Shown here: positions 1 through 64,000 of the stretch, piece after piece | How positions within the stretch are numbered: position 1 is the stretch's first letter | How the letters are laid out: the number at the start of each line of letters is the position of its first letter | DNA from: an uncultured Patescibacteria group bacterium | GTDB taxonomy: Bacteria; Patescibacteriota; JACMRA01 | Reading direction: 5' to 3' | Length of the DNA: 64,000 nucleotides | NCBI GenBank assembly: GCA_938041505.1 | Contig: CALITC010000005.1 | Coordinates: forward strand, 1,106-65,105 | Position numbers and translations under genes: made by a program | The notes under the pieces: model-generated | Database searches by the model: none | What the model saw: the letters and a program-made list of their open reading frames with translations, nothing else | Told to the model about the DNA's origin: nothing

Positions 1-87
1 TATGATGGATTTTACAACATCGATGCTACGCTTTCCTCTTGAGAGAATGTGATAAAATTCTACAAAAACAGTGGCGATAGATGATAT

Positions 88-117
88 ACTAAGCAGCATA
101 ATGCTTAGTTTTTTTTA
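88..117 (+). terminator. Rho-independent terminator-like hairpin
   Basis: 8-bp stem ACTAAGCA/TGCTTAGT with a 6-nt loop, followed by a run of 8 T. It lies downstream of a short open frame that ends at 40-42, the tail of a gene outside the window. Confidence 0.5.
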
Positions 118-152
118 CAAAGATAATTTTTTGTGCTTTGATAATACAAAAT

Positions 153-506
153 ATGACCTCTTACGGTAGATCTTCAGAAATGCAAGCAGTAGAGTATCTG
201 AAGCAAAATGGTTTTCAAATTCTAGACCAAAACTTCCAGTATTATGGGAGAGGGAGAGGTCGCAAAGGTGAAATAGATATTATCGCCCTCAAGAAGGGTA
301 GGTTGCATATGGTGGAGGTCAAAGCGCGTCGTAATCTCAAATTCGGACACCCGCTTAGTCAGATTACCTCAGCCAAAGTTATCCTTCTCAGACAAACAGC
401 AGAGTTTTTCTTCTTCAAAAATACAGAATACAGAGGTATGGCCATCCAGTTCGATGCAATTATCATCCTTCAAGATAAACTTGAATACTATCCAAACGCT
501 TTCTAA
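153..506 (+). CDS. yraN: YraN-family (UPF0102) endonuclease-like protein
   Basis: Translation has the family core GEIDIIALKKGRLHMVEVKARRN and the N-terminal AVEYLKQNGFQILDQN pattern. ATG at 153 is preferred over the TTG at 138 in the ORF track. Confidence 0.8.
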   Translation: MTSYGRSSEMQAVEYLKQNGFQILDQNFQYYGRGRGRKGEIDIIALKKGRLHMVEVKARRNLKFGHPLSQITSAKVILLRQTAEFFFFKNTEYRGMAIQFDAIIILQDKLEYYPNAF

Positions 507-519
507 TTCCCCATTTCCA

Positions 520-3012
520 CTATATATTTCGGAAATCAAAATTATCCAGGTCATCTAATTTATTTTTTTTCTTCGAGCTGGTAGGCTTTTGTTTTATGAA
601 ATCCTCCACAGTTAGGTCAGAATGGTTTGTATTCATAATGTTAAATTCATCAATGCCATCTAAATCTATAGAGCTCTGTTCGTTGAAATGGAAAGACGCT
701 ATAGCTTCTTTGGCAGCTAAGCTATGCTTACAATCAAAAATAAGCTTACCAATTTGAAAATCATCAAATTTCAGAATTTTTCGAATATTATCCTGTGCCC
801 AAGAATTAATTGAGTATTGTATGGGTTCAGTTAACGTCTGAAAGCGATGATACACTGTTAATAACTTGTTGATCTCATCTTTAGATGGAACAGGGTAAAT
901 GGTGCCAGACGCAATAAAAAAATCTTGAATATCCTGAATAGTCTTCGGTCCGTTCTCAAAGGTTAGCAATGAAGCAAGTTGTATATCTAGAGGGTAATTC
1001 CCAAATTTTTTTGTTGAGAATTGACTAAGTTTACTAAAGTCGAAACCTGGTCTAGCTTTGTGCTCTATAAGATCATCTGACAGATCTTTTTCGGTTCGTT
1101 TGGTTGTTTCAACTGTACTGTACTCCAAAAGCTCCTGGACTCTCTCAACTACTAACTCTCTATCATCAAGGTTTATGCCTGTGATACTCCCTTCGTTAAT
1201 AAAGTCTATGAGCATACCGACTCTTTCCTGCTTTCTTTTTCCAGTAAAAAACCTAAAAACTAAATAATATTTGGATCTTTTGTCATGATTATTCATCTGC
1301 GAATCAAAGTCCATTTCCATAATATCGTTAATGATTTCACTATAGAAAGATATTTCCATCTGTCGATAAAAATTCTCAAGAAATGCTTTCATATCAGCTG
1401 GGTCAGACAAATCTTGGTCTCTTAAGTCAGCCGAGGCTTTGCCGACAGGTAGGTTGGTGCCTTTGAGATTCTTGGCGCTATTAAGAATTGTAACGCTTTC
1501 CAACTCCTCTAACAATTGCACGGTCAAAGGGTTCTCAATTTCTCCACTATCTCGCAGATGAGAAATAAAATAGGTGCCACCTTTCCTGGTAAATGTGAGT
1601 TTGTGTTTGTCTTCAGGTTGTATCGATTGCTTAATTTTTGCAAATAACTTGATTATTCCAAAATCTGCTCCTGCCATCGAAATATCGTCATTAATCTCTT
1701 TTATAAACTTCAGGTCTTTACCCCAGGTTTTTTGATAGGTGTTTGTAGAGAGGTGTTCTTTGAAACGAGGAAATTTCTGTACTCTATCTCTTAAAAGAGA
1801 GTCATATAGCACGTTCTCGATCATTTTAATTTCTGCGTCAAATGTGTTGGTCCCATGCCGCTTATCATAATTAAGGGCTCTGGCTGCTGCTACGCCATCT
1901 TCCTTATAATTAAGATATAAGAATTCGATCTTTTCTTTGTTGGATAGTCCTTCACTGCCATATATATTGCTATTATTCTTTTCGAGCATCAAATCTTGCC
2001 TCAGAGAATCTTCGTTCAAGTTATTTTCTTCGTCTGTATATTTCTCCAAAACCGCGTCAATTTGTGTATCGTCAAATACCAGGACTGAGTCAAAGTAGTG
2101 CAAAAAAATATCTCTTCTAATCCCTGGTTCTGGAACTGTATATCTCTCTACGTGATTGTTCTTAATCATCGCAGCCCTCCTTTTGGGGGATTGGTTTTCC
2201 AAGTAAAAAGCTTCGATGTGTTGTATTCTAGACTGCAATAATTCTTCAACTTTTGCCAGGTATGTTGCGTCTTGTGTCCCGGTTATATTAATTGCAAATT
2301 CGTCTCCTCCAAGACGCCCTAATTGAATCTTAGGTTTTGTACCATCTGGTTGATCCACGTACAAGTCGATATTGTCTACCAAATCGGATAGAGCTTGTAA
2401 GCTTTGATGAATTAATATATCAGCGTAAGTAAGTTGGTTCTGACTTGCATTCAAAGCGTCTTGAACATAGTCTGATTTGCGTAAGTGTGCGAGGTCGAGC
2501 ACAAAAATGTTAAGGTGGGAATCTTCACGATACCCACCTTTTTTATTGCGTATTTTTTCTGATGTTGCAGAAATTAAAGCGTCTCTATTGAGAACAGCTA
2601 GTGGAGCTAGCTCAATTGGCTCTAAGGTCCCAGGATCTGTAAATAATTTTGCCTCCATACAACCCGGATCTACCAAGTTCAACAAAGAGCTATACAAATC
2701 TTTTTCAAAACCAACTAAATTATCTATTCCTTTTTCTACTAAAAACTGTAATTCTTCCGGGATATTATTCAAGGATAGTCGCTCAATTGCAGATAGCTTT
2801 TGGGCTTTTAGCTCTCTTGCCCGAGTTGTTTCACTCTGCGAAAAGTTGTGTTGTTTTTCGCCCGCAAACAACGACTCTCTTCGATTATCCCGAATAGTTT
2901 TTCTAAAATGTTTATTAAATTTTGAAGCAGGTAATATACCTTTTTCAGAAGATGGCCTACTTGTGAGAGTATCCAAGCCCATATATTTTTTGTTTTTTTG
3001 CTGATTCTTCAA
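520..3012 (-). CDS. Large (830 aa) protein with two tandem divergent GGDEF-like palm domains and a long uncharacterised C-terminal region
   Basis: First domain: FVLDLAHLRK ... ADILIH ... GRLGGDEFAINITG (intact GGDEF). Second domain: DLKFIKEINDDISMAGADFGIIKLFA ... FTRKGGTYFI (resembles DxDhFKxIND..G..GD..L ... RxGGDEF, degenerate GGTYF). No other domain recognised. Confidence 0.6.
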   Translation of the reverse strand: MKNQQKNKKYMGLDTLTSRPSSEKGILPASKFNKHFRKTIRDNRRESLFAGEKQHNFSQSETTRARELKAQKLSAIERLSLNNIPEELQFLVEKGIDNLVGFEKDLYSSLLNLVDPGCMEAKLFTDPGTLEPIELAPLAVLNRDALISATSEKIRNKKGGYREDSHLNIFVLDLAHLRKSDYVQDALNASQNQLTYADILIHQSLQALSDLVDNIDLYVDQPDGTKPKIQLGRLGGDEFAINITGTQDATYLAKVEELLQSRIQHIEAFYLENQSPKRRAAMIKNNHVERYTVPEPGIRRDIFLHYFDSVLVFDDTQIDAVLEKYTDEENNLNEDSLRQDLMLEKNNSNIYGSEGLSNKEKIEFLYLNYKEDGVAAARALNYDKRHGTNTFDAEIKMIENVLYDSLLRDRVQKFPRFKEHLSTNTYQKTWGKDLKFIKEINDDISMAGADFGIIKLFAKIKQSIQPEDKHKLTFTRKGGTYFISHLRDSGEIENPLTVQLLEELESVTILNSAKNLKGTNLPVGKASADLRDQDLSDPADMKAFLENFYRQMEISFYSEIINDIMEMDFDSQMNNHDKRSKYYLVFRFFTGKRKQERVGMLIDFINEGSITGINLDDRELVVERVQELLEYSTVETTKRTEKDLSDDLIEHKARPGFDFSKLSQFSTKKFGNYPLDIQLASLLTFENGPKTIQDIQDFFIASGTIYPVPSKDEINKLLTVYHRFQTLTEPIQYSINSWAQDNIRKILKFDDFQIGKLIFDCKHSLAAKEAIASFHFNEQSSIDLDGIDEFNIMNTNHSDLTVEDFIKQKPTSSKKKNKLDDLDNFDFRNI

Positions 3013-3112
3013 CTAAGTATAGCTTATATTATGGACTCATTCAAGTAATTTTTAAAAAAAAACATCTAATAAATCAATAAATTAAGTAAATAAGCCCTTT
3101 AGTAAAAACTAT

Positions 3113-4039
3113 CTAATCAAGAATGTGCTGTTTAATTGTCTGGGTATCTATGTGGTATTTAGGCCACAGATCTTTACCAACTCTGGCAGACTTCCCAAAT
3201 TCTTTACGAATACACACATGTCTGATATCCCGGGCTAGCTTATATCGAGCCATTAATCCAAAAAGAAGACTACCGATTCCTCCAAATTCTTGATGTTCTT
3301 CTACGATAATTATCTTACTATAAGAATAGATGAGTTTAGCGAGCTTCTCTTGATCGTAACTAGTCAAATCCACCATAAATACAAGATCGCATGGGGTGTC
3401 TTCGTCTTCATAAGCTTTTAATGACTCCTCGCTGATTAATCCAGCCGATATAACAAGAGCCTTGGCTTCCTCTTCGCTTTTTAGAAATACAAAACCGTTA
3501 TTTGTGATTTCACCAAGTTCAACTTTATCTAATTCTGCCTTGTGCTCCATACGAGGTTGGAATAATACGGTAGGGTGGTAGTCTTCTGTAATCATTTGTT
3601 CGGTACACCAAACCGCACTCTCAGTGTTAAACGGGACCAAAACTCGAAGGTGAGGCAAGCAAAGCGTCAATGCTAAGTATTCCAAGCATTGATGTGTTGC
3701 TCCATCGCCGCCAACCGATAGGCCATAGTGAGAAGAGATTATACGCACTGGAGTGTGATTGTAGCAAACAGAAGTTCGGAGCTGATCCCAGTTACGACCG
3801 GGATGAAAGGCTGCGTAACTTCCTACAACGGGCTTCTTCCCAGAGAGAGAGAATCCGGCAGCCATGCTCATAAGTTCCTGTTCGGCGATACCAGCTTCGA
3901 CAAACTGATTGGGTAGTTTTTCGCGTATTTTATCAAAACCAACTGATTCAGCCAAGTCAGCAGTCATGGCTACAACGCTCGTATCTTCTAAGGCGAGGTT
4001 GTATAATGTGGAGGCAACAGTCTTACGAATTGAAGGCAT
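3113..4039 (-). CDS. Transketolase C-terminal (pyrimidine-binding plus C-terminal domain) subunit-like protein
   Basis: 308 aa with DLAESVGFDKIREKLPNQFVEAGIAEQELMSMAAGFSLSGKKPVV and HYGLSVGGDGATHQ, typical of the C-terminal half of split transketolases. Confidence 0.85.
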   Translation of the reverse strand: MPSIRKTVASTLYNLALEDTSVVAMTADLAESVGFDKIREKLPNQFVEAGIAEQELMSMAAGFSLSGKKPVVGSYAAFHPGRNWDQLRTSVCYNHTPVRIISSHYGLSVGGDGATHQCLEYLALTLCLPHLRVLVPFNTESAVWCTEQMITEDYHPTVLFQPRMEHKAELDKVELGEITNNGFVFLKSEEEAKALVISAGLISEESLKAYEDEDTPCDLVFMVDLTSYDQEKLAKLIYSYSKIIIVEEHQEFGGIGSLLFGLMARYKLARDIRHVCIRKEFGKSARVGKDLWPKYHIDTQTIKQHILD

Positions 4040-4089
4040 AATAGTAATAAATGATTACAAACCTCAATTTGGTCAACAAAAAAGAATAT

Positions 4090-5085
4090 TTAACCAACCT
4101 TATGAGGGCTATCTCGTTTGAAATCATCTTCGACTCGAACATTATCGTCCTCGCTCAAGAACGGCCCAAGTTGAATCTCGATAAAGTACAAGTCTTTATC
4201 CAGAGACTTATTGGTTACTCGGTGGATCTCCAGCATATCAATAAAGGTACTTCTTCCAGCCGAAAAAACCTCTTTGGTTGTCTTCTCCTTCTTTCCATGA
4301 GTTGATTGCTTGGTAACTTCTCCCATACCACCTGTAAAAATCCAGTGTTCTGTGCGGTGATGGTGGTACTGTAAACTTAAGCGAACACCATCTTTTTCAT
4401 TGTAAGAAAACTCAGGGTTTTTGGCACTTGCTTTATCTATAGAGAGGACGCGGATTATTTTGACACACACCTTTTGGCCGATCTTGAGAATCTCTGCAAA
4501 GTCGCCCCAAGGCCGGCTCTCCACATTGAGTGTTTGAGATTTTTTTAAAGATTTCCAGATTGTTTCTAGATCTTGGTTTTGAACTAAATCAGGAATATTA
4601 ACAGTGTACTTAACTTCAGAATTCTGCTCTTGTTCTTTGAGGGGAACTTCGATAGGGCTGTTGATCGATTCGTAGAAAGTTATGGTATTATTACTGAAGT
4701 CTTCTGGAGAGTTTGCCGTTTGAATCTCAAGGATCTTCAAAGGTATCACCCCCTCGTTATAGATCTCATGGATTTCGTTAGGCCTGATTGTGATACTGTA
4801 ATTTTCTCTAATTCTTTCAGTGTAGACAGCACCTGTATCCGGGCATCTCCAGCGCAGAGTCATAGAGCCGCTCGCAACCACGCACGTCTTACTGCGAAGA
4901 TTGTGGGAATGAGGGTTTTGGAAGTTCTTCCCTTTTTCACTTGAAATGGTAACTAGGTTCACTTGAGAATTGGGAAGTCTCAATAAGGGAACCCACCCAC
5001 CATAAGATTTCTTTTGTAGTTCAGATATATCGTTATTCTCTTCAATATAAGCCGGGTATATGATTTTGTCTTCAGAAGTTAGCAT
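4090..5085 (-). CDS. Bicupin protein, mannose-6-phosphate isomerase type II-like
   Basis: C-terminal half RPWGDFAEIL...VKIIRV...LSLQYHHHRTEHWIFTGG matches the cupin core of type II PMI/GMP C-terminal domains. The N-terminal half has a second cupin-like HSH...EIHEI pattern. Confidence 0.6.
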   Translation of the reverse strand: MLTSEDKIIYPAYIEENNDISELQKKSYGGWVPLLRLPNSQVNLVTISSEKGKNFQNPHSHNLRSKTCVVASGSMTLRWRCPDTGAVYTERIRENYSITIRPNEIHEIYNEGVIPLKILEIQTANSPEDFSNNTITFYESINSPIEVPLKEQEQNSEVKYTVNIPDLVQNQDLETIWKSLKKSQTLNVESRPWGDFAEILKIGQKVCVKIIRVLSIDKASAKNPEFSYNEKDGVRLSLQYHHHRTEHWIFTGGMGEVTKQSTHGKKEKTTKEVFSAGRSTFIDMLEIHRVTNKSLDKDLYFIEIQLGPFLSEDDNVRVEDDFKRDSPHKVG

Positions 5086-5207
5086 AGTATAAAAATTGTT
5101 AAGATTTTAGTTGATCCACAAGGTGATACACTGAGACGCCTGTCGCATCTTGTCAAACAAAAAACCGCAGTAATATTTTACTACAGTTCAGAAACAATTT
5201 ACCAATT

Positions 5208-5612
5208 TTAAGATCGGCCATAGTCATCGCTTATTCTCAAGATATCGTCTTCACCAATATAGTTACCAGTGCTGATCTCAGCCAGGACTAATTTGATCAC
5301 ACCTGGATTTTCAAGTCGGTGAATGGTGCATTGAGGAACAAGTATGGTTTGTCCGACACATAGCGAATTTTCGCTTTCTCCTACTTGAAGTTTACAAGAT
5401 CCAGACAACACAACAAACCTTTCCGAGCGATGATAGTGCACATGCAGGCTTAGTCGATGTCCTGGATATATTTCTAATCTTTTAATCCTATAATTATCTT
5501 CCTGAAGAAGAGTGGTGAAACTCCCCCAACTTCTAATTTCTTTGTTGGTGATAATTTCGAGATTGTTTGTCTGTCCTGTGTTTCTCAAGCAGTAAATATT
5601 GCTATCATTCAT
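5208..5612 (-). CDS. Single-cupin protein, mannose-6-phosphate isomerase type II-like
   Basis: RSWGSFTTLLQEDNYRIKRLEIYPGHRLSLHVHYHRSERFVVLSG...IHRLENPG is the canonical PMI-type cupin signature. Confidence 0.65.
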   Translation of the reverse strand: MNDSNIYCLRNTGQTNNLEIITNKEIRSWGSFTTLLQEDNYRIKRLEIYPGHRLSLHVHYHRSERFVVLSGSCKLQVGESENSLCVGQTILVPQCTIHRLENPGVIKLVLAEISTGNYIGEDDILRISDDYGRS

Positions 5613-5680
5613 CGATAACCTTCCTCGACTAAATCAACCTTACACAGAGGTAGCAAATCTTTAAGTGCTGGTCAATAGTT

Positions 5681-5710
5681 TTGACGAAAATAGCAAAATA
5701 GTCCTATAGT
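5681..5710 (+). promoter_or_regulatory. Sigma70-like promoter of the valS N-terminal piece
   Basis: TTGACG (5681-5686), 18-nt spacer, TATAGT (5705-5710). The ATG at 5720 is only 9 nt downstream, implying a leaderless or near-leaderless mRNA. Confidence 0.4.
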
Positions 5711-5719
5711 ACAACTAAC

Positions 5720-7858
5720 ATGACCATGAATTCGACTTACGATCCCAAGCAATATGAAGCTAAGATCAACACCAGCTGGCAAGAACAAAAAGTAGGAGAA
5801 GTCAATGAGCAAGGCCCGGATGCTAGTAGCACTCATACAATCCTTATGCCACCTCCGAATCTCACAGGAGTGTTGCACGCGGGGCATTCGTTCCAGCACT
5901 ATCTCATGGATACTATTTCCAGAATCCATCGCCAGCAAGGAGATCTGAGTCTATGGCAACCGGGGATCGATCATGCAGGTATTCAACTCGAAGGTGTTAT
6001 AGATAAGATGTTTAAGAGTGGGGATGTTGAGCTACCAAATGAAGTAACTACGCACTCAGATTATCCAGAAGATATTGATGAACTACCCAAATTCCTCAAA
6101 ACTAATTTTAGACAATTATGGCTCGAAACCGCTTGGTCCAAAGTCAACGAATGGCGAAATACTCAGCGAGATCAAGCCACTATCTTAGGTGATACTCCAG
6201 ACTATTCTCGCAATCTATTCACGCTCGATCCGCAAGCAGTGGACATGGTCAATCATGCTTTTATAAAGTACTGGGAAGATGGTCTCATCTACAAAAAATC
6301 CTACATGATCAACTGGTCTGTAGGCTTACAAACTGCCCTCAGTGATGTCCCTGAAGATATCGGTCACGAGACGCGCAAAGACCCGTTTGTTACCATTAAA
6401 TACCAATTGGCCCTCAGCCCAAATAGCGAGTATGAACCAATCCTTACAGACGATTTTGTCAAAGTAACTACGGTTCGCCCAGAGACAATTTTCTCAGATC
6501 AATTTATCTTAATTAACGAGCATGCATCTGCAATCTCCACAGAAATACTTGAAAAGATAAAATCCAGCGAAGAGGCTTTTTTGGTATTACCGTTGTCTCA
6601 AACAGATCTCTTTGAACAGAAGATATTTTTGCCGATTAAGCTGACGGTTGATAGCCAAGAAGTTGATCCAGAATTCGGCACAGGCGCGCTCAAAGTAACC
6701 CCTCCTCACGATATTCACGACTACGAGCTCTACGAGAAATATCAGCTCAAGTCTTTTGTAATCCAGGATGGTAAGCGAGTAACGAGAGATCCGTTTGAGA
6801 GTAGTGTTCAACGAAGTGGTAAGTTATCAGCATTGGCCGGACAGTTCAAAGGTTTGACGATGTTAGAAGGGCGCAAACAAGTAACCAAAGCTTTGATCGA
6901 ACGTGAACTTATACCACACGTTGAGTCAAGCACATCTAACGACGAATCCAAGGTGGAGAAGTGGATCGCCAATTATTTCAAGACCACTCCGAAATCTGTG
7001 ACAGGGTGGGGTAATTACGAGGTGCAATGGCAATATGAGCACAATGTAACTATTTGTGAGCGAAGTAAAACCATCGTGGAACCGCTTATTAGTGAAGAGT
7101 TCTTTATTTCATATTCAAACCCAACCTCCAGAGACAACAAAACTTTGGCACGGCTTGCCACAGAAGGTATAGAAGAAACAAACTATTACCCAGCTAACTT
7201 CAAAAACCTTGCCAATAACTTCATAGATAACATCCACGACTGGTGTATCTCCAGAGATTTGGTCTGGGGGCACTCCATGCCGATCTGGTACAACTTAGAG
7301 GTTAATCCGGACAAACGATTCTACAGTAGCCAAGAAGTAGCTTCAGACACTCAAAAGGCTGCCAGTTGCAAAGTTCAAGTGGACGAACCTACGGAGCCTG
7401 GCACTTGGGTCCAAGAAACCAAAATTCTCGATACTTGGTTTTCTTCTTGTCTGTGGCCACTCTCTTCACTTAACTACCTCCAACATCAAGAACATTTCGC
7501 TAAATTCTACCCAACTGACGAGATGATAACTGCCCGCGAGATCTTCTACGCCTGGGTAGTTCGTATGACTATGCTCGGTAAATACTTTACTGGAGAAATA
7601 CCTTTTAAATCTGTAGTAATCACCCCCACAATCCAAGACGAAAAAGGTCGAAAAATGAGTAAATCACTCAAGAACGGCCTGGACCCAGTCGAGGCCATAG
7701 ACAAATTCTCCAGCGATTCCCTCCGCCTAGCCATGCTCTCAGGCATGTACCCAAATAGAAATATGAAAATGGGTGGCAGTATTGCTGACAAATCACTAGA
7801 AAAATACCGTAACTTCGGCAACAAACTCTGGAACGTAGCCAGATTCTTAAAAGACTAA
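5720..7858 (+). CDS. valS: Valyl-tRNA synthetase, N-terminal piece (Rossmann catalytic core plus CP1 editing domain)
   Basis: HIGH-type PPPNLTGVLHAGH, editing-domain TTVRPETIFSD, KMSKS. Ends ...YRNFGNKLWNVARFLKD then TAA, the point where the anticodon-binding domain normally begins. Confidence 0.9.
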   Translation: MTMNSTYDPKQYEAKINTSWQEQKVGEVNEQGPDASSTHTILMPPPNLTGVLHAGHSFQHYLMDTISRIHRQQGDLSLWQPGIDHAGIQLEGVIDKMFKSGDVELPNEVTTHSDYPEDIDELPKFLKTNFRQLWLETAWSKVNEWRNTQRDQATILGDTPDYSRNLFTLDPQAVDMVNHAFIKYWEDGLIYKKSYMINWSVGLQTALSDVPEDIGHETRKDPFVTIKYQLALSPNSEYEPILTDDFVKVTTVRPETIFSDQFILINEHASAISTEILEKIKSSEEAFLVLPLSQTDLFEQKIFLPIKLTVDSQEVDPEFGTGALKVTPPHDIHDYELYEKYQLKSFVIQDGKRVTRDPFESSVQRSGKLSALAGQFKGLTMLEGRKQVTKALIERELIPHVESSTSNDESKVEKWIANYFKTTPKSVTGWGNYEVQWQYEHNVTICERSKTIVEPLISEEFFISYSNPTSRDNKTLARLATEGIEETNYYPANFKNLANNFIDNIHDWCISRDLVWGHSMPIWYNLEVNPDKRFYSSQEVASDTQKAASCKVQVDEPTEPGTWVQETKILDTWFSSCLWPLSSLNYLQHQEHFAKFYPTDEMITAREIFYAWVVRMTMLGKYFTGEIPFKSVVITPTIQDEKGRKMSKSLKNGLDPVEAIDKFSSDSLRLAMLSGMYPNRNMKMGGSIADKSLEKYRNFGNKLWNVARFLKD

Positions 7859-7859
7859 A

Positions 7860-7890
7860 AACAGACTCATTATAAGTCTGTTGTTTGTTG
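7860..7890 (+). terminator. Hairpin terminator after valS N-terminal piece (possibly bidirectional)
   Basis: AACAGACT / AGTCTGTT 8-bp stem with a 7-nt loop, then a T-rich tract GTTTGTT. The complementary strand also has a T-rich tail, so it may serve the convergent gene 7924-9006. Confidence 0.5.
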
Positions 7891-7923
7891 GATAAGAGAT
7901 GATTTTAATCCATTTTTGTATTT

Positions 7924-9006
7924 TTAGCTATTTTTGATCATCTCCTCTATTGCTAAGTAAGCTGATTCTGAGGCTCCGTGAACTGCGATTGTATTTCCTT
8001 TTGTATTATATGCCTCTCCTGCAAAAAATATTTTATTTTCTATCGAAGAAGCTATTTTTTTTACATTTCCTTTTCTCATCGAATAACTTCCTCTGATAAA
8101 TGGTTCTTTGGACCAATTTTGAATGACATGCTTTTTATAATACTTCGAAGCCTTTCTATTGTATATTGAGTCCAGCTCTTTTAAGACAAGTTCAATGATA
8201 TTTTTATCAGATTCTTGAGATGTATATTTAGTAGCTGCAGCTCCATGAGCAAATAACCCCAAAATATTTTTGTTTGAATGTTTTCCGTAAGCTGCATCAT
8301 AGTATCCGTGATCTTGAACAAAAGGATTCTTTAGGATTGTATTTAGTTCAAGCATATCAGGGTAAAATTTGATAGAGAACTCAATAAAAATTTTTATTCC
8401 ATCACTAACAACTTCCTGATCTATCGCTTGTTGTTTGTCTGTCGAAAGGTTTGGTATAAACTCAATATATCTGTCTTGTAATAATTTTATAGGAACTGTT
8501 AACAAAACTTTGTCACATTTAAATACTTTTCCTGAATTAGATTGCACTATTACTTGAGAGGATGAATAATCAATCTTTGTTACTGGCGTATTATACAAAA
8601 AATTTTTATGTATTTCAGAGGTTATTAGTTCATCAAAACAATCAAACCATGTTTTATTGACAAATTTGTAGTCACCAATGAATTGTAAAATGAAACGAAC
8701 CCAGCTAATGTTTTTTATTGTATTGTTTTTGAATAATTGTATTTTTCTAGGAACATATTTGAACATTGTGTAATCTGGATCCTTTCTTTTTAAAAGCTTA
8801 TCTAATACTTCGGGTTTGGCTTTAATTGATGTATGAACCCACTCAGCACCTAAATCAATTGGGAAATCTGCAAAATTATTTTCCTTTTTGATTCTTCCTC
8901 CATGAGTACTTGAAGCTTCTAATACTTTAAAAGCTATACCTTTTTTTGATAAAATATGTGCTGCCGTTATGCCAGCAGCTCCGGCACCGATTATTATTAC
9001 TTTCAT
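7924..9006 (-). CDS. FAD-dependent amine oxidase-family oxidoreductase
   Basis: N-terminal dinucleotide fold MKVIIIGAGAAGITAAHILSKKGIAFKVLEASSTHGGRI and C-terminal FFAGEA...HGA motif of flavin amine oxidases. Internal ATG at 9006 chosen as the start. Confidence 0.75.
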   Translation of the reverse strand: MKVIIIGAGAAGITAAHILSKKGIAFKVLEASSTHGGRIKKENNFADFPIDLGAEWVHTSIKAKPEVLDKLLKRKDPDYTMFKYVPRKIQLFKNNTIKNISWVRFILQFIGDYKFVNKTWFDCFDELITSEIHKNFLYNTPVTKIDYSSSQVIVQSNSGKVFKCDKVLLTVPIKLLQDRYIEFIPNLSTDKQQAIDQEVVSDGIKIFIEFSIKFYPDMLELNTILKNPFVQDHGYYDAAYGKHSNKNILGLFAHGAAATKYTSQESDKNIIELVLKELDSIYNRKASKYYKKHVIQNWSKEPFIRGSYSMRKGNVKKIASSIENKIFFAGEAYNTKGNTIAVHGASESAYLAIEEMIKNS

Positions 9007-9245
9007 AATTGTTGGTTTAAGATGTAAAACTATGTTCAAGTGAATTTATAAGCATATCGAGTATACAACTATAAAAACAATGATTATGTAACATCCTTTT
9101 GTCTAATGATAATTGATCTAAATACCTATGATAATCAAAAAAGTAATGTAGAAAATTTGAATCATGAGTATTGTTTCACGACGGGGCTTTTTTATGGGTG
9201 GTGATTTATTTGCAAATATTATTATCTTTCGATATACCTAATACA

Positions 9246-9794
9246 ATGGAATCTCAAATCAAAGTTGTTCGAAGCCGAAGGCGTAGCCTAAGCTTGACTG
9301 TGGATCATGAAGGGCAGGTCATCATCAAAGCGCCAAATCATATTAAGAACGAATTCATCGTAGATTTTGTAAAGCAAAAAAAGCGCTGGATCCAAAAAAA
9401 CCTGGCCAAAGTCCAAGTGTCCAAAGAACGCGTGAAAACTATCGATCTCTCTAAAGAAAAACTAGCCATCTTAAAATCAAGATCGCAAGAAATTCTCTCA
9501 AAAGAGACTCAAGAGGTAGGTGCAAGAATGAACTTAGTGCCAGCAAATATCAAAACCACATCCGCCAGAACGTTATGGGGGTCTTGCACTGTCGACAATA
9601 TAGTCCGGCTAAACTGGCGCCTGTTGCTGGTACCGCAAGAATGCAGGGAATATGTAATCATCCACGAATTAGCTCACATAACTCACAAAAACCACTCGGG
9701 AGAATTTTGGAATTTGGTTGGTCAACATTGCACTAACTACAAAGAACTTCGACAGAAGCTCAAAGAATATTCGTATTTATTGAAGTCCACCTAG
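9246..9794 (+). CDS. YgjP-like (DUF45/M48-related) zinc metallopeptidase
   Basis: HELAHITHKNHSGEFW (HExxH plus downstream H..FW) and the overall about 180-aa size are typical of the family. ATG at 9246 is preferred to the TTG at 9171. Confidence 0.8.
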   Translation: MESQIKVVRSRRRSLSLTVDHEGQVIIKAPNHIKNEFIVDFVKQKKRWIQKNLAKVQVSKERVKTIDLSKEKLAILKSRSQEILSKETQEVGARMNLVPANIKTTSARTLWGSCTVDNIVRLNWRLLLVPQECREYVIIHELAHITHKNHSGEFWNLVGQHCTNYKELRQKLKEYSYLLKST

Positions 9795-10468
9795 GCTTTT
9801 TTGGAAGTGATATAACGAAGGATGATAGTATTAAAGAGTAGCAAGTCCTTATCCAAGCCGTCTGTATGCCGCATATGCTCAACCATCTTTTTGTAGTAGT
9901 CACCGACGGTGAACGGGGATTCCAAAAAACGCTGTGTATTTTTCAAGATTTTGATATAAGTCTCCTTATCTCTTTGCATAAGTTCGCTTCTATTCTCGAC
10001 CATAAAACGGGCAAAATCAGCAACCATCAACGGCGAGCCATCTTCCACACTCTTGATCTGCTCGAGATAAAATTCTTCAACATTACTCATCTGTTTCTTG
10101 GTAGGGGTGTTGGTAATACCGCCATAAGACTGAGGTTGACTGTCCAAATGCTTAGCAAAGTGCGTCAGAAGAACTCGGAGAGTCACCAGTAGTTCTGTTC
10201 TGTTTGGAGATGGATGGCTTTTTACTTTATCAAATAGCTCAACCCATAGCGAAGTAGCTAAGATTGTATTGGGTGTATCACATACCAAATCATAAAAATG
10301 TTCTAAAAAATCTTCATTAAGCCCATTCAACTGATGGGTTGAAGGCAGTTCCAAGAATGTCCGCAGAGCAGGGAGGATTGAGCTAGTATGCTCTACTGCA
10401 TATAGCTTCTCCAAATGAGCACGCTCTAGTGTGCTAAACCTCTCAATAGTAGGTCGATTCTGTTCCAT
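9791..10468 (-). CDS. Hypothetical protein (225 aa)
   Basis: Long ORF with a convergent 4-nt overlap with the preceding gene. No recognisable motif. Confidence 0.6.
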   Translation of the reverse strand: MEQNRPTIERFSTLERAHLEKLYAVEHTSSILPALRTFLELPSTHQLNGLNEDFLEHFYDLVCDTPNTILATSLWVELFDKVKSHPSPNRTELLVTLRVLLTHFAKHLDSQPQSYGGITNTPTKKQMSNVEEFYLEQIKSVEDGSPLMVADFARFMVENRSELMQRDKETYIKILKNTQRFLESPFTVGDYYKKMVEHMRHTDGLDKDLLLFNTIILRYITSKKA

Positions 10469-10639
10469 ACTTATATTATATCACATATTAACATTTAACA
10501 CAAATTATTTTATCTTTTCCAATTCTAATTATTAAAAATAAGTAATTGAATGTTAATGTGAGCTTGACAAAAAGTAAATACTGATCAATTAACTAGTGCA
10601 AGAATATATAAAAGAGAATATGTTAAAAGAAACAAAAAT

Positions 10640-10780
10640 ATGATAATAAGAAAATTTTTAGAATCCTTGATTAAAACATTCATAGCTGTCTTAGCTTGCT
10701 ATGCTTTCGTGTTTATTTTCAATATTGATGAAAGTAAAACCATGTTTTACACGGCGATTATTGTAACAATTATATTATAG
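10640..10780 (+). CDS. Possible small membrane protein (46 aa)
   Basis: My own reading: ATG at 10640, MIIRKFLESLIKTFIAVLACYAFVFIFNIDESKTMFYTAIIVTIIL, TAG at 10778-10780. Hydrophobic and followed by a hairpin plus T8. Confidence 0.3.
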   Translation: MIIRKFLESLIKTFIAVLACYAFVFIFNIDESKTMFYTAIIVTIIL

Positions 10781-10811
10781 TTTCGATATTTGTTCAATTT
10801 TTAGTCCATAG

Positions 10812-10838
10812 CAGCTTATAAGTCAGGCTGTTTTTTTT
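10812..10838 (+). terminator. Hairpin plus T8 terminator
   Basis: CAGCTT / AGGCTG stem (one G-U pair) with a 7-nt loop, followed by TTTTTTTT (10831-10838). Confidence 0.45.
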
Positions 10839-10865
10839 GACCAAAAATGTTTTTGTAGCTTTAAT
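10837..10865 (+). promoter_or_regulatory. Sigma70-like promoter dedicated to the valS C-terminal piece
   Basis: TTGACC (10837-10842), 17-nt spacer, TTTAAT (10860-10865). ATG at 10874 is 8 nt downstream, implying leaderless expression of the C-terminal piece. Confidence 0.4.
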
Positions 10866-10873
10866 CTTGTCAT

Positions 10874-11662
10874 ATGACCGAATTAGCACCTGCCTCGCAG
10901 TGGATTCTCCAGCGATATATAAGCCTAGAAGAGGAACTGGCCATTAACTTAGAGAAATACACTCTTGGTCATTCTATTGACGAGTTGTATAAGTTTCTCT
11001 GGGATAGTTATGCTGACTGGTACGTTGAGTACCTCAAAACAGACGACATGCAAAAAGAATTTGCCAAGCAGCTCTTTACCCAGTTTGTAATCACACTCCA
11101 TCCATACATGCCCTTTGAGACAGAGGCGTTGTGGACAGAGTTCGCTGACCAAGACACTCTGCTAGCCAAAGAATTGAAAGACGCTAATTGGAGTAAAAGC
11201 TTCGAGATCAATCCACAAGCTGTGCAGGAGTTCCAGAACATTATTGATGTCATCACGAGCCTCCGGTCCCTGCGAGGCTTGTTCGCTATTGATCCTGCCA
11301 CCAAACTCGAAGTGAACTCTAACTCCAAAGAGCTGGCAACATACAAAGAGTATCTCAATCTTTTAGGGCGCACCACAATCCAAGAAGGTGAGGAGCTATC
11401 GTATAAGCTTGAACAGGGAAGAATCAAATTCAGTATCGACATACTCAGCTATATTCCGGATGTGGAGGTAGAGAAAAATCGTACTAACAAGAATATTCAA
11501 GCCCTGGAAAAACAAATCTTTGGTCTAGACAAAAAACTAACTAATTCAAAATTCCTCGAGAATGCCACCGAAGAGGTTATCGAAGAGTCCAAAGCCAACT
11601 TGTATTCACGGAAGCAAGAACTTATGGAGCAACAACAAAAACTACAACTTTTTAACAACTAA
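10874..11662 (+). CDS. valS: Valyl-tRNA synthetase, C-terminal piece (anticodon-binding helical domain plus C-terminal coiled coil)
   Basis: Begins MTELAPASQWILQRY... with FLWDSYADWYVEYLK (class Ia F.CDWYlE..K motif). Ends in a heptad-rich coiled coil (..QALEKQIFGLDKKLTNSKFLENA..), the ValRS C-terminal signature. Confidence 0.85.
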   Translation: MTELAPASQWILQRYISLEEELAINLEKYTLGHSIDELYKFLWDSYADWYVEYLKTDDMQKEFAKQLFTQFVITLHPYMPFETEALWTEFADQDTLLAKELKDANWSKSFEINPQAVQEFQNIIDVITSLRSLRGLFAIDPATKLEVNSNSKELATYKEYLNLLGRTTIQEGEELSYKLEQGRIKFSIDILSYIPDVEVEKNRTNKNIQALEKQIFGLDKKLTNSKFLENATEEVIEESKANLYSRKQELMEQQQKLQLFNN

Positions 11663-11666
11663 ATAT

Positions 11667-11969
11667 ATGAAATTCGCCCTTTTTAACAAAATCCAAACCA
11701 ACCCCGGTCAGCGAGAATCTCTTACCAAAATCCTTCTCGATGCAGCCGCAATCTTACAAGAAAATTCTGACTGCTTGCACTACGTAATTGGCAGCGCAGA
11801 AGACCCGAGCGAGGTGTATATCTGGGAGGCTTGGACTTCAGAAGAGGCCCATGATAATTCTTTAGAAGACGAAGCTTTGTTAGACCTGATCAAAAACGCA
11901 AAACCACTAATTGCGGGCATGGAAAAAATAAAAACCCTTGAGGTAGAGGGTGGAAAAGGTATTGAGTAG
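11667..11969 (+). CDS. Antibiotic-biosynthesis-monooxygenase (ABM) domain protein
   Basis: About 100 aa, MKFALFNKIQTNPGQRESL...CLHYVIGSAEDPSEVYIWEAWTSEEAHDNS, the typical ABM/YgiN-like ferredoxin-fold pattern. ATG at 11667. Confidence 0.7.
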   Translation: MKFALFNKIQTNPGQRESLTKILLDAAAILQENSDCLHYVIGSAEDPSEVYIWEAWTSEEAHDNSLEDEALLDLIKNAKPLIAGMEKIKTLEVEGGKGIE

Positions 11970-11979
11970 GGCAGTAATA

Positions 11980-12756
11980 CTAGTTGGCTGGCTCTATTTC
12001 ACCGCTACCGGTGATGTTTTGGTCGACCTTAGGATCACCTTTGTATTCGATCTCGCCGCTTCCGCTAATACGTGCTTTGAGGTCCTGCTCGGCGTATACC
12101 TGTATCTCACCACTACCAGTAATCGAGACATCCGCGTTCTGAGATATCAAGTCGTATGCTTGAGCACTACCACTGCCGCTTATAGAAATCTCCAGCTCCT
12201 CAGTCACCCCCTCTAGTTCAACATCTCCACTTCCAGTGATTGTCACATCCAACGATTGATTATTAATCTCAGCTAATTCCACCTCACCAGACCCAGAAAT
12301 TCGCACCGAGCCATCTGTATCCAGCACATCAGCCCCACGAAGCTCTACACTACCAGCAAGATCGATATCTTGAATCTTTTGAGTGGTGTTAATGGTAATG
12401 TCTAGGTTACGACCACCCCAGCCTCCGAAAATGAAGAACGGGAAATTACGACTTCCTTCACTGATCACAAGCTCGTCTCCGTCGGTTTTAACTCTTAATT
12501 GATCAATAATTCGCTCTGGCCCGTCAACCTCGATATAATTCGAACCGCTCTCCACAAGTGTAACGTTAGAAGCCGTAAATATAGAAATATCTTCAAAGGC
12601 ATCCAAATCAAATCTTTTTGAAGTTGATTCTCCAAGATCTCGGCTATCAAACGGACTAAAGCTAAAACGATTGTAAGCAAAAAAACCAACAATATTACCA
12701 ACTACAAAAACTGCCACTATAGCTAAAGTGATCGGCACAATAATTTTTTCAAACAT
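11980..12756 (-). CDS. DUF2807 (GIN-domain, adhesin-head-like beta-helix) protein with N-terminal TM anchor
   Basis: Repeated SGSG[ED][IV][EQ] units (ISGSGEVEL, ITGSGDVEL, ISGSGSAQA, ITGSGEIQV, ISGSGEIEY, ITGSGEIE) after a hydrophobic N-terminus. Confidence 0.7.
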   Translation of the reverse strand: MFEKIIVPITLAIVAVFVVGNIVGFFAYNRFSFSPFDSRDLGESTSKRFDLDAFEDISIFTASNVTLVESGSNYIEVDGPERIIDQLRVKTDGDELVISEGSRNFPFFIFGGWGGRNLDITINTTQKIQDIDLAGSVELRGADVLDTDGSVRISGSGEVELAEINNQSLDVTITGSGDVELEGVTEELEISISGSGSAQAYDLISQNADVSITGSGEIQVYAEQDLKARISGSGEIEYKGDPKVDQNITGSGEIEPAN

Positions 12757-12767
12757 AAGAGATATGA

Positions 12768-13061
12768 TTACTTTTTGCTGTATTGTTCGGTTAGTTCTTC
12801 GATTTTTTTCTCTTCCCAGTTATTTCCGAGAACTTTGCCATTGAAGAAGTAAACAGAAGCGGCATGGAAAAGTAGACCTATTCCCCAGAAAAATGCCACA
12901 TATCGAACCCATAAAAATCCAGGAGAAGTAAAGAGGTTGATAAGTAATAACACAAAGTTGGTGACGATGTAAGAAATCACATTATTATATAGATCCTTAA
13001 GTTCTTTTACTCGTTGGGTTGCTTTTTCACGAGCGGTAGAATTGTCTTGAGTCATATACAA
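12768..13061 (-). CDS. 2TM-domain small membrane protein
   Basis: 97 aa with a charged N-terminal helix, then two hydrophobic spans (YIVTNFVLLLINLF.. / VRYVAFFWGIGLLFHAASVYF), as in the 2TM family. Confidence 0.6.
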   Translation of the reverse strand: MYMTQDNSTAREKATQRVKELKDLYNNVISYIVTNFVLLLINLFTSPGFLWVRYVAFFWGIGLLFHAASVYFFNGKVLGNNWEEKKIEELTEQYSKK

Positions 13062-13122
13062 ACTCTCTACTCATTCTCGGAGTGATTGTCAATATATTTT
13101 ACCTGAGCAACAATACTTTTAT

Positions 13123-14736
13123 ATGCCCAAAAGCCTTATTACTGTATTACTTCGTCACGATCCTTTATTCGATGCTATTTTGGAAGAATCAATAGATCAT
13201 TGGAAAATATTGGCAAGTGAAGTACGTGTGTACACCGACCCTCAGGAAGAGGCTGAGCTTATTAGCGAGTTAAAAGATGATTTTTATGTTATGGCACTAA
13301 GCTCATGGAGAGTGGTAGGGATTGATAAGCTAAAACCAGAGGTCAGTGATTGTGTTCTCATTGAATCTATCGAGCATCATCGTCTCGACGCAGTGAAAAG
13401 ACAAGTTTCTTTGGTGCAATCAAAAAGTAACCCAGATCAACTACCAAAAATAGTTGAGGCCAAAATCTATAACACCATTGGTATCAATCTCAAGAAGCAG
13501 CTGTTATTAAAGTCTGAGCCAACATCTATAACCGAGAATTATTTCAAAACAATTGGTTGTGTATTATATAAGCTTGATAAAGACTCAATACTAGAAAAAA
13601 TAAATAACTTTAATGAGCTGCAAAAACTCACGTTGATTGAAGAGGTTTTAGTTAATGATTATACGCACTATGAGCGGCACCTGCATGTCTATAATCAAAT
13701 CCTAGAATCTATAACCTCCCCTTATAAAATACTTGCAAAGGGACTGATATATTTTCATCAAAAAAATTTTGCGGCCTCTCAAGACATCTTAGAATCCTTC
13801 AATAATCTACAGAAACTCAAACCGGCAAAAGATTACCTGTATAACATATACACTAGAGAGTATTTAGCTAATTCACTATTATTCCGAATTGCCGTGCTCT
13901 ATAATCAGCAAGACAAAATAGAAGATTATGGGCGAAAAGTATTCTACAAATGCCCCTCAAAAAAAGCCTTTGAAATTAATCGCCGAATCCTAGGAAGTTA
14001 TCTTAATAATCACAAAATTAAGTACGACAATGTCGAAGGATATCCTGATAAAAATAGTATTAAGCCGCAGACAACTTTTGTTATATATTGCCAGCCTCGA
14101 TCTGGATCTACTTTGATAACTCAAGAGCTTGATTCACATCCAGATATAAGCAGTCTAGGTGAGTTGTTATCCGGTGAAGAGCCGCTATATTTCCTTGACC
14201 AGCAAGCATATCAATTTGAGTACATCGCCCGGCGAGAATTAGACGCGGCTAGGCTCTATACTGATACAGTTAAACAAGCGGAAACAAAGGTTGCTGGAAT
14301 GAAAATACACGGAGCGCAGCTTAACATATACCCTGATCAAAATCTATGGACTGATGTGGTTTCTAAGAAACCCAAGATCATCTATATTAGAAGAGTCGAT
14401 CAACAAAAACAAGCTGTATCTCTAGGCTTAGCCTTCGAAAACGAAAATTTCAGAGCTCACCCAGAATTCCGAATATATGACCGGTTGCAAACCCTAGCGC
14501 CATATCTCAAGGCTGTAGAAAATTTTGAAGTAGAAGATACAAAATATGTGCAACAGGCCAAGGATGCTGGGTGCGAAGTCTTAGAAGTGGTGTTAGAAGA
14601 TTATCTACAAGATAGGGTAGTGTATCACAAAAAGATGTGTCAATTCCTAGGGGTTGAGTACCGGCCGCTCAGTAGCCAAACTATCAAGCAAAATATATGG
14701 GGTGTTGATCAACTTGTAGAAAAACCCAGTGAGTAA
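13123..14736 (+). CDS. Stf0-like sulfotransferase domain protein with about 320-aa N-terminal extension
   Basis: The C-terminal third has a PAPS 5'-phosphosulfate loop CQPRSGSTLI and a 3'-phosphate motif YIRRVDQQKQAVSLGLA, as in Stf0/Sulfotransfer_3 enzymes. Confidence 0.6.
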   Translation: MPKSLITVLLRHDPLFDAILEESIDHWKILASEVRVYTDPQEEAELISELKDDFYVMALSSWRVVGIDKLKPEVSDCVLIESIEHHRLDAVKRQVSLVQSKSNPDQLPKIVEAKIYNTIGINLKKQLLLKSEPTSITENYFKTIGCVLYKLDKDSILEKINNFNELQKLTLIEEVLVNDYTHYERHLHVYNQILESITSPYKILAKGLIYFHQKNFAASQDILESFNNLQKLKPAKDYLYNIYTREYLANSLLFRIAVLYNQQDKIEDYGRKVFYKCPSKKAFEINRRILGSYLNNHKIKYDNVEGYPDKNSIKPQTTFVIYCQPRSGSTLITQELDSHPDISSLGELLSGEEPLYFLDQQAYQFEYIARRELDAARLYTDTVKQAETKVAGMKIHGAQLNIYPDQNLWTDVVSKKPKIIYIRRVDQQKQAVSLGLAFENENFRAHPEFRIYDRLQTLAPYLKAVENFEVEDTKYVQQAKDAGCEVLEVVLEDYLQDRVVYHKKMCQFLGVEYRPLSSQTIKQNIWGVDQLVEKPSE

Positions 14737-14753
14737 ACTGGGTATAGTATAAG

Positions 14754-16613
14754 CTATTTATTCTTCCGGGAACGCTTCATCTTATAATAAATCCAGAGCA
14801 GCGCCGTGACAAACCCCTCGACTATAGTCAACTGCATAATGGTGCCTGCCCATTTAGCTGCTCCGGTTCGAACTAAACCAGCCTGGACCTCTTCCTCAAC
14901 CATCGGTGCAAATTGCACATTGGCAGTAGTGATTTTATCGCTACCGACAACGAATGAACGAGCATCAATAAATGAAACGTCGGTAACTTGCGGGTTAGCA
15001 CAGGTTTGTACCTCTCCTAGCGCATTAGCAGGGAGAGTAGGAATTAAGAATTCAACCTGATCTTCGGACTCAGTAAAGGTTGTACCAGGAATGTTAGTGG
15101 AATTAACGACGGAAGTGCCAGTCACAAATGGAGCTCTGCCTGAGTCTGTGGTGAGTCCAACTTTAACATTCGTTAAGTCATACGTGTTATTGTTGGCCAC
15201 CTGTGCAATTGCGCACACTTGTTTGTCGAGCTCAATCTCATTATCAGGGGTGTCTTTAGAAAGAGAAACAATTGGCTCAAGGTAATCCTCTACGGTAATC
15301 GTGAAAGCAGTCTGTGTAGTACGGCCTAAACCATCAGTTGCATCAACTGTGAAGGTCTGTGGTCCGAGAGGTTCGTCGATAGGAGCGGTGCAAGTCAGTG
15401 TATTCCCGTTAACAGTTGGTGTCGACTCAGTGCAAAAAGTAGGAAGCCCAGTAATATTCAAACCCGTAATAGTAGTCGAAGTATCTGTTGTGGCAGTAAT
15501 TGGGTCGCTGGTAATTGTCTGCCCACGCTTAACAGTTAGGTCTTGCCCTGGTAAAATAAGAGGGTCTGGGTTTGCAACAGGATTAATGGTAATATCAACA
15601 ATACTTACTGGTCCAAAAGATTGCGGCGCAACAGGTGTATCCTGAGGTGAGATATCAATATCATCCGGGAACACAATAGAAGATGTTATACCGTCACTAG
15701 CATACCATCTGAATTCATCTGCTCCAGTTTCACCAGGGTTAGGTATATAGCGGAGTTGGTTGATATTTGCGATATTAACAGTTGTAATACCCGTAAGCGG
15801 AGTTTGAGTCGAACCATCGTCAAGCACAAGATTACCTTTGCTTGGAAGAAGGGTAATTGTGACAGATTGTATGTCATAGCCTTCACTCGCACTTGGAGAA
15901 GAACCAGGGTTGGCATCCAAGAAAAGCTGGTCTGGATCTTGAAAATTCTGCTCAAACAGTGAAGGATTGCTAGCCCCTGGGTCAAAGCTATAAGTAGTAT
16001 CTTGGTTTGTAAAGATTGAAAAATCATCAACTTGCGGTATATCATTGCGTGCTTCTACATCTATAGTTACTGTAGAAGTTGCACAACCTGGAATGCTAGC
16101 ATCACCAAGGGCTGCCGGATTATTATCACAAACCTCATAGCTAAATGTCAGCGGCCCATGATAATTCTGAGAAGTGTCGACCGAAACCGCTCCATGAGTT
16201 GGTATAACTCCTTGTGCTTGAGCTGCGGTGTCGTTGGTGCCGTTTGCGGAGGTGTCCACGGTAATAGTGGAGGCTGTATCGCCTGCAATTCCGGTAATCT
16301 GGGTATCACTAATTATCCACAGATCTCCTTCGCTAAAGTAGTAGCTACTATTGTTGTAGTCCTCGTCATAATCATTGTCCAATACATCGATAATTCGAGC
16401 TGCTGAGTCTTCGCTGATTGTTGCTACATCAGGAATAGCAACTGGTGTATAGTATCCTATCGCCTCAGCAAATCTCTCAAGCTTAGTGCTGCCTAGAACC
16501 ATATCCATGAGCTCTGGATTTAGATTTGCTGTGTATCTAAGTCCAAAGTTAAATACTACCATCGAAATAACCACTGTGGAAAGCAACTTCCAAATATCTT
16601 TTTTTACTGCCAT
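14754..16613 (-). CDS. Surface adhesin-like protein (cadherin/Ig-like repeats) with C-terminal LVRTG sorting-signal-like tail
   Basis: N-terminal TM/signal. VIDVLDNDYDEDYN-type cadherin-like motif. C-terminus GLVRTGAAKWAGTIMQLTIVEGFVTALLWIYYKMKRSRKNK = motif, hydrophobic span, basic tail. Confidence 0.7.
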   Translation of the reverse strand: MAVKKDIWKLLSTVVISMVVFNFGLRYTANLNPELMDMVLGSTKLERFAEAIGYYTPVAIPDVATISEDSAARIIDVLDNDYDEDYNNSSYYFSEGDLWIISDTQITGIAGDTASTITVDTSANGTNDTAAQAQGVIPTHGAVSVDTSQNYHGPLTFSYEVCDNNPAALGDASIPGCATSTVTIDVEARNDIPQVDDFSIFTNQDTTYSFDPGASNPSLFEQNFQDPDQLFLDANPGSSPSASEGYDIQSVTITLLPSKGNLVLDDGSTQTPLTGITTVNIANINQLRYIPNPGETGADEFRWYASDGITSSIVFPDDIDISPQDTPVAPQSFGPVSIVDITINPVANPDPLILPGQDLTVKRGQTITSDPITATTDTSTTITGLNITGLPTFCTESTPTVNGNTLTCTAPIDEPLGPQTFTVDATDGLGRTTQTAFTITVEDYLEPIVSLSKDTPDNEIELDKQVCAIAQVANNNTYDLTNVKVGLTTDSGRAPFVTGTSVVNSTNIPGTTFTESEDQVEFLIPTLPANALGEVQTCANPQVTDVSFIDARSFVVGSDKITTANVQFAPMVEEEVQAGLVRTGAAKWAGTIMQLTIVEGFVTALLWIYYKMKRSRKNK

Positions 16614-16683
16614 ATCAATACCTTTATGCTGTAATTTTACCTTTTTCGAGATATTTAGTCAAATAAAAAAATAAAAACAAACT

Positions 16684-17760
16684 CTATGTTAAGTATTTTG
16701 CCAATTTTGACTTGGTGGTTGGTCTACGAGTCATGGAAACGGCTTTGTAGAGCAAGTCTTTATCTTTATTAAGTATTCCAAGCATAGCTACCGGATGGAC
16801 CCTATAACGTTCGTAATTAATATCTAAGTTTTCGCTATCAAAAGGGTAGTCCAAGTATTCCTGGTATAGTTCTTTTGCTGATGGAGAGTCGAGAAGAAGT
16901 ACTATGTCTGCAAGAGCTAGGATAGTATGGTATTCGTGATACTTTTGATAGTAACCAAGTGCTATAGTATACGCTTGTTCTAGCTCACTAAGATTAATTA
17001 AACAAGTAATATGCTGCTCCAAAAGCCAGTAAAAGAGATCGTTTTTTGGGGAAATAGACAAAAGCATCTCCTCGATGGTTTTGAGTGCTTCAGCAAATTC
17101 TTCACGAAAAAGACAGCTTGAGAGATAAAACTGTAAGTTGGTCATTCTATCTGGGTGGTTAGCGGGCATCTTTTGCAAGTTATCCGCTATCAATTGGTGA
17201 GTTTGATCGTAGCGAAACTGCTTAACCTGCGGGTCTTTCTCATGATATACCCATATATCAGACAGTATAAGCTGGTTGACTGTGAGGTTGGTATCAAGAG
17301 GTCTAGCCATATCGTGAGCAGGCACAGCACAATACCATTCAAAAAGCTCTCGTTTATACAAAAACATGTGCGTTACCATGCTAATAGGATCTCTAGTATT
17401 ATCGTTAAATTCGTTAATCCAGTTGAAGTGAACTTCTTCAGCATTCTTAAATCCGGTATTTTTTGCTTGCATAATCTTCTCCATATCGCCTTGTCTGAGT
17501 ACCCAATCTGCATCCCACCTACACACATACTTACCAGTTGCGAGAGAAGCTACGTAATTACGCGCTGCTGCAAAATCATTATTCCAATCCCAAGTGTAGA
17601 CTTTGTCCGTGTAGCGGCTAATAATATCTTGAGTTCCATCTGTAGAGCCGGTATCTACAATTATAATTTCATCTGCGATAGGGATGATACTCTCCAGGCA
17701 CTTTTCCAAGCAAAGAGCTTCGTTTTTAACCATCATACAAAGACTAACGAGCGGTTCCAT
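16684..17760 (-). CDS. Family 2 glycosyltransferase with C-terminal helical-repeat (TPR-like) region
   Basis: VSLCMMVKNEALCLEKCLESIIPIADEIIIVDTGSTDGT...WDWNNDFAAARN is a canonical GT2 N-terminus. Paralog of 17972-18997. Confidence 0.8.
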   Translation of the reverse strand: MEPLVSLCMMVKNEALCLEKCLESIIPIADEIIIVDTGSTDGTQDIISRYTDKVYTWDWNNDFAAARNYVASLATGKYVCRWDADWVLRQGDMEKIMQAKNTGFKNAEEVHFNWINEFNDNTRDPISMVTHMFLYKRELFEWYCAVPAHDMARPLDTNLTVNQLILSDIWVYHEKDPQVKQFRYDQTHQLIADNLQKMPANHPDRMTNLQFYLSSCLFREEFAEALKTIEEMLLSISPKNDLFYWLLEQHITCLINLSELEQAYTIALGYYQKYHEYHTILALADIVLLLDSPSAKELYQEYLDYPFDSENLDINYERYRVHPVAMLGILNKDKDLLYKAVSMTRRPTTKSKLAKYLT

Positions 17761-17807
17761 AGTATCACTCTATAAGCATGTCTCAGAATTGTAAAACTAA
17801 CGAGCTA

Positions 17808-17906
17808 CTAATTACGCTTCTCAAACCGCTTTAAAAATACGGAGTATGTCCACAATAATAGCGCAGTAAGAACACCATAAACCAAGAGTTCAACTCCAAT
17901 TCCCAT
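17808..17906 (-). CDS. Possible tiny membrane peptide (32 aa)
   Basis: My own reading: MGIGVELLVYGVLTALLLWTYSVFLKRFEKRN, between the two GT2 paralogs. One TM plus a basic tail. Too short for strong support. Confidence 0.25.
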   Translation of the reverse strand: MGIGVELLVYGVLTALLLWTYSVFLKRFEKRN

Positions 17907-17971
17907 ACTTTTTCGCAGGGCGGTTAGGGCAGCAGGGGTTAGAACCAAACACTAGTTTTGTGAAATTTTTA

Positions 17972-18997
17972 TCACTTAGTTTGAGTGCTGGATTTTAAAA
18001 GTGAAATCATGTGTTGAGGGTGGTCAATCATACGTTTGAAATTCAGGTTAATATGTCTACGAGTAAAACCATACTTTGCAATAAATTTTGTGTATGCAAC
18101 TATCGCTTTATCAGGCTCGAATAAAGCAAGGATATCTGCTAAGACAAGTTCCAATTGTGGCGTAAGGATATCTAATGAATTTATAAAACTCTCAGCCTCC
18201 ATATATCGCTGTTGATAAAACAAAATTGTACCATAGAATTCCTGCGCCCAGAGTGGTGCCTTTTCAATCGTTCCCAGCATTTGCAAATATTCCATTCCTC
18301 GGTCATATTTTTCTGCAAAAATCGAACCAGAAACCGCAAAAAAAACTAGGCGAGGTATCTGTTCTTGTTTTGCTGATTTTAGTTCTTCATCGATTAGTTC
18401 AGAAGTTTGTTTATATCTATCCACGCGTAACTTATCTTTATAATGGTAAATAAGAACATCATTATAAAAAACTGTGTCTGAGGTTATTTTCTCAGGTTCA
18501 GATATGAGAAACCTGTCCTCCCACACGCTTAGTTTTCCAGCTTGCTTAGGAACCAAATAGTCGTGAGCTTGTCCAATCCAAGTGTAAGCCTCTCTCTTGT
18601 ATAGATAAGGCTTTCTGTTAATCATATGCGGGTTAAGGTTTTCATCAAATTCATTTGCAACAGCAAATTCGATCAAACCTCGGTTTTCAAAATTAGATTT
18701 CTTATAAGTGGAGATTTTATCAGCATCTCCTTCTCGCAAAACCCAGTCGCCGTCCCATTTTCCAAGGTAGTCACCGTTGCATAAACTGGACCCGAAGTTG
18801 GATGCTTTTGCAAAATCATTTTGCCATGGCCAGTGAACAACTTTATCTGCAATTTGCTTGGCTATATTGACTGTATTGTCGGTCGATCCAGTGTCGATAA
18901 CGATAAGCTCTTCGGCAATATCTCGAATAGATTTTAACGCTTTTTCTAATAGACGCTCTTCGTTTTTAACGTAGCAAAACAGGCTAATTGTCTTCAT
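17972..18997 (-). CDS. Family 2 glycosyltransferase with C-terminal helical-repeat region (paralog)
   Basis: ISLFCYVKNEERLLEKALKSIRDIAEELIVIDTGSTDNT...WPWQNDFAKASN, the same architecture as 16684-17760. Confidence 0.8.
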   Translation of the reverse strand: MKTISLFCYVKNEERLLEKALKSIRDIAEELIVIDTGSTDNTVNIAKQIADKVVHWPWQNDFAKASNFGSSLCNGDYLGKWDGDWVLREGDADKISTYKKSNFENRGLIEFAVANEFDENLNPHMINRKPYLYKREAYTWIGQAHDYLVPKQAGKLSVWEDRFLISEPEKITSDTVFYNDVLIYHYKDKLRVDRYKQTSELIDEELKSAKQEQIPRLVFFAVSGSIFAEKYDRGMEYLQMLGTIEKAPLWAQEFYGTILFYQQRYMEAESFINSLDILTPQLELVLADILALFEPDKAIVAYTKFIAKYGFTRRHINLNFKRMIDHPQHMISLLKSSTQTK

Positions 18998-19018
18998 GTG
19001 AAGTTGATTATATTAATA

Positions 19019-19048
19019 TTTACAATATATGTAAAAAATGTGTATAGT
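19019..19048 (+). promoter_or_regulatory. Sigma70-like promoter of pth
   Basis: TTTACA (19019-19024), 18-nt spacer, TATAGT (19043-19048). ATG at 19057 is 8 nt downstream (leaderless pattern). Confidence 0.4.
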
Positions 19049-19056
19049 AGATCATT

Positions 19057-19605
19057 ATGATAATCTACGGTTTAGGAAATAACGAACCAAAATATCTAAC
19101 TACAAGACACAATGTCGGTCGAATCGTTCTAGAAAAAATAATTCCTGATTCTCAGCTTACGAATAAGCAAACATTTATGTTCGCAAAAAATGGTCAGTTT
19201 CACTACCTCTTGTCGCGAGGTTATATGAATAACTCCGGCTTACCACTGGCTGATTATGTTAAGTATTTTAAACTGTTAGATCAGACATTGCTAATTCTCC
19301 AAGACGACTCTGATCAAGTGGAGGGGAATGTGAAAGTGGTGCAAGGTGGAGGATCTGGTGGGCACAATGGAATCTCGAGTATCTATCAGCATCTTTTATC
19401 AACAAACATTGATATTTCCAATGTCTGGCGAATCAAGATTGGTATCAGGCCGCCTAATAACACGCAAAAAAGTGGGGAATTTGTTCTCAAAAATAACTCC
19501 ACAGAACTAACTTCAAAACTTAATACCTTGGCTGTCGACCTAAAAAAACTAGTTGAAAGCGGCGACATGATAAATCTACAACAAACTATAAACACAAAAA
19601 ATTAA
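19057..19605 (+). CDS. pth: Peptidyl-tRNA hydrolase
   Basis: IIYGLGNNEPKYLTTRHNVG, YMNNSGLPL, LILQDDSDQVEGNVKV..GGGSGGHNGISSI are the conserved Pth blocks. Confidence 0.9.
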   Translation: MIIYGLGNNEPKYLTTRHNVGRIVLEKIIPDSQLTNKQTFMFAKNGQFHYLLSRGYMNNSGLPLADYVKYFKLLDQTLLILQDDSDQVEGNVKVVQGGGSGGHNGISSIYQHLLSTNIDISNVWRIKIGIRPPNNTQKSGEFVLKNNSTELTSKLNTLAVDLKKLVESGDMINLQQTINTKN

Positions 19606-19610
19606 AGTTT

Positions 19611-20069
19611 ATGCTCAAATGGTATCACTCCCCAAAAGTGCTAGCGGTCAGCTTACTGTTGGTAATTATGGTTTTCAACCCATTGAGTATATCATATTAT
19701 AATAGCTTAAATAAACCTTGGTTTGTATCTAATTTCTATATATTTGTCGGCTTATGGGTGGTGGCAGGTATTCCGTTAACAAAAATGTTATTGCAAAATA
19801 TTAAACATCCTAAATCTGAAAGAGGTCTGCAGACTAAAACGCTTGAAGTATCAATTGTATGCGGTTACCTGGTATATTTAAAAACAGCACTACAAACACA
19901 AAATAAGTTTTTTTTCTTCTTGATTCCGGGCGTGCTCACACTCTTGGTAGGAATTTACATGTATAAAATCTTCTCAAATAATGAAAGAATAGTGGCAATA
20001 CTAATTCCAACTTTTTTCATTTTTTTCTATTTCTGTGTAGTTGGCCTGTATGTGCTTTTGAATAACTAA
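19611..20069 (+). CDS. Hypothetical polytopic membrane protein
   Basis: 152 aa with 4-5 hydrophobic spans, 5 nt downstream of pth. Confidence 0.55.
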   Translation: MLKWYHSPKVLAVSLLLVIMVFNPLSISYYNSLNKPWFVSNFYIFVGLWVVAGIPLTKMLLQNIKHPKSERGLQTKTLEVSIVCGYLVYLKTALQTQNKFFFFLIPGVLTLLVGIYMYKIFSNNERIVAILIPTFFIFFYFCVVGLYVLLNN

Positions 20070-20194
20070 CTTTGGTCGTGTGTGTACAACTGCTTGACAT
20101 TTTTTCTTTAAGTCTGTAACATAAAGATCACATACTCACTAAGGTAAGCAAGTATGTAGAGTACAGATTGTTATTATAAGAATTATTTCAAAAA

Positions 20195-20803
20195 GTGCAA
20201 TCAAAAAGTAAAGTAAGGAAAGTTATAGTAGTAGGAGGTGGGGAAATCTTCAACACCTATTCTGAATATATCGCGTGGCTAAGAAAACTGAAGTTGCGTG
20301 ATTCAAACCCAAGCTGGAAGTCAAATTTAGCAATAAAACTTGCTAAATACAATGTAGACATTATAGAAGTTCGCAGACCGAATACCTTCAATGCAAAGTA
20401 TTTGGAATGGAAAATAATGTTTGATAAATATCTAAATACTATAGATAAATATACTACATTGGTAGGACACAGCTTGGGTGCTATGTTTCTTCTCAAGTAC
20501 CTTAGTGAGAACAAAAAAATAGAAGACTTAGTACAGTCAATTCACCTAGTAGCACCTCAGTATCTTAAGGCTCTTACATTTTCTATTACCGAGAGTGAGT
20601 TACCAAACTCAGAGAAATATTTGTTTTATCAATCGGTTGATGATGAAGTAATTACTTATGATTCGAGCACAACTAAAAAAATCCAAGACAATAATTTGGG
20701 ACAAAATCAAGTGTACCTGTACAAAAATCGAGGCCATTTCTTACAAGAAGATTTTCCAGAGATTATCCATAATATTTTGAATTATGAGCCAGCACAAAAA
20801 TAA
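20195..20803 (+). CDS. Alpha/beta hydrolase (YdeN/RBBP9-like serine hydrolase)
   Basis: Nucleophile elbow LVGHSLGAMF, a late D (QSVDDEV) and H (NRGHF) in the order expected for this fold. GTG start. Confidence 0.6.
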   Translation: MQSKSKVRKVIVVGGGEIFNTYSEYIAWLRKLKLRDSNPSWKSNLAIKLAKYNVDIIEVRRPNTFNAKYLEWKIMFDKYLNTIDKYTTLVGHSLGAMFLLKYLSENKKIEDLVQSIHLVAPQYLKALTFSITESELPNSEKYLFYQSVDDEVITYDSSTTKKIQDNNLGQNQVYLYKNRGHFLQEDFPEIIHNILNYEPAQK

Positions 20804-21410
20804 AATTATTCTTATACCAGGGTATGGAACTGGCGTAACAAGAAGTATTTTCAAAAAAGAAGTATCTAAACTTAGAGGGTTTGAAATATTCAGCAAAACT
20901 GCTGGCGTGGAGGTGTTTGAATGGGGTAGAGATTATAATTATTCATTCCTGCAATCTCTAAATCCTTTGGTAGCAATCAAGCTATATTTTCAAGAGAAGA
21001 AAATGGTTTTAGATCCTGGCATGCAAGAGAAGCTTTATCAATACCTCCAGTTACATAAACCGCAAACAATTGTTGCTCACTCCCAAGGCACTGTGTTACT
21101 TACTGAGGTATTAAAAAATTATCCATTACCGTATATTAAAAAAATAATATTCGTGCAATCGGACTTGAGAATGAACAACGAAAACCAGGATATACTTAAA
21201 AATATTAGCTCACACACCAAGCTCCTTAACGTACACTGCTTTTGGGATCAAGCATTACTCTCGTCGCTGTTGTTAAACCAGTCTGTACCATTAGGCTTAA
21301 AAAAAGATAAGATATTTCAAAACCATTTTATCCCGTTATGGAGAACATTCAACCTCCACGAGTCCTCACTAAACGACCCTAGGTTGCTAGCGTTATCTCT
21401 AGCGAAATAA
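20784..21410 (+). CDS. Alpha/beta hydrolase-like protein
   Basis: Nucleophile elbow IVAHSQGTVL. Overlaps the preceding hydrolase gene by 20 nt. Confidence 0.5.
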   Translation: MSQHKNKIILIPGYGTGVTRSIFKKEVSKLRGFEIFSKTAGVEVFEWGRDYNYSFLQSLNPLVAIKLYFQEKKMVLDPGMQEKLYQYLQLHKPQTIVAHSQGTVLLTEVLKNYPLPYIKKIIFVQSDLRMNNENQDILKNISSHTKLLNVHCFWDQALLSSLLLNQSVPLGLKKDKIFQNHFIPLWRTFNLHESSLNDPRLLALSLAK

Positions 21411-21842
21411 TGGCATAACAGCCTTATCATTGTAATAATCACATGCTTTGTTGAGGTAGAGACCATTTACCATACGGGTGGTGTTGTAGTCGAAGCCTAC
21501 CAGCTCTCCGCGCAGGCGCCATTTCCAAATTTTAGCGTTATCTGCTTTACCAGTACTGACTCCTGCTTGGTTAGGCATATAACAATTGGCAATCTCACTG
21601 AGATCATTAAAGCCATCACCATCAGTATCCGGGTTCGTTGGGTCAGTATCAAAAATACCAATTTCTTCTTTATTACTGAGGCCATCTTCATCAGTATCTT
21701 CAAAAAAAGTCTTATAAGTAGCATCACTACTCCGTCCGCGGCTCCACTCTAGCCAGTATTCTTGCCTATCTACCATCGCAAAACCAGCGCTCCACACAAA
21801 GACCGCAATTATCGACGTAAGTACTACACTAATCCACTTCAT
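21399..21842 (-). CDS. Secreted protein with thrombospondin type-3-like Ca-binding repeats
   Basis: Signal peptide MKWISVVLTSIIAVFVWSAGFA. DTDEDGLSNKEEIGIFDTDPTNPDTDGDGFNDLSE matches the D.D.DG motif series. Confidence 0.6.
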   Translation of the reverse strand: MKWISVVLTSIIAVFVWSAGFAMVDRQEYWLEWSRGRSSDATYKTFFEDTDEDGLSNKEEIGIFDTDPTNPDTDGDGFNDLSEIANCYMPNQAGVSTGKADNAKIWKWRLRGELVGFDYNTTRMVNGLYLNKACDYYNDKAVMPLFR

Positions 21843-23310
21843 ACAATATATAATTATTTTCCCGTATTAGAACCACTGCCGATGTTTCGTCAAAGTCGGG
21901 TGCTATCCACCGCGACAAGTCCTGGAATACAAATACCGATCCAGTATATTTCTCATCGCAATCGAATCCCACGGCAACCTCTTCACCCTCCAAGTAGGAA
22001 TAGAAGTCAAAAACATTTTTGTATCCACGAAGTTGATAATCGATGCAAATATTTTGAATACCTCTTTCCTTCAAGGTTAAGGCGATTCGCTTGTAATCAT
22101 CCTGCTGCATTACACGCAAATCTTTGTCATATTTCCACATATAATATCTTTGTACCACATGAAGGTTCGTAGTAATGCTCAGAATCATAAGAATAATACC
22201 TGCGATGCTCGCCGCTCTCATCTGCAAAGTCGATTTTTGCAAAGTCGAGACGACAAAATTAACAACTCCAATAGCGGGTAAGAACGAAGTAATGAGCATA
22301 AAGTGTGGGTGATCTTGGGCGGTAATCCCAGAGTGAACCAGTAGATACACGAGCAATAGTACCAAAAATATTCGCTGCAAAATTCGATCGCCTTTCATAT
22401 AAAAAAGACCTATTAATGCAATCCCTGCCAGCAAAAAAACATAGCTCGAATAACTCTCAGGGAAGTAGAAACTACTGACAATATTAAACCATCCAGAGAT
22501 GTAGTTATGTATTCTAAAAGAAATCTGCTCAGCGAAAGTAAACCCGACATAGCTATCGCTAGATCCGCGCACAAAATCAAGCAAGTTAGTAGAGTTTTTA
22601 AAATTATTGCGCGCTTCAAGTAGCAAATATCCTGAAGAAGCTACAACCCAACCAAGCGCCTGCATAGTGACAGAGACCAAGAGAAATTTTCTTGGAATTG
22701 AGAAAAATAACACTAAGCTGATCACCGGCATCGCAAACAAAGCAGTCGCGTGCAAACCCATCATGATTGAAATCAGAACCCCAACAGTGAAAGAGTAGAA
22801 TATTACATAAGCCTGAGGAGTGTCTTCATGGTGAAGTCGGTACCAGAGAAGTACAAACAAAAGTAAGGGCAGGAGTATAATATTAGGATTCCAGATCGCA
22901 TTCGCCAGCCAAATATATTGGTAGCTAAAAGCAAGCAAACTCAAAGATAGTGTTGATTGCAAAAGTTTGTGCTTATCAAAAAACAAATAACAGATCCAAT
23001 AGAACATGCCGAGCACAAGCAGGTTGACGATTGCGTGCGCATAAATAGTTACTATGGGGTCCGAAGAAATCCCAGTCGTCAGATAGGTAAAATAGTAAAA
23101 GTGTGGCATTAAAAGAAAATCTCCGGTAGTCGGGACGCCGTATTCGATAGCTGAGCCCTGGTGCGCCTCAATTCCAACTAAAACATCTCGTACTTGGTCA
23201 TAACCCAAATCTATAGATGTTGCAGGCCATATAACTCGAGAAAGGAAAACAAAACCTATTATGATACCAAGTAATACCTTAACCCCATTTGTTCGAATAG
23301 TCTCAATCAT
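21829..23310 (-). CDS. Polytopic membrane protein, GT-C-fold glycosyltransferase candidate
   Basis: More than 10 predicted TM spans followed by a soluble C-terminal domain, the same architecture as ArnT/PMT-like enzymes. Internal ATG at 23310 avoids overlap with the divergent rhodanese gene. Confidence 0.5.
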   Translation of the reverse strand: MIETIRTNGVKVLLGIIIGFVFLSRVIWPATSIDLGYDQVRDVLVGIEAHQGSAIEYGVPTTGDFLLMPHFYYFTYLTTGISSDPIVTIYAHAIVNLLVLGMFYWICYLFFDKHKLLQSTLSLSLLAFSYQYIWLANAIWNPNIILLPLLLFVLLWYRLHHEDTPQAYVIFYSFTVGVLISIMMGLHATALFAMPVISLVLFFSIPRKFLLVSVTMQALGWVVASSGYLLLEARNNFKNSTNLLDFVRGSSDSYVGFTFAEQISFRIHNYISGWFNIVSSFYFPESYSSYVFLLAGIALIGLFYMKGDRILQRIFLVLLLVYLLVHSGITAQDHPHFMLITSFLPAIGVVNFVVSTLQKSTLQMRAASIAGIILMILSITTNLHVVQRYYMWKYDKDLRVMQQDDYKRIALTLKERGIQNICIDYQLRGYKNVFDFYSYLEGEEVAVGFDCDEKYTGSVFVFQDLSRWIAPDFDETSAVVLIRENNYILYEVD

Positions 23311-23392
23311 ACTGTAGAATTTTGTTAAGATTGTAATTCTGGAATAATTTTTTGTATAGACATAATTCTGGCTGTTATATATAACTATTGAT

Positions 23393-23680
23393 ATGACAGT
23401 ACAAGAATATAAACAAAAATCAACCACAGAGCTAGATATGGTCCTGCTGGACGTGCGAGAATCTCATGAACGTAAGGGTGGAAGATTTGTAGAAGGAAGT
23501 CTGCACATTCCCATGCAAGAGATAATCATGAGTCACGATATCGAAATACCAAAAGACACACATATTGTAGTTATGTGTGAGCGTGGTGGAAGAGCGGAGA
23601 TAGTTGTGGGCTACCTTCAAGCTAAAGGCTTTAGCAAAGCAGAGAAGTTGGAAGGCGGTTATACGGAATATGGCAAATAA
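23393..23680 (+). CDS. Single-domain rhodanese-like sulfurtransferase
   Basis: LLDVRESHE...HIPMQE...IVVMCERGGRAEIVVGYLQAKGF has the active-site loop C-E-R-G-G-R. Confidence 0.8.
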   Translation: MTVQEYKQKSTTELDMVLLDVRESHERKGGRFVEGSLHIPMQEIIMSHDIEIPKDTHIVVMCERGGRAEIVVGYLQAKGFSKAEKLEGGYTEYGK

Positions 23681-23762
23681 AAAATTGACTTTACAACAAC
23701 AAATAAATATGCTATTATAGCAACCAGTAGACTAAGAATTATTCAAATACTGGAGAAAATTA

Positions 23763-24605
23763 ATGTTTAACACACTAAAAACGATTAAAAGACTTTTTCA
23801 AAAAAATACTACTATAAGAGAGGAAAAAATCCAAAAATATTTAAAATTTTTGGAGAAACAAATGAAAACCGAGCACAATATATTTTATAAATTAAAAGTA
23901 TATAATTATATTTTTAATAATAACGGAATTAGAAAATTCGAATCAAGCCAGAAAATCCGGCTAACTAAGGATGAATATAATAAAATCCACGCTAGAATCA
24001 ATAGCTGGGTAGTATTAAAGCTTGATGACCACCTAAGGTTACTAAACAAAAAGTATGTTAATCCTTTTGAGGGTAACACTTATTTTAACCCGGAAAAACG
24101 GCTTCATTCAAGTTGGTGCTATATTCAGCACCTCAATAATATTACTAAAATTCTTAAACAAATTGGAGGCTTCGAATTTCAAATTAGAGAGTTCGAATTT
24201 CAGAAAAGTATTGTTGAAAAAGACTTTAATGCGGATATCATCCTTGTTTTAGAAAACAATAAGCGAAGAATTATCGCCGCTCAAAATGAACATTCTATTT
24301 CGGAAAAAATGTTAAATTACTACTTAAAAATTCAAAGTAGGAAGTATTTAAAAAATTCGGAAATGGAGCTAATTTCTTTAGCAAGAGTTAGAAATCTTAT
24401 CAACGACTTCAACTCGAAAGCTGACAACTTTGGAGTTTACGACTTGATTCTTGCTATGAAAAGGTTCGAAAACCTCATCAAAGCCGGCGTTGGTCACTTA
24501 TACAAAGTTATAATGGCGAATATTAAAGAGTGTAAAGAAAAAACACTCATCCAAAACATGGTCAAAGAAGAAGGCCTCAATGTCCTTTATAACTTTGCCA
24601 TCTAA
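23763..24605 (+). CDS. Hypothetical protein (280 aa), very AT-rich
   Basis: Long ORF, Lys/Asn-rich, no recognisable motif. Confidence 0.55.
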   Translation: MFNTLKTIKRLFQKNTTIREEKIQKYLKFLEKQMKTEHNIFYKLKVYNYIFNNNGIRKFESSQKIRLTKDEYNKIHARINSWVVLKLDDHLRLLNKKYVNPFEGNTYFNPEKRLHSSWCYIQHLNNITKILKQIGGFEFQIREFEFQKSIVEKDFNADIILVLENNKRRIIAAQNEHSISEKMLNYYLKIQSRKYLKNSEMELISLARVRNLINDFNSKADNFGVYDLILAMKRFENLIKAGVGHLYKVIMANIKECKEKTLIQNMVKEEGLNVLYNFAI

Positions 24606-24687
24606 AATATTTCATTACAAATTACTATCAAAGGAGAAAAAAATGAACAACAAACTAAATCGTCTTAATCTAAATAAGGCGGTTTTT

Positions 24688-26229
24688 TTACCGGTAATTA
24701 ATGAGCTTAAAATTATATTCGACGCTGTAACCGATCTCTCGCTCAAAATTTGCTTCTAAAAGATCAATGTCCTCAGTGCTCAGATTAAATGCCGCCGGCG
24801 CTAATATAAGAATATCAGATTGATACATAGTATCTTTTTCGTCATCAGAAGTAATATTGGCCACAGAAACGTCTTGAATAGTAAGTTCTTTAGAAATAAA
24901 AGGAAGGTAAGTTTGAAGTTGCTGCCTGATATCCCCGCGGATCAAAGATTCTACGCTTTGGTCTTCTATAGTGGTGACAGGAATAAACGCAATTGAAAGT
25001 TTTGCCGGTTTCTGCAACTCTTCAGTAAGAATGGATTCCAAGTCTTCTCGATCGTTAGTTGTGGGGAGGTCGCTATTCTGTCCAGTCCGTAGTAGCAGAT
25101 CGACAAGAACCTCATCTTCTAGGTCAGTTACTTCCAAAGAATCAATGTTAAGCCCATCACTGCCAGATAAAAGTCTGTTTTGAATAATACCCTCAACTGC
25201 TTTCTCGGTCTTGCCTTCTTGTTCATTATTTTCACGTACCAGTAGGGTGTTGAGTATATTGAATTTTAGCTTCACAGTTTGGTCTGTTTGTTTCTTTAGC
25301 TCATCTTTGAGTTCTTGTTCTTTGTCGAGAGTCAGGAATACTTGCTCAGGAAGAAGAATAGTAGCCTTAACATTGACCAGATCTTCTTGGTCTACCCGCT
25401 CATAAGTAATTGCCACATCTTCTAGTTCAGCCTCTGGGTGAATAGAGTCGATTTCGTTGGTGAGGGTCTCAGTAATATCTCGGCTGGTCCTGCTCTCTTG
25501 AATTGAGCTGACAAAGTATAGAGTAAGCGGAATAGAAATCAACAATATAAATGCCGAGGATACAGCCACTCCATATTTCCAGCGCTGCTGATCTTTCTTA
25601 TACTTCCTCGGTCGAATATTAAGCACATACAAGGTAACAATCCCGGCAAAGACAATAGCTCCGACATTTGCCAGGAACAAGAGCATCGAGCGTGTCATAA
25701 TATTATAGTCACCAAAAGCAGCAGCAATACCCGAAGTTGCCAAAGGTGGTAAGAGCGATATCGAGATCGCAACCCCAGCACTACTACTGGCAATTTTGTT
25801 GTCGAAAAATGCCAAAATTCCAATCACCGCTGAGGCAAGTGCAATAAATAAATCAAGAATCGTCGGGTTTGCTCTAGCGAGAATTTCGGGGTTCGTATCT
25901 ACTATCGGAGTGATTTTGGTAACAACAAATGAAAGCACAAATACACTGACAACGCTGATTCCAAGTAAAGTCAGGGCGACTTTAAGAACTTTATCCTTGG
26001 AGCTGATAATACCAAGACTTACTCCTAAGATTGGCAAGAAAATAGGGGAGATAAGCATGGCGCCGATCACAATCGCAGTGCTGCCAGTGAGTAGACCAAG
26101 GATTACGATAATTGTAGCAAAAAACAACTCAATAAAATACGACCGCGAAAACTCAACATCCTCAATAATGTCTTGCAAGATGCTTTTGCGTTCTAGTTCA
26201 ACAGAGTTTGGTTTTTGTTTAGGAGGCAT
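24688..26229 (-). CDS. DUF389 (TIGR00341-family) membrane protein with long soluble C-terminal extension
   Basis: N-terminal half has the DUF389-type TM core (GSTAIVIGAMLISPIFLPILGVSLG, ...LLPPLATSGIAAAFG). About 260 aa of acidic soluble sequence follows. Confidence 0.65.
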   Translation of the reverse strand: MPPKQKPNSVELERKSILQDIIEDVEFSRSYFIELFFATIIVILGLLTGSTAIVIGAMLISPIFLPILGVSLGIISSKDKVLKVALTLLGISVVSVFVLSFVVTKITPIVDTNPEILARANPTILDLFIALASAVIGILAFFDNKIASSSAGVAISISLLPPLATSGIAAAFGDYNIMTRSMLLFLANVGAIVFAGIVTLYVLNIRPRKYKKDQQRWKYGVAVSSAFILLISIPLTLYFVSSIQESRTSRDITETLTNEIDSIHPEAELEDVAITYERVDQEDLVNVKATILLPEQVFLTLDKEQELKDELKKQTDQTVKLKFNILNTLLVRENNEQEGKTEKAVEGIIQNRLLSGSDGLNIDSLEVTDLEDEVLVDLLLRTGQNSDLPTTNDREDLESILTEELQKPAKLSIAFIPVTTIEDQSVESLIRGDIRQQLQTYLPFISKELTIQDVSVANITSDDEKDTMYQSDILILAPAAFNLSTEDIDLLEANFEREIGYSVEYNFKLINYR

Positions 26230-26245
26230 AAGGATAATCGTTACT

Positions 26246-29200
26246 TTAAGCTACGTCGCCGTAAGGCTTAGTCTGGAGAGGAGAGGCTTCAACTACAGCA
26301 TGTTTTGGCGGAATATTCATAGTGCTTAATGAGTAAGTTCCATCATCGGAACGTCCTGCGTAATAGGTTTCCTTATTTGATATATTACTAGAGGAAAGAC
26401 TATCAAGCCTTCGCGGAGCCAAAGGAAGGGTGTTAAGCAAGTTTTCAATTATTTTCGCTGCTTGTTTATCTGCGATACCGTATATTGGTAAGTCAAGTTT
26501 TACAGAATTTGATGCATTATAACTGCTTTCGGTCACAGGAACAAAACCGCGATCAGCTAAAATTAGTTTATCGGTATATCCTTTCTTAGTAACAAAAGGG
26601 AGTACGTTAAGATCTATAAATTGCTGAATTATTTGGGCCTCTTCGACGGTGGCGGGCACATTTTTGAAAAGCTCTGCCGATTCTTCAACTCGTTTCTCCA
26701 TTTGTTTGGCGTTAGGGCGAATAAGGTCTTGTCGAGCAAATTCTACTTCCTCATTAACTTCATCCAACTCCTGCACTTCGGTATACTCTATCTCAGGACT
26801 CCTCTCGATAACCGTTGGCCCATTATTACCACCATATGCAATATCATTAACAAACCCGAAGCCATCAATAGGTTTGGCAGTCTCGTCTTCGCTGAGGTTT
26901 CGAAAATCAGGCTCAGAGATATTACTAGATGACTCCTTTGCTCCACTCTCTAAGCTTACTACCTGTACGTCCTCCTCAACATTATTTGGAGGGAGTTGGT
27001 TGTGTGGAGAAGATTCAAATAATTTATCGTTATTGTATTGCTGAGCTCTGTTATGAATTGATGAATTAGGTGTGCTCGTAATCTTATATTCAAAAGTCTC
27101 ATCATTATATTCAACGTTATAGCCAAACTGAGCGAGAGCTGGAATGAGCGAATTCTCAATAATTTGGTTCTCTTTTTCAGTAATTGGGCGGTCAGTATTG
27201 TTCCAGTCAGAGACGACAGTATAGGCAATTTTCTCAAACGTTTTATCATTTTTAATCATCATCTGATCCAGGACATCAATTTCTCTTCGAATACCCTCAG
27301 CTTCTCGGTATTCGCTTTCTGTCATGGTTTGCTGGTCTTTGATTTCCTGCAGTCTTTGCATATATACACCGCGAGCGTTCAAATTACTTTGTAGATTGTC
27401 CACATGTTTGTTCAGCATTTCCTCAATTTGCCGATAATCTTCTGAGATATACTCAGCTTGGATGTCCTCTTGTGGTTTGTTATTGTACGCAACTATTTCG
27501 CCCGGGTTCGATTTCACTGTGTAACTAAATTCAGCTTTACCATCGTTGTTAAGTCTGGTGTTATCTTCGATTGCAAATCCAAGTGCTGCAAGCTCTGCTT
27601 GAAAGTCCTGACTTTTCATGACTGCTTGAAAGTCCTTCATGCGAGAATATTCTTCGTAAGACTGACCTTCCACTGGATTTGATCCTGTAGGGTAATTTAA
27701 GGCTCTTTCTGTGTAACTCCTTATATTCTCTACAAGTGTATCGACATCTTGAATGGTATCCAGCCCGCCTTTGGTAGTAATGGAATTAAGTTCCTTAAGT
27801 TGCTTTTTGTAAGCAAATTCTTGTTCTGCGATGGTTGACCAGTCATTTTGATTCTTAAATGGCTTATAGTTAATATTCTTGTACCCTCCAAGTTTCTGCT
27901 CTTGCCCATCAAAGTCAACATACGACTGGGCAGAAGGGGCAGTAGTAACTAAGAACTTTTTAAGATCTTTGTCATAAGCCAGGCCAAATTGAGAATTCTG
28001 CAGCTGCGGAATGATTTTGTCTCTTATCAGGGTATTGTTATATTCAACAGCAACCAAAGATTGGTCGAGAAAGCCTTTATATTTATGGTTTATTTCCTGT
28101 AAGAGTTCCTGGTTTGCAGTATTCGAATCTGGAGCTGTTTTAATCCATTTGGGGTCTTGAATATTACTAAGTAGATTCTTGAAAAAGTTGCGCTTAGTTC
28201 TATCAAGCTGGCGAAGGTCGTTGTTATTCGCACTTAATTGATCAGATATAGTATCAAGCTGATTTTCTAACTCTGACTTCTTATCAGAATTCTGCTCAAC
28301 TGAATCTGTTGATTGCTCCTCAAAAGGATTATTGTCGGTATTTTCAGACTGCTCAATTGTAGATATCTCTTGCTTTATAATACTAATCTGTTCGTTCAAA
28401 GATTTTCCTTTATCAGAAAGAGCCTGAATCTGCGTGTTTATTTTGTCAGTGGATTTGATTGCGTCCTCAATATTATCAAAAGCTTGTGATGGGGTTGAAA
28501 ATTGCTCATTGTTCAAAATAAATTTTGGATCTTGTCGAAGTTTCTCAGTAGCTGCTTTTTTTTCCTCAGCTTCTAGCTTTGCTTTTTCACGAGCTTCTTC
28601 TTCGTATTTGGCATAAGCTTCCTTAAACTCGTCCTCACCAATACTAACATCGTAAGATGGAGAGCTTTTTGTTTGTTCAGATGGGTTTATTTTATATTTG
28701 AATAGCGGTCCTATTCCTACACTAATCCCAATATCCTCTAACTGAGGTAGAATAGAATTTGTGATTATATCTTTCGTCAATTCTTTGGACCTTTGAGGGT
28801 CTTTTTGGTAGGTAGGGTGCCTAGTTATCCATTTTGGATCGTTTATTTTCTCAACGAGCATTCGCGCAAAACTAGCTACATCTTCTTCAGACAAAGTACC
28901 TTCCAATTCTTCAATGCGGTCGTCAAATGCTTCGATATTGTCTTTAATAGTGGATATTTCTGATTGAATTTCTAGAGACTCGTTCGAATCATCTTCAAAA
29001 TCAACTAAATCTGCTTCCATCTTAACACTTTGAGATATCAAATCTTGGCGTGCGTTCTTGGCTTCGGTTATAGTGAATTGATTTCTTTTTATAAAGTCGA
29101 TTGCGGTGTCTAAATTCGCTTCTGCTAGAGCTGGGTTCGAAAACTTATTTTTGCCTAGAAGAAACTTCTTATTATCACTCTCCGACTCGACTTTGCCGTA

Positions 29201-29692
29201 TGATCGATTAAAAAGATCTTCAGAGTAATCTCTTGTATTTTTAAATGTCTTTGCTGAACGGTTTGAGATACTATTTACTTTCTTATCTTTATTTAGGGTT
29301 TCATTAAATTGATAAGCTTGTTGTTGCACACTGTCTTCACTATATTGATTTTGTGTTTTTTCAGTTGTTGGATTTGATGTTAGATTCGAATCCTGCGAAA
29401 CTTCTTTATTTCCTGATATGAAATTATAGCCACTGGTAATAAGGCCTGCGCCCCATCTGAAGATGCCCGAATCACCTAAGTCCCAACTAAACTGAAGCTT
29501 GAGTGATTCGCTATTCTTTTTAACAACCTTAGGATCACCACCTTTTTGCTTTTTTCTAATTTCTTGACCGTATTTAATATGTTTTTCTTTTTCTGCTTTT
29601 CGTTTTTCAGCTATACTTGGCTTCCTTTTCTCCCTGTTATTCTGGAGGTTGTTATTCTTACCAATTTTTTTAATTCCTTCAAAAAAAGCCAT
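26246..29692 (-). CDS. Giant (1148 aa) modular coiled-coil protein of unknown function
   Basis: Two about 200-aa repeats (FLLGKNKFSNPALAEANLDTAIDFI...DPKWITRHP...ILPQLEDIGISVGIG / FILNNEQFSTPSQAFDNIEDAI...DPKWIKTAP...IIPQLQNSQFGLAYD) plus shorter [IL]P.[LF]...G[FY] modules. Confidence 0.7.
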   Translation of the reverse strand: MAFFEGIKKIGKNNNLQNNREKRKPSIAEKRKAEKEKHIKYGQEIRKKQKGGDPKVVKKNSESLKLQFSWDLGDSGIFRWGAGLITSGYNFISGNKEVSQDSNLTSNPTTEKTQNQYSEDSVQQQAYQFNETLNKDKKVNSISNRSAKTFKNTRDYSEDLFNRSYGKVESESDNKKFLLGKNKFSNPALAEANLDTAIDFIKRNQFTITEAKNARQDLISQSVKMEADLVDFEDDSNESLEIQSEISTIKDNIEAFDDRIEELEGTLSEEDVASFARMLVEKINDPKWITRHPTYQKDPQRSKELTKDIITNSILPQLEDIGISVGIGPLFKYKINPSEQTKSSPSYDVSIGEDEFKEAYAKYEEEAREKAKLEAEEKKAATEKLRQDPKFILNNEQFSTPSQAFDNIEDAIKSTDKINTQIQALSDKGKSLNEQISIIKQEISTIEQSENTDNNPFEEQSTDSVEQNSDKKSELENQLDTISDQLSANNNDLRQLDRTKRNFFKNLLSNIQDPKWIKTAPDSNTANQELLQEINHKYKGFLDQSLVAVEYNNTLIRDKIIPQLQNSQFGLAYDKDLKKFLVTTAPSAQSYVDFDGQEQKLGGYKNINYKPFKNQNDWSTIAEQEFAYKKQLKELNSITTKGGLDTIQDVDTLVENIRSYTERALNYPTGSNPVEGQSYEEYSRMKDFQAVMKSQDFQAELAALGFAIEDNTRLNNDGKAEFSYTVKSNPGEIVAYNNKPQEDIQAEYISEDYRQIEEMLNKHVDNLQSNLNARGVYMQRLQEIKDQQTMTESEYREAEGIRREIDVLDQMMIKNDKTFEKIAYTVVSDWNNTDRPITEKENQIIENSLIPALAQFGYNVEYNDETFEYKITSTPNSSIHNRAQQYNNDKLFESSPHNQLPPNNVEEDVQVVSLESGAKESSSNISEPDFRNLSEDETAKPIDGFGFVNDIAYGGNNGPTVIERSPEIEYTEVQELDEVNEEVEFARQDLIRPNAKQMEKRVEESAELFKNVPATVEEAQIIQQFIDLNVLPFVTKKGYTDKLILADRGFVPVTESSYNASNSVKLDLPIYGIADKQAAKIIENLLNTLPLAPRRLDSLSSSNISNKETYYAGRSDDGTYSLSTMNIPPKHAVVEASPLQTKPYGDVA

Positions 29693-29703
29693 ATAAAGCA
29701 GTA

Positions 29704-30000
29704 CTAAGATAGATTTTCTATCATTTTCAACAAGGATTGTTGGAATGCTTTGGTTGTTTCAGGAAATTTCTTTAAGATTGACGTGTCTCCGCTTGAAAAA
29801 GCTTGTTTGATTCTTATGGAGTCTTTTTTTGAATAGTTCTCTTCCATGTAGCTTCCAATATAGCCACTTACTAGATCAAGTACTTCTTTCATAACTTGTT
29901 CACGTTCTTCTACTGGATAATCCTCTAGTTCCTTACCTGTAACAAACCCGCATAGGGCGTTCAACATATCCTGTTGAGAAATGTTTTTATTTCTATTCAT
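29704..30000 (-). CDS. Hypothetical protein (98 aa)
   Basis: ORF 11 nt upstream of the giant gene on the same strand. No motif recognised. Confidence 0.5.
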   Translation of the reverse strand: MNRNKNISQQDMLNALCGFVTGKELEDYPVEEREQVMKEVLDLVSGYIGSYMEENYSKKDSIRIKQAFSSGDTSILKKFPETTKAFQQSLLKMIENLS

Positions 30001-30095
30001 ATAATGATAATTTTTTGTTTCCTAGTCAACCCAGCGGACACTCGAGTGACATTATTTTTGTGTATCTATAAAGTATACACTAATATATAGTTTCG

Positions 30096-30128
30096 TGCAA
30101 AATAAAATACCCCTTGCATAGGGTATTT
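30096..30128 (-). terminator. Rho-independent terminator of the 826-aa surface protein gene
   Basis: On the minus strand, AAATACCC/GGGTATTT 8-bp stem with an 8-nt loop, followed by TTATTTTGC, about 20 nt after the TAG stop. Confidence 0.6.
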
Positions 30129-30147
30129 ATGTGTATCTCACGTTATT

Positions 30148-32628
30148 CTATCGACCACCTGTTCTAATTAGTCCTTCAGAAGCAGTATCTTGAGGTACTG
30201 ATGGATTTCCTCCAGTTGCTCCGAATGGGAGACAAACTTCGGGAACGTCCACACCCGTATCGTTATTCAGTGCGTCTTCTAAGATATCATCACATACAAT
30301 CTCATCTCCGCTTTCGGGGTCGATCACTGGACCGGCTGAACCGAATGCCCCTGTGGTAAATCCAAAGTCAAATGAGTGATTATTAGCACCTGAAGCACCA
30401 GTAGTGAAGGCAGTTGTAACGAAGCTTCCATTAGGGATACCATCAGAGTCTATACCTTCGTCACTTGCGTCAGAGAGGGTAGGGGCATAGCCGTTTAGTG
30501 CCTCTTGAGTTGTGTCAATTCGAATCGAATAGTCTGTACGTAGTCCAAGATCTAAATTGTAGAGAGTGCTGGTAGAATCTTCGCCAACCCCACTGGAGAA
30601 GAGGTAGTGCCCGTTCTCATTGGTAGTAGCAGTTGCAACCAATTCACCATCTTTATTGAGTAATTCTACAGTTATCCCGGTCAAAGCTGGATCAGCTGGA
30701 TCTTGTTCACCATCTCGATCGTTATCAAACCAGACCCTGTTACCAATTTCAATTGGTGCTGCTGAGCAGAGCAATTCAATATCCCCAAGGCCGTTAGCTT
30801 TATCAAAGAAATCGAAACTTCTTGTTCCATCGACCAATCTATAAGACTGCTCCCATTGACCTGTCTCTGTATTAAACCATCTAAGTCCTTGATCTCGATA
30901 AGTATCTGTTTCGCCATCCTCATAATAGAATGGAATTGGGTTGTAGACACTTGAAATAAGGGATTCTCTATTTTGGTCATACGCAAGACTTCCTAATCCC
31001 AATTCTGCGTGTGTAGTTCGTTGTTGACCGTCAACATAATTATCACCAACGAAGAATTCATTCACTCCATCACTACCTGTGTTAGTAGGGCAGGAATCAT
31101 CAGAACCCTCAATTATCCATGTGCTACCTTGATCTCCGCATGCTTTTAGAATATCTCCAGCAGCTTCAGATTCGTAGATTGTAGGGTTAGATGTGTCAGT
31201 ACTAAATGCATGCCCAGCTTGATCTCCAAACCGATCTCTCAAACCAATTAGCATATTACCATTCTCATCAAATTCTATATCACTAAGCAAAGCTTGCGGC
31301 TTACTGGCAACACTCACATCAGAGTCATTACCTTGAGCTAATTCAAGTTCCACTTCATTCCAGTCATTAACCCATGCATTCCAGTTAGCAGACATTGGTG
31401 GTACAAACCAATTTGCTACACTCCCCCTCTCATAGCTTAATCCAAATTGCAAAACTGCATTTGTCTCGAATAAGCCTGTAGACGTATCAAACTTGTAGAC
31501 TTGTGCGGTGCTTCCGTCTTGGCATGTAGTTCCGACAAACAAAGAACCTGGTTGCGATCCTAACCCAAAAGCAGCACCTGAAGAAGCTCCACAATTATCT
31601 GGAATCGCTGTTGTGGATATAGTTTCTCCTGAAACTACGTCGATTGCATAAAGCTGCTGGTCAAAGAGGTTGACTGTGTAGAGGGTGTTAAGATCAGTAC
31701 TTATCTCCAAGTCTCCTAGACCTGATAACCCAACTTGATCAAATGAATACGGGTCATGAAGCCAGCAATCTTCAGTACTTTCTGGATTATACGCCGCTTG
31801 ACCGTCCACGATACATAAACCATCTTCATTCTCAAATTGAGAAGTAGGGTGGGTATCTACTCCTGCGTTAAGACTAGTAAGAACACTGGCTGTTCCAGAA
31901 TCTCGATCCACTTTATAAATTGCTCCTGTGCCTCCAGGGCCAAAACCAGTATGTCTCTTCATAAACGCTGAAACATAAATTGAGTTAGATGAAGGGTCAT
32001 GGGCTAATCCATAAGTAGAACCGATTTCAGACGCAGGGACCATCAAGTCGTGAGCAGTTGGGTTGCTATAGCTGGCAATTGTTGCCGCGTCTGGCGTGAG
32101 AGAGCTTTCGCCAGCTGACCCATCGATATCTACAAGAGCAGGGTCGTTAGTTAGTCGGCCATCATCGGTTTGTTTCCCCGCAACGAAACAGGTAATAGCA
32201 ATATCTGGATTATTACCACAGAAATCACTTGGTATGTGTAGTCCAAAATCTTGAACGTTTTCGCTGGTTGTCAAAAATCGCACACTGCTTGATGACCCAT
32301 TGTCTACACTTGGTGCATAGCCCATAGCTGCAAAATCTTCTATCTGCAATCTGTAATCACCAGCTTCAACATTAAAAGTGTAGCTTCCATTCAAGTCGCT
32401 AGTTGTTTCTGCAACCAGTCCTCCTGCATTATATATTGAGACTTGGATATCACCAATTCCAGACTCTCCATTATCAAAAACTCCATTCAAATTACTATCA
32501 TTGAAGACCGAGCCGCTTATGTTCTCTAGCGCGAGTCCTTCAAAACTAAAAAGCATAAAAGCGAGAGGAGCTAACATTATTCCTCCAATTAATTTCTTCC
32601 TAAACATATCTATTTTTTTTATTAACAC
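30148..32628 (-). CDS. Secreted surface protein with SdrD-B/Cna-B-like domains at both ends and a central beta-propeller-like region; ends in LIRTGGR
   Basis: Signal peptide. GSVFNDSNLNGVFDNGESGIGDIQVSIYN..GSYTF and GNRVWFDNDRDGEQDP..LTGITVELLNKDGE..NGHYLF are SdrD B-like repeats. C-terminus ...ASEGLIRTGGR then TAG. Confidence 0.75.
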   Translation of the reverse strand: MLIKKIDMFRKKLIGGIMLAPLAFMLFSFEGLALENISGSVFNDSNLNGVFDNGESGIGDIQVSIYNAGGLVAETTSDLNGSYTFNVEAGDYRLQIEDFAAMGYAPSVDNGSSSSVRFLTTSENVQDFGLHIPSDFCGNNPDIAITCFVAGKQTDDGRLTNDPALVDIDGSAGESSLTPDAATIASYSNPTAHDLMVPASEIGSTYGLAHDPSSNSIYVSAFMKRHTGFGPGGTGAIYKVDRDSGTASVLTSLNAGVDTHPTSQFENEDGLCIVDGQAAYNPESTEDCWLHDPYSFDQVGLSGLGDLEISTDLNTLYTVNLFDQQLYAIDVVSGETISTTAIPDNCGASSGAAFGLGSQPGSLFVGTTCQDGSTAQVYKFDTSTGLFETNAVLQFGLSYERGSVANWFVPPMSANWNAWVNDWNEVELELAQGNDSDVSVASKPQALLSDIEFDENGNMLIGLRDRFGDQAGHAFSTDTSNPTIYESEAAGDILKACGDQGSTWIIEGSDDSCPTNTGSDGVNEFFVGDNYVDGQQRTTHAELGLGSLAYDQNRESLISSVYNPIPFYYEDGETDTYRDQGLRWFNTETGQWEQSYRLVDGTRSFDFFDKANGLGDIELLCSAAPIEIGNRVWFDNDRDGEQDPADPALTGITVELLNKDGELVATATTNENGHYLFSSGVGEDSTSTLYNLDLGLRTDYSIRIDTTQEALNGYAPTLSDASDEGIDSDGIPNGSFVTTAFTTGASGANNHSFDFGFTTGAFGSAGPVIDPESGDEIVCDDILEDALNNDTGVDVPEVCLPFGATGGNPSVPQDTASEGLIRTGGR

Positions 32629-32736
32629 TGTATTTTAAAAACTTTATCATAACCTTATCTTCCTTATTAAAACCTTTTTAAATATCGTGTCAAGCAAAAA
32701 ACGAAGTCAAAAATCATCTCTGCCGATGTAGTTCAA

Positions 32737-33882
32737 TCATACTCTCCAATTAACAATTAGTGATGAATGGTCAATATCGCCAAAAGGTTCTGGTTCAATT
32801 CGAGTGACTAAGCAATCAATGTCGGTTATTGCTAAGTCAAGTAGCCACCGAGCCTCAATTTTGTTTAGTAAAAAGTTGAAAAAATTGGGTGCGTAATCTG
32901 ATAGTTTTATGTTAATTGTGGATTGATAAGTTCCGTCTAAGTTTGCGATTCGGTAATGGGATTTTTTAAGAAGTCTGGATAATTGAGCTCTTTCGAGATA
33001 ATGAGGAATATTTTTATGGGTAAGAAGTGCAGATACTGCATTTTTTAAGAAGCCGTAGGGAATAGCACTTAATCCGAATCCAGAGTTCAGGGTATTGCTA
33101 CCATAGATATTCATATCTCCAGTCATCAAAAAGGAATTATGTGTATCATGACGCATGGTTGAGCTTACAATACTCTCCAATCGTTCTTTCTTTCGGCTAA
33201 TCGGTGAGATATAGGTGTTGGCCATGGTAATCCTTTTCTTACCGCACTCTATATCATAGAAAAGTGTAGAATTAAAAAGAAGCATATCCGAAGCTTGAAA
33301 ATGAGATTGATAATGGTTAACCTTAGGTATTCCAGTTTGGTGGAATAGTAAGCGAAAATTCCCCAATGAAATCTTCTTCTTACTAAGCACCAGCAACCCA
33401 CTGTCCTGTGAACCGTGAAAACGATGTTTCAAAAATATATGCGGTACAAAAACGTAGTTGTAAGCACCCTCCATGCACAGCTCCCTTATATATTTTTTCT
33501 CGAGCGGGAAGTCTTGGAAGTGTACAATATCAAAATCGTGAGATGCGATATATTTCTTGAGCTTTGGTAACAGAATATTCTCTTGAGTCCCTCTGTCTAA
33601 ATCATCAAAAGCATTCGAGTCCACACCAAAACCTCCGACATTCAAAGAAAGTAATTTAAAAAATTGTTGATCATTACGTTTATCGAACCGCTCGATATCT
33701 ATATTTGAAAAGCCCACTTGCATCCCTTTCCAAGTAAGTGTGTCAGATTCTATCTGAAGTTCAATTAAATTGTCCTTACCGGCCTTTAAATATGTCTTTA
33801 ATAATTGCGAGAGTACTGGATGGTTGTATTCTTCGAGGAGGTTCTGTAACTCTCTTTCGTCAAAAGTGTTTGGTGGATTCAT
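32737..33882 (-). CDS. Endonuclease/exonuclease/phosphatase (EEP) family protein, divergent
   Basis: DIVHFQDFP (QE-like), LMTGDMNIYGS (GDFN-like) and GDIDHSSLIVNW (SDH-like) occur in the EEP order. Confidence 0.55.
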   Translation of the reverse strand: MNPPNTFDERELQNLLEEYNHPVLSQLLKTYLKAGKDNLIELQIESDTLTWKGMQVGFSNIDIERFDKRNDQQFFKLLSLNVGGFGVDSNAFDDLDRGTQENILLPKLKKYIASHDFDIVHFQDFPLEKKYIRELCMEGAYNYVFVPHIFLKHRFHGSQDSGLLVLSKKKISLGNFRLLFHQTGIPKVNHYQSHFQASDMLLFNSTLFYDIECGKKRITMANTYISPISRKKERLESIVSSTMRHDTHNSFLMTGDMNIYGSNTLNSGFGLSAIPYGFLKNAVSALLTHKNIPHYLERAQLSRLLKKSHYRIANLDGTYQSTINIKLSDYAPNFFNFLLNKIEARWLLDLAITDIDCLVTRIEPEPFGDIDHSSLIVNWRV

Positions 33883-33909
33883 AGTATAATATAATCCAGG
33901 TTTCGTCTT

Positions 33910-35184
33910 CTATCCTAAAAGAGAATTAATCTCGAGAAGCCGATTGTACTTAGCAACTCGCTCCCCCCTTGCAGGAGCCCCAAGCTTAATATACTCACTT
34001 TGAGAGCTGAAAGCTAAATCACTAATAAAGTCATCAACGGTTTCTCCAGAACGGTGACTGACTGCGGTCACATAATTATTCTCTTTTGCTAGATTAATCA
34101 TTTCGCATGTCTCTTTTACTGATCCGATCTGGTTGAGCTTAATCAATACCCCGTTGGCAATATTGTTATCTAAGCCTACTGCCTTGAATCGTTGCGGGTT
34201 AGTTACAAATAGATCGTCGCCAATGAGCTTAATTTTATCGGCAAGTGATTCGGTCATAATTTCCCAACCCAAAAAATCATCTTCACTAAATCCATCTTCG
34301 ATAGCAATTATATTGTAATTATCTACCAGCTTAGTATACGTTTCTGCTAGCGCAGCTCTAGTTATTTTGGCTCCATCCAAATTGTAAAGCTCGGTCTCCA
34401 CATCGTAGAATTCTGTAGCAGCGACATCCATAGCCAGGGCGCATCGATCTGCATAACCTGCTTTTTCGATAGCCTTTTGGAGATAGAGCAGGGCTTCTTC
34501 GGATGGCGATTTTTCACCTGCTTCCAACGTTGGAGCAAATCCACCTTCATCTCCAAGGGCGGTAGAACAACCATCGCCTGCTAGAGAATTTTTGAGAGTA
34601 TGGTAAATTTCACTAGCGCTTTGTACATCTTGTTGAATATCTCCAGTATTCGGCACAACCATAAACTCCTGAATACTCAAACCGTTATCGGCGTGCGAAC
34701 CACCATTAAGCACATTACACATGAGCTTAGGAAAGTGAGCAGTGTTGGGCCTATCAGAGAAATACAGCCGTCGCAAATACTGCCATAATTCTAAACCAGA
34801 AAGTGTCGCATATGCTCTATGTACCGCCATTGAGACAGCCAATACAGCATTTGCGCCAAGCATACTTTTATTTTCAGAGGTATCCAAAGAGAGCACAAGA
34901 GTATCTACGTCTACAGCAGAGCCAAAATCTCGTCCAACAAGGTTATCTGTAATATGGGTATTAACATTTTCGACAGCTTTTTCGACACCTTTACCATGGA
35001 ATTTGCTTTGGTCCCCGTCGCGTAGCTCTAAGGCCTCATGCGACCCTGTAGAAGCCCCAGAAGGTACGCTTGCAGATCCTGAAACCTTTCTTCCTTGTTG
35101 ATCCAACTCCACTTCACAAGTAACAGTAGGTAGACCTCGTGAGTCCAAAATCCAGCGTGCTTTAACAGAAGAAACTATAGCCAT
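33910..35184 (-). CDS. eno: Enolase (phosphopyruvate hydratase)
   Basis: ARWILDSRGLPTVTCEVEL, SGASTGSHEALELRDGD, IKLNQIGSVKET, VSHRSGETVDDFISDLA. ATG at 35184 gives the canonical N-terminus. Confidence 0.95.
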   Translation of the reverse strand: MAIVSSVKARWILDSRGLPTVTCEVELDQQGRKVSGSASVPSGASTGSHEALELRDGDQSKFHGKGVEKAVENVNTHITDNLVGRDFGSAVDVDTLVLSLDTSENKSMLGANAVLAVSMAVHRAYATLSGLELWQYLRRLYFSDRPNTAHFPKLMCNVLNGGSHADNGLSIQEFMVVPNTGDIQQDVQSASEIYHTLKNSLAGDGCSTALGDEGGFAPTLEAGEKSPSEEALLYLQKAIEKAGYADRCALAMDVAATEFYDVETELYNLDGAKITRAALAETYTKLVDNYNIIAIEDGFSEDDFLGWEIMTESLADKIKLIGDDLFVTNPQRFKAVGLDNNIANGVLIKLNQIGSVKETCEMINLAKENNYVTAVSHRSGETVDDFISDLAFSSQSEYIKLGAPARGERVAKYNRLLEINSLLG

Positions 35185-35258
35185 ATGTAATAAATTATAC
35201 CTAAAACAAAACACAAAACCTCCAACCTGTCGAGCAAAATAGTATTTTATATAGTCGG

Positions 35259-35723
35259 TTATTGGTGGTGACTATCTACAGCATCTCGCTCCCAACCCTG
35301 CAATATCTGCATACTATTGCGAAATCCTTGTCTCGAAATATAGTTTAGGATTTTTGATTTGAGCTTGAAATCTAGATCGGCAAACGATTCAAGTTTATAC
35401 TTATGCTGAACCTTAGCTTTAAAGTTATCATCAACTTCAAATTCAACTCCATCGAGCTCTTGTTCGATAATTGATTCGGGGACTTTGCGTCTTCGAAGTT
35501 TTTGAGTAATCCAAAAATAACCCTTTTGACCTTTGTAGGTGTGTAAGGCTGTTTCAACAAAACGATGATCGTCGACATAATTCATCTCTTTCAGGCTAGC
35601 AATAGCCGCCTTTGTCTCGGCCCCTGAATAGCCTTTATCAAGAGCCTTATCAATAAGCTCCTGCGAAGTGTAATCCCGCTTAGCTAATATGTATATAAAA
35701 TAATTAAGAACTTTTTGGGCCAT
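35259..35723 (-). CDS. recX: RecX-family regulatory protein
   Basis: 154 aa helical-repeat protein: YILAKRDYTSQELIDKALDKGYS, ..MNYVDDHRFVETALH.., the typical RecX repeats. Confidence 0.75.
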   Translation of the reverse strand: MAQKVLNYFIYILAKRDYTSQELIDKALDKGYSGAETKAAIASLKEMNYVDDHRFVETALHTYKGQKGYFWITQKLRRRKVPESIIEQELDGVEFEVDDNFKAKVQHKYKLESFADLDFKLKSKILNYISRQGFRNSMQILQGWERDAVDSHHQ

Positions 35724-35930
35724 AGTGTTGATAGTTTATTCCATAATACAGCCTCAAATATTCAGTTTTGTCAATATTTACCAAGGTAAGCTTGGAATCA
35801 ACTTCAAGTATTTGTAATCACAGCTACGTGTTTTGTAGGGGTGTTAGATAAGGCATAAAAGTTTATATCGGAAATCGCATGAGAGATTCAATACTTGACC
35901 TTAGAGTATTTATGATACAAAGTAAGTTCA

Positions 35931-37337
35931 ATGTTCCCAGCAAAACCCAAAAACTTTGTTCACATTATTCTCCTTGCTGTGTATGGTGTTTTTCTTGTCT
36001 ATGTATCCAGCTTGCTTAGTAGTTATCATATCGACGAAGGGTTTCAGTTGTTGTTGTCTCAGCTGCGCTTTGGCCAAATAATCAGTGCCACAGGAATGGA
36101 TGCACACCCTCCTCTTTATTCTGTTCTTCTTGGGGCTTGGCTGAAGATATTTGGCAGCACGCTTTTCTCAGCACGTAGCTTATCGATAGTGTTTTCTTTG
36201 GTAAGTGCATGTCTATTTTACAAGCTATTGAGACTAAAATTAGGGGAGCGATCATCAATATTTGGTACGATTGTCTATGTAACTTTTCCTCAAATTGTTG
36301 TGTATGGTTTTGTTGCTCGCAATTATGCCCTTTTATTATTACTGATTAACACAACCTTCTATTTGCTCTTTAAAAATTGGTCTAAGAATTTAACCAACCT
36401 AGATATAGGATTATTAGCAGCTTCTCAACTGGCTTTGCTCTATACCCACAATCTTGGTCTGGTGCTATTTGTTCTGATACAAGTAATGATTTTATTAACA
36501 AAATCTAAGTGGACTAGACTCATGCCATATTTGAAAGTTGCAGCAATTACTGCGCTTTTCTACGCCCCATGGGGTCAGGTGCTGTACGGACAGATCGCAA
36601 CTAAAGCCAACGAAGCAGGATGGTTGGGGTTTTATCCGCACGAAGCATTGCGCGATTTTGGCTTTACACTTGCACCTTTATACAAGCAAGGTGAATGGGT
36701 TTTTGCTGTAGTCTATGCCGGAATCTTGTATGGCATAACTACCAAAGTATGGCGCAAAAATCGATCGCCTTATGCCAAGACTGTGGCAGTTTATACAATA
36801 CTGTTGATGGTAATGATGTTTGTGCTTTCTTTTGTTTCTCCACTCTTCTATTATAGATATCTAATGATTACACTGCCTTTGCTAGCATATCTAGTAGCTC
36901 ATAGCTTACCGCTAAAAAAAGAGTTTGGTATACTGGCCTCGGTCGCGATAGTTGTTGCAAATCTTGTTTTCTTAAACTCTGTAACTCAGAGTATGGATGG
37001 TTCGGAGTTTTATAATGTGGAAGACCATCTGGCATCTAGTGAACTATCGAGTGTCATCATCATAGACTCTCCAGCATATTTTTATCAGCTCAAGCATGCC
37101 GGTTACACAAATCTCCATCTTTTCGATCCGCAAAAAGACAGTTTTTCGTGGTCCGGAGTTTCGATACTAGAGCCCGAAGACTATTTACGCAACAGCGATC
37201 TAACCCGCTCCAAAATCCAATATATCGATGTCGCAGGCAGAGAATTTGCCGACCACTTCTTCGATAGAGGCTACGAAATCACCGATAATAATGCCACAAA
37301 AAAAGCTAACATCTATGTGTTGACCAGGTTCGAGTAA
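35931..37337 (+). CDS. GT39/GT-C family (ArnT/PMT-like) membrane glycosyltransferase
   Basis: About 11 TM spans, first-loop acidic motif HIDEGFQ, HPPLY, and a soluble C-terminal domain. Confidence 0.7.
   Translation: MFPAKPKNFVHIILLAVYGVFLVYVSSLLSSYHIDEGFQLLLSQLRFGQIISATGMDAHPPLYSVLLGAWLKIFGSTLFSARSLSIVFSLVSACLFYKLLRLKLGERSSIFGTIVYVTFPQIVVYGFVARNYALLLLLINTTFYLLFKNWSKNLTNLDIGLLAASQLALLYTHNLGLVLFVLIQVMILLTKSKWTRLMPYLKVAAITALFYAPWGQVLYGQIATKANEAGWLGFYPHEALRDFGFTLAPLYKQGEWVFAVVYAGILYGITTKVWRKNRSPYAKTVAVYTILLMVMMFVLSFVSPLFYYRYLMITLPLLAYLVAHSLPLKKEFGILASVAIVVANLVFLNSVTQSMDGSEFYNVEDHLASSELSSVIIIDSPAYFYQLKHAGYTNLHLFDPQKDSFSWSGVSILEPEDYLRNSDLTRSKIQYIDVAGREFADHFFDRGYEITDNNATKKANIYVLTRFE
37197..37282 (+). 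repeat. Direct repeat copy A (3' end of the GT39 gene), 84/86 identical to 37801-37886
   Basis: By-eye alignment: GATCTAACCCGCTCCAAAATCC...GAAATCAC versus GATCTAAGCCGCTCC...GAAATCAC, with two mismatches. Homology continues, more diverged, to each reading frame end. Confidence 0.85.
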
Positions 37338-37450
37338 TAGCCTTGGAATTAGGAATGAGGTCTAATGATACATCAGAAAAATAAGACCAAAAAAATAGAC
37401 ACTATAAATAGCATCTATACAATTATTCAAATAATTGAGATTATAATAAT

Positions 37451-37699
37451 CTAAGAAACAAGAAACACCGGCCTATGTCTGGTTAGTCGAAGCCCAGCTG
37501 TGGCGTAGGCATTTGTGCCACAACGGACTGGTGCTGTAACACCTTTCTCATTGAGCCACTGTTGGAACTCATCAGCTCCAAAAGATTTCGGGACATTTCC
37601 CAAAAATATCTCACCTGGTCTTAGTTCGATATGATTTTCATTATCACGTACTAGAACAATGTTATTAAGCTGTTTTTGAATATCAGTAGTAGGGGGCAT
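37451..37699 (-). CDS. Hypothetical protein (82 aa) carried between the two repeat copies
   Basis: ORF MPPTTDIQKQLNNIVLVRDNENHIELRPGEIFLG... No motif recognised. It is the only ORF inside the 604-bp repeat unit. Confidence 0.45.
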   Translation of the reverse strand: MPPTTDIQKQLNNIVLVRDNENHIELRPGEIFLGNVPKSFGADEFQQWLNEKGVTAPVRCGTNAYATAGLRLTRHRPVFLVS

Positions 37700-37800
37700 T
37701 GATGTCCTCTTGAATTTGAATTTTCATATGTTAACATACAAAATATTAACTGTCAATAATATTTTTTTAAAACCTACTACCAATTTCTGAGAGCTAAACG

Positions 37801-37940
37801 GATCTAAGCCGCTCCAAAATCCAATATATCGATGTCGCAGGCAGAGAATTTGCAGACCACTTCTTCGATAGAGGCTACGAAATCACGGATAAAAAAGACA
37901 CCCGCAAAGCAAATGTCTATGTCTTGAGTAAATTCAAATT
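37801..37940 (+). pseudogene. Orphan 3' fragment of a GT39 glycosyltransferase gene (displaced C-terminus)
   Basis: Encodes DLSRSKIQYIDVAGREFADHFFDRGYEITDKKDTRKANVYVLSKFK, versus the intact gene end DLTRSKIQYIDVAGREFADHFFDRGYEITDNNATKKANIYVLTRFE. An in-frame TAA lies immediately upstream (37795-37797). Confidence 0.7.
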
Positions 37941-37973
37941 ATACATAAGTAAATTATATGCTATAATTACAGT

Positions 37974-38264
37974 ATGACTGATCAACAAGATAAAAAAAGA
38001 TCCTATTTCTGGCCCTCATTCTGGTCTGGTATTGGATGGCAGATACTCATTAGTGTAGTATTGGAATTGATTCCGGCTATGGCAAACAGCGAGTATGTTG
38101 GGCTGATATCGCTTGTTATTTTAGCGCTAATCGGTAGGTACTTAAACAAAAAATATGGTGCAAAATTTAATGTCAAAGGCTTTGTTTTGTCGGTATTTGC
38201 TGGGCTAATTTTGAGTTTTATCATTGTAGGACTTTTCGCTGCTTTATTGCTAATTTTAATTTAA
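37974..38264 (+). CDS. Small membrane protein (96 aa)
   Basis: Three hydrophobic spans. No motif recognised. Confidence 0.5.
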   Translation: MTDQQDKKRSYFWPSFWSGIGWQILISVVLELIPAMANSEYVGLISLVILALIGRYLNKKYGAKFNVKGFVLSVFAGLILSFIIVGLFAALLLILI

Positions 38265-38277
38265 AATTATAGATATC

Positions 38278-39438
38278 TTAATTATCTGTAAGCCTCCTAA
38301 ACTCTTTCACAAAATTCTGAGAACTAAATGCGTCTGAGCTTTTACGAATTGTTGGTACATTGAATTTCATACTTTCGAATTCGGTAATTGCTTGGGCAAG
38401 GCTGCTACTTGTTTGCTCCTCAAAAAAAACGCCATTCACCCCAGATTGCACATACTCTAGTGCCCCACCGTCCTGGTAGGCGATAAGTGGTACACCACCA
38501 GCAAGCATTTCAATCGGTGCTATGCCAAAATCCTCCTTACCAGGGAATAAAAATGCTGTACATGTCGCCACCAGTTCCTCTACCTCTTCTTGAGAGGTAC
38601 GTCCTAAAAATTCAACCAACCCTTTAGCCTTCGGATGACCCTGCTCATAATCTGTCACGATTTGTTTGAGTTGATCTATCTCAGCCGGTAAAGCAGAAGC
38701 TCCAGATATTTTGAGTCTACGACCTAATTGCAAGCAAGCTTTGATCGCCAGGTCCAACCTCTTATGGAAACTCACTCTTCCGTGACAAAGATAAAAAGCC
38801 CGTTCGCCATAAGTCGTACGCCGGTGAATATTCTTGAATGTCGAAGTGTCTACAGGTGGGTATATTACTCTTGAGTCTATACCGTAGACCTCTTTGACAG
38901 TATCATGGATATTTTGAGAATTAGTCACCGTAATAGTGCTCTTATCTTCTAAGTATTTTATTGCTCTCAAGTCCAGCTTACGCAACCACCATTTGAAGAA
39001 AGGAATGACTATTCTATAGGTCATACTCAAGCTTTGATGGTCTGTTTCGGTAACCAGCCCATGTAAAAATCTTGTAGGGGAGTGGATATAATGCACAATC
39101 TTTTTGCAGTTCTGGATCTGCACATTTTTACCACAATATGTGGAAGAAATAATAACAAGATCAAAATCCTTGATAGTGACACGGCTCATTGCAAGAGGGT
39201 ATAACCAAAACAAATGCTTGAAGAATTTTGGAAATCGAGATATCAATCCCTGAGCCCAGGTGGTGTGGATACGTTTTTCAATTCCAGCTTTGTTGATCTC
39301 AGTCCAGTTCTCAAAGCGTTCGGGTGTGTACAAACTAGTGAATACATCTGCACGAGGGTACATAGATAACCATTTTTCTACCAACTTCTCTGCTCCACCG
39401 GCCTGGTGAAGATAATCATGTACTATAGCTACTCGCAT
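38278..39438 (-). CDS. GT4-family (glycosyl transferases group 1) glycosyltransferase
   Basis: RVAIVHDYLHQAGGAEKL N-terminus and the EDFGIAPIEMLAGGVPLIA (E-x7-E region) motif. Confidence 0.85.
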   Translation of the reverse strand: MRVAIVHDYLHQAGGAEKLVEKWLSMYPRADVFTSLYTPERFENWTEINKAGIEKRIHTTWAQGLISRFPKFFKHLFWLYPLAMSRVTIKDFDLVIISSTYCGKNVQIQNCKKIVHYIHSPTRFLHGLVTETDHQSLSMTYRIVIPFFKWWLRKLDLRAIKYLEDKSTITVTNSQNIHDTVKEVYGIDSRVIYPPVDTSTFKNIHRRTTYGERAFYLCHGRVSFHKRLDLAIKACLQLGRRLKISGASALPAEIDQLKQIVTDYEQGHPKAKGLVEFLGRTSQEEVEELVATCTAFLFPGKEDFGIAPIEMLAGGVPLIAYQDGGALEYVQSGVNGVFFEEQTSSSLAQAITEFESMKFNVPTIRKSSDAFSSQNFVKEFRRLTDN

Positions 39439-39642
39439 ATGGTTATAGTAATAGATGAGTATTCAACTTCTTGCAAGATGTGTGGAGAATTTTCTTCATA
39501 TGCTGCCACTTATAATCTCTACTTCTTTTCAATCTCAACTACACGTACGTTCCATTTTGCCTTGATGCAAAACCGAACCGAAAAAATCAAGACCTGTTGA
39601 AACGTATTTCTGCATTCTGCAGAATCATTCCACTGCGAGAAC

Positions 39643-39686
39643 GAATCCTGAAACTCGCTTCGCTTAAACAATCAGGATTCTTTTTG
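39643..39686 (+). terminator. Hairpin plus T-run inside the long intergenic region (orphan plus-strand terminator)
   Basis: GAATCCTGA / TCAGGATTC 9-bp stem with a 20-nt loop, then TTTTTGTT. No annotated plus-strand CDS ends here. Confidence 0.4.
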
Positions 39687-39891
39687 TTCTCTCCGTTCCA
39701 TTATTGTTTGCAAATAGTCGGTTTTATGGGTCAAAAAAGCGTCTAAAAACGAAAGGCTTTAGCAAGACAACAAACCTATTCTGGAGCAAATTTACTTTGC
39801 GGAAGAATAATCTTGTAAAGCAAAAGGGTGGGGTCCCCGGCCAGCTGTGCTGAAGAGGGGAAGACGAAGCGCCGACGTAATGGAGTGCAGC

Positions 39892-39912
39892 TTTTGCCAT
39901 ACTATGGCAAAA
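39892..39912. promoter_or_regulatory. Perfect 9-bp inverted repeat (operator- or stem-loop-like) upstream of the GT2 operon
   Basis: TTTTGCCAT-ACT-ATGGCAAAA, about 70 nt upstream of the ATG at 39981, embedded in a locally GC-rich stretch. Confidence 0.35.
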
Positions 39913-39980
39913 CGAAACGGAAGAAAGTCGAGCGGGAGGAGGTTGACAATTGTTCTTTTATCGCCCAAATAACATTACAA

Positions 39981-41039
39981 ATGTCCAAGCACCTAGTTAT
40001 CCAGATCAACTGTCTCAACGAAGCCGATCATATAAGCGAAGCTGTTCAAGCGCTCCCGACCAAAATAGAAGGGATTGATAAGATAACAGTACTTATTGTA
40101 GATGATGGAAGTTCCGATAACACTTCAGAAGTCGCAACCAAACTCGGCGCGAAGGTGGTGCGCCACAATGGGAACAGAGGACTTCCTGCTGCAGTCAATA
40201 CAGGTGTGGTATGGGCTATCGAAAACGGGGCAGATTTCCTTGTGAACACTGACGCTGATAATCAATATGAAGCTGATGATATTGAGCTATTACTAAGACC
40301 GCTTTTAGCGAAGACTGCCGACGTAGCGTATGGCCAAAGACCAATCAAAGATCATCCTGAGTTCTCTTCTTTCAAAAAATATTTACAACTCTTGGGTGCG
40401 AGAGTGATCTCATCTATTACCAAACTCAAGCTAGACGACGCCGCTAGTGGGTTCCGCGCTATCAACAAAGAAGCCATGCAAAGATATTATTTGCTTGCCA
40501 ACTATTCATCACCTCTCGAAGGTCTAATCCAAATGACAATGAAAGGCCTGAAGATTAAGGTTGTTGATGTGCGTATCAATCCGGCTGTGAGACCTAGTAG
40601 GTTATTCAAATCTAAGTTCAAGTATGTGTTCAAATCAATGACGATCATTCTGGACAACATCCTCGTCTACAGACCCCTCCAGACTTTTTTGACGCTCGGT
40701 GCAATCTTCGTCACCATCGGTGTTGCTGCCACTGGGTATCGACTCTATCTACTTAAGCTCGACTCTTCTCTACCAAGACTAACACTATTGATGGGTGCTA
40801 TCATGAATTATATCCTAGGTCTGCAACTCATCTTCTTCGGCCTCAACGGAAGACTCCAAAGAGCCAATAGGATGATCCTAGACGAGACATTATACAGGGT
40901 GAACAAAGATATTTCTCGCAAACAAACTATCATGCTAGGTCTGAGTACAGACAACTCCACCAAAGTTAATGTGAAGCCCAAAACCCGCAAGATTGTTCGC
41001 CGTACAACTAAGACTCCAAAAGCGAAGTCCAAAGTCTAG
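39981..41039 (+). CDS. GT2 glycosyltransferase, polyprenyl-phosphate sugar synthase-like (DPM1/GtrB-like) with C-terminal TM helices and basic tail
   Basis: LVIQINCLNEADHI...VLIVDDGSSDNT...NRGLPAAV...DADNQY, followed by two TM spans. ATG at 39981 is preferred to the GTG at 39828. Confidence 0.85.
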   Translation: MSKHLVIQINCLNEADHISEAVQALPTKIEGIDKITVLIVDDGSSDNTSEVATKLGAKVVRHNGNRGLPAAVNTGVVWAIENGADFLVNTDADNQYEADDIELLLRPLLAKTADVAYGQRPIKDHPEFSSFKKYLQLLGARVISSITKLKLDDAASGFRAINKEAMQRYYLLANYSSPLEGLIQMTMKGLKIKVVDVRINPAVRPSRLFKSKFKYVFKSMTIILDNILVYRPLQTFLTLGAIFVTIGVAATGYRLYLLKLDSSLPRLTLLMGAIMNYILGLQLIFFGLNGRLQRANRMILDETLYRVNKDISRKQTIMLGLSTDNSTKVNVKPKTRKIVRRTTKTPKAKSKV

Positions 41040-41122
41040 ACAAATAACCCATACTCAAGGTAGAAATAATTTCCTCGACAGATTTCAAAAATCTCAGTAG
41101 TGTATATAAGTAAGAACTTGAT

Positions 41123-41845
41123 ATGGAAAAAGATTTTGGATATGACGCAGTGAGCGGCAAGTATTTGGAGGCAACCCGAGTAGCAGAGAATTACCATCAT
41201 TGGATTCTTAGCGATCTCCAGCAATATCTTGGCAATAACGTACTAGAAGTTGGTGCTGGTGTGGGTCTAGTTACACAGATGCTACATGAGTATGTAGAAG
41301 GGAATCTCTACTCGCTAGAACCCTCTGCAGAGATGTTCCCTGAGTTCGACCAATCTACGAATAATATAGATAAACTCAAAGCTAAGTTCCAAGGGACTAT
41401 CCAAGACAATGCCGAGGATCTTAAGAGGCTTGATCTAACAAGTGCAGTATACATCAATGTCCTAGAGCATATCGAGCAAGACGTTGATGAAATGGCCGAT
41501 CTCCATAAGCTGCTAGTTCCAGGAGGTCATCTATGTACCTTCTCACCAGCACTTCCAATCCTCTATTCTGAGCGGGACAAACGAGTAGGGCATTTCCGAA
41601 GATATACCAAGAAGGAAATGGTTGACAAAATGCAAAAAGCAGGCTTTGAAGTAGTAGAAGCACACTACTTTGATTTCATAGGTAGTTTCCTCTGGTGGGC
41701 CAAATTCGTAGCATTAAGGTCAGACAAAGTCTCCAAAGGGCAAGTCAGCCTCTTCGACAACGTTATAGTTCCACTTCAGCGAAGAAGAGAACCAAAATGG
41801 ATCCCATTCGGCAAGAACGTAGTAGTAATTGGTAAGAAGGTATAA
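41123..41845 (+). CDS. Class I SAM-dependent methyltransferase
   Basis: Motif I VLEVGAGVGLVTQML, motif post-I YSLEPS, and LVPGGHL. Confidence 0.8.
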   Translation: MEKDFGYDAVSGKYLEATRVAENYHHWILSDLQQYLGNNVLEVGAGVGLVTQMLHEYVEGNLYSLEPSAEMFPEFDQSTNNIDKLKAKFQGTIQDNAEDLKRLDLTSAVYINVLEHIEQDVDEMADLHKLLVPGGHLCTFSPALPILYSERDKRVGHFRRYTKKEMVDKMQKAGFEVVEAHYFDFIGSFLWWAKFVALRSDKVSKGQVSLFDNVIVPLQRRREPKWIPFGKNVVVIGKKV

Positions 41846-41858
41846 CAACCAATATAAT

Positions 41859-42245
41859 ATGCAAGCCATCAAATCTAACGCAGCACCTCTTGCGAAATTC
41901 CTCCTCGGTGGAGGTGTAAATTATTTTTTAAATATTTTTCTAACTGCATTCCTGACTGAGACTCTAGGGTTAAATTATATTATCTCTTTCTCAGTGACGC
42001 AATCTATCCTCATAGTCTACGGATATATCTACAATTCACGTGTGGTATATCGGACTAAACATAGTAATAATAAAATGTTCCGATTCGTGTCATTAATGAT
42101 ATTATTCGCAATTTTAAATATCTTTGTGGTGAGAAATATAGTAGAAATATTCGAGCTCAGCTATGTGTATACAATAGCTTTTATCATACCAATAACCACG
42201 CTTATAAAATACTTTGTATACAAAAAAATAGCTTTCCAGGTGTAA
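41859..42245 (+). CDS. GtrA-family membrane protein
   Basis: FLLGGGVNYFLNIFLTAFLTE..LNY..SFSVTQSILIVYGYIYNSRVVYR, four TM spans. ATG at 41859. Confidence 0.8.
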   Translation: MQAIKSNAAPLAKFLLGGGVNYFLNIFLTAFLTETLGLNYIISFSVTQSILIVYGYIYNSRVVYRTKHSNNKMFRFVSLMILFAILNIFVVRNIVEIFELSYVYTIAFIIPITTLIKYFVYKKIAFQV

Positions 42246-42350
42246 ATAATGTGTAAAAAATACTTAACAAAATAAAAAAAGTAGGTTATTTATAGTTAAG
42301 TCAATTAACTGACTATAAAAAAACTTACTAAATTTTTGAGGTAATAGAAA

Positions 42351-43760
42351 ATGGTAGACACTAATCCATACACTTTTCATGAATCTGTGGAAATTTCTAG
42401 ATCTGGTACATCTCATTCGGCATACGATCATGCAGGTGTACATATTGGTCAATATTATGCTACAGATTATGCAAGTGCTTCTTCTGATAGAATTGATATT
42501 TTATCAACCCGCGCCGGAACGGTTTTATTTGCGGGTTGGGATACATCTGGATATGGAAACCTTGTAATCATCCAATATGATAACGGCGAGTATGGTTATT
42601 ATGCGCATATGCGTGACAACACTCTTAATGTCTCTGTTGGCGAAGAAATAGGGCAAGGTCACATTCTAGGGGATATGGGTAACACTGGTTTCTCCACTGG
42701 CCGCCATCTCCACTACGAACGTCGGATACAAAGATTTGGACAAACTACGTCAAACACTTATATTCCAAATTTTGTTGGATTTTTTGAACCAGGATCGACA
42801 ACAGAACCAGAGCCTGAAATTCCTTTTGCTAAACATGATTTTAACGGTGATGGTATTTCTGATGTTGTTGTCCATAATAACACAACTCAAGCAGGAGAGA
42901 TATCTATCTGGTTCATGAATGAGAATGGCGATCTTGGATCTACTAAGCGAACTCTCCCTCTAGGATGGAGTCCAGACTGGAAAATCCTTTCTGCCGATGT
43001 TGATGTAGATGGTGATAAAAAAGGAGATATCTATCTCTACAATACTGTAACCAACGAAACTACTTTCTGGCTTGATAACGATTTGGCAGGCTTGAATTCT
43101 GTTCGTGGAGTTACAATGCCAGATGGTCATCAATATCAATTTGGAATTGTAGCGGATATCAACGGTGATAGTCGTGATGAAATTGGTTGGTACCGTGAGT
43201 CTGATAATCGTCTAGTATTTCATTGCTACGATGAGAACGCTCAGTATACTGGGTATTCAGCAGTCGATTCGCCTGATTCAGGTTACAGCTTGTTTGAAGC
43301 TGGTGACTTTAATAACGACGGAATTGAAGATCTATTAATGTATAATGCTACAACTGGCGGCCTATACACTGATTTCTACGACTCCAATGGTCAAGTAAGT
43401 TCTACTTTGACTCATGCAACTGTCTCACCTTCATCTGGTTGGAGACCTGCAGCTGTTATCGACGCTAATAATGATGGTCATGACGATCTGTTCTTTATGA
43501 GAGATCGTGGTGATATTACTCAATGGCAAGGTAACGAAGACGGATCTTTAAGTTCAGTTAGTTACACAAACCTACCGTTTAATCTTGGTTGGGAATTAGG
43601 TTCCTCAGGAGACTTCAACGGCGATGGCTTTGAAGAGTTAAGTTTTTACCGTCCCAGCGATGGTCGTCATACCATTTTATTGAACGGTGCTGACGGCCAG
43701 TTCGCAGGCGATGCAAGCTTCATTGCAAATCAAGTACCTGATTGGGATATTATTGCTTAA
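42351..43760 (+). CDS. M23 (LytM-type) metallopeptidase fused to FG-GAP/VCBS-like repeat beta-propeller
   Basis: HSAYDHAG...D..., GYGNLVIIQYDNGEYGYYAHM, GNTGFSTGRHLHYE. Then six D.[ND].DG..[DE] blades (FNGDGISDV, VDGDKKGDI, INGDSRDEI, FNNDGIEDL, ANNDGHDDL, FNGDGFEEL). Confidence 0.8.
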   Translation: MVDTNPYTFHESVEISRSGTSHSAYDHAGVHIGQYYATDYASASSDRIDILSTRAGTVLFAGWDTSGYGNLVIIQYDNGEYGYYAHMRDNTLNVSVGEEIGQGHILGDMGNTGFSTGRHLHYERRIQRFGQTTSNTYIPNFVGFFEPGSTTEPEPEIPFAKHDFNGDGISDVVVHNNTTQAGEISIWFMNENGDLGSTKRTLPLGWSPDWKILSADVDVDGDKKGDIYLYNTVTNETTFWLDNDLAGLNSVRGVTMPDGHQYQFGIVADINGDSRDEIGWYRESDNRLVFHCYDENAQYTGYSAVDSPDSGYSLFEAGDFNNDGIEDLLMYNATTGGLYTDFYDSNGQVSSTLTHATVSPSSGWRPAAVIDANNDGHDDLFFMRDRGDITQWQGNEDGSLSSVSYTNLPFNLGWELGSSGDFNGDGFEELSFYRPSDGRHTILLNGADGQFAGDASFIANQVPDWDIIA

Positions 43761-43800
43761 AATAGGAGTTATTCATAACTCTAGCTCTAAATTTTAAATC

Positions 43801-44737
43801 TAATAAACCCCAATCACGAAACAACATACGCAAATATCTTCCGAATGTAATGCGCTAGATATCCATTGATTGATCTAGGTAAACTAGTTACTAATCCATA
43901 CCGTTCTTTCAGCTCTCCAAAGACTGTTTCGACTCGACTACGTTTGTTCATCATTTTTTGTTGCCAGTGGGTGGCTAATGTCTTCATATTCTTGCGCACT
44001 GTAGTGAGTATATGATTCTGATTTATCCACGCTGCTTGAATTAGTTCTTGTCCTAGATACCCAGCGTCTCCTACCACAAGACACTTCTTCATCTCTTTTA
44101 AAAATTCTTTGAGTGGTGTCCGATCATTAACACTCCCAGTAGTGAATCGAAAACTAAGCAGCTCTCCTTGTTTGTTGCAAATGATGTGGAGCTTCATTCC
44201 GTAGAACCATCCCAAACTACTTACTCCACGACTAGAAATACTCTTGGCGGTTCTATGTTTAGTCCACCGATAGATCTTACACACTGGTAAACTAGTAGAG
44301 TCCACAAAACACACCACATCTTCTTTACTAACTAGCTGCAGGAGAGTGTGAATACTCTGCAGCAAGTACGGAGCGTACTTGTTCATTAGATTCACGAAGT
44401 TTGCATACTCAGGGAGTGTGAAGTCACTGCCATACTTCTCTTTCAAAAGTAAATGCAAGGCTTTAAGGGTCTTAATCTCGTACTTACATTGCAAGACCAC
44501 GATTGTCCCAATCTCACTTAAAGATAAAGAGGGCTTTCTCCCAACTCTTTTAGGGGAGAACAATGCTAAGTAGTCATCTAAAATACAGTAAAGAGTGACA
44601 AGATCTAAATTTTGAAGTGAAGTAGGAGTGTTTGCTAAAGAGATAGTTGAAGTCATACAACTCCACTGTCCCTCATTTCAAACAACAATTACAACCCCTA
44701 ACGGGGTTGTGTTGTATTTCATGATTCGGGTTGAATA
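43801..44737 (-). mobile_element. IS982-family insertion sequence (approximate ends)
   Basis: Single DDE transposase ORF flanked by imperfect inverted repeats: AACCCCAATCACGAAACAACA (from 43806) versus the reverse complement of ...TGTTGTATTTCATGATTCGGGTT (to 44732). No clear target duplication seen. Confidence 0.6.
43814..44656 (-). CDS. IS982-family DDE transposase
   Basis: FVDSTSLPVCKIYR...GVSSLGWFYGMKLHIICNKQGELLSFRFTTGSVNDR...VGDAGYLG...RSRVETVFGELK are the blocks characteristic of IS982 transposases. Confidence 0.85.
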   Translation of the reverse strand: MTSTISLANTPTSLQNLDLVTLYCILDDYLALFSPKRVGRKPSLSLSEIGTIVVLQCKYEIKTLKALHLLLKEKYGSDFTLPEYANFVNLMNKYAPYLLQSIHTLLQLVSKEDVVCFVDSTSLPVCKIYRWTKHRTAKSISSRGVSSLGWFYGMKLHIICNKQGELLSFRFTTGSVNDRTPLKEFLKEMKKCLVVGDAGYLGQELIQAAWINQNHILTTVRKNMKTLATHWQQKMMNKRSRVETVFGELKERYGLVTSLPRSINGYLAHYIRKIFAYVVS

Positions 44738-44799
44738 ATTAGATAATATTAAATCAATTTGTACTAACTGTCAAATATGCTAAACATGTCTCTATGAAT

Positions 44800-45585
44800 T
44801 TAGGCACTATGGAGTGCTACTTCATAAGTAATTCCACAGCACCATACCTTCCCTTGTTGTACCAGAATTGGGTTATCATTGATACCATTTGTGTCTCTTG
44901 TGAACTGCTCTAGACAAATAAAATCAGAGTCATCTTTAGCTGGGGTTTGGGACCATAGTACTAGCTTATACAGGTCTGGATTGTTACACGATATTGTTAA
45001 ATCAAAATTTTCTAAGGATACTTGCGTGTTTTTGAATTCATAGAAGTTACCATCCATTTCTTGCTCCCAGTTAATTGCACTAATATCCAGAACTTCTTCA
45101 TCTTGCACTATCTTAAGGTCTGGTTTGAGTTTATGAGATAATGGAAAATACGGATGAATCCCTGGAGCAATTGGCAAATCTACATCTCCAATATTCTCAA
45201 TCTCCAAGATATAAGCCAAAGTTGAGCTCGACTTAGCATCAGATATATCTATCTTAATTGTAGCCTCAAACTGAAAAGGGTATTTATGTTGCAGATCCTC
45301 AGTTAGCGCTGAACTAGCAAGCTTCATTATGGCTTTCTTATCGTTTATTTGCTCGAACTCCCAGGCCACATCTCTACCAAAACCGTGCTGAGGCATTTGC
45401 TCGCCAGAATATTTGAGGGTGTTGTTCCGAAGAGGATTGGCAAAAGGAAATAAGATTGGTATCCCTGAGCGGCGCACACTTGATCCTTGATAGAGGAAGT
45501 TAACTCCATTTTTACTCCAGTTTACTACCTGCCCGCTACTTGGATCGATGGAGACTGTTGAGTTGTGGTTCTTAATTGTAGGCAT
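44800..45585 (-). CDS. Aldose 1-epimerase-family protein (hexose-6-phosphate mutarotase-like)
   Basis: GIPILFPFANPL, QHGFGRDVAWEF, and PGIHPYF are the characteristic YeaD/aldose-epimerase blocks. Confidence 0.75.
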   Translation of the reverse strand: MPTIKNHNSTVSIDPSSGQVVNWSKNGVNFLYQGSSVRRSGIPILFPFANPLRNNTLKYSGEQMPQHGFGRDVAWEFEQINDKKAIMKLASSALTEDLQHKYPFQFEATIKIDISDAKSSSTLAYILEIENIGDVDLPIAPGIHPYFPLSHKLKPDLKIVQDEEVLDISAINWEQEMDGNFYEFKNTQVSLENFDLTISCNNPDLYKLVLWSQTPAKDDSDFICLEQFTRDTNGINDNPILVQQGKVWCCGITYEVALHSA

Positions 45586-45662
45586 GTGATTGTTTTATAT
45601 TTTAGGTGAATAATACTATATAATCAAGAAAATTATCGACAGCTTTATCAAATTATGCTATT

Positions 45663-46232
45663 GTGCTCAAGCAGATCAACGCACTGATAACATTCATGCA
45701 GACAGCAACTCAGTTCGATAAACTCAGCAGTCTTACCGGGATAATTCTAGCCTCTCAGTTTCAAATTTCTTATCGATTAAAATACATACCAAATTTTAGG
45801 GACATCGCTATTTTTATTACAATCAATGTAATTACGACCCTGATCTCGCATTTAATAATTGATGCAAATTTGTTGATTATTTTCACTTTCGGTATTGTAA
45901 TTTCATACTTCTTACTACGACTTTTGTCCAAGATATTCTTGGACTTACTCAAAGATGACTATCATGGATATATTGTTGAATATGTTAATCTTTTAGATAA
46001 TTGGAAATTCAAGAACAAAAAGGATCTTTGCGTAGTTGGCGCAAGTAACCAGATGATTTTACAGTCACTGTACCGGCTCCAAGACTCGGATGACTATAAC
46101 TTTCACTTGCCAATTGTGGAAATGGCGGTAATACGCACCTATCGCAAACTTGATTGCTTGGATTATAAGAGGAGTATTTTAAATGGAGAATTCTACCCAA
46201 TTCCATTTATACCTGATCGACTTTTGGAGTAA
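45663..46232 (+). CDS. Hypothetical membrane protein (start uncertain)
   Basis: ORF with two hydrophobic spans. GTG start in the track, with an alternative ATG at 45696. Confidence 0.45.
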   Translation: MLKQINALITFMQTATQFDKLSSLTGIILASQFQISYRLKYIPNFRDIAIFITINVITTLISHLIIDANLLIIFTFGIVISYFLLRLLSKIFLDLLKDDYHGYIVEYVNLLDNWKFKNKKDLCVVGASNQMILQSLYRLQDSDDYNFHLPIVEMAVIRTYRKLDCLDYKRSILNGEFYPIPFIPDRLLE

Positions 46233-46241
46233 ACACCAGTC

Positions 46242-46283
46242 TTTTTAGCTAGATAATATTCTGGCTATTTTTTTGAGGTCTCC
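46242..46283. repeat. 42-nt repeat copy 1 (relic of the 3' end of a 54176-type gene)
   Basis: TTTTTAGCTAGATAATATTCTGGCTATTTTTTTGAGGTCTCC matches 54169-54210 with 4 mismatches. Its minus strand reads RPQKNSQNII-stop, against NPQKNSQNII-stop for the intact gene. Confidence 0.75.
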
Positions 46284-46382
46284 GAATTATTATTCTTATA
46301 AATTTTTATGTATTATTACTTGACATATTATATTATATATACTATATATAGAGTACTGTTTAGTGGAAATATTATAAAATTC

Positions 46383-47084
46383 ATGAAATTATTACAAAAG
46401 GTTTTTGGGGTCAACGGAACTAATTTTGTGCTAGATAACTTGTGGAATGTAAAGGGTTGTCTCTTAGCTTTTCATAAGCCTTGCAAAGGATTTTTTTACC
46501 TTTTTGATACGCCACAACTAAGACACCTGTCTCAATGGACTGATCAAGATACTCAGATTTTTAAAGATGCGTTTACACTTCTAATTAATAACTTACACTC
46601 ATGTAGTTTTCTTGATAAGCTGGCACAGTACGATGTTGACTATAGTCTGCCTCCTGACTTGGAAGGTATGCCTCTTAGTGAGCCAGTTCTCTTGACGCAA
46701 TCCCTTCGTGAAAAAATAACGGGACAAGCGATCGTTCTCAATCTGGTAAAAATCAGATCTCCACAATTATTTGGAGCTCTTAACATCGTGTTTGATTTAG
46801 GTAGTGAGTGTAATTACCCCGCCAGTTTAGGAGTAAATAATACATGTATTGACGATCTCAATGACAAGTTCCAAGACTTAGATTTGGATGAGTTACAAAC
46901 TTACGAATGCTTAATCACGGTTTTAGCGAGCGCAATGTTGCGAGAGATCCTCACAGCCTTTAGCTTGAATGTCGAAGATAAGGATGGCAAGCCTATTTTC
47001 TACGAAGCTTGTGTACAGGCCCTGCTAGACAAAGAGTACTTAGACACAAATCAACAAAAAAGGCTATTAGAGCTAATTTGCTGA
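46383..47084 (+). CDS. Hypothetical protein
   Basis: ORF with ATG at 46383 preferred (MKLLQKVFG...). No motif recognised. Confidence 0.5.
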   Translation: MKLLQKVFGVNGTNFVLDNLWNVKGCLLAFHKPCKGFFYLFDTPQLRHLSQWTDQDTQIFKDAFTLLINNLHSCSFLDKLAQYDVDYSLPPDLEGMPLSEPVLLTQSLREKITGQAIVLNLVKIRSPQLFGALNIVFDLGSECNYPASLGVNNTCIDDLNDKFQDLDLDELQTYECLITVLASAMLREILTAFSLNVEDKDGKPIFYEACVQALLDKEYLDTNQQKRLLELIC

Positions 47085-47153
47085 AAAAAGAGTGCTCTAG
47101 CCCTTGGTCTTAACCACCTACCTCCTTCGATTTGAAGTAGGTATTTTTTTGCC

Positions 47154-47438
47154 TCAAAGTATCGACATAGAATAACTCGCTACTGCAAAAAGGTTAATTA
47201 TCGTAAAAGCTATCACTGAGAGCACTAGCACCCCAATCGATATGGCTGGGATTAATACTAATTTCCACTTTTTTATCTTAGTAGTAAAGGCTAGTACTAA
47301 AGCCACTATTGAACCTACTGTTATTCCTAAAAAGCTTAGCCCAGCGGTAATATAAGTTAGCATTAATAAGACACTAATTACGACGGGCGAGCTAGCAGAT
47401 TCATCTTTAAAAACTATCACCAAAACGATTTGAACCAC
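47154..47438 (-). CDS. Hypothetical small membrane protein (start uncertain)
   Basis: Three hydrophobic spans. GTG start overlapping the upstream ORF by 32 nt. Confidence 0.4.
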   Translation of the reverse strand: MVQIVLVIVFKDESASSPVVISVLLMLTYITAGLSFLGITVGSIVALVLAFTTKIKKWKLVLIPAISIGVLVLSVIAFTIINLFAVASYSMSIL

Positions 47439-47898
47439 CTGTTAGAGAGCAATCTGCTCCAATACCGCACAGTTCTTCCCGGCCAGGTAATAAAAACTGG
47501 TCCTCTGCGTTATCAGAATTCCTACTTTCTGTTTGATTGTTTTCAATCGAGCTACTTGCTCCTTCGCTTTCAGTTTGACCGTTGTAATGCAGATCAAAAT
47601 ACTCTGCAAACTCTTCCGGATTGTCCTGCCAGTTATACGTGTTTGTTCTCAAGTTGGAATCAGTTACAATAATGACCACTTCGCCTGTGAGGCTTTCGCT
47701 AAATTCGATGTCGATAATTGATGCTGGATCTTGTATAATATCTACCGCAGATTCTGCACTGCGTTCAGCTTGTGTAGCAGATTCAACAGCATCGTCTGTA
47801 ATATCCAACACAAACGCATTCCCAAAGACGCCAATAGTTCCCGATATTAAGAAAAATCCAAAAACCACTGAAGTAGCAAAAGTTTTTACAGAGTTCAT
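47407..47898 (-). CDS. Hypothetical secreted protein
   Basis: Signal-like N-terminus MNSVKTFATSVVFGFFLISGTIGVFG, acidic body, ends ..CSLTGGSNRFGDSF. Confidence 0.5.
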   Translation of the reverse strand: MNSVKTFATSVVFGFFLISGTIGVFGNAFVLDITDDAVESATQAERSAESAVDIIQDPASIIDIEFSESLTGEVVIIVTDSNLRTNTYNWQDNPEEFAEYFDLHYNGQTESEGASSSIENNQTESRNSDNAEDQFLLPGREELCGIGADCSLTGGSNRFGDSF

Positions 47899-48002
47899 AG
47901 TATAATTATATCATATAAAACATAATATGTCTATAGAAAATGCCATACAACATACCAAAAATTTCGTTGACATTCTCTTCACCAAAAAATATAACTATCC
48001 AT

Positions 48003-48404
48003 ATGAACACTGATTACAAAATCATACATCTAAACGAAGAATACTGCACGAAGAAAGGATTCTATTTATTGTATAGACCAATAAATGTTCCTTATGAGAA
48101 GTTCAAAGAAATAATACCTTTTTCCAAAAACCAGTATATGATTGAGTCAGCTAAGGCCTTTGGCAATGGATGGATTGGCATGAAAAAACCAAAAGACTAT
48201 GATGGTGATTTGGAAATAAAAATTTTGAAAGGAGATTTTTTAGCACTTGAATTTGTAGGACCATATAAAAACATGGGTGTGGCATATAGGAAAATCATGA
48301 AAGATAATAAATCCGCAAGAAATTTCTATAACATGTATCTGAACGATCCTAGCGAAGTAGATGAGTCTGAGTATAGAACACAAATCTTATTTCAAACGAA
48401 ATAA
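48003..48404 (+). CDS. GyrI-like small-molecule-binding domain protein
   Basis: ...GDFLALEFVGPY.....Y.KI.........YLNDPSEVDESEYRTQILF resembles the C-terminal signature of GyrI-like/AraC-effector domains. Confidence 0.55.
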   Translation: MNTDYKIIHLNEEYCTKKGFYLLYRPINVPYEKFKEIIPFSKNQYMIESAKAFGNGWIGMKKPKDYDGDLEIKILKGDFLALEFVGPYKNMGVAYRKIMKDNKSARNFYNMYLNDPSEVDESEYRTQILFQTK

Positions 48405-48472
48405 ATATAAAGTATTCGACTAAACTGAATTTATCTTGACAAACAATTATCTGTATTTTAACTTTATCTGAT

Positions 48473-49636
48473 ATGACTCAGGAAAAAAGGAAGTTGCATA
48501 CACTTATTGTATGTTCAGTATTGGCAATCTCGCTTATTGGTATTCATGGCCGAGATTTGTTTACGCAAGCTATGCCAGCAAAAGAGCGCTACATGATGAT
48601 GGTTCGAGGTGAGAACAACCTCTTACAACAGGACTACACGGGTACTAGCTTATATAGGATAACCAATCTCACAAAAGAAATCTCTGTGCAAGCGGAGCTG
48701 ACCCCACCGGAATCTGCTCGTTTGCAAGCTTACGTTGCTGGTATTTATTATGATGCCTTGCTCCAGAAAGCTCAGCCTAAGCAAGCAGAAGAAGCTGCTA
48801 TACGCTTGAGCGAATATTGTCTTCCGGAGTACGCGGTGCAAATCAGAGATAATTATCATCAAGAGTTTTCTACTCTGGGTACTGAGCTAGATTTTGGATT
48901 GCAAGGCCTTCTTGACTTGTATATGTTCCGTGCTGGACATGATAACTTTACCGAGACTGAAGAGATTGTGATTCCTACTGACCTTGGTGGCTGGCTAGCA
49001 AATGGAGACGAAATCCCTCTTTCGCCACTTGCAGGAAGCTGGAGTCACTGGCTTGTCCCTGAAGGAACCGTTTTTGAAGTTGAGCCACCTATCGAGCGAG
49101 GTACTGCAGAATACCAAGAGCAGGAAGAGCAGGTAGTCGCAGCCGTGGCCAATAGCACCCCTGAGCAAAAGGCTGCCGCTCAATACTGGGGCGGATTCAC
49201 CGACAAAGGGGTTTACCCTGCTGATCTATGGCTCAGCATTATGTATGAGGAGCTCCCAGATGGGCTTAGTGACCTTGAAATAGCCAAACACCAAAAACTC
49301 CTTACGCAAAGTGTGGCAGATAGTTTTATTGAAGCCTGGAGGATAAAATACACCTACTGGACAGAGCGACCAGACATGGCTATTGAAGGATTTGCTCCAC
49401 AATTTGATAACCCTTACTTCCCAAGCTATGTCTCTGGGCACGCCACAGTATCTCAGACGGCGGCTGATATTCTAAGTTATCTTATACCTCAAAAAACCGA
49501 TCAGTTCCAAGCGCAAGCGCAAGAAGCTGCGGATAGTAGATTGTGGGCAGGAGTGCACTTTGATATGGATAATGCTGTAGGACAGAAACTTGGAAGACAA
49601 GTAGCTTCTTCAATTATCGAATCTCGGGAATACTAG
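48473..49636 (+). CDS. PAP2-superfamily protein (vanadium haloperoxidase / acid phosphatase-like)
   Basis: All three PAP2 motifs present: KYTYWTERP (K-x6-RP), PSYVSGH (PSGH-like), SRLWAGVHFDMD (SR-x5-H-x3-D). Confidence 0.75.
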   Translation: MTQEKRKLHTLIVCSVLAISLIGIHGRDLFTQAMPAKERYMMMVRGENNLLQQDYTGTSLYRITNLTKEISVQAELTPPESARLQAYVAGIYYDALLQKAQPKQAEEAAIRLSEYCLPEYAVQIRDNYHQEFSTLGTELDFGLQGLLDLYMFRAGHDNFTETEEIVIPTDLGGWLANGDEIPLSPLAGSWSHWLVPEGTVFEVEPPIERGTAEYQEQEEQVVAAVANSTPEQKAAAQYWGGFTDKGVYPADLWLSIMYEELPDGLSDLEIAKHQKLLTQSVADSFIEAWRIKYTYWTERPDMAIEGFAPQFDNPYFPSYVSGHATVSQTAADILSYLIPQKTDQFQAQAQEAADSRLWAGVHFDMDNAVGQKLGRQVASSIIESREY

Positions 49637-49658
49637 GCAAGATTAGGATCCAAAAATG

Positions 49659-49685
49659 CCGGTCTGATGACCGGTGATATTTTTA
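49659..49685 (+). terminator. Hairpin terminator after the PAP2 gene
   Basis: CCGGTC-TGAT-GACCGG stem-loop followed by TGATATTTTT. Confidence 0.45.
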
Positions 49686-49896
49686 CACCTACCACCTATA
49701 TACCTCATAGCTGCTTAAGTAAGAAGAATACATTTACCAAAATTCTGGCAGTTGCTTTGTTCCAAACCCAATACTTTTATAGTTATCAATGAAAACAATA
49801 TAATATACTCTTTTAAGACACTAAGAATACACCCGCTAAAAAAATGAGCTATCTTATAAATAGCTCATACTCCACAATTAATTCAGATATAGTGGT

Positions 49897-50094
49897 TTAT
49901 GTTAAGGCGTATTTACTCCCACAAAAGGCGTATTTTACTTTGTCTGGTAATTTTTGGGTGATACGGAACTGCAATGCTTCACTTTCGGTTGCATTTTGTC
50001 GAACCCACTCCTTGATGGCTTGACTTGTTACTGCACGCCCTTGGGTATCCATAGAATTTTCTATTAATTCATCAATACTTATACTCATAAACAA
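49897..50094 (-). CDS. Hypothetical small protein (65 aa)
   Basis: Isolated ORF with no motif. Support is ORF length only. Confidence 0.35.
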   Translation of the reverse strand: MFMSISIDELIENSMDTQGRAVTSQAIKEWVRQNATESEALQFRITQKLPDKVKYAFCGSKYALT

Positions 50095-50280
50095 AGAATT
50101 ATCGAATAGACAGAATTTGTAACCTACTCACTTTTTTCTAATTTTGCAAGTATAATTTACCATACAGCTATCTGGCATATTTTTACAAATTTTAGTGCAG
50201 AATTAAAAAATGCTCTTTACAAGATTAGTTATATTACGCTTATTATTCGATCAGTCTTTAAATCATTAAAGCTAAAGCCT

Positions 50281-50397
50281 ATGTCAAATTCTAATCAACC
50301 TAATTCTAACCAACCAAATTCAAACTTTACCACATTAATAAGTATTATAATAATTTCTGGAGCTATAAGTGGCTTAGTCCTACTAGCAGCTTCGTAG
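50281..50397 (+). CDS. Possible small membrane peptide (38 aa)
   Basis: My own reading: MSNSNQPNSNQPNSNFTTLISIIIISGAISGLVLLAAS, a polar repeat followed by one TM span. Weak support. Confidence 0.25.
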   Translation: MSNSNQPNSNQPNSNFTTLISIIIISGAISGLVLLAAS

Positions 50398-50539
50398 TAA
50401 AGCCGCTATAAATATACTAATGATCGGTGGAAAACTTATCTTGCTTTTTTTAGGGCAAGGTTTTGTATATAACTAACCCTTATGACAATTTGTTGATAGC
50501 TACCTAGTACTTGAGAGTTGAGTTGTTTAAAAATTGACA

Positions 50540-50920
50540 ATGAAGAAATCAGTTAGATCAACTAAGATTCGTAGAGCTCTACCTACCCTTTTGACCGTTG
50601 TTATCCCTGGTATTTTATTTGGAAATATACTCCATAACAATATCCTAGAGAGCTACGATCTTATGACTACTCTAACAGAAAATGGGATCGAAGAAATTCA
50701 ATTCTTAGGCACATTTCGGATAATACTTTATCCAATAGGTATTGCTATTTTTGGTTACGCATTATCCAACTTTATTACTTTTAAAGACACCAAGGAAAAC
50801 AGATTTTCTCTTTTACATTTAGCTTTTGTACTATCTGTTAGTTGTAGCTTGCAATTTTTTCGGTTTTTTCAAATTCAGAAATATATGGTTTTGTTTTTAT
50901 GCGAAGTCTGCTCTCGATAG
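50540..50920 (+). CDS. Hypothetical membrane protein
   Basis: ATG at 50540 (MKKSVRST...). Three to four hydrophobic spans. Confidence 0.45.
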   Translation: MKKSVRSTKIRRALPTLLTVVIPGILFGNILHNNILESYDLMTTLTENGIEEIQFLGTFRIILYPIGIAIFGYALSNFITFKDTKENRFSLLHLAFVLSVSCSLQFFRFFQIQKYMVLFLCEVCSR

Positions 50921-51062
50921 GACTTCTTTTCCTCACTTATGGAATTAGTTTTATTAGTATGAGATTACTGCCAAAAAACTAGTACCAATATTCTTCTTAG
51001 GATAAAACATAAATAGCGCCCATAAATAAAGTTGCGCTATTATTTTAAAACACTTTTTTTGA

Positions 51063-51881
51063 CTAGTTGTGCATATGCACATCTCGCTGTGGGAACGGGA
51101 TTGATATCTTAGCTTTGTCTAGAGCTTTCTTCACTTTTTCAGGAAGGGTTGCAGATAATGGAATATAGTTCTCAGGCTTAGTATAGCAAAATACTGACAA
51201 ATTTACTGAGCTTTCGCCGAGTTCTATTACTTCAATTACAGCCTTTTGCGGATCTTCTATTAGGTCTTCGCCACTTACCACTTCTCGTAAGACTTCTTTC
51301 GCTTTGTCGATATCGTCATTGTAGCCAATACCCACGACAAAATCAAATCTTCTGTATTTCTTCGCGGTATGGTTGGTAACAATCCCAGAAGTTATCTGAG
51401 CGTTAGGGACAATGACTGTATCGTTAGCTGGTGTCGCTAAGATGGTATTAAATATCTGAATCTCTTCGACTTGCCCGGTTACTTCTTGAGCAGTTACCAC
51501 ATCACCTACTTTGTAGGGTTTGAAGATGAGCACCATAACCCCTGCGGCGAAATTCTGTAATGTTCCAGACAATGCAGCGCCAAGAGCGATACCAGCCGCA
51601 CCAATGAGCGCGATGAAGGAAGTAGTTTCGACACCGAGCACTCCGAGTACCGATATAATAAGGAGAATTTTTAAGATTGCGCTAAGGAGGGAAAGTAAGA
51701 ACTTAGACAAGCTCTGGTCAAAATCATACTTAGCAATCAACTGACCAACCATCTTGGAGACAAAGCCAATCACGCGCAAACCGATAATCAAGAACAGTAG
51801 TGCAAGGGCAAGCTTTGATAGGGCCGACGTTGCGCCAGTGAGCAGATTATCACGAACTTCAGGAGAAATAAAATCAAACAT
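51063..51881 (-). CDS. MscS-family small-conductance mechanosensitive channel
   Basis: Three TM spans, then LIFKPYKVGDVVTAQEVTGQVEEIQIFNTILATPANDTVIVPNAQITSGIVTNHT, the conserved MscS beta-domain. Confidence 0.85.
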   Translation of the reverse strand: MFDFISPEVRDNLLTGATSALSKLALALLFLIIGLRVIGFVSKMVGQLIAKYDFDQSLSKFLLSLLSAILKILLIISVLGVLGVETTSFIALIGAAGIALGAALSGTLQNFAAGVMVLIFKPYKVGDVVTAQEVTGQVEEIQIFNTILATPANDTVIVPNAQITSGIVTNHTAKKYRRFDFVVGIGYNDDIDKAKEVLREVVSGEDLIEDPQKAVIEVIELGESSVNLSVFCYTKPENYIPLSATLPEKVKKALDKAKISIPFPQRDVHMHN

Positions 51882-51993
51882 ATGGTTAATTGTAGAAATA
51901 ATTTTGCGAGATTGTAAAGCTTTGTTTTCATCATCTACATGACAAGTAGCTCCATAATTACCGTATTAGCCCAGAAAATTTTGATGGTTTTAC

Positions 51994-52028
51994 TAAAAAG
52001 AATACCTCATGTTATAGTGGAGGTATTT
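51994..52028 (-). terminator. Rho-independent terminator of gene 52067-52561
   Basis: On the minus strand, AATACCTC/GAGGTATT 8-bp stem with an 11-nt loop, followed by CTTTTTAG. Confidence 0.5.
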
Positions 52029-52066
52029 ATTGATCGTTATTGCATAATTCAACTTAGAGGTATTCA

Positions 52067-52561
52067 TCAAGCTACTGGAAAAAGACCCTGTACTGCACTG
52101 AGTGTTACAATTGAGTAACGTTCAACGCTTTCACCTTTTGGTTTGATCGTTGTTTCTAATCCATATTGGCAAGCCACTGAAGTTAATACTCTATTAGCTA
52201 ATTCATATAAACCTTCCTTGGTTAATACGACACCACAAACTGCCTTTAAATACTCTTTAAAACTCTCGACTTTGATTATAAATACATACCTATTACTATC
52301 CTCATTATGCTTATAAACACTTATAATAGGAATCAAATTCATAAGTATAGTCTCATCTGAATCTGTGCCGCAACAGTCGCCAGATCCAGACACTATATTC
52401 TTACGAAATACTTCCATATCTAACTTGACATGAAAACGCGAATACAGTTCGCCACATAGTTGAATTAATTCTAAGCATTTTAGATCAGAGGTATCTACTG
52501 GCTGTAGACTGATCCTGTTTGATTTGCCAGAGTTGTTTTTAACGAGTGCTTTGTTTGTCAT
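52067..52561 (-). CDS. Hypothetical protein (164 aa)
   Basis: ORF only, no motif recognised. Confidence 0.5.
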   Translation of the reverse strand: MTNKALVKNNSGKSNRISLQPVDTSDLKCLELIQLCGELYSRFHVKLDMEVFRKNIVSGSGDCCGTDSDETILMNLIPIISVYKHNEDSNRYVFIIKVESFKEYLKAVCGVVLTKEGLYELANRVLTSVACQYGLETTIKPKGESVERYSIVTLSAVQGLFPVA

Positions 52562-52728
52562 TTTGTCCTAAGTCCTTTGTCTACTTATTACCAACAGGTT
52601 TATCCTGCACAATTTATGATTAGTCAATTTATAAATATCTACTTGTCGTTTTCAAATTATTCCCTCAATCAAAGCAAATGGTTGATAATTGCCAATAAAT
52701 TCTTTGCTTAGTGGAGATCTTGGATATT

Positions 52729-54009
52729 TTATTCGAATTCGATGTAGAGAATTTCCCTGAGTTGATTAAGGCCAAGATCTGTTTTTAGTTCAAAATACAC
52801 GTCGCCGCTGTTGACTAGATATATATCTTCTCTTAGACCAGGCTCAATAAAATTAGAAGTGAATCGTATAGAATAGTCCAATGTTTCTCCAACGAGATTG
52901 AATCTTGTAGAAGGGACAATGCTATAACGATTACTGTTATCTAACCGAGTGACTACCTCTTCTTCACTAGTGCAAGTTAAGGCAGTTCTGTCACCTATCT
53001 TCAAGCCTTTCTCGTCACCTACATGTAGAATACCTTCTCCATAAACCTTCAAACCACAGAAAGACTTGTAAGGGGCTCCGCTTTGCGGATCTAAACCAAC
53101 TAGATTGTCGATCTTATGCACCTGAAATCCATCTGTATCATCGAGGTTTTTATACCCCGCTTCAAATTCTTCTTCTGTGATTACAGTGTACTTATCACCG
53201 ATTTTTTGTGAGCCTTCAAATTGTTGGCAATTTTTGATTAACTCTACCTGGTTGGGGCCTGCGTCTTCATTTTCTACAACCAAAAAGTTTTTATTTTCGC
53301 GATATGTCGAGTAACCACGTGCGCTATTCAAAGCATCACTCTCACTTTGCAGCCTACTCAATATATTTCCGGTATTGCTTTTCCAGGCCTCACCTCCCTT
53401 TGCTTCTATATTCCACTGTCCACTGTATGATAGAAAAAGAGCATCGGTATCATTACATTCGTACACCTCATCTTTGGTTGGGATTTTGTTATAACTAGCC
53501 AACACCAGATGCCGGCCTCCTCTGCCCACCGCATAGCCACTTATCTTTGTATTGAACTCGTCTTTGTTTTCTTTGAGGCAACGCGCCGCAATTTCAAAGT
53601 CATCTTGAGAAAAGTCACGTGGGTCGAAATTCACATTCATCACTTTGCCTGAGTCCACAAAGATATTGCTGGGTTCATAATATTCACGATAATCCAAGTC
53701 AGTGATCACCTCATAAGGAAAATCTCGATAGGACTCAATCACTGGCACTTGCACACCGCCTTCGAACGACTTGTCGTTAAAATAAAATTCCACTGTCTTA
53801 CTGATACCGTCACTAACAAGCGAGAACTGTTCAGTTGATTTTTCTCGAACCTCAAGAGTGTCTTGACCTCCGCACTTCAACACAAGATCGTTACCAGTAT
53901 AATTAACAGTTGGTATAATACGAAGGCTTTTCAGCACAAGGAACAGCCCACCAACAGAAATACTTATGACGATAAGTACCATAATCGCTACTTTCATATT
54001 CTTGGACAT
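52729..54009 (-). CDS. Hypothetical membrane-anchored/secreted protein (426 aa)
   Basis: N-terminal anchor MKVAIMVLIVISISVGGLFLVL. No motif recognised in the remainder. Confidence 0.55.
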   Translation of the reverse strand: MSKNMKVAIMVLIVISISVGGLFLVLKSLRIIPTVNYTGNDLVLKCGGQDTLEVREKSTEQFSLVSDGISKTVEFYFNDKSFEGGVQVPVIESYRDFPYEVITDLDYREYYEPSNIFVDSGKVMNVNFDPRDFSQDDFEIAARCLKENKDEFNTKISGYAVGRGGRHLVLASYNKIPTKDEVYECNDTDALFLSYSGQWNIEAKGGEAWKSNTGNILSRLQSESDALNSARGYSTYRENKNFLVVENEDAGPNQVELIKNCQQFEGSQKIGDKYTVITEEEFEAGYKNLDDTDGFQVHKIDNLVGLDPQSGAPYKSFCGLKVYGEGILHVGDEKGLKIGDRTALTCTSEEEVVTRLDNSNRYSIVPSTRFNLVGETLDYSIRFTSNFIEPGLREDIYLVNSGDVYFELKTDLGLNQLREILYIEFE

Positions 54010-54168
54010 AATACTAATTATATATTTCTTTCAATCAATACTGTCAATTCTTATATCACTCAGAAGATTGGTATAATGCAGAAGAGATAGACTGTTTAGA
54101 CATAATCAAAGACTTTGCATTTTATTTAAAAAAAGGATATATCAACTTCATAGACAACTGGAAGTTCA

Positions 54169-54210
54169 TTTTTAGCTAAATAATATTCTGGCTATTTTTT
54201 TGGGGATTCC
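54169..54210. repeat. 42-nt repeat copy 2 (3' end plus stop of gene 54176-54634)
   Basis: See copy 1 at 46242-46283. 38/42 identical by eye. Confidence 0.75.
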
Positions 54211-54634
54211 TTATTGCCTGATCCTCTAATTCTTGGTGCCTTTTGTTTAGACCCTTTATAATATCTTTCATTGTTCTCTGCTGGGCTCTAATCTCCTCAA
54301 TCGATTGATTTATAGGCTCTTGCGCCTTACAAAAAATATCGTATTCTGCTAAGACAATTAGCATAATCGCCTTTCTCCTAGAGAGATAGTCTGTGCGCTG
54401 GCCTCGAATGATCGTGTTTGCGTGTCTTCTTTTGGCACCGTTAACAATCCTTTTGTGGTAATAATCGATGCTAGACCGCGGTAAGACTGTAAAAGCTTCC
54501 CTGGTCTTAGCTATATAAAAGGCTTTAAATACTTTTGTATATAGTTGATTTCTTGTCCTATACTCTTCTCCAATATGGTTTATAAACTCAACGTTTTCAA
54601 ACACAGCCTTCAACTTCTCTTCGTTTAGTTCCAT
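54176..54634 (-). CDS. Orphan-family protein, one copy of a roughly 110-130-aa domain also present twice in 59670-60518
   Basis: Shared pattern: EEKLK....F[IV].[HYN][IL]G..Y......Y..[VI]F[KE]AFY ... [SA].[RK][RK]....I[LIV]..EY[DEQ][IL][FY]. Confidence 0.55.
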   Translation of the reverse strand: MELNEEKLKAVFENVEFINHIGEEYRTRNQLYTKVFKAFYIAKTREAFTVLPRSSIDYYHKRIVNGAKRRHANTIIRGQRTDYLSRRKAIMLIVLAEYDIFCKAQEPINQSIEEIRAQQRTMKDIIKGLNKRHQELEDQAIRNPQKNSQNII

Positions 54635-54697
54635 ATCAACTTTCTACTTTGCCGTAACTTTCTTATCTTATAGCTTACAAAAGGCCTTATGTCAAAC

Positions 54698-54732
54698 ATT
54701 GCAATTTTATAATTGCATTGCCTATTGCAAAT
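54698..54732. promoter_or_regulatory. Three ATTGCA[AT]-type half-palindromes in a divergent intergenic region (operator-like array)
   Basis: ATTGCAAT (54698), ATTGCATT (54712), ATTGCAAA (54724), spaced 14 and 12 nt, between the divergent genes 54176-54634 and 54781-55536. Confidence 0.3.
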
Positions 54733-54780
54733 ACCTCGTTAGTGTGTTACATAGTTTGCTGTTGAAACTTACTTAGAATA

Positions 54781-55536
54781 ATGATTCTACTCCCAGATTT
54801 CATTGCTTTGGATCTTCAGAGAATTAGACTGCACCATGAGTCCTGCTTGCTATCACTCTTAGGTATTGATAACTCGACTACAACTAGCGTGTACCCTGTT
54901 ATAGTCGATAGACTAATCAATGACTTATTGGCTCGCTACCTGTACTATTACGACACCAATTCGTTCACAATATCTGGTATCCCCTCTCCTATTCAGCCTG
55001 ATATGTGGCTAGAGCTTGAGAGCAGAAGTTTGCCAGAAGAGCGGTATCAAGAACTATTAAGAGATGAGGAACACTTAATCATTACGCTAATAGCTATCGG
55101 TGCTTTGAAAGCCTCTTCTTTATCTAATCAAAAATCTACTGGAGAGACTGTATCTTCAATTACGGGTGATTTTGGAATTGCTATTAAACAAAATGTTGGG
55201 ATTATTGCTCAGATGAGTTACTGTCTTTTTACTAAAGACTGTGGACTTTTTGTTCAGGCTAATTTTCTCCACTACGTATATAATATTACAAGATTTATAG
55301 ATCAGTATAACTCGAGTACACCAGCAAACGTATATGGTTCAAAGAGCTTCGAAATACTTAACTCAGAAGCAGATTTATTTGTAGGTAGGTTTTTAGCCCT
55401 TCATGCGCCTGACTTGAGTTTGGCAGAGGAACCCACGCTTAATAATTATAGGCAACGATACCTTGACTCTCAAATACTTGACTCGGAATTTGATATTTCG
55501 CAGCCTGACTTCTCATATAGAGTTGAGTGTAACTAA
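54781..55536 (+). CDS. Hypothetical protein (251 aa)
   Basis: ORF only, no motif recognised. Confidence 0.5.
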   Translation: MILLPDFIALDLQRIRLHHESCLLSLLGIDNSTTTSVYPVIVDRLINDLLARYLYYYDTNSFTISGIPSPIQPDMWLELESRSLPEERYQELLRDEEHLIITLIAIGALKASSLSNQKSTGETVSSITGDFGIAIKQNVGIIAQMSYCLFTKDCGLFVQANFLHYVYNITRFIDQYNSSTPANVYGSKSFEILNSEADLFVGRFLALHAPDLSLAEEPTLNNYRQRYLDSQILDSEFDISQPDFSYRVECN

Positions 55537-55819
55537 TAAAAAATTCTTTTTGTGCATCTCCATCTATCATCTGGATAATACCTGGGTGATTTTATTTTTA
55601 CAATTCTAATACTAGACATCTTCCCTAATTCAAAACCGATTATATCACACTTCTAGCAACTGCCTCTATCCTTATCTTTTGCATAGTGTAGCTACGGCTA
55701 CATTATACTGCTCTCTAAGAATGTATTCAGTCACTATAAGCACAATCTAATGGCCTTGGAGTTAGGAAAGATGCCTATTCTCATCATTGCTAAATAGTCT
55801 TACATATGCACGGCATGCC

Positions 55820-56311
55820 TTATTTTTTTAATCCCTTAAGGAATTTGATAAACATTACTCTTTGCAACTTAGTATCGAAGATATCGTATGGAAAAAATAT
55901 AGGCTGCGTAGCATTATCGAATACGGCATAAACAACCCCTAGTCTTTTGTAAACCTTTTTGACACTTCTATATATTGATTCGCTCTCTTTCGTAGGGCTT
56001 TTGGACTTTATTTTTATATATTTCTTATTTTCTGGTATATCTATACTTATACTATGATTTCTAAGCTTTCTTAAACTAAGATAGTTTTTAACCAACGAAA
56101 TAACAGGCAGTATAGTAAGAATAATTATATAATTACTAAAACTTCTTAACATGACTTCGCCTGCATCAATATACACCAACAGTAAATATCCGATAATTAG
56201 GATCGTGTAAGAAAAACTAAAAAAAATTATGGCGGTGTATGCCTTAACTCCAATAATTCCTAGTATTAGATTTTTTCTTGTTGGAGAATAAACAATGTGC
56301 ATGTATAACAC
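55820..56311 (-). CDS. Hypothetical membrane protein (two TM spans plus basic soluble domain)
   Basis: LILGIIGVKAYTAIIFFSFSYTILIIGYLLLVYI and IIILTILPVISLV, followed by a Lys-rich C-terminal domain. Confidence 0.45.
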   Translation of the reverse strand: MLYMHIVYSPTRKNLILGIIGVKAYTAIIFFSFSYTILIIGYLLLVYIDAGEVMLRSFSNYIIILTILPVISLVKNYLSLRKLRNHSISIDIPENKKYIKIKSKSPTKESESIYRSVKKVYKRLGVVYAVFDNATQPIFFPYDIFDTKLQRVMFIKFLKGLKK

Positions 56312-56496
56312 CTATAACAAAACAAAGCTTTCGTGTCTATTTGAAAGTACGCTAAGCAGCGAGGAGTTTAACTAACAAATACTTGATACGGTTTTTGGAC
56401 TGGAGCACCCTTGTGTTTATTTTGCAAGCAAGGTGGTGGTTATGAATATCATAATCCTGAGACAGTCTATGTTCCTGCTCAAGACCCCTGGATATT

Positions 56497-56537
56497 ATGT
56501 TAACCGCTATGTAACTACTATTAGCAGGCTGTCTATA
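56497..56537 (+). repeat. 41-nt repeat copy A (38/41 identical to 60608-60648)
   Basis: ATGTTAACCGCTATGTAACTACTATTAGCAGGCTGTCTATA versus ATGTCAACCGATATGTAACTATTATTAGCAGGCTGTCTATA. Lies inside a 47-codon ORF (56442-56585). Confidence 0.8.
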
Positions 56538-57038
56538 TTCATTCCCATAATAGAATGTAAAGTTGCCATGATTCTATACCAGTAACAAGCCGTCACTTAT
56601 GTATGAATGTGTTTTTAATAGCAATGCTAAGAATATATGAAAACGGGTACTCCGCTACATGTTAACTTGGTATCTAAAATTTTTCTCAAGAAAAATTTTG
56701 CCCTTTTTGTAATTAGAGATTAATCCACTCTAAAAAAGGTGGGGTTTTAGACTCAATTGCTAATTATAAAGAAAATACTCTCACTATAATGTAAGAGTAA
56801 TGTTTTTGAGGCTCCTTCAGTTAAATCTGCTGGGTGCATAGCTTTTGGTGTTTTCGTAATGCAAAATTGAGTGGATTTAGCTTATACTTAACACACGAGA
56901 GATTATTAGTAATATATTTAAAATAAGAAATTAAGTCAACTTACCTCGCCATTATTGACATTTGTTGTTTTTTAAGGTCAGATTAAATCTGACTTTAGAA
57001 AATTAAAGTGAATACATTAACTAGCGAAGTTTTAGATT

Positions 57039-57428
57039 GTGGCAACAGATCAAGTAATACTTACTATCAGAGTTGAATGTAAGATTTGTAAAATTAAAAT
57101 ACTATTCAAAGGAGAGTCTTATGATTGGGTCAAAGAAGAATTATCTAGGTTCATACAAGAAAATGTGACAGTTGAAGAGAATCACATTTTAGTGACTATT
57201 ACTGACAAAAAAAGCGTGAGCAACGAAAGGCTAAACCAGTGCATACAAGATTGTATTAAAACAATCGAATATTGTGATTATGTTTGGCAGAATGTAATTG
57301 GTGAATATGGTGTAGGCAGAGATAAGGAAAAGTTACGATTAATGCAGACATGCGGACCTAACCGTAACGGTGTACCCTCTGTTCAGGTGTATAAGTCTAA
57401 TTTTTTAAAAGAACTTTTGGCGAAATAG
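57039..57428 (+). CDS. Hypothetical protein (129 aa, GTG start)
   Basis: ORF only. Cys-rich (CKICK, CIQDC, YCDY). Confidence 0.45.
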   Translation: MATDQVILTIRVECKICKIKILFKGESYDWVKEELSRFIQENVTVEENHILVTITDKKSVSNERLNQCIQDCIKTIEYCDYVWQNVIGEYGVGRDKEKLRLMQTCGPNRNGVPSVQVYKSNFLKELLAK

Positions 57429-57454
57429 AATCATAAATTAGAAAGGATTTTAAT

Positions 57455-57991
57455 ATGAGTAATGAGAATTTGGATTCGAAGATTAAAGACCAAGGATGGA
57501 GCTGTTCTCCCTGCTGCGAGTTGTATGCCAGAAGAATTGTGGTTGTTCCTCAGCAAGATAATCATGTCCATGTTGCAATAAACTTTTCTGAGATTGAGGA
57601 TGTGGAACAGTTTTTATCAAACCCAACACTTCCTAAATTTGGTATTAACGATATAGTAAATATCGGGGCTAGTACAGTTATTGCAATCAAAGATATTTAT
57701 TATAACTCTCGATTTGGTAATTTTCTTTACCTTACATATATGACTAAGCTAGATCATTATGGTTTTTACAAGGCAACAGGAAATATATACTTATATAAAA
57801 CCAGGCCATATGACATGTGGCCTGGAACACACTTTGTGAATATTATTTCTTCACAAGAATCCAAAAATATTGCCAATCAAAAGAAATATGAGCTTAGTCA
57901 GAAACACGAATTAAATCCACCTTCGCGCGGTGATCGCCAGCTCGTTGTTGCATATTCTGATCTAGCAGAGCTTGAGTTTTTGCTCAACTAG
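57455..57991 (+). CDS. Hypothetical protein, N-terminal region paralogous to 58762-59511
   Basis: Shares ..[DE].[GN]W[ST].. and ..ED[VI]..[FI][LY]......[LM]PK[FY]GIND[IT]V.. with the other gene. Confidence 0.5.
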   Translation: MSNENLDSKIKDQGWSCSPCCELYARRIVVVPQQDNHVHVAINFSEIEDVEQFLSNPTLPKFGINDIVNIGASTVIAIKDIYYNSRFGNFLYLTYMTKLDHYGFYKATGNIYLYKTRPYDMWPGTHFVNIISSQESKNIANQKKYELSQKHELNPPSRGDRQLVVAYSDLAELEFLLN

Positions 57992-58152
57992 TGGAAACAT
58001 CACTATCTTTATCGAGATAGATTAGAAGTCTTAATTAATTCAATCAATCAAGATATTGACTTAATTCAATGCCGAGGTTATATACCTCATTTACGTTATA
58101 AATATCCTATATGACTGGATATAAATCACTTAGATATTCTAGGTGATTTTTG

Positions 58153-58181
58153 TTGACTTTACGGGTTTTGTATTGTATTTT
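58153..58181 (+). promoter_or_regulatory. Sigma70-like promoter of the GNAT gene
   Basis: TTGACT (58153-58158), 17-nt spacer, TATTTT (58176-58181). ATG at 58189 is 7 nt downstream. Confidence 0.35.
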
Positions 58182-58188
58182 TCTCGAT

Positions 58189-58656
58189 ATGATTCAACCA
58201 ATAGATGACACTCACAAGCAGAATATCCTGACCATTGCCCTGGAGGCTCTTCACTTCGAAGAGGCTGAGCTTAACGAACTCTCTAGTGATATTGATAATT
58301 GGTTATCAGGTGACGTTGAAAACCAAAGTCAATGGATAGGTTATTTTGAAGATGGTGCACTAGTTGGAGCTGCATATACAGTGCCCGAAAGATTTACTGA
58401 TAGAGCTTGGAATCTTCTATTTATTGGAGTTTCCCCTACCCATCAAGGCCGCGGGATTGGAAGTAAGTTGCTACAACATATCGAAAACCAGCTCAGAGAA
58501 ACCATGCAGCGCCTACTTCTAGTAGAAACTCTGAGCATCCAAGAATTCGAAGGTGCTCGTAAGTTCTATAGCGCCAAAGGCTTTGAAAAACTAGCAACCA
58601 TTTCAAACTTCTACTACGATGGTGGCAATAAAATCGTGTTTGGGAAATCGTTATAA
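58189..58656 (+). CDS. GNAT-family N-acetyltransferase
   Basis: Acetyl-CoA motif A LLFIGVSPTHQGRGIGSKLLQHIE and C-terminal ..ARKFYSAKGFE. Confidence 0.8.
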   Translation: MIQPIDDTHKQNILTIALEALHFEEAELNELSSDIDNWLSGDVENQSQWIGYFEDGALVGAAYTVPERFTDRAWNLLFIGVSPTHQGRGIGSKLLQHIENQLRETMQRLLLVETLSIQEFEGARKFYSAKGFEKLATISNFYYDGGNKIVFGKSL

Positions 58657-58761
58657 AGTGTGATTTAAATATAACTAGGATAAACAGACTAGGATTGCAG
58701 ATTATTTGACATAATTATGTTAATAGGATATACTGTGTATTAGTAATGAAGGAGATTAACC

Positions 58762-59511
58762 ATGCAGAATATAGAAGATGTCCAAAGAATTATCTTGGAG
58801 AGAAACTGGACTGTTACAGGCAACGAGGGGAACTATAAATTATACTTAGCCCCATTTATTGGATGGGACAAAATAATTGCCAGAGTCGACGTTAGGAGTC
58901 CTGAAGATATTCTGAAAATCTATGAAAGTGGCGTTATGCCAAAGTACGGTATCAACGACACAGTGAAAGTAAAACTAACTTACGCTTCTAGATGGAATGG
59001 CAGCACTCATGATTGCCATGACTGGGTCGAGGGTGTAGTGACAGGGATTTCCGTATGCGGTTGGAATCCTGTTGCATATAAGTATTATGCAAAATACCCC
59101 AAAAGAGATCTTGGCGTTCACGGTAGATATACTGTAAGCGGCAGATCTGTTGAGAGTTATAAAAATGAAGATAGCATATATTTGCTAGATTCTGGACTTG
59201 GCTCTATCAATTCAGAGGAACCTTCACCCGCTTGCCTTTTGAGAAAAGATCTCATGCACAAACAAATCAAAAAAATACCTCGTTACCTAGATCAAGTAAA
59301 AGTTAATAATCGCGCTGTTCAGAATAATTTATATCGAACAGCAAGGCAGCTTGTTTCTAAAGAACTCGCCTTAATGAAAACAAAAGAATTATTATTAAAA
59401 TATAGTAATAACTATTTGTATTACGAGAGGCTTAACAAAGCTTTAGCACAAATCGAAGCTTCTATGAAACTTGTCAAGGAAAAGGGTTATCGCGATAGGA
59501 CCCTATTTTGA
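58762..59511 (+). CDS. Hypothetical protein, N-terminal region paralogous to 57455-57991
   Basis: See 57455-57991. The C-terminal about 90 aa are helical and basic. Confidence 0.5.
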   Translation: MQNIEDVQRIILERNWTVTGNEGNYKLYLAPFIGWDKIIARVDVRSPEDILKIYESGVMPKYGINDTVKVKLTYASRWNGSTHDCHDWVEGVVTGISVCGWNPVAYKYYAKYPKRDLGVHGRYTVSGRSVESYKNEDSIYLLDSGLGSINSEEPSPACLLRKDLMHKQIKKIPRYLDQVKVNNRAVQNNLYRTARQLVSKELALMKTKELLLKYSNNYLYYERLNKALAQIEASMKLVKEKGYRDRTLF

Positions 59512-59669
59512 AAGTAGAAATTCAAGGTTCTTACGACTTAGAATCGCACAATTAAGCAACTTTAAACCAGGTTGCTATTTTTTACCTTGCATTCTTCGAT
59601 TTAACAAAGAAGTGAAAAACATCAATAAAAATATATGAATGCTGGTTTGGTTTTAGATTTTCAGTCGAG

Positions 59670-60518
59670 CTATTGTAATCTTGGTCGGTGTTTTTTTTCA
59701 AGATTGTCTAATACTTCTAGCTTAATCATTAACTTTCTAATACTTGAGTAAATTTCTCTTTTTTCATCAAGTATTGCTTCTATACTCTTACCCCCATCAG
59801 TTTGAGTTGAGCGATCGGACTCTGTGAGACTAATGCTTTTAGATTCATATAGCTGATACTCTCTGTAGATAATGTATAATACATGTGCACGTTTTTCAGC
59901 GTACAGTTTAGCTTCGGAATTGTATATTCCTAATCTTATTCGGGCGGTTTTATTTATGTATTGGAAGTAACTGCCCCAACGATTTGATACTCTTTCGGCA
60001 AATTTATTTTGATTTTGACACTCGTAGAACGCTTTAAAGATATCCTTATAAGGCTTTTGAGATGGACTGTATAAGTCTCCTAGATTATTTATAAAAGAGA
60101 TATTCGAAAACACCTCTTCTAGAGACTGGTCTAGCATTATTGGATTAGCACTATCGTATTCTACGATAGTGCCTTGGTTGGCTTTAAGCGCTTGTGCGTC
60201 TTTTTCCATAGAATATAACTCATATTCTTCCAATATAATAAATAGAATCACCTTTCGTCTAGCACTATACGAAAAACCTTTTGTTTCTCCAATTTTTATA
60301 TTACTAGCTACGACAGCAGTTTTTGTAATTCTATTGAAGTAAGAATCTATCGAGGTAGATATCTTGTCGATAAAACCTTGTTTGGTCGGATTGTTATAAA
60401 ACGCCTCAAAAACTCCTGTATAACTTTTCACCCCAGACCCATACGCAAGTCCGAGATACTTCACGAAGTCTTCATCGCTTATAATTTCTTTTAACTTTTC
60501 TTCATTAATTTCTAACAT
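59670..60518 (-). CDS. Orphan-family protein with two tandem copies of the 54176-type domain
   Basis: Copy 1: EEKLKEIISDEDFVKYLGLAYGSGVKSYTGVFEAFY...SARRKVILFIILEEYELY. Copy 2: LEEVFSNISFINNLGDLYSPSQKPYKDIFKAFY...AEKRAHVLYIIYREYQLY. Confidence 0.55.
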   Translation of the reverse strand: MLEINEEKLKEIISDEDFVKYLGLAYGSGVKSYTGVFEAFYNNPTKQGFIDKISTSIDSYFNRITKTAVVASNIKIGETKGFSYSARRKVILFIILEEYELYSMEKDAQALKANQGTIVEYDSANPIMLDQSLEEVFSNISFINNLGDLYSPSQKPYKDIFKAFYECQNQNKFAERVSNRWGSYFQYINKTARIRLGIYNSEAKLYAEKRAHVLYIIYREYQLYESKSISLTESDRSTQTDGGKSIEAILDEKREIYSSIRKLMIKLEVLDNLEKKHRPRLQ

Positions 60519-60607
60519 TATTTCTTCCCCGTTATGTAATCTAGGATGATCATAACATATTATTTTTACTTTGTAAAGTAATTTTATTGGCTAGTGTGTG
60601 TAATCAT

Positions 60608-60648
60608 ATGTCAACCGATATGTAACTATTATTAGCAGGCTGTCTATA
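60608..60648 (+). repeat. 41-nt repeat copy B
   Basis: See 56497-56537. Here an in-frame stop lies immediately upstream, so only a fragment (SYVNRYVTIISRLSI...) is readable. Confidence 0.8.
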
Positions 60649-60739
60649 GAGATACACTTAACTTAAAGCCACTTCCTTCCTCTACTAGTTTGGATAGCTC
60701 CCTTGAATACCCTATTTAAGTCGTTACCCAATTGTGATG

Positions 60740-61108
60740 TTATTTTTGTAAATCATGGAAGTTGGTTATTTCGAACTCGTTACCTTGGGGGTCTTGGCAG
60801 ACTGCTGAGGTGTGTCCATCGTGATCTTCCAGGAGAATATTCCCTCCCAGCTCAATTACTTTCTTCTTTAATTCCAGCACTTGCCGCCTGGCAGAGAATT
60901 CAAACACCGGCACACAAGCACTCCCGGACCACTCTTCCAAGATTTGTAGCAAACCCAAGTTTATATTTCCAAAATCATACTCGATCCATTCTTCATCATC
61001 CTTGTGGGCTTTGGGCTGAATATCGAATAACTCATTATAAAATTCTTTGAGCTCCTGAATATTCTTCGACTTGAAGTATATAGTTCTTATTTTTAATTGC
61101 ATATACAA
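60740..61108 (-). CDS. VOC (glyoxalase/bleomycin-resistance) family protein
   Basis: 122 aa: IRTIYFKSKNIQELKEFYNELFDIQP....VFEF....ELGGNILLED..GHTSAVCQDPQGNEFEI, the paired beta-alpha-beta-beta-beta pattern. Confidence 0.7.
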   Translation of the reverse strand: MYMQLKIRTIYFKSKNIQELKEFYNELFDIQPKAHKDDEEWIEYDFGNINLGLLQILEEWSGSACVPVFEFSARRQVLELKKKVIELGGNILLEDHDGHTSAVCQDPQGNEFEITNFHDLQK

Positions 61109-61136
61109 TACTCTTAAAATAATTTGTCATTTAAAA

Positions 61137-63023
61137 TTAATTAGTTTGTTGTCTTACGGTTGTTAAAAAAATCGCCAACGGTTGCCATGTAATCAGACAA
61201 CTCCTTGGGGTGATCCTCTTTGTTTGTTGACTTAATAGTACTCGGTGCATTGATATTTGAAACCATTCCCAACATTTTTTTCCATTAGCATATTTTAAAA
61301 CATCAGCTCGTGCGAAATCACGCATAGACTGTTTTGTTGTTTTACTAGTCTCAGAAAATAGTTTTTTGTTTGCGTTTGCATGCAAAGCATATCTTTTGTA
61401 CTGTCTCAATGAATCCATGATATCATCCTCTATTGTATCGTATATATTTTCATCTTTCACAACATCAAAATCATCCTTATTCTTTTTTATTAACAAAGCA
61501 AAATTTTCAACCTCATTTACAGGTAGAAATTTTCTTTTGTAGTCGTACCCTTTATTTTTCTTATTTTCGACATTCTCAATAGCCAACACTTGCTCATCTG
61601 TAAGCATATCCCTGTCTACCTGTCTAAATACTCTAGGTTTGTAGTTTTTATCATTAAACCTCATGACTTCAATATGATTCTCAATAATGTCGCGATTACA
61701 ACCATCTGAAGGTAACACATTAACATTATCAATATCATAAACCTTAAGCAGATGCTCCCAGAGCTTGGTGGTAGCTTTCTTTTTGTCTTCACATATAAAT
61801 ATATTATCAGGTTTCAGATCGCTGAACCATTTTTCTAACGACTCTTTTTCCTTTGTTAATTTTTTATTTTGGGTGGTTAGTTTCTTTATTCTTTGTTGAG
61901 AAGAATTTAATTTACTATAAAACTCACTATGAGCTATTCTCATTTCAGCATATTGATCACGACTAACTTCTACAACTCTTGGAGTTATGTTAAACATCTC
62001 ATAGAACACCGTATCTTCGGGAGCAAGCGATAGGGTTGTTGTTGAGTGTGTTATAATTATTACTTTGACATCATTATGCAAAAAATAAGTTCGAAGTACC
62101 TTATAGAAAGCATTAATTAATGAAGGGTTAAATGTCGCATCATATTCGTCCAGTATTAGAAGTTTTCTTGGAGTTCTTTCGAAAGTATAAAACGCTGCAA
62201 AAACTAAACTAATAATTGCTTTTTCTCCATCAGATAAATCAGATAAATTTCTACCAGCCTTAACTTCAAGGTTTACTTTACCAGAATCCGTATTATATGG
62301 GTGTAACTTTATCTCTTCCTCCAAACCTCTATAATTATCAAATCTGTATTCACTTCTGACTCGATACCTAATCCCTAATTCCGATAGTATTCTATTGAAC
62401 TTGTGCCATGGGGCATCTTTTTTTATTTTCTTTAATACACTCTCGGACACATTATCTCTGTCCGCAGCAGACTTCTGAATTTCGAAGGCATAATCCACAA
62501 AAATACTCTCAATCTTTAAAATAAACATATCATCAGGCTGCCATTCAAATTTATCCCATTTTTTCATCAATGAGATAAATTCACTTTGCTGCACCGATTT
62601 AGGATTAACTGTATTATTTTCAAGATAATCGTAGATTCTTCTTAACGAGTTTAAATGCATTTTTTCTTCATAATCACTATATCCAAATCTATGTCGATTT
62701 ACTAAATTCCATGCTGTATTTATGTTTTGCTCTTTATTTTGAGAGTTTACCTGTCTAAAATCTTGCAGAACAATCAAATCTCTAAATGATTTGTACAAAA
62801 CATCTTTTGAATCTATTGGTGAGTCATTTACTTTTACACTCGAATTTATTTTTATGGGGTGCCCAGTATTATTTTTTCTATACTCTTGTTGAATCATATC
62901 GGCTAACTGAGATTTACCTGATCCATTTATTCCAGATATTAATATTAAATCACCTTCTAAACTTGTTTTAAAGCCTTTTCGGAAAGATTTATGGTCTTCG
63001 TTTAACTCGACGCTGATAGACAT
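61137..63023 (-). CDS. OLD/PARIS-like ABC-type ATPase fused to a DUF4435/TOPRIM-like C-terminal domain (candidate defence nuclease)
   Basis: Walker A GINGSGKS, ABC signature LSDGEKAIISL, Walker B LLILDEYD, H-loop IIITHS, coiled-coil linker. Then IFICEDKKKA (TOPRIM Glu-like), RQVDRDML (DxD) and LPVNEVENFAL, as in DUF4435. Confidence 0.65.
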   Translation of the reverse strand: MSISVELNEDHKSFRKGFKTSLEGDLILISGINGSGKSQLADMIQQEYRKNNTGHPIKINSSVKVNDSPIDSKDVLYKSFRDLIVLQDFRQVNSQNKEQNINTAWNLVNRHRFGYSDYEEKMHLNSLRRIYDYLENNTVNPKSVQQSEFISLMKKWDKFEWQPDDMFILKIESIFVDYAFEIQKSAADRDNVSESVLKKIKKDAPWHKFNRILSELGIRYRVRSEYRFDNYRGLEEEIKLHPYNTDSGKVNLEVKAGRNLSDLSDGEKAIISLVFAAFYTFERTPRKLLILDEYDATFNPSLINAFYKVLRTYFLHNDVKVIIITHSTTTLSLAPEDTVFYEMFNITPRVVEVSRDQYAEMRIAHSEFYSKLNSSQQRIKKLTTQNKKLTKEKESLEKWFSDLKPDNIFICEDKKKATTKLWEHLLKVYDIDNVNVLPSDGCNRDIIENHIEVMRFNDKNYKPRVFRQVDRDMLTDEQVLAIENVENKKNKGYDYKRKFLPVNEVENFALLIKKNKDDFDVVKDENIYDTIEDDIMDSLRQYKRYALHANANKKLFSETSKTTKQSMRDFARADVLKYANGKKCWEWFQISMHRVLLSQQTKRITPRSCLITWQPLAIFLTTVRQQTN

Positions 63024-63030
63024 ATTCTAT

Positions 63031-63147
63031 TTATTTTACAACTAAAGTAACTAATTTCCCGGGGATTATTTTACTAAACTTTAGTTCTTTTCCTTCTAGG
63101 TGTTTGCTGGCTGCTGCTTTAGCTTGTTCTAGGATTATTTTGGGCAT
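63031..63147 (-). pseudogene. leuS: Orphan relic of the extreme 3' end of a leucyl-tRNA synthetase gene
   Basis: Reads MPKIILEQAKAAASKHLEGKELKFSKIIPGKLVTLVVK-stop. From memory this resembles the conserved LeuRS C-terminus (..LEGK.[IV][RK]K[VI]I.VPGKL[VL]N[IL]V..). A stop lies 3 codons upstream of the ATG, so nothing more of leuS is present. Confidence 0.5.
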
Positions 63148-63184
63148 GACTAAATTTTAAATACAGCAATACTTTATATCAATA

Positions 63185-64000
63185 TTAGTACCCGCCTGTT
63201 CTGATCAGTGTTGAGTTGTCTGTTGTTGGTTCTTGAGTTTCTTCTTCATCCGCCTCGTCTGCCTGAAGCATGATTCCGGTGCCTGATATATCACTTACCG
63301 CATAGTACATAGTACCTTCGAGCTCTTCAATAGTCACCCTTGCATCATCGAGAGGTAGTCTTTCTGCCCCTGCACACTCAGGTGAAATATCAGCAAAGCT
63401 ACTGACTCCTGGGCAGATTATCATTGCATCCATGTTTTCAGCGAAAGGTACATACATAGTGTAATTACCTGTCACACCTGGAGCTGTGCTTAGGTTATGT
63501 ACGAAGGCCATATTATTTGCAGCATCTGTAGCCCCTGCTACACCAGACCAGTCAAGATCCGAATTAAATGCAGCTTCTGCTTGAGCTAAGATACCGTTGT
63601 CTCCATTCCTTAGCAAGAGACTCTCTGTGTTTCCCTCCACGACTCCAACATCTTCTTGATCGTCAACACTCTCACCAGAGATGAGTTCTACTGCCAACGC
63701 ACTATCAATATCTTGTACAAAATACCTGAAGAACTCGTTTAGCTTGGTTACAAATGGCTGGCAGCCATTGGCTGGGCTGATTACATTATCATTTTCGGAT
63801 GGATCTGTATCCAAGTCTGAACACGCAGATCCTAGGATGAATAATCCGCTATCAGAATCCCTCAGTACTCCATTTATATCACTTCCAGAAACATTATCGA
63901 ATGTGTAAAGTTTTTGAAAACTTCCTGCCAAATCATACACCGCGATGTATGAGACACTATTTGTGGAATCTATCTCCTTGGTTGCATAATCATCATCAAA
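63185..64000 (-). CDS. Surface/secreted protein, 3' part (frame stays open to the window edge); ends in LIRTGGY
   Basis: No stop in frame between 63941 and 64000, so the gene is probably truncated by the window. Acidic C-terminal linker EADEEETQEPTTDNSTLIRTGGY then TAA. Confidence 0.6.
   Translation of the reverse strand, partial: FDDDYATKEIDSTNSVSYIAVYDLAGSFQKLYTFDNVSGSDINGVLRDSDSGLFILGSACSDLDTDPSENDNVISPANGCQPFVTKLNEFFRYFVQDIDSALAVELISGESVDDQEDVGVVEGNTESLLLRNGDNGILAQAEAAFNSDLDWSGVAGATDAANNMAFVHNLSTAPGVTGNYTMYVPFAENMDAMIICPGVSSFADISPECAGAERLPLDDARVTIEELEGTMYYAVSDISGTGIMLQADEADEEETQEPTTDNSTLIRTGGY

Follow-up and report, generated by a model that had tools for sequence, protein, structure and literature searches.

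Two valS reading frames and the genes between them

The window, by which we mean the whole 64-kb stretch of Patescibacteria DNA that was analyzed, carries valyl-tRNA synthetase (ValRS) not as a single polypeptide but as two open reading frames (ORFs) 3 kb apart, with a separate stop and start (Table 1). Piece 1 encodes 712 amino acids and ends in ...NKLWNVARFLKD-TAA. It matched the Pfam family tRNA-synt_1 (5e-90) as well as the editing domain. The HIGH signature is present as HAGH at residues 53 to 56 (about positions 5876 to 5887), and KMSKS lies at residues 645 to 649 (about 7652 to 7666). Two editing motifs, TVRPET (residues 251 to 256) and GTGALKVTPPHD (residues 320 to 331), represent the classes TxRPET and GTGxxKxTPxHD. 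Both align with the editing region of Thermus thermophilus ValRS and are invariant among relatives. Piece 2 encodes 262 amino acids with the N terminus MTELAPASQWILQRY, matched Pfam Anticodon_1 (9e-20) and Val_tRNA-synt_C (4e-11), and aligned to residues 618 to 850 of T. thermophilus ValRS (1GAX). It carries ADWYVEYLK at residues 47 to 55. A preliminary description of this DNA had assigned HIGH, the CP1 editing domain, and KMSKS to piece 1, and the class Ia anticodon-binding motif and ValRS coiled-coil tail to piece 2; the ORFs, Pfam matches, and motif positions bear out both assignments.

Among the NCBIfam models, valS was the best for both pieces over ileS, leuS, and metS. Piece 1 scored 513.8 and 466 bits against valS equivalogs versus 202 for ileS, while piece 2 scored 129.9 bits for valS versus 24 for ileS. 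Scored singly, both pieces fall short of the curated valS cutoff of 704 bits, which is why database entries carry labels like "class I tRNA ligase family protein."

Table 1. Features at the valS locus, with positions in the window
Feature	Position	Strand	Remarks
Piece 1 promoter-like element, TTGACG-18-TATAGT	5681..5710	+	Found by consensus scan; ends 9 nt before the ATG
valS piece 1 (alpha)	5720..7858	+	Rossmann catalytic body, CP1 editing domain, helix that terminates in WNVARF; stop codon TAA
Hairpin between convergent piece 1 and amine oxidase gene	7860..7882	.	Found by scan; terminator-like, both strands
Flavin amine oxidase-like gene	7924..9039	-	Low GC; variable cargo, outside ValRS
YgjP-like (DUF45) metallopeptidase-fold gene	9171..9794	+	Likely true start 9246
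Conserved hypothetical protein, 225 aa	9791..10468	-	Matches no family
Hairpin and T8 run	10810..10839	+	Just 5' of the piece 2 promoter-like element
Piece 2 promoter-like element, TTGACC-17-TTTAAT	10837..10865	+	TTGACC 10837 to 10842, TTTAAT 10860 to 10865, 17-nt spacer; present in the sequence; ends 8 nt before the ATG
valS piece 2 (beta)	10874..11662	+	Rest of anticodon-binding helical bundle, C-terminal junction domain, coiled-coil tRNA-binding arm
ABM-family monooxygenase-like gene	11667..11969	+	Begins 5 nt past piece 2; absent in L084

Both pieces have a promoter-like element directly upstream, although matches of this kind were no denser across the region than expected by chance. The element ahead of piece 2, previously proposed to be that gene's own promoter, is indeed present; a simple promoter scan omits it because position 2 of its -10 hexamer is T and not the canonical A. 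In the closest relative, a contig termed L084, both hexamers of the piece 1 element are kept. The piece 2 hexamers and their spacing are kept there as well, though neutral sites between the two sequences are saturated, and the DNA farther upstream of this element cannot be aligned. No Shine-Dalgarno sequence precedes piece 2, so its mRNA probably lacks a leader or has only a very short one. The hairpin terminator that had been noted after piece 1 was recovered by our scan.

The YgjP-like family lies directly 3' of piece 1 in L084, L002/L024, and L021. We rejected the idea that this gene universally accompanies the split, since it follows piece 1 in these three lineages only, and L011, L085, L087, L089, and the full-length loci lack it. 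The hypothetical protein has an orthologue in L084 (pN of 0.18 versus pS of 0.73). A defense island was also rejected, as PADLOC matches were marginal and partial only. Downstream, the ABM-family monooxygenase-like gene is possibly cotranscribed with piece 2. Some Gracilibacteria read UGA as a sense codon. An alternative code as the cause of the split was discarded, however, since TGA terminates some long ORFs and the stop of piece 1 is TAA.

Break point and complementarity of the pieces

The two pieces cover positions 2 to 577 and 591 to 859 of the 860-position NCBIfam valS model, with no overlap and no loss. In the alignment with T. thermophilus ValRS, the end of piece 1 falls near residue 591 and the beginning of piece 2 near residue 600. 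Full-length close relatives bridge the same two anchors with a nonconserved linker of 12 to 40 amino acids. The earlier impression that no conserved block is missing between the pieces therefore agrees with both the T. thermophilus alignment and the coverage of the valS model; the linker alone is affected.

For the structure around the junction, we modeled an artificial concatenation of both pieces, a construct that is incapable of showing assembly in trans. The confidence of this model was moderate (mean pLDDT of 68.8, pTM of 0.49), and we relied on it only for secondary structure local to the junction. Its best fold match was T. thermophilus ValRS 1GAX (E value of 1.3e-35). The model has a helix at residues 686 to 709, a coil at 710 to 717, and a helix at 718 to 740, with pLDDT below 50 at 712 to 715. 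The break is thus predicted to fall in a short nonconserved loop between two long helices. The preliminary description had placed the split exactly at a domain boundary. This is correct for the Pfam domains, while in structural terms the boundary would be the loop between the helices.

Split genes can be expressed by way of split inteins or trans-spliced introns, and a split intein or a group I or II intron could in principle rejoin the pieces here into a single-chain ValRS. However, piece 1 stops 3 residues past its conserved helix and piece 2 begins 4 to 5 residues ahead of the LxPASxWI motif. Because the ends sit so near to the conserved helix and motif, there is no room for intein halves, and we found neither an N-intein at the end of piece 1 nor a C-intein at the start of piece 2. 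The whole 64-kb window gave zero Rfam matches, introns and ribozymes included, and no tRNA genes were found in it. The gap itself is filled by ordinary genes on both strands. We consider rejoining of the two pieces by splicing to be scarcely credible.

Split and fused layouts among relatives

Stand-alone homologues of piece 2 make up about 75 protein clusters at 41 to 75% identity, and all of these clusters begin at the same motif, L-x-P-A-S-x-W-I. On the other side of the break, among the 120 best homologues of piece 1, 66 terminate 0 to 18 residues past WNVARF. The preliminary description had proposed synteny in relatives as a check, and this comparison returned the same split in dozens of diverged lineages and a contiguous valS in some close relatives. 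The pieces are split with intervening genes in the window, L084, L002/L024, L011, L021, and L085. Where they are linked, they lie 1.8 to 5.3 kb apart; the linked relatives that we examined always have at least 1.8 kb of variable cargo between the pieces, and in none are the pieces simply adjacent. In L089 the two pieces are on opposite strands, and on a 361-kb contig about 150 kb separates them. Fused, single-chain versions of the same sequences are found in close relatives, and a rough tree requires at least seven changes between the split and fused states.

The source is metagenomic and composition shifts across the block from 7.9 to 10.9 kb, which would fit an assembly chimera in which this block was misjoined into valS. 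However, an independently assembled Logan contig (L001) has the identical arrangement, and L084, which comes from a different sample, has the same layout at 86% and 75% protein identity. Split layouts are also found on many long contigs, including the 1.27-Mb chromosome OY969926.1. Recurrence in an independent assembly and in a different sample rules against misassembly, and the probability of a chimera at this locus is negligible.

A second way to account for the locus is recent disruption, in which a 3-kb insertion has just broken valS, the ORFs are decaying fragments of a pseudogene, and another copy of valS is functional. The amine oxidase gene has a GC content of about 0.30 versus 0.43, and L084 holds a gene for a Rieske protein where the window has the amine oxidase gene. 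Because the window and its closest relative do not share this gene, part of the gap is recently exchanged cargo. The break itself, however, is shared by relatives at only 41 to 50% identity. Compared with L084, piece 1 has a pN of 0.082 and a pS of 0.805 (pN/pS of about 0.10), and piece 2 has a pN of 0.172 and a pS of 0.791 (pN/pS of about 0.22); saturation at synonymous sites led us to give raw pN and pS in place of dN/dS. Purifying selection acts on both pieces, and the clade-wide conservation together with pN far below pS indicates that selection retains the two genes across species. The catalytic, editing, and anticodon-binding motifs are all intact, and the promoter-like elements are conserved. 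The insert has no significant IS-like terminal repeats, the few short AT-rich repeats on its flanks being due to chance, and Pfam identified no transposase in the gap, the one DDE transposase of the window being 33 kb away. We found no further valS-like sequence within the 64-kb window, and a pattern scan, which is blind to divergent copies, found no second valS locus in the split-carrying GTDB genomes. Recent disruption is largely refuted by the shared break, the low pN, the intact motifs, the conserved promoter-like elements, and the lack of IS-like repeats, and we regard it as very improbable. The earlier caveat of a very recent insertion falls away in view of a break common to dozens of diverged lineages and of the purifying selection on both pieces.

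A two-subunit model and known split synthetases

Because dozens of related lineages share the layout under selection, the split valS most likely yields a functional enzyme of two subunits in place of the usual single chain. The preliminary description had preferred a functional two-subunit ValRS to a decaying pseudogene, and at the level of sequence the shared break, the purifying selection, the conserved promoter-like elements, and the relatives with unlinked or opposite-strand pieces favor the same choice. We consider it highly probable that the locus encodes a naturally split, heterodimeric (alpha-beta) ValRS with its pieces joined noncovalently.

In this heterodimer, piece 1 (alpha) would perform valine activation, transfer, and CP1 editing and would end at the long helix ...NKLWNVARF. 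Piece 2 (beta) would add what piece 1 lacks of the anticodon-binding helical bundle, together with the junction domain and a coiled-coil arm for holding tRNA-Val. The two genes would have separate promoters and be translated separately, and their products would come together noncovalently as a normal ValRS, with the helical bundle probably being completed in trans. We infer from this arrangement that the pieces physically associate, that the bundle forms their interface in trans, and that charging of tRNA-Val depends on piece 2. The split may have originated by insertion of foreign genes into the linker or by rearrangement of the locus at that position.

Alternatively, the pieces could act as independent proteins, with piece 1 being a minimal ValRS that charges tRNA-Val but does not read the anticodon and piece 2 a free-standing tRNA-binding or chaperone factor in trans, or a protein with some other role. 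The pieces are unlinked in some relatives and separately promoted, free-standing synthetase domains with separate functions are common (PMC5388404), and mini-synthetases lacking tRNA-binding modules exist (PMC10036535). However, piece 2 retains ValRS-specific anticodon-binding and coiled-coil signatures with ValRS-like conservation, and close relatives have the very same sequences fused. Moreover, the first helix of the piece 2 bundle sits on piece 1, which argues for a shared fold. Independent roles are therefore unlikely, and we favor the heterodimer.

We found no description of a split ValRS in the literature. It is an evenly balanced proposition that a large Gracilibacteria/Peregrinibacteria-like branch of the Patescibacteria has the first natural alpha-beta ValRS, with modules separated and rejoined at least seven times at the same linker, pieces that drifted up to 150 kb apart, and a catalytic piece that gained varied inserted enzyme domains. 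If this is so, the clade would show, as a natural experiment, how aminoacyl-tRNA synthetases are assembled from modules. Its many natural pairs of split and fused genes could be used to study gene fission and fusion. There is also a consequence for annotation: because each piece scores under the curated valS cutoff, automated annotation and pipelines for completeness or marker genes can wrongly report valS as absent, incomplete, or duplicated in these Patescibacteria genomes.

ValRS is usually regarded as among the most architecturally stable synthetases. The pieces resemble canonical bacterial ValRS (T. thermophilus 1GAX; NCBIfam NF004349) in their domains, domain order, motifs, and best structural match. 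The canonical enzyme is one polypeptide, whereas in this case the break falls in the linker that follows the WNVARF helix. Schimmel and coworkers reportedly obtained fragment complementation with Escherichia coli MetRS and IleRS, in which class I synthetases cut at surface loops reassemble noncovalently and are active. Those constructs were made in the laboratory, while the ValRS split is natural, selected, and clade-wide.

Nanoarchaeum equitans, with which the preliminary description had compared the locus, has split genes, including that of alanyl-tRNA synthetase (AlaRS), whose two products are presumed to reassemble. As with ValRS here, this is an essential translation enzyme expressed from two separate ORFs in a tiny, reduced, host-dependent organism. 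However, the N. equitans case is archaeal and concerns a class II enzyme with another break position, whereas the ValRS case is bacterial and has split and fused states among close relatives.

The LeuRS of Aquifex aeolicus is an active alpha-beta heterodimer encoded by two genes (Xu et al. 2002, as cited in PMC2377443). It is also a class Ia enzyme, and its catalytic and editing body resides mostly in one subunit and the tRNA-binding C-terminal part in the other. ValRS would be a second bacterial class Ia case in which to study how catalytic and tRNA recognition modules cooperate in trans. The two differ in amino acid specificity and in the position of the break, which in LeuRS interrupts the catalytic region close to the leucine-specific domain, ahead of KMSKS, and in ValRS is after KMSKS, in the linker into the anticodon-binding bundle. 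Unlike that of A. aeolicus LeuRS, the ValRS split is spread through a large Patescibacteria clade, often with unlinked pieces.

Two valS reading frames and the break between them

The preliminary description had placed valS, the gene for valyl-tRNA synthetase (ValRS), in two pieces 3 kb apart, and both were recovered in the ORF listing. Piece 1 matched tRNA-synt_1 (E value, 5e-90) and an editing domain in Pfam; it carries the HIGH motif as HAGH at residues 53 to 56, the CP1 editing motifs TVRPET and GTGALKVTPPHD, and KMSKS at residues 645 to 649. Piece 2 matched Anticodon_1 (9e-20) and Val_tRNA-synt_C (4e-11) and carries ADWYVEYLK. Every motif was located on the piece to which it had been assigned, and the hairpin reported after piece 1 was also found.

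The alignment of piece 1 to Thermus thermophilus ValRS (1GAX) reached approximately residue 589 to 591, and that of piece 2 began at approximately residue 600. Against the 860 positions of the NCBIfam valS equivalog NF004349, piece 1 covered positions 2 to 577 (513.8 bits) and piece 2 covered positions 591 to 859 (129.9 bits), which is complementary coverage without overlap. Because each piece alone falls under the 704-bit cutoff of this family, the public names are vague (“class I tRNA ligase family protein”); the split valS has practical consequences for Patescibacteria genome annotation. In full-length close relatives, 12 to 40 nonconserved linker residues lie between the anchors NFGNKxWNxARF and LSxASxWIL. 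By alignment, the interruption in the window is confined to this variable linker, and no conserved block is lost at the junction, as had been supposed.

A structure model was built from the head-to-tail concatenation of the pieces, using an alignment to 30 full-length relatives. Overall, it was of moderate quality (mean pLDDT, 68.8), and its top structural match was ValRS 1GAX (E value, 1.3e-35). It predicted a helix at residues 686 to 709, an 8-residue coil at 710 to 717, and a helix at 718 to 740, with pLDDT below 50 exactly at 712 to 715, inside the coil. The claim that valS is split exactly at a domain boundary holds for sequence-defined domains; structurally, the model puts the break in a loop between two long helices, the first of which would remain on piece 1.

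The gap holds an AT-rich spacer and ordinary genes on both strands. Its amine oxidase-like gene has a low GC content (approximately 0.30). L084, the closest relative, has a Rieske-protein gene and a 57-amino-acid ORF in its place, and therefore the slot beside piece 1 exchanges cargo. Rejoining by inteins or introns was excluded: the piece ends leave no space for intein halves, the window has no Rfam match, and the gap is filled with these ordinary genes. Whichever genetic code is chosen, the split stands, since piece 1 stops at TAA and TGA serves as a stop elsewhere. No IS-like repeats flanking the insert were found. The presence of a DDE transposase gene (DDE_Tnp_1_3; E value, 4.5e-40) indicates that this genome has mobile elements, although none at valS. 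No other valS-like sequence was found within the 64-kb window, and its three large ORFs had no Pfam match at an E value of 1e-4. Upstream of valS, the 331-amino-acid cupin/mannose-6-phosphate-isomerase protein is 94% identical to that of L084 (pN, 0.034).

Coordinates of features in the window and at related loci
Locus	Feature	Coordinates	Strand	Source or remark
Window	Large ORFs of 830, 532, and 1148 aa	520-3012, 21829-23427, 26246-29692	-	
Window	Adjoining cupin / mannose-6-phosphate-isomerase C-terminal domain genes	4090-5085, 5208-5612	-	
Window	Boxes upstream of pieces 1 and 2	5681-5725, 10837-10879		
Window	valS piece 1, 712 aa	5720-7858	+	ORF listing; C terminus ...NKLWNVARFLKD-TAA
Window	Hairpin	7860-7882		Hairpin scan; 3' of piece 1
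Window	Flavin amine-oxidase-like gene	7924-9039	-	In gap
Window	YgjP-like (DUF45) metallopeptidase-fold gene	9171/9246-9794	+	In gap
Window	Conserved hypothetical gene	9791-10468	-	In gap
Window	Hairpin + T8 run			Hairpin scan; 5' of piece 2 promoter-like element
Window	valS piece 2, 262 aa	10874-11662	+	ORF listing; N terminus MTELAPASQWILQRY
Window	DDE transposase gene	43814-44656	-	
L084	Rieske-protein gene and 57-aa ORF	4958-6131		
L084	YgjP-like gene	6417-6965		
L002	YgjP-like gene	4945-5490		
L021	YgjP-like gene	2791-3336		
L011	PIN-toxin/antitoxin pair and shared 182-187 aa protein	5028-5780, 5977-6525		In gap
L085	Shared 182-187 aa protein	12849-13412		In gap
L012	In-frame TAG in valS	5808-5810		JAOZKL010000017.1

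The split among related genomes

When piece 2 was used as the query, 84 clusters were recovered, approximately 75 of them stand-alone proteins (259 to 298 amino acids; 41 to 75% identity), and in all of these the same L-x-P-A-S-x-W-I motif lies at most a few residues from the start. Of the 120 best piece 1 homologues, 54 are full-length; the other 66 have no anticodon-binding domain, and all of them stop 0 to 18 residues past WNVARF. An exhaustive search of representatives at 50% identity gave the same mixture, with stand-alone proteins and C-terminal matches at similar levels of identity.

Among GTDB species genomes, scanning identified 21 close relatives labeled Gracilibacteria, Peregrinibacteria, SR1, or Patescibacteria group. 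valS is contiguous and full-length in L010, L012, L014, L019, L020, L022, and L023 and split with genes between in L011, L021, and L024; the remaining 11 loci have piece 2 with no piece 1 within the available flank. On the 1.27-Mb chromosome of L002/L024 (OY969926.1), piece 1 is followed by ygjP and four more genes before piece 2. Three unrelated genes separate the pieces in L085, piece 2 lies 3.4 kb off on the opposite strand in L089, and the pieces are approximately 150 kb apart on one 361-kb contig. None of the linked relatives examined had the two pieces simply adjacent (minimum gap, 1.8 kb). Misassembly was excluded by an identical arrangement on the independent contig L001 and by the same layout in L084. 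With the same break recurring among these homologues and loci, the split is not a private accident of the window genome.

Several GTDB records with Patescibacteria-type valS (L009, L011, L021, and L023) are titled Limisphaerales, Bdellovibrionales, or Saccharibacteria; the MAGs concerned have probably been mislabelled or mis-binned. In L012, valS is full-length except for one in-frame TAG, which replaces an invariant glutamate (GAG to TAG; E454 of window piece 1) and may reflect a sequencing error, a nonsense mutation, or recoding. Gap contents at other split loci include a PIN-toxin/antitoxin pair and a protein of 182 to 187 amino acids (CGGYR...SES motif) that is common to L011 and L085 and is encoded a short way upstream of piece 2 in L011.

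Selection, upstream elements, and origin of the split

L084, from a different sample, has the window layout save for the Rieske-protein gene, with 86% (piece 1) and 75% (piece 2) protein identity. Synonymous sites are saturated (pS, 0.79 to 0.81). Nonsynonymous differences are few, with a pN of 0.082 in piece 1 and 0.172 in piece 2. Despite this saturation, approximately 45 nucleotides 5' of each piece are kept in L084, including the promoter-like elements TTGACG-18-TATAGT (piece 1) and TTGACC-17-TTTAAT (piece 2, as previously described); beyond the conserved stretch, the DNA upstream of piece 2 is unalignable. Across the region as a whole, promoter-like matches occurred no more often than expected by chance; the case for promoters is therefore based on conservation and not on consensus match. 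Both -10 elements end 8 to 9 nucleotides 5' of the ATG and neither piece is preceded by a Shine-Dalgarno sequence, which suggests mRNAs that are leaderless or have a very short leader. In both pieces the -35-like box reads TTTGAC[GC]AAAA and the start is ATGACC, and the two may perhaps share regulation.

The split common to many relatives, the low pN against saturated pS, and the conserved upstream elements support the reading of a functional two-subunit ValRS and exclude recent disruption or pseudogenization. The earlier caveat of a very recent insertion is likewise excluded by the clade-wide split and by pN far below pS.

In a neighbor-joining tree of the catalytic core, a crude method applied to 625 trimmed columns and 125 sequences, split and full-length valS were intermixed. 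Parsimony gave 9 state changes (7 to 11 over 100 bootstrap replicates), and the split clade of the window had 100% support and was sister to a full-length clade at 87%. Provisionally, this intermixing implies either recurrent fission at a permissive linker or an old fission reversed several times as the intervening DNA was deleted. In three separate lineages (window/L084, L002/L024, and L021), the gene immediately 3' of piece 1 is YgjP-like. This linkage hints, provisionally, at one old insertion event; other split loci lack ygjP, and it was not found beside full-length valS among the loci examined. The gene may have been left behind by the original insertion, or it may be a functional partner.

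In this clade, whole enzyme domains are inserted in-frame at discrete sites of the ValRS catalytic piece (P0098, P0107, P0111, P0127, P0128, P0165, and others). In window piece 1 numbering, these are one or two alpha/beta-hydrolase domains or NUDIX at ~586/593, HAD or GNAT at ~465/473, and a DUF559 endonuclease-like domain at ~542/547. N-terminal Ham1/ITPase or HAD fusions also occur, and inserted or fused domains are present in split and full-length ValRS alike.

A predicted two-subunit ValRS and known split synthetases

The best-supported model is a noncovalent alpha-beta ValRS, with predicted association and activity. The alpha subunit (piece 1) would provide the catalytic body, the editing domain, and the first bundle helix, and the beta subunit (piece 2) would provide the rest of the anticodon-binding bundle, the junction domain, and the coiled coil; the two would assemble noncovalently. 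In a survey of >2500 genomes (PMC5388404), ValRS was listed as one of the most stable synthetases. A split ValRS was not described in any text retrieved by full-text literature searches. Naturally split synthetases are already known (Aquifex LeuRS and Nanoarchaeum AlaRS). The nearest characterized analogue is the alpha-beta heterodimer of Aquifex aeolicus LeuRS, and for the split ValRS we infer a comparable association.

Follow-up and report, generated by a model that had tools for sequence, protein, structure and literature searches.

To our knowledge, every C-terminal sorting signal described in prokaryotes is tripartite, consisting of a motif, a transmembrane (TM) helix, and a basic cluster, and processing is believed to require the membrane anchor, which would keep the substrate within reach of the enzyme. 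Protein A of Staphylococcus aureus, when its hydrophobic domain and charged tail were deleted by Schneewind et al. in 1992/1993, was reportedly secreted and left unanchored. Very short leaving groups occur elsewhere: SUMO precursors end in QTGG plus a tail of 2 to 11 residues, and among transpeptidase substrates, those of asparaginyl-endopeptidase ligases are cut between N and HV and those of PBPs between two D-Ala residues. Soluble protein-LPETGG constructs are standard in vitro substrates of SrtA (PMC9060782). SrtA also builds exogenous, TM-less LPETG peptides into the wall of living S. aureus, for which high peptide concentrations are needed, and a free carboxylate directly on the Gly of the motif is thought to be inhibitory (PMC4723074). 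In Bacillus anthracis, BasO (BA1088) carries LPHTG without a hydrophobic tail and has been handled as a control lacking a sorting signal (PMC3208642). Exosortase, archaeosortase, and rhombosortase are intramembrane enzymes, and the hydrophilic spacer between motif and TM helix that is typical of LPXTG/sortase signals is absent from their substrates (Haft).

The window analyzed here, by which we mean the whole 64-kb stretch of contig, comes from an uncultured marine bacterium and contains a gene for an SdrD-like surface protein that ends ...SEGLIRTGGR, followed by TAG at 30148..30150 (Table 1). A preliminary description gave this protein 826 aa; such an open reading frame does exist, from a GTG at 32628, but translation more likely begins at the ATG at 32607 (819 aa), since both the database gene call and the aligned Met of the ortholog favor it. 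The predicted domain order is a signal peptide, an SdrD-B/CarboxypepD_reg-like Ig domain, a beta-propeller, an SdrD-B domain, and a disordered tail running into LIRTGGR. Pfam returned two SdrD_B matches and CarboxypepD_reg, with PF17210 (SdrD_B) scoring 102.8 bits over two stretches against a gathering cutoff of 29.7, which places the protein among SdrD B-like proteins. Foldseek searches with the AlphaFold2 (AF2) model (pLDDT 83.9) recovered S. aureus SdrD B domains and propellers of the TolB/YVTN/Lp49 type. By inspection, the putative signal peptide has a basic n-region, a hydrophobic h-region, and a c-region with small residues at -3/-1, and it is also present in ortholog P0002; on this evidence the protein is predicted to be exported. 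The last ~50 residues, after the SdrD-B Ig-like domain, are predicted to be disordered, so that the motif sits on a tail resembling wall-spanning linkers, in which a short conserved Cys-x-Cys helix segment is followed by ~15 nonconserved residues before the motif.

The pentapeptide LIRTG (30157..30171) fits L-x-x-T-G, with Ile replacing Pro, and the stop lies two residues past its Gly. As the preliminary description had it, no hydrophobic anchor follows: none of the 3 frames downstream of the TAG encodes a TM helix, each meets stops after a few codons, and Kyte-Doolittle means over 17 residues peak at 1.31 across the three. The terminator that it placed about 20 nt past the stop is also there, as a hairpin with a 9-bp stem (30128..30105) that begins 20 nt past the stop and is followed by TATTTT. 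Among the RNA runs searched, none contains the gene, and Rfam and tRNA scans of the window gave no matches.

Table 1. Coordinates of features in the window that bear on the LIRTGG ends.
Feature	Position	Strand	Basis or remark
Exported surface protein gene (SdrD-like)	30148..32607	(-)	ORF list, Pfam, AF2, Foldseek
Predicted N-terminal signal peptide, MFRKKLIGGIMLAPLAFMLFSFEGLA	32530..32607	(-)	Read by eye from sequence
Central beta-propeller-like domain, no Pfam family	30763..32220	(-)	High-confidence AF2 model; Foldseek TolB, YVTN propeller, Lp49
C-terminal SdrD B-like domain	30358..30750	(-)	Pfam PF17210, residues 627-757 of the 826-aa reading
Flexible C-terminal linker, runs into motif	30172..30303	(-)	pLDDT < 50 from residue 769
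Terminal motif L-I-R-T-G-G-R	30151..30171	(-)	Sequence; identical end in ortholog L001
Intrinsic-terminator-like hairpin AAATACCCT-ATGCAA-GGGGTATTT, then T-run	30095..30128	(-)	Sequence
Second, unrelated LIRTGG gene, N-terminus beyond window end	63185..64000	(-)	Ends ...DNSTLIRTGGY, then stop
Big_9/Ig-like surface protein, 619 aa, canonical tripartite signal	14754..16613	(-)	Reference identifying the motif type
Complete sorting signal LVRTG-AAKWA-GTIMQLTIVEGFVTALLWIYY-KMKRSRKNK	14757..14876	(-)	Motif, spacer, TM helix, basic tail

The preliminary description took the truncation to be genuine and proposed that orthologs, sequencing error, and conservation of the motif be checked; each comparison bears it out. 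An independent Logan assembly from a marine metagenome run (37-kb contig, ~17x) is identical over 29800..30600. The only close ortholog, L001, which comes from a third data set and is 65% identical, also ends in LIRTGGR with a TAG in the same position and has a terminator of its own. Between the two genes, 7/7 motif residues match although 3 codons differ synonymously; in the stretch just before the motif, identity drops to 2/15 residues. The second LIRTGG gene of the window has its motif at 63188..63208 and a TAA stop, with no TM segment downstream; it matched no Pfam family and no homolog in the protein database. In a more distant relative, L221, whose GC content is very different from that of the window organism, genes end in LIRTGGDVNG and LIRTGGGDLFEKKL, and one LIRTGG gene (1748..3790) is interrupted by an in-frame TAA. 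Because the same end is found in a 65%-identical ortholog with synonymous changes and a diverged linker, and also in the LIRTGGY and L221 genes, we conclude that LIRTGGR is not a lesion.

Altogether, there are five anchor-less ends (two in the window, one in L001, and two in L221), representing four protein families that are mutually unalignable or at most distant paralogs. In all of them the motif lies at the end of a disordered linker, Ile occupies position 2, GG is present (5/5), and 1 to 9 residues follow GG. Nor is there a basic cluster: what lies past the motif is a lone Arg for the SdrD-like protein and L001, Tyr for the second window gene, and DVNG or GDLFEKKL for L221. These comparisons show that purifying selection maintains the LIRTGG end and that exported proteins unrelated to one another, from at least two divergent genera, have it. 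Since only ~3e-6 window proteins ending in LIRTGG plus one residue would be expected and two were observed, chance does not account for them; RTG occurs only five times in window ORFs of at least 50 aa, and three of these are C-terminal motifs. A scan of the contig collection for L-I-R(AGA)-T-G-G-x-stop gave at least 117 matches, those listed being mostly ORFs in noncoding frames shorter than ~140 aa; the four longest listed (186 to 338 aa) look unrelated, and 2/4 are a TM-rich membrane protein. With the stand-alone ValRS C-terminal gene as anchor, 12 loci of the clade were found in JGI metagenomes, none with motif tails or ends resembling a cell wall sorting signal.

The motif can be placed by means of the 619-aa protein encoded in the same window, whose complete signal brings to three the proteins in 64 kb that share it, two anchor-less and one tripartite. 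In its six orthologs, L[V/A/P]R[T/S]G[G/A] is likewise combined with a TM helix and a basic tail, the motif of one ortholog being LPRTGG; in these TM-bearing signals a hydrophilic spacer of ~5 residues (4 to 8) separates motif and helix, and GG is present in most. The series LPRTGG, LVRTGG, LARTGG, and LIRTGG thus connects LIRTG to LPXTG. Based on this family, LxRTGG appears to be the lineage's equivalent of LPXTG, with LIRTGG plus a short tail as its anchor-less subclass, and the earlier view of the motif as sortase type is strengthened. Since the seven TM-bearing examples all belong to a single family of orthologs, the contrast between Ile in anchor-less signals and Val/Ala/Pro in TM-bearing ones may be a family effect. 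Among distant SdrD-like homologs, at least 11 of 45 aligned full-length sequences have LPXTG, a TM helix, and RRR at the equivalent position, with motifs including LPATG, LPGTG, LPNTG, and LAETG. Neither curated anchor model (TIGR01167 or PF00746) matched the anchor-less or tripartite tails even at E<=10, and the NCBIfam and Pfam sorting-domain models found nothing on them.

We propose, with moderate confidence, that LIRTGG with its short hydrophilic tail represents a conserved subclass, devoid of an anchor, of the lineage's LPXTG-type (sortase-type) sorting signal; it looks like a conserved, undescribed form of the well-known cell wall sorting signal. The proteins bearing it are most likely processed by a sortase, with just 3 to 11 residues as the leaving group, although no sortase gene was found in the DNA examined. 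No sortase domain (PF04203) was detected in the window (Pfam on ~68 ORFs, E<=1 for unannotated ORFs) or in ~300 kb of relatives' loci searched with a regular expression for the TLxTC active site and precomputed Pfam annotations. By ValRS, the nearest named relative is a CPR bacterium ("Candidatus Curtissbacteria," 39%); sortases are encoded by over half of the genomes in CPR (PMC6744442). ValRS 8-mers gave no match, and for enolase the best matches among GTDB representatives reach 51% and are spread over assorted phyla; the organism is probably affiliated with CPR or with another deep monoderm line. In a relative, the gene beside that of ValRS encodes an L,D-transpeptidase (YkuD).

Under this proposal, the protein would be exported by Sec, and a sortase-family cysteine transpeptidase would bind the exposed LIRTG, cut between Thr and Gly with release of GGR, GGY, or GGDVNG, and move the protein onto an amine acceptor, which might belong to peptidoglycan (a precursor or a cross-bridge) or to a different surface protein. 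The leaving group would be very short, as previously suggested, but the figure of one to two residues was mistaken, since cleavage between Thr and Gly would free the tripeptide GGR. Energy for the transfer would come from the peptide bond after Thr, so at least a couple of residues past the motif would have to stay; the inhibitory effect ascribed to a free carboxylate on the motif's Gly would explain why one or more are kept past it. Retention near the enzyme, usually the task of the TM helix and basic tail, would have to be achieved by something else, such as, for P0207, a conserved N-terminal membrane anchor, or otherwise confinement in the wall or S-layer space or tighter binding of the Ile variant by a dedicated sortase paralog. 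Given the spacer in the lineage's TM-bearing signals and the intramembrane nature of the other enzymes, a TM-less motif could be used only by an extramembrane enzyme such as sortase.

How far this departs from described systems depends on the comparison. With LPXTG signals of monoderms (sortase class A, E, and F type), the LIRTGG proteins share a C-terminal L-x-x-T-G, preceded by a flexible linker, on exported surface proteins rich in Ig domains, and the same lineage possesses the full arrangement of motif, spacer, helix, and basic tail; they differ in having neither helix nor basic cluster, in Ile for Pro, in receiving no score from curated anchor models, and in that the DNA searched yielded no cognate enzyme. 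Sortagging substrates (protein-LPETGG, LPETG-amide, and LPRTG linkers) are formally the same design as ...LIRTGGR, being soluble, ending at the motif plus G(G), and serving as efficient SrtA substrates in vitro, but they are artificial and need high concentrations or evolved enzymes; the literature searched yielded no conserved counterpart in nature. BasO, which does occur naturally, has an LPXTG-like motif and likewise lacks a hydrophobic tail, but it is a single case with no reported conservation or recurrence, whereas the LIRTGG end recurs in several families and two genera. The PEP-CTERM/exosortase, PGF-CTERM/archaeosortase, GlyGly-CTERM/rhombosortase, and MYXO-CTERM/myxosortase systems likewise place a short C-terminal signature motif on unrelated exported proteins of one genome, with GG present in GlyGly-CTERM as well; however, they need a TM helix abutting the motif and an Arg cluster, the LIRTGG proteins have neither, and in those signals of the lineage that do have a helix, an LPXTG-style spacer separates it from the motif.

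Several other explanations must be weighed against an anchor-less sorting signal. The proteins might be shed or secreted isoforms, released after Sec export, that keep the motif for noncovalent docking to a sortase or wall component or for hydrolytic trimming, with no transpeptidation. The classical deletions described above, in which TM-less LPXTG proteins are reportedly secreted, would agree with this. So would the treatment of BasO-type proteins as nonsubstrates (PMC3208642) and the sortase-free surroundings of these genes in the window and relatives' loci. We nevertheless think it unlikely, as a noncatalytic motif would not be expected to remain fully identical beside so diverged a linker, nor to supply the same six residues to unrelated proteins and to a relative with very different GC content. 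A bolder idea, which seems to us distinctly improbable, is that anchor-less LIRTGG proteins are a separate cargo class that a dedicated sortase ligates in trans as soluble, already-secreted proteins. Cutting TM-bearing LxRTGG signals after Thr would leave membrane stubs that begin with Gly-Gly, and these could be the acceptors, so that spent anchors would be reused. Alternatively, should the organism live as an epibiont, as its nearest named relatives (CPR) do, the acceptor could be a partner's or host's cell wall. If either were true, sortase would be an in vivo protein ligase whose free substrates give up just three residues as the leaving group. Slightly less credible again is use of the C-terminal Gly-Gly by another enzyme, through either a peptidase exposing ...TGG followed by ligation or a PBP- or L,D-transpeptidase-like activity with a one-residue leaving group. 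The invariant GG and tails of 1 to 9 residues do recall ubiquitin-like precursors, in which ...TGG comes before a dispensable tail that is short and varies. Ligation could draw its energy from the terminal peptide bond, as in short-leaving-group transpeptidases, and the YkuD gene beside ValRS in a relative would fit such an activity. However, ubiquitin-like systems are cytoplasmic, ATP dependent, and built on a beta-grasp fold, and neither they nor the short-leaving-group systems show homology to the LIRTGG proteins. The SdrD-like protein is an exported, multidomain protein whose tail is predicted to be disordered with no beta-grasp domain, and export makes ATP-dependent, E1-type activation implausible. 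GG is moreover common to most TM-bearing signals, where the LPXTG reading is straightforward, and no candidate enzyme is encoded nearby.

Decay is another possibility: the ends could be functionless products of recent truncation of tripartite signals by nonsense mutation or deletion. Tail-less variants do occur, since one distant homolog ends in LPDTGE where its relatives continue ...TGE[ST]P, TM helix, and RRR, and the internal stop in the L221 gene is of the same cast. We consider decay very improbable here, given that 65%-identical orthologs stop in the same position with synonymous changes inside the motif, that an independent, unrelated window gene has the same end, and that no TM remnant persists in any downstream frame, with terminators or the next gene following immediately. 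A sequencing or assembly artifact, or stop read-through or recoding that restores an anchor, is effectively refuted. Such errors exist in the lineage, as gene P0204 of a relative has an assembly frameshift directly after LARTGG in a 3x long-read contig, but for the window organism a pair of independent assemblies shows no base difference, and the ortholog comes from another data set. Read-through of the TAG would add six codons before another stop, and TAG and TAA are ordinary stops here, ending 20 of 22 window genes. Restoration of a TM segment by read-through or frameshift was rejected because no downstream frame holds one.

The preliminary description knew of no account of such proteins, and our searches, in a literature review that was not exhaustive, likewise found no paper or curated model for a conserved natural anchor-less class. 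A conserved natural motif-only class would mean either that soluble proteins can serve as sortase substrates in vivo, as in sortagging reactions in vitro, or that the motif has a second reader. It would also define LxRTGG as an LPXTG variant of a deep marine lineage that current annotation models miss, and it would give annotators reason to keep motif-terminal proteins rather than discard them as truncated. Furthermore, it would point to natural sortases tuned for minimal tags, possibly useful as ligation tools. Beside the SdrD-like gene lies a conserved gene for a 381-aa protein (32737..33882), for which a family and a PDB relative were looked for and none was found; its single-sequence AF2 model has a pLDDT of 32.

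The SdrD-like gene ends as the preliminary description stated, in LIRTGGR and a TAG stop with no hydrophobic anchor. A hairpin whose stem is 9 bp long, with a T-run after it, starts 20 nt past the stop codon, where a terminator had been claimed within about 20 nt. Translation of the 200 nt 3′ of the stop in three frames gave only short peptides broken by many stops and nothing hydrophobic, upholding the claim that no downstream frame encodes a transmembrane (TM) helix; translation past the TAG would end at another stop after six more residues. The gene was also recovered on a 37-kb contig from an independent Logan assembly (marine metagenome run), identical over 29800..30600, which speaks against the sequencing error named as a refuting condition. 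Given the hairpin, the empty downstream frames, and this identical assembly, the anchor-less end is real. The reported length of 826 aa holds for a GTG start; the ATG at 32607, used in the database gene call and at which the ortholog aligns, gives 819 aa. The proposed leaving group of one or two residues needs correction: if cleavage is sortase-like (T|G), it would be the tripeptide GGR.

Features of the window and of related loci, with C-terminal ends
Feature	Locus	Coordinates	Strand	C-terminal end	Basis
SdrD-like gene, 826 aa from GTG	window	30148..32628	-	...QDTASEGLIRTGGR, TAG	ORF
Second anchor-less gene, N-terminus outside window	window	63185..64000	-	...TTDNSTLIRTGGY, TAA	six-frame survey of window
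Big_9 Ig-like protein, 619 aa, third gene with motif	window	14754..16613		LVRTG-AAKWA-GTIMQLTIVEGFVTALLWIYY-KMKRSRKNK	
P0201				PLVRTGGKWAST...	
P0202				PLARTGGEPYMG...	
P0203				PLVRSGANRW...	
P0205				TLVRTGGNTGT...	
P0206				SLPRTGGRRWTG...	
P0204, frameshifted end	L227	11700..12100			
Big_9 surface protein without TM	L221	1748..3790		NSLIRTGGGDLFEKKL, also given as LIRTGGGDLFEKKL	
P0031, distant SdrD-like homolog	L215	5935..5958		...SRLPDTGE, TGA	
ValRS catalytic body, 712 aa	window	5720..7858	+		
ValRS C-terminal gene, 262 aa	window	10874..11662	+		
381-aa protein	window	32737..33882	-		
98-aa ORF	window	29704..30000	-		
Lys/Glu/Asn-rich protein, 1148 aa	window	26246..29692	-		
IS-type DDE transposase (DDE_Tnp_1_3 / DDE_Tnp_1)	window	43814..44656	-		
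M23 peptidase with FG-GAP repeats	window	42351..43760			

One close ortholog, P0002, was found in the protein database, at 65% identity and from another sequencing run. Its C-terminus (...TQNNESLIRTGGR) stops at the same place with TAG and its own terminator, and its locus shares with the window the order RecX, enolase, 381-aa protein, and SdrD-like gene. All 7 motif residues are identical, with three synonymous codon differences (CTA/TTG, ACA/ACT, and CGA/AGA), and the linker has diverged, with 2 identical residues among the 15 directly before the motif. The alignment proposed as a check thus indicates that the LIRTGGR end is conserved and not a lesion, and the claim of a genuine truncation stands. 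In most of the more distant homologs (identity up to 36%) a different sorting signal stands in this place: at least 11 have an LPXTG-like motif with a TM helix and an Arg-rich tail after it, and two have T9SS-type C-terminal domains. Eight homologs (P0004, P0009, P0010, P0015, P0016, P0019, P0021, and P0024; one named source, Anaerolineales) also end without a TM helix, in a short terminal motif of the type R-L-F-L-P-V-(A/I)-x-(K/R) or IYLPL(I/V)xxGxP, a recurring end that we could match to no described sorting signal.

The SdrD-like protein is predicted to be an exported, adhesin-like surface protein. Pfam assigns it two SdrD B-like domains and one CarboxypepD_reg-like domain, and its N-terminus has predicted features of a cleavable signal peptide. 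An AlphaFold model (45 homologs as input, mean pLDDT of 83.9) predicts a large beta-propeller between Ig-like domains and a disordered stretch over the last 50 residues; Foldseek matched it to Staphylococcus aureus SdrD B domains and to TolB/YVTN/Lp49-type propellers. This would put the motif at the tip of a flexible tail like that of wall-anchored proteins.

The 619-aa Big_9 protein, judged by its sequence, has a textbook tripartite signal of motif, spacer, TM helix, and basic tail; a hydrophilic spacer before the TM helix sets sortase signals apart from those cut by intramembrane enzymes. Orthologs at 43-53% identity span a GC content of 38 to 57%, and a TM helix and basic tail follow the motif in each of P0201, P0202, P0203, P0205, and P0206. 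Since this arrangement recurs among them, L-[P/V/A]-R-T-G-G reads as the LPXTG equivalent of this lineage. The odd tail of P0204 was rejected as a real end: an assembly frameshift (3x long-read) lies directly after LARTGG, and the +1 frame gives back the normal TM helix and basic tail. At the N-terminus of this family (the window protein and P0201-P0207), a hydrophobic segment ending FNFGLR(Y) precedes xxxNPELM(D/E)(I/M)(I/V); because conservation reaches past the hydrophobic core, this suggests a signal-anchor or a specific export/assembly module, not a generic signal peptide.

Anchor-less ends recur in other proteins. The second such gene in the window has no TM helix downstream, and its product had no Pfam family and no homolog found; about 3e-6 window proteins ending in LIRTGG plus one residue would be expected by chance. 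A relative of 47-50% GC shares the gene order of window 10.8-19.6 kb (Pth, GT2 genes, Big_9, sulfotransferase, DUF2807, and the ValRS C-terminal gene), and one of its contigs encodes a TM-bearing LPRTGG protein plus two paralogs without TM. The first paralog, encoded by an intact gene, has 422 aa and ends ...ATPALIRTGGDVNG; the next gene starts 5 nt on. The second, a longer gene for a Big_9 surface protein, has one in-frame TAA that divides it into called genes of 112 and 566 aa; at least two independent assemblies show this TAA (also L222; L223 has only the 3′ part), and the gene may be either a pseudogene or a nonsense allele spread through the population. All 5 anchor-less ends read L-I-R-T-G-G and none of the 7 TM-bearing ends has Ile, a contrast that is only suggestive since those seven are all orthologs of one family.

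The LIRTGG end is real and conserved and probably functional. It seems to work like an LPXTG signal but lacks two of the defining parts of that family, the TM helix and the basic tail. None of the curated sorting-domain models scores it, and full-text searches for motif strings and TM-less natural sortase substrates returned nothing relevant beyond BasO and synthetic substrates, in line with the earlier statement that a motif-terminal substrate is not known to be described. On these grounds it would be a variant of the LPXTG-type signal. Our best reading, to which we give about even weight, is that LIRTGG with a short tail forms an anchor-less subclass of sortase-type signal. To our knowledge, sortase is the only kind of sorting enzyme able to handle a TM-less motif, since it acts outside the membrane. 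A different enzyme reading the GG is improbable. Sortase A is routinely given soluble protein-LPETGG constructs as substrates (PMC9060782), and living S. aureus builds TM-less LPETG peptides into its wall (PMC4723074). Inhibition by a free carboxylate on the motif's Gly has been reported (PMC4723074) and would account for the constant presence of at least one or two residues past the motif. Cleavage would fall at T|G, the protein would pass to a wall or protein amine, and the substrate would have to be held near the enzyme by some means other than a TM helix; P0207, of the Big_9 family, has a conserved hydrophobic N-terminal anchor, and the SdrD-like protein has its cleavable-looking signal peptide.

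Against the sortase reading count classical deletion experiments, in which LPXTG proteins without TM were secreted, and the finding of no sortase gene in the window or the relatives' loci; that these proteins are secreted isoforms retaining the motif for docking is possible, if rather unlikely. Bacillus anthracis BasO, treated as a non-substrate, also counts against sortase (PMC3208642). By ValRS, the nearest named relative is a CPR bacterium (39% identity), and sortase is encoded in over half of CPR genomes (PMC6744442), which together weakly favor a sortase in this lineage. Decay would have precedent in truncations elsewhere, such as that of P0031 (LPDTGE, no TM downstream), but the conserved stop position, synonymous motif changes, and recurrence of the end in other proteins make it very improbable. 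The chance of an artefact is close to nil. P0031, from a JGI metagenome, is a single-sequence, independent tail-less LPXTG end; a terminator-like hairpin lies 3′ of its stop, no downstream frame encodes a TM helix, and its closest relatives have LPxTGE[ST]P, a TM helix, and RRR at this point.

The 381-aa protein encoded between enolase and the SdrD-like gene, a position conserved in L001, the P0002 locus, belongs to no Pfam or NCBIfam family and gave no relative in the PDB. The SdrD-like gene is followed directly by the 98-aa ORF and the gene for the 1148-aa protein, with no family detected for either. ValRS is encoded in the window by two genes 3 kb apart, with an amine oxidase, a YgjP-like peptidase, and a 225-aa ORF, all unrelated to ValRS, between them; the smaller gene comprises the anticodon-binding domain and C-terminal arm. 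Relatives keep the split: L218 has a body of 737 aa, and the C-terminal gene stands alone in L223, L227, and L228; 12 JGI loci also match the C-terminal part, whether stand-alone or fused. In other relatives ValRS is a single fusion of 1000-1475 aa, with a HAD-like insert where the two parts meet. The M23 peptidase gene adjoins the DDE transposase.

Follow-up and report, generated by a model that had tools for sequence, protein, structure and literature searches.

The window analysed here is a 64-kb stretch of DNA (64,000 nt), apparently from a marine bacterium of Patescibacteria/CPR-like type. Positions 35931-37337 of its forward strand carry an intact gene for a 468-aa PMT_2-type membrane glycosyltransferase (GT-C, GT39/GT83-like), the C-terminal end of which we call tail A. 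Residues 59-214 of the product match Pfam PMT_2 (PF13231, E = 3.8e-13), which places it in the PMT/GT-C superfamily, and the score against an NCBIfam mannosyltransferase model fell far under the cut-off. The label GT39 given in the initial annotation is sound as far as PMT_2 membership goes but is a loose name, Pfam PMT_2 being the sole family tested. Homologues of this gene, with 62%, 38% and 36% identity, lie in conserved synteny. The right flank, also conserved, is an intact GT4-family glycosyltransferase gene on the opposite strand (38278-39438; Pfam Glycos_transf_1, E = 3.5e-21). Two small reading frames separate the glycosyltransferase genes: an 82-aa gene on the reverse strand (37451-37699) and a 96-aa ORF on the forward strand (37974-38264).

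Across the 64 kb we found no tRNAs; Rfam returned nothing on the window and sub-threshold noise only on the region, and the PADLOC defence and toxin models gave no match. Among the roughly 50 window ORFs scanned with Pfam there was no tyrosine or serine recombinase, and the sole mobility gene was a DDE transposase at 43814-44656, 6 kb away. An alternative code with UGA read as glycine, considered with SR1 among the nearest enolases, was rejected because the window is tiled by ORFs of table 11 and TGA is the stop codon of 5 of the 41 long ones.

A partial duplication of the glycosyltransferase 3′ end

The 3′ end of the PMT_2-type gene recurs downstream as a direct repeat (37197-37339 and 37801-37943; 143 nt, 85% identical, spacing 604), the only repeat longer than 60 nt in the window. 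Its left part is a near-identical core of 86 nt, in which copy A (37197-37282) and copy B (37801-37886) agree at 84 of 86 positions, the mismatches falling at repeat positions 8 and 54. The initial annotation had recognized this core and its two mismatches correctly; its view of the extent of the repeat has to be widened, as the homology spans 143 nt rather than 86 nt followed by a loose tail. Both copies start at GATC. Copy A spans codons D423 to T451 of the intact gene, as part of its in-frame 3′ end, and matches the closest relative found, L001, at 63 of 86 nt.

Beyond the core, identity drops abruptly while the frame is kept: only 36 of the following 55 nt are shared between the copies, a step that exceeds chance (Fisher p = 3e-7). 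In copy A these positions are tail A (37283-37337, the last 18 codons and TAA), whose peptide, ATKKANIYVLTRF, is identical in L001 and whose DNA matches that relative at 45 of 55 nt; the 82% identity of the tail compares with 63% for the whole gene. Copy B lacks a stop where copy A has one and continues as tail B (37887-37977), a divergent in-frame C-terminus ending in a TGA at 37975-37977 that overlaps the ATG of the 96-aa ORF (37974-37976) as ATGA. A tblastn search of the window with the PMT_2-type product recovers copy B (E = 2e-20). To the left of 37801, identity to copy A falls to 18 of 60 nt, an abrupt end of homology, and an in-frame TAA lies immediately upstream (37795-37797). Copy B, in the same frame and with no usable start codon, is a displaced orphan C-terminus, as had been proposed from the sequence, and the in-frame divergence past the core, together with both tail peptides as first written, likewise stood up to re-examination.

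Tail B bears the signature of purifying selection. It is 62-65% identical to both tail A and L001; among the tail sites, A matches L001 but not B at 13, and B matches L001 but not A at 3. The differences between the tails are concentrated at third codon positions (11 of 18, p = 0.014) and the replacements are mostly conservative; when tail A was mutated at random, the observed BLOSUM score was attained in 0.016% of trials (p = 0.00016). The third-position bias and the simulation imply that tail B belonged to a working gene until recently, and it probably derives from a working allele.

The junction at 37800|37801, where homology stops and what resembles the 3′ end of the GT4 gene is joined to the 3′ fragment of the PMT_2-type gene, is genuine, and essentially all of the population carries it. 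A single public sequencing run holds DNA of this contig, and its Logan contigs served as an independent assembly; no RNA run was listed. A single Logan contig covers 37253-37838, running from tail A through the insert and across the junction into the start of copy B, at a flat depth (17.6 in the left flank, 18.2 in the insert and 16.2 in the right flank). Linkage across the 86-nt repeat itself rests on the submitted assembly. The repeat collapses in the k=31 graph, which would also accommodate a 604-nt circle accompanying a B-type chromosome in the same copy number.

Small genes, a probable GT4 remnant and the relatives

The 82-aa gene is the only sizeable ORF between the two copies, in agreement with the initial annotation. 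It encodes a lineage-specific small protein. L001 carries a homologous 85-aa gene that shares its position and its orientation (Smith-Waterman score 54, against 22.9 ± 4.1 for shuffled sequences, with 0 of 3000 shuffles reaching it; BLASTP E = 6e-5). Its codon-usage score is +0.21 in its own frame and about −0.3 in the others, and AAGAGGA lies 6 nt upstream of its ATG. A promoter-like site (TTGACA, 17 nt, TG-TAACAT; 37728-37756, reverse strand) is proposed for it by consensus match. Neither this protein nor that of the 96-aa ORF matches a family in Pfam, NCBIfam, PHROG or PADLOC. Exact-protein look-ups found nothing on record for the 82-aa protein or the glycosyltransferase, a word-index search with the 82-aa protein returned the query itself alone, and no PDB sequence matched it with an E-value under 0.06. 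Exhaustive HMMER searching yielded four weak, multi-stretch matches to FG-GAP, Ig-like and other repeat proteins, which we judged repeat-inflated and dismissed because the L001 homologue has no matching motif. An AlphaFold2 model of the 82-aa protein, built without an alignment, was unusable (pLDDT 51). When the G+C-rich part of the insert was folded on each strand, the z-scores were −1.2 and −0.7.

The 96-aa ORF, a predicted small multi-pass membrane protein, is an orphan that finds only itself among 5.8 billion protein clusters. Its codon score of +0.10 equals that of the glycosyltransferase gene, and the other frames score negative. A promoter-like site matching the consensus (TATACA, 16 nt, TG-TATAAT; 37940-37967, forward strand) ends 7 nt before the ATG, and the transcript is possibly leaderless.

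Immediately left of the junction, 37748-37798 on the reverse strand is probably a remnant of the last ~17 codons of the GT4 gene (FSSQKLVVGFKKILLTV...), a reading with moderate support from similarity and spacing; the promoter-like site of the 82-aa gene lies inside it. At the DNA level, 37779-37798 matches 38309-38328 at 17 of 20 positions (p = 0.016, tested after the hypothesis had been formed). The peptide, also looked for after the hypothesis, aligns to GT4 residues 371-383 of 386, a short match for which the p value varies with the test, from 0.006 when the target is the C-terminal 45 aa to 0.10 when it is the whole protein. The implied stop would be separated from the start codon of the 82-aa gene by ~48 nt, similar to the 50-nt spacer in L001. 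With such a remnant at its right end, the 604-nt unit would terminate in fragments of both flanking genes and not in the ends of an element.

The relatives place this unit in a variable region. L001, whose glycosyltransferase is 62% identical, is the closest relative found and the only one close enough to inform; its gene order is glycosyltransferase (forward), small gene (reverse) and GT4 (reverse), and its GT4 product is 76% identical to the one studied here. The order in L002-L005 is enolase, RecX, glycosyltransferase (forward), small gene (reverse) and GT4 (reverse), so that the GT4 synteny is conserved throughout L001-L005. All five have one glycosyltransferase gene and no repeat. As none of them has two full-length paralogs in tandem, copy B is not what a simple deletion would have left behind. 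The small gene between the two glycosyltransferase genes differs by lineage (82/85 aa, 118/141 aa and 96 aa), which marks the site as a variable region. The comparison with related strains that the initial annotation had suggested speaks against a mobile cassette: L001, which carries tail type A without the duplication, still has the 82-aa homologue and tail A in place. Searches of GTDB species genomes, by single protein or by alignment, retrieved no related loci, JGI metagenome contigs held relatives at ≤32% identity only, and the collections searched contained no A-only or B-only genome at the species level.

Origin of the arrangement

The account that we favour, and hold to be probably correct with moderate confidence, is that two haplotypes of a small variable region underwent ordinary recombination, which left a heterologous tandem duplication, a C-terminal displacement scar, at the locus. 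This region would sit between the PMT_2-type glycosyltransferase gene and the GT4 gene, in what appears to be a cell-surface glycosylation cluster. Version A would consist of tail A followed by the 82-aa gene and GT4, both on the opposite strand, as in L001; version B would consist of tail B followed by its own small gene, the co-directional 96-aa membrane-protein ORF, and by GT4. A slice of version A, reaching from codon D423 of the PMT_2-type gene to ~17 codons before the GT4 stop, with the putative remnant as its right end, would have been placed directly ahead of a version-B copy that begins at the same codon D423. One of the two exchanges would have been homologous, taking place to the left of the tails, where the DNA is near-identical, or within GT4 if the event was the mirror image, and the other would have been the illegitimate join at 37800|37801. 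Homology-facilitated illegitimate recombination (HFIR) with DNA of a sister strain, or unequal exchange between chromosome copies, appears the likely route. The locus combines an 86-nt homologous boundary with a non-homologous junction whose left side resembles the GT4 3′ end. The result would be an intact glycosyltransferase with tail A, an 82-aa gene driven by its own promoter, an untranslated orphan tail B and a 96-aa ORF that retains its promoter-like site. We infer that a B-type strain exists, and likewise the polarity and enzymology of the events. The two-haplotype account would also require an earlier polymorphism bounded on the left exactly at 37282/37886, or a later gene conversion over 86 nt.

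The same scar could have arisen by another order of events, with no second strain at the time of duplication. A tandem duplication within a single genome, from codon D423 to the GT4 3′ end, would have been followed by acquisition of a foreign interior (tail B and the 96-aa ORF) in the second copy or by gene conversion of the 86-nt segment. The form of the junction, in which the end of the segment (the GT4 3′ remnant) is joined to its start (37197), fits such an origin, and the near-identity over 86 nt is what a young duplicate would show. However, the copies are not homologous over their full length, as a simple tandem duplication would be, and share 143 nt plus possibly ~50 nt of the GT4 tail; no similarity is detectable between their interiors, where the 82-aa gene of one and the 96-aa ORF of the other are unrelated and lie on opposite strands. 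A single-genome origin would therefore still have to import divergent DNA, with a crossover exactly at 86/87, and would need at least as many steps. Moreover, the purifying-selection signature of tail B would be unexpected in a decaying duplicate. We consider this origin unlikely, though it is the alternative that fares best.

The initial annotation saw in the locus the footprint of an element that integrates into the 3′ end of a gene and brings a replacement end, possibly a miniature cassette mobilised in trans. That the locus is a recombination scar, with a near-identical exchange segment followed by divergent tails, holds; that an element integrated into the 3′ end as a trans-mobilised miniature cassette is not supported, given that a homologue of its cargo and tail A occupy the same site in L001 and that the right end resembles a GT4 remnant. 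In its broader form, the idea is that the unit is a non-autonomous integrative cassette, similar to a CIME or a very small IME, which is specific for the 3′ end, supplies a replacement tail and relies on an integrase encoded elsewhere. Some observations fit: direct repeats resembling attL and attR surround the insert, so that the target gene is intact on one side (left) and its displaced tail lies on the other (right); a 604-nt circle is a formal possibility in the Logan graph; and the survey covered the 66-kb contig. Yet the 604-nt unit encodes no recombinase, as had been noted at the outset, and none of the tyrosine or serine type was found in the scanned window ORFs. L001 holds the cargo gene and tail A at the same position without the repeat. 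A short att core would not look like identity over an 86-nt block that gives way to a homologous tail with 65% identity, and the right end of the unit resembles a piece of GT4 rather than the end of an element. Searches for further copies of the insert, the 82-aa gene or the 86-nt segment, suggested in the initial annotation for the gene and the segment, gave none in the window, GTDB species genomes, viral contigs and protein collections, in which this lineage is barely sampled; a degenerate DNA pattern for FADxFFDRGYEI likewise had zero matches in genome and viral contigs. We regard an integrative cassette as improbable.

Still less credence attaches to the idea that tail B is kept as a silent cassette, with RecA recombination between the 86-nt copies switching the C-terminus and its small partner. 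A 604-nt deletion would fuse the glycosyltransferase to tail B and leave the 96-aa ORF directly downstream (ATGA), in a manner that we liken to the activation of orphan Rhs toxin modules. With 86 nt, the repeats have the length that homologous recombination needs, tail B is intact, in frame and ends in the ATGA overlap with the 96-aa ORF, and surface-glycosylation clusters often vary. However, the deleted form is absent from the sole data set, although contigs lose rare variants; the switch would be one-way only, the 19-aa tail has no known function, and a recent event would explain its intactness equally well. If true, C-terminal displacement would serve as a switch in a CPR bacterium, and in a gene that does not encode a polymorphic toxin. 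For a functional cassette at large, whether silent or of the related recombinase-independent or trans-mobilised 604-nt kind, we see only a small chance.

Least credible of all is an assembly artefact, whether two co-occurring strains were merged into a chimera or the repeat was resolved wrongly: although the k=31 graph allows two walks through the collapsed repeat and the evidence consists of assembled contigs, the junction was recovered by an independent assembly at an insert depth equal to that of the flanks, whereas a mixture of two strains would put each version at about half the flank depth without such a junction, and a second strain at ≥85% identity is absent from the Logan contigs of the run.

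Significance and comparison with known systems

If the two-haplotype account is true, the locus is a clean, small case in which genomes of the poorly sampled Patescibacteria/CPR-like bacteria exchange and stack alternative versions within a cell-surface glycosylation cluster, and such stacking also makes orphan gene ends and moves small lineage-specific genes. It would further mean that the footprint of a replacement end with a displaced end is not diagnostic of an integrase-driven element, as haplotype recombination leaves the same scar; a remnant of the neighbouring gene at the far end of the unit would then distinguish the two. The use of this lies in annotation and in scans for integrative elements; the locus does not represent a system of a new kind.

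C-terminal displacement with orphan modules is attributed to Rhs, CdiA and T6SS effector-immunity loci (Jackson et al. 2009 and Koskiniemi et al. 2014, both as cited in PMC5361080; Kirchberger et al. 2017, PMC5361080), and for Rhs loci and T6SS effector-immunity arrays an identical architecture and mechanism have been put forward (PMC5361080). As in Rhs, CdiA and T6SS loci, a full-length gene is followed here by an orphan 3′ fragment in which homology to the main gene gives way to a divergent tail. Each tail is likewise paired with a small downstream gene, tail A with the convergent 82-aa gene and tail B with the co-directional 96-aa ORF, and, as for those loci, a homologous anchor with an illegitimate join is the proposed origin. 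In contrast to these systems, the main gene encodes a GT-C-type glycosyltransferase instead of a polymorphic toxin, its tail has 18-19 residues without a toxin domain, and Pfam, NCBIfam, PHROGs and PADLOC gave no toxin, immunity or defence match. Moreover, the locus has a single orphan instead of an array, and one of its small genes is convergent rather than co-directional.

HFIR has been documented experimentally (PMC3240628; see also de Vries & Wackernagel 2002, Prudhomme et al. 2002 and Meier & Wackernagel 2003, as cited in PMC5361080), in Acinetobacter, Streptococcus, Pseudomonas and E. coli, not in Patescibacteria. The proposed event resembles it in having one homologous and one illegitimate end, and a join inside the anchor duplicates part of the anchor, as in the 86-nt segment. 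It differs from the experimental cases in that the process is deduced from its product alone.

Integrative elements that enter the 3′ end of a protein gene, together with derivatives of them that lack an integrase (ICE, IME and CIME; reviewed in PMC5704250), share with the locus the direct repeats that flank an insert at a gene 3′ end, the replacement end that keeps the gene intact and the displaced original end. Here, in contrast, no integrase, no element-specific ends and no further copies were found, the cargo occupies the same site in a relative without the repeat, and the right end is apparently a fragment of a neighbouring chromosomal gene. ICESt1 and ICESt3 integrate in the 3′ end of fda.

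Gene islands for glycosylation and of the O-antigen type are swapped by recombination in their flanking genes, and usually one version replaces the other. Our locus resembles them as a small hypervariable region in a surface-glycosylation cluster, with divergence boundaries inside conserved flanking genes, and differs from them in that both versions are kept in tandem.

Duplicated gene end and its junction

The membrane glycosyltransferase gene of the Pfam PMT_2 family (468 aa; 35931-37337, plus strand) ends in a direct repeat of 143 nt, the only one in the 64-kb window to exceed 60 nt, whose plus-strand copies (37197-37339 and 37801-37943) are spaced 604 nt apart. Copy A forms, in frame, the end of the gene from codon D423 to the stop, and copy B is a 3' fragment in the same frame. 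The two copies agree at 84 of the first 86 nt and at 36 of the following 55, a non-random drop in identity (Fisher p = 3e-7) beyond which we refer to them as tails A and B. Since copy B is preceded, two codons upstream, by a TAA (37795-37797) and has no usable start, it is an untranslated orphan; the initial annotation had already described a duplicated gene end with a displaced, orphan C-terminus. Its frame lacks a stop at the position of the copy A stop and continues to a TGA (37975-37977) that overlaps the ATG of a 96-aa ORF (ATGA, 37974-37977), an arrangement typical of translationally coupled genes; a glycosyltransferase that ended in this way may have extended 12 residues further at its C-terminus and been coupled to the 96-aa ORF. 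The insert between the copies contains one sizeable ORF, of 82 aa, on the minus strand (37451-37699). The tetranucleotide GATC stands at the exact start of both copies (37197 and 37801), so that the illegitimate junction reads ...CG/GATC..., and a GATC-specific cut is one conceivable source of the fragment end. The window shows no depletion of GATC, with 236 sites against 223 expected.

This DNA is present in a single public run, from a marine metagenome. The Logan contigs of that run, an independent assembly, are interrupted at the repeat, as is inevitable in a k=31 graph. One of them covers 37253-37838 and so reaches from tail A through the insert and across the junction into copy B, and Logan depth is 17.6 in the left flank, 18.2 in the insert and 16.2 in the right flank. 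A mixture of two strains would leave each version at about half the flank depth and the 37800/37801 junction absent. Because an independent contig spans the junction and the depth of the insert is close to that of the flanks, the junction is genuine, not an assembly artefact, and essentially fixed in the population. Taken alone, the k=31 graph is also compatible with a 604-nt circle maintained at equal copy number beside a chromosome carrying only copy B, which is biologically unlikely.

Relatives and the variable region

The lineage is barely sampled. No related locus was found in the GTDB species genomes, and the nearest genomes, searched via enolase (60-67% similarity), are SR1, Peregrinibacteria and other Patescibacteria MAGs; the window is compatible with the standard genetic code. 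The closest relative of the glycosyltransferase, P0003 on the Logan contig L001, is 62% identical, followed by those on the contigs L002/L003 (38%) and L004/L005 (36%), while all remaining matches are partial alignments below ~34% identity. The closer relatives share a conserved order of glycosyltransferase (plus), small gene (minus) and the GT4-family glycosyltransferase gene (GT4, minus; 38278-39438 in the window), each with a single PMT_2-type gene, and the repeat is absent from all of them. The small gene belongs to a family of 82/85 aa in the window and L001 and of 118/141 aa in L002 and L004, and the 96-aa ORF is seen, among the loci compared, in the window only; because the small gene varies between lineages, the site is a small variable region. 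In the Patescibacteria MAG locus L021 (6324-9242), a GT4 homologue (54%) directly adjoins RecX and enolase and the PMT_2 gene is absent, which is why the latter and the variable region may constitute a clade-specific insertion. Upstream of the L001 glycosyltransferase, two unassigned ORFs of 339 and 485 aa (164-2698) stand in place of RecX and enolase; the window contains no counterpart of either.

The 82-aa protein is homologous to an 85-aa protein of L001 (BLASTP E = 6e-5; Smith-Waterman score 54, against 22.9 ± 4.1 in shuffles, reached in 0 of 3000), the gene for which lies in the same place and on the same strand, directly after the glycosyltransferase stop. The L001 glycosyltransferase also ends as tail A does (...ATKKANIYVLTRFK, then the stop): the DNA of the two tails is identical at 45 of 55 positions, compared with 63% for the whole gene, and tail B matches either at 34-36 of 55. 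Tail A and the 82-aa gene thus represent the arrangement common to the closest relative, which itself lacks the duplication.

Tail B differs from tail A by 18 nucleotides across 18 sense codons, 11 of them at third positions (p = 0.014), with conservative replacements (N/K, K/R, I/V, T/S and R/K); when tail A was randomly mutated in simulation by an equal number of changes, the observed BLOSUM score was reached in 0.016% of trials. The third-position bias and the simulation argue that purifying selection acted on tail B while it diverged, and that it was not a duplicate in decay; its substitution pattern points to derivation from a working gene. Being 98% identical to copy A over the preceding 86 nt, a stretch of which the L001 orthologue is 73% identical, and divergent beyond, copy B is a mosaic: as far as position 86 it shares recent ancestry with copy A, and past that point the two separated much earlier.

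Judged by codon usage, both small ORFs look coding (scores of +0.21 for the 82-aa and +0.10 for the 96-aa ORF; chunks of the window's long genes score 0.26 ± 0.10 in frame and -0.34 ± 0.16 off frame). A TATAAT site ends only 7 nt before the ATG of the 96-aa ORF, so that its transcript may be leaderless, and the protein predicted from its sequence is small and crosses the membrane several times. Neither protein matched a family in Pfam, NCBIfam, PHROGs or PADLOC, and modelling the 82-aa protein from its sequence alone gave no usable structure (pLDDT 51). Residues 41-68 of the latter resemble a repeat linker, GxDxFQxWLxxxG...GTNxAxA, and its best match in an exhaustive HMMER search, P0012, is probably repeat-inflated; a distant relationship to FG-GAP-repeat proteins is the less likely reading. 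A Peptidase_M23 and FG-GAP-repeat protein with the architecture of P0012 is encoded 4.6 kb downstream (42351-43760, plus strand).

At the other end of the 604-nt unit formed by copy A and the insert, the minus strand reads, from 37798 downward, FSSQKLVVGFKKILLTV..., to be compared with the GT4 C-termini of the window (AFSSQNFVKEFRRLTDN) and of L001 (RFGSEYFEQEFRKVVLDK). DNA at 37779-37798 matches 38309-38328 at 17 of 20 positions (shuffle p = 0.016), and the six-frame translation of 37700-37800 has its best match on GT4 residues 371-383 of 386 (p = 0.006 against the C-terminal 45 residues, p = 0.10 against the whole protein). The orientation is as expected, and the implied lost GT4 stop would lie ~48 nt before the ATG of the 82-aa gene, a distance of 50 nt in L001. 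These observations are moderate evidence for a putative GT4 C-terminal remnant here, and suggest that the unit represents a stretch of an L001-type chromosome with one end within the glycosyltransferase gene and the other within GT4; its ends would then be pieces of the two flanking genes and not the ends of an element. The 82-aa gene no longer adjoins GT4; it has a Shine-Dalgarno sequence (AAGAGGA) and a good promoter-like site (TTGACA, 17 nt, TG-TAACAT) that overlaps the putative remnant. Within the latter, upstream of the -35 hexamer, a T-run (~37762-37769) is one T shorter in the Logan contig than in the window, reflecting homopolymer heterogeneity or an assembly error.

Other features of the window

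The valyl-tRNA synthetase gene lies cleanly in two parts, both on the plus strand and ~3 kb apart: a 712-aa N-part (5720-7858), which aligns to the Thermus thermophilus enzyme up to residue 589, and a 262-aa C-part (10874-11662; anticodon-binding domain and C-terminal arm), which aligns to residues 618-850. Between them are encoded an amine oxidase (7924-9039, minus), a YgjP-like metallopeptidase (9171-9794, plus) and an unassigned ORF (9791-10468, minus), so that either the gene is truly split or it has been interrupted by an insertion. Direct repeats also occur at two other places between genes, of 55 nt (84%; 56496-56550 and 60607-60661) and 47 nt (87%; 46242-46288 and 54169-54215), and could reflect shared motifs for regulation or termination. 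No tRNA gene or Rfam family was found in the 64-kb window. Many large ORFs lack a Pfam match (e.g. 520-3012 and 26246-29692), as is usual for CPR-like genomes from sparsely sampled lineages.

Origin of the arrangement

Most likely, the locus is the scar of a homologous exchange combined with an illegitimate join between two pre-existing versions of the variable region, which would begin to diverge within the 3'-terminal parts of the genes on either side. Version A would have consisted of tail A followed, on the opposite strand, by the 82-aa gene and GT4, and version B of tail B, the same-strand 96-aa ORF and GT4. One homologous exchange, either to the left of the tails, where the DNA is near-identical, or in GT4 if the event was the mirror image, together with one illegitimate join at 37800/37801, would have put a slice of A ahead of B, leaving the glycosyltransferase intact and ending in tail A. 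This could have proceeded by homology-facilitated illegitimate recombination, with the illegitimate join inside the anchor, or by unequal exchange between two chromosome copies, the product being identical; either A or B could have been the resident version, as both polarities fit. A less probable variant of this scheme would begin with a tandem duplication, the interior of the second copy being replaced later.

The initial annotation had envisaged a miniature cassette mobilised in trans into the gene's 3' end. Its recombination footprint with a displaced end holds, but site-specific movement of a cassette by an integrase encoded elsewhere in the genome is improbable, given the conserved position of the 82-aa gene in L001, the putative GT4 remnant at the unit's end, the lack of a second copy in the window, in genome and viral contigs and in protein collections, and the lack of a tyrosine or serine recombinase among the ~50 ORFs of the window. 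The sole mobility gene seen there encodes a DDE transposase (DDE_Tnp_1_3, E = 4.5e-40; 43814-44656, minus) and lies where the glycosylation cluster ends, ~6 kb to the right of the repeat locus. That the orphan serves as a silent cassette, recombination between the 86-nt copies switching the C-terminus together with its partner gene, is likewise improbable.

The locus has parallels in known systems. Its displaced-gene-end architecture is like that of Rhs loci, in which C-termini are displaced, and of T6SS effector-immunity arrays, in which displacement is sequential (PMC5361080), and the same mechanism has been proposed for both (PMC5361080; PMC3240628). On this reading, the locus adds the glycosyltransferase gene of a CPR-like bacterium to the cases of a known type of recombination scar.
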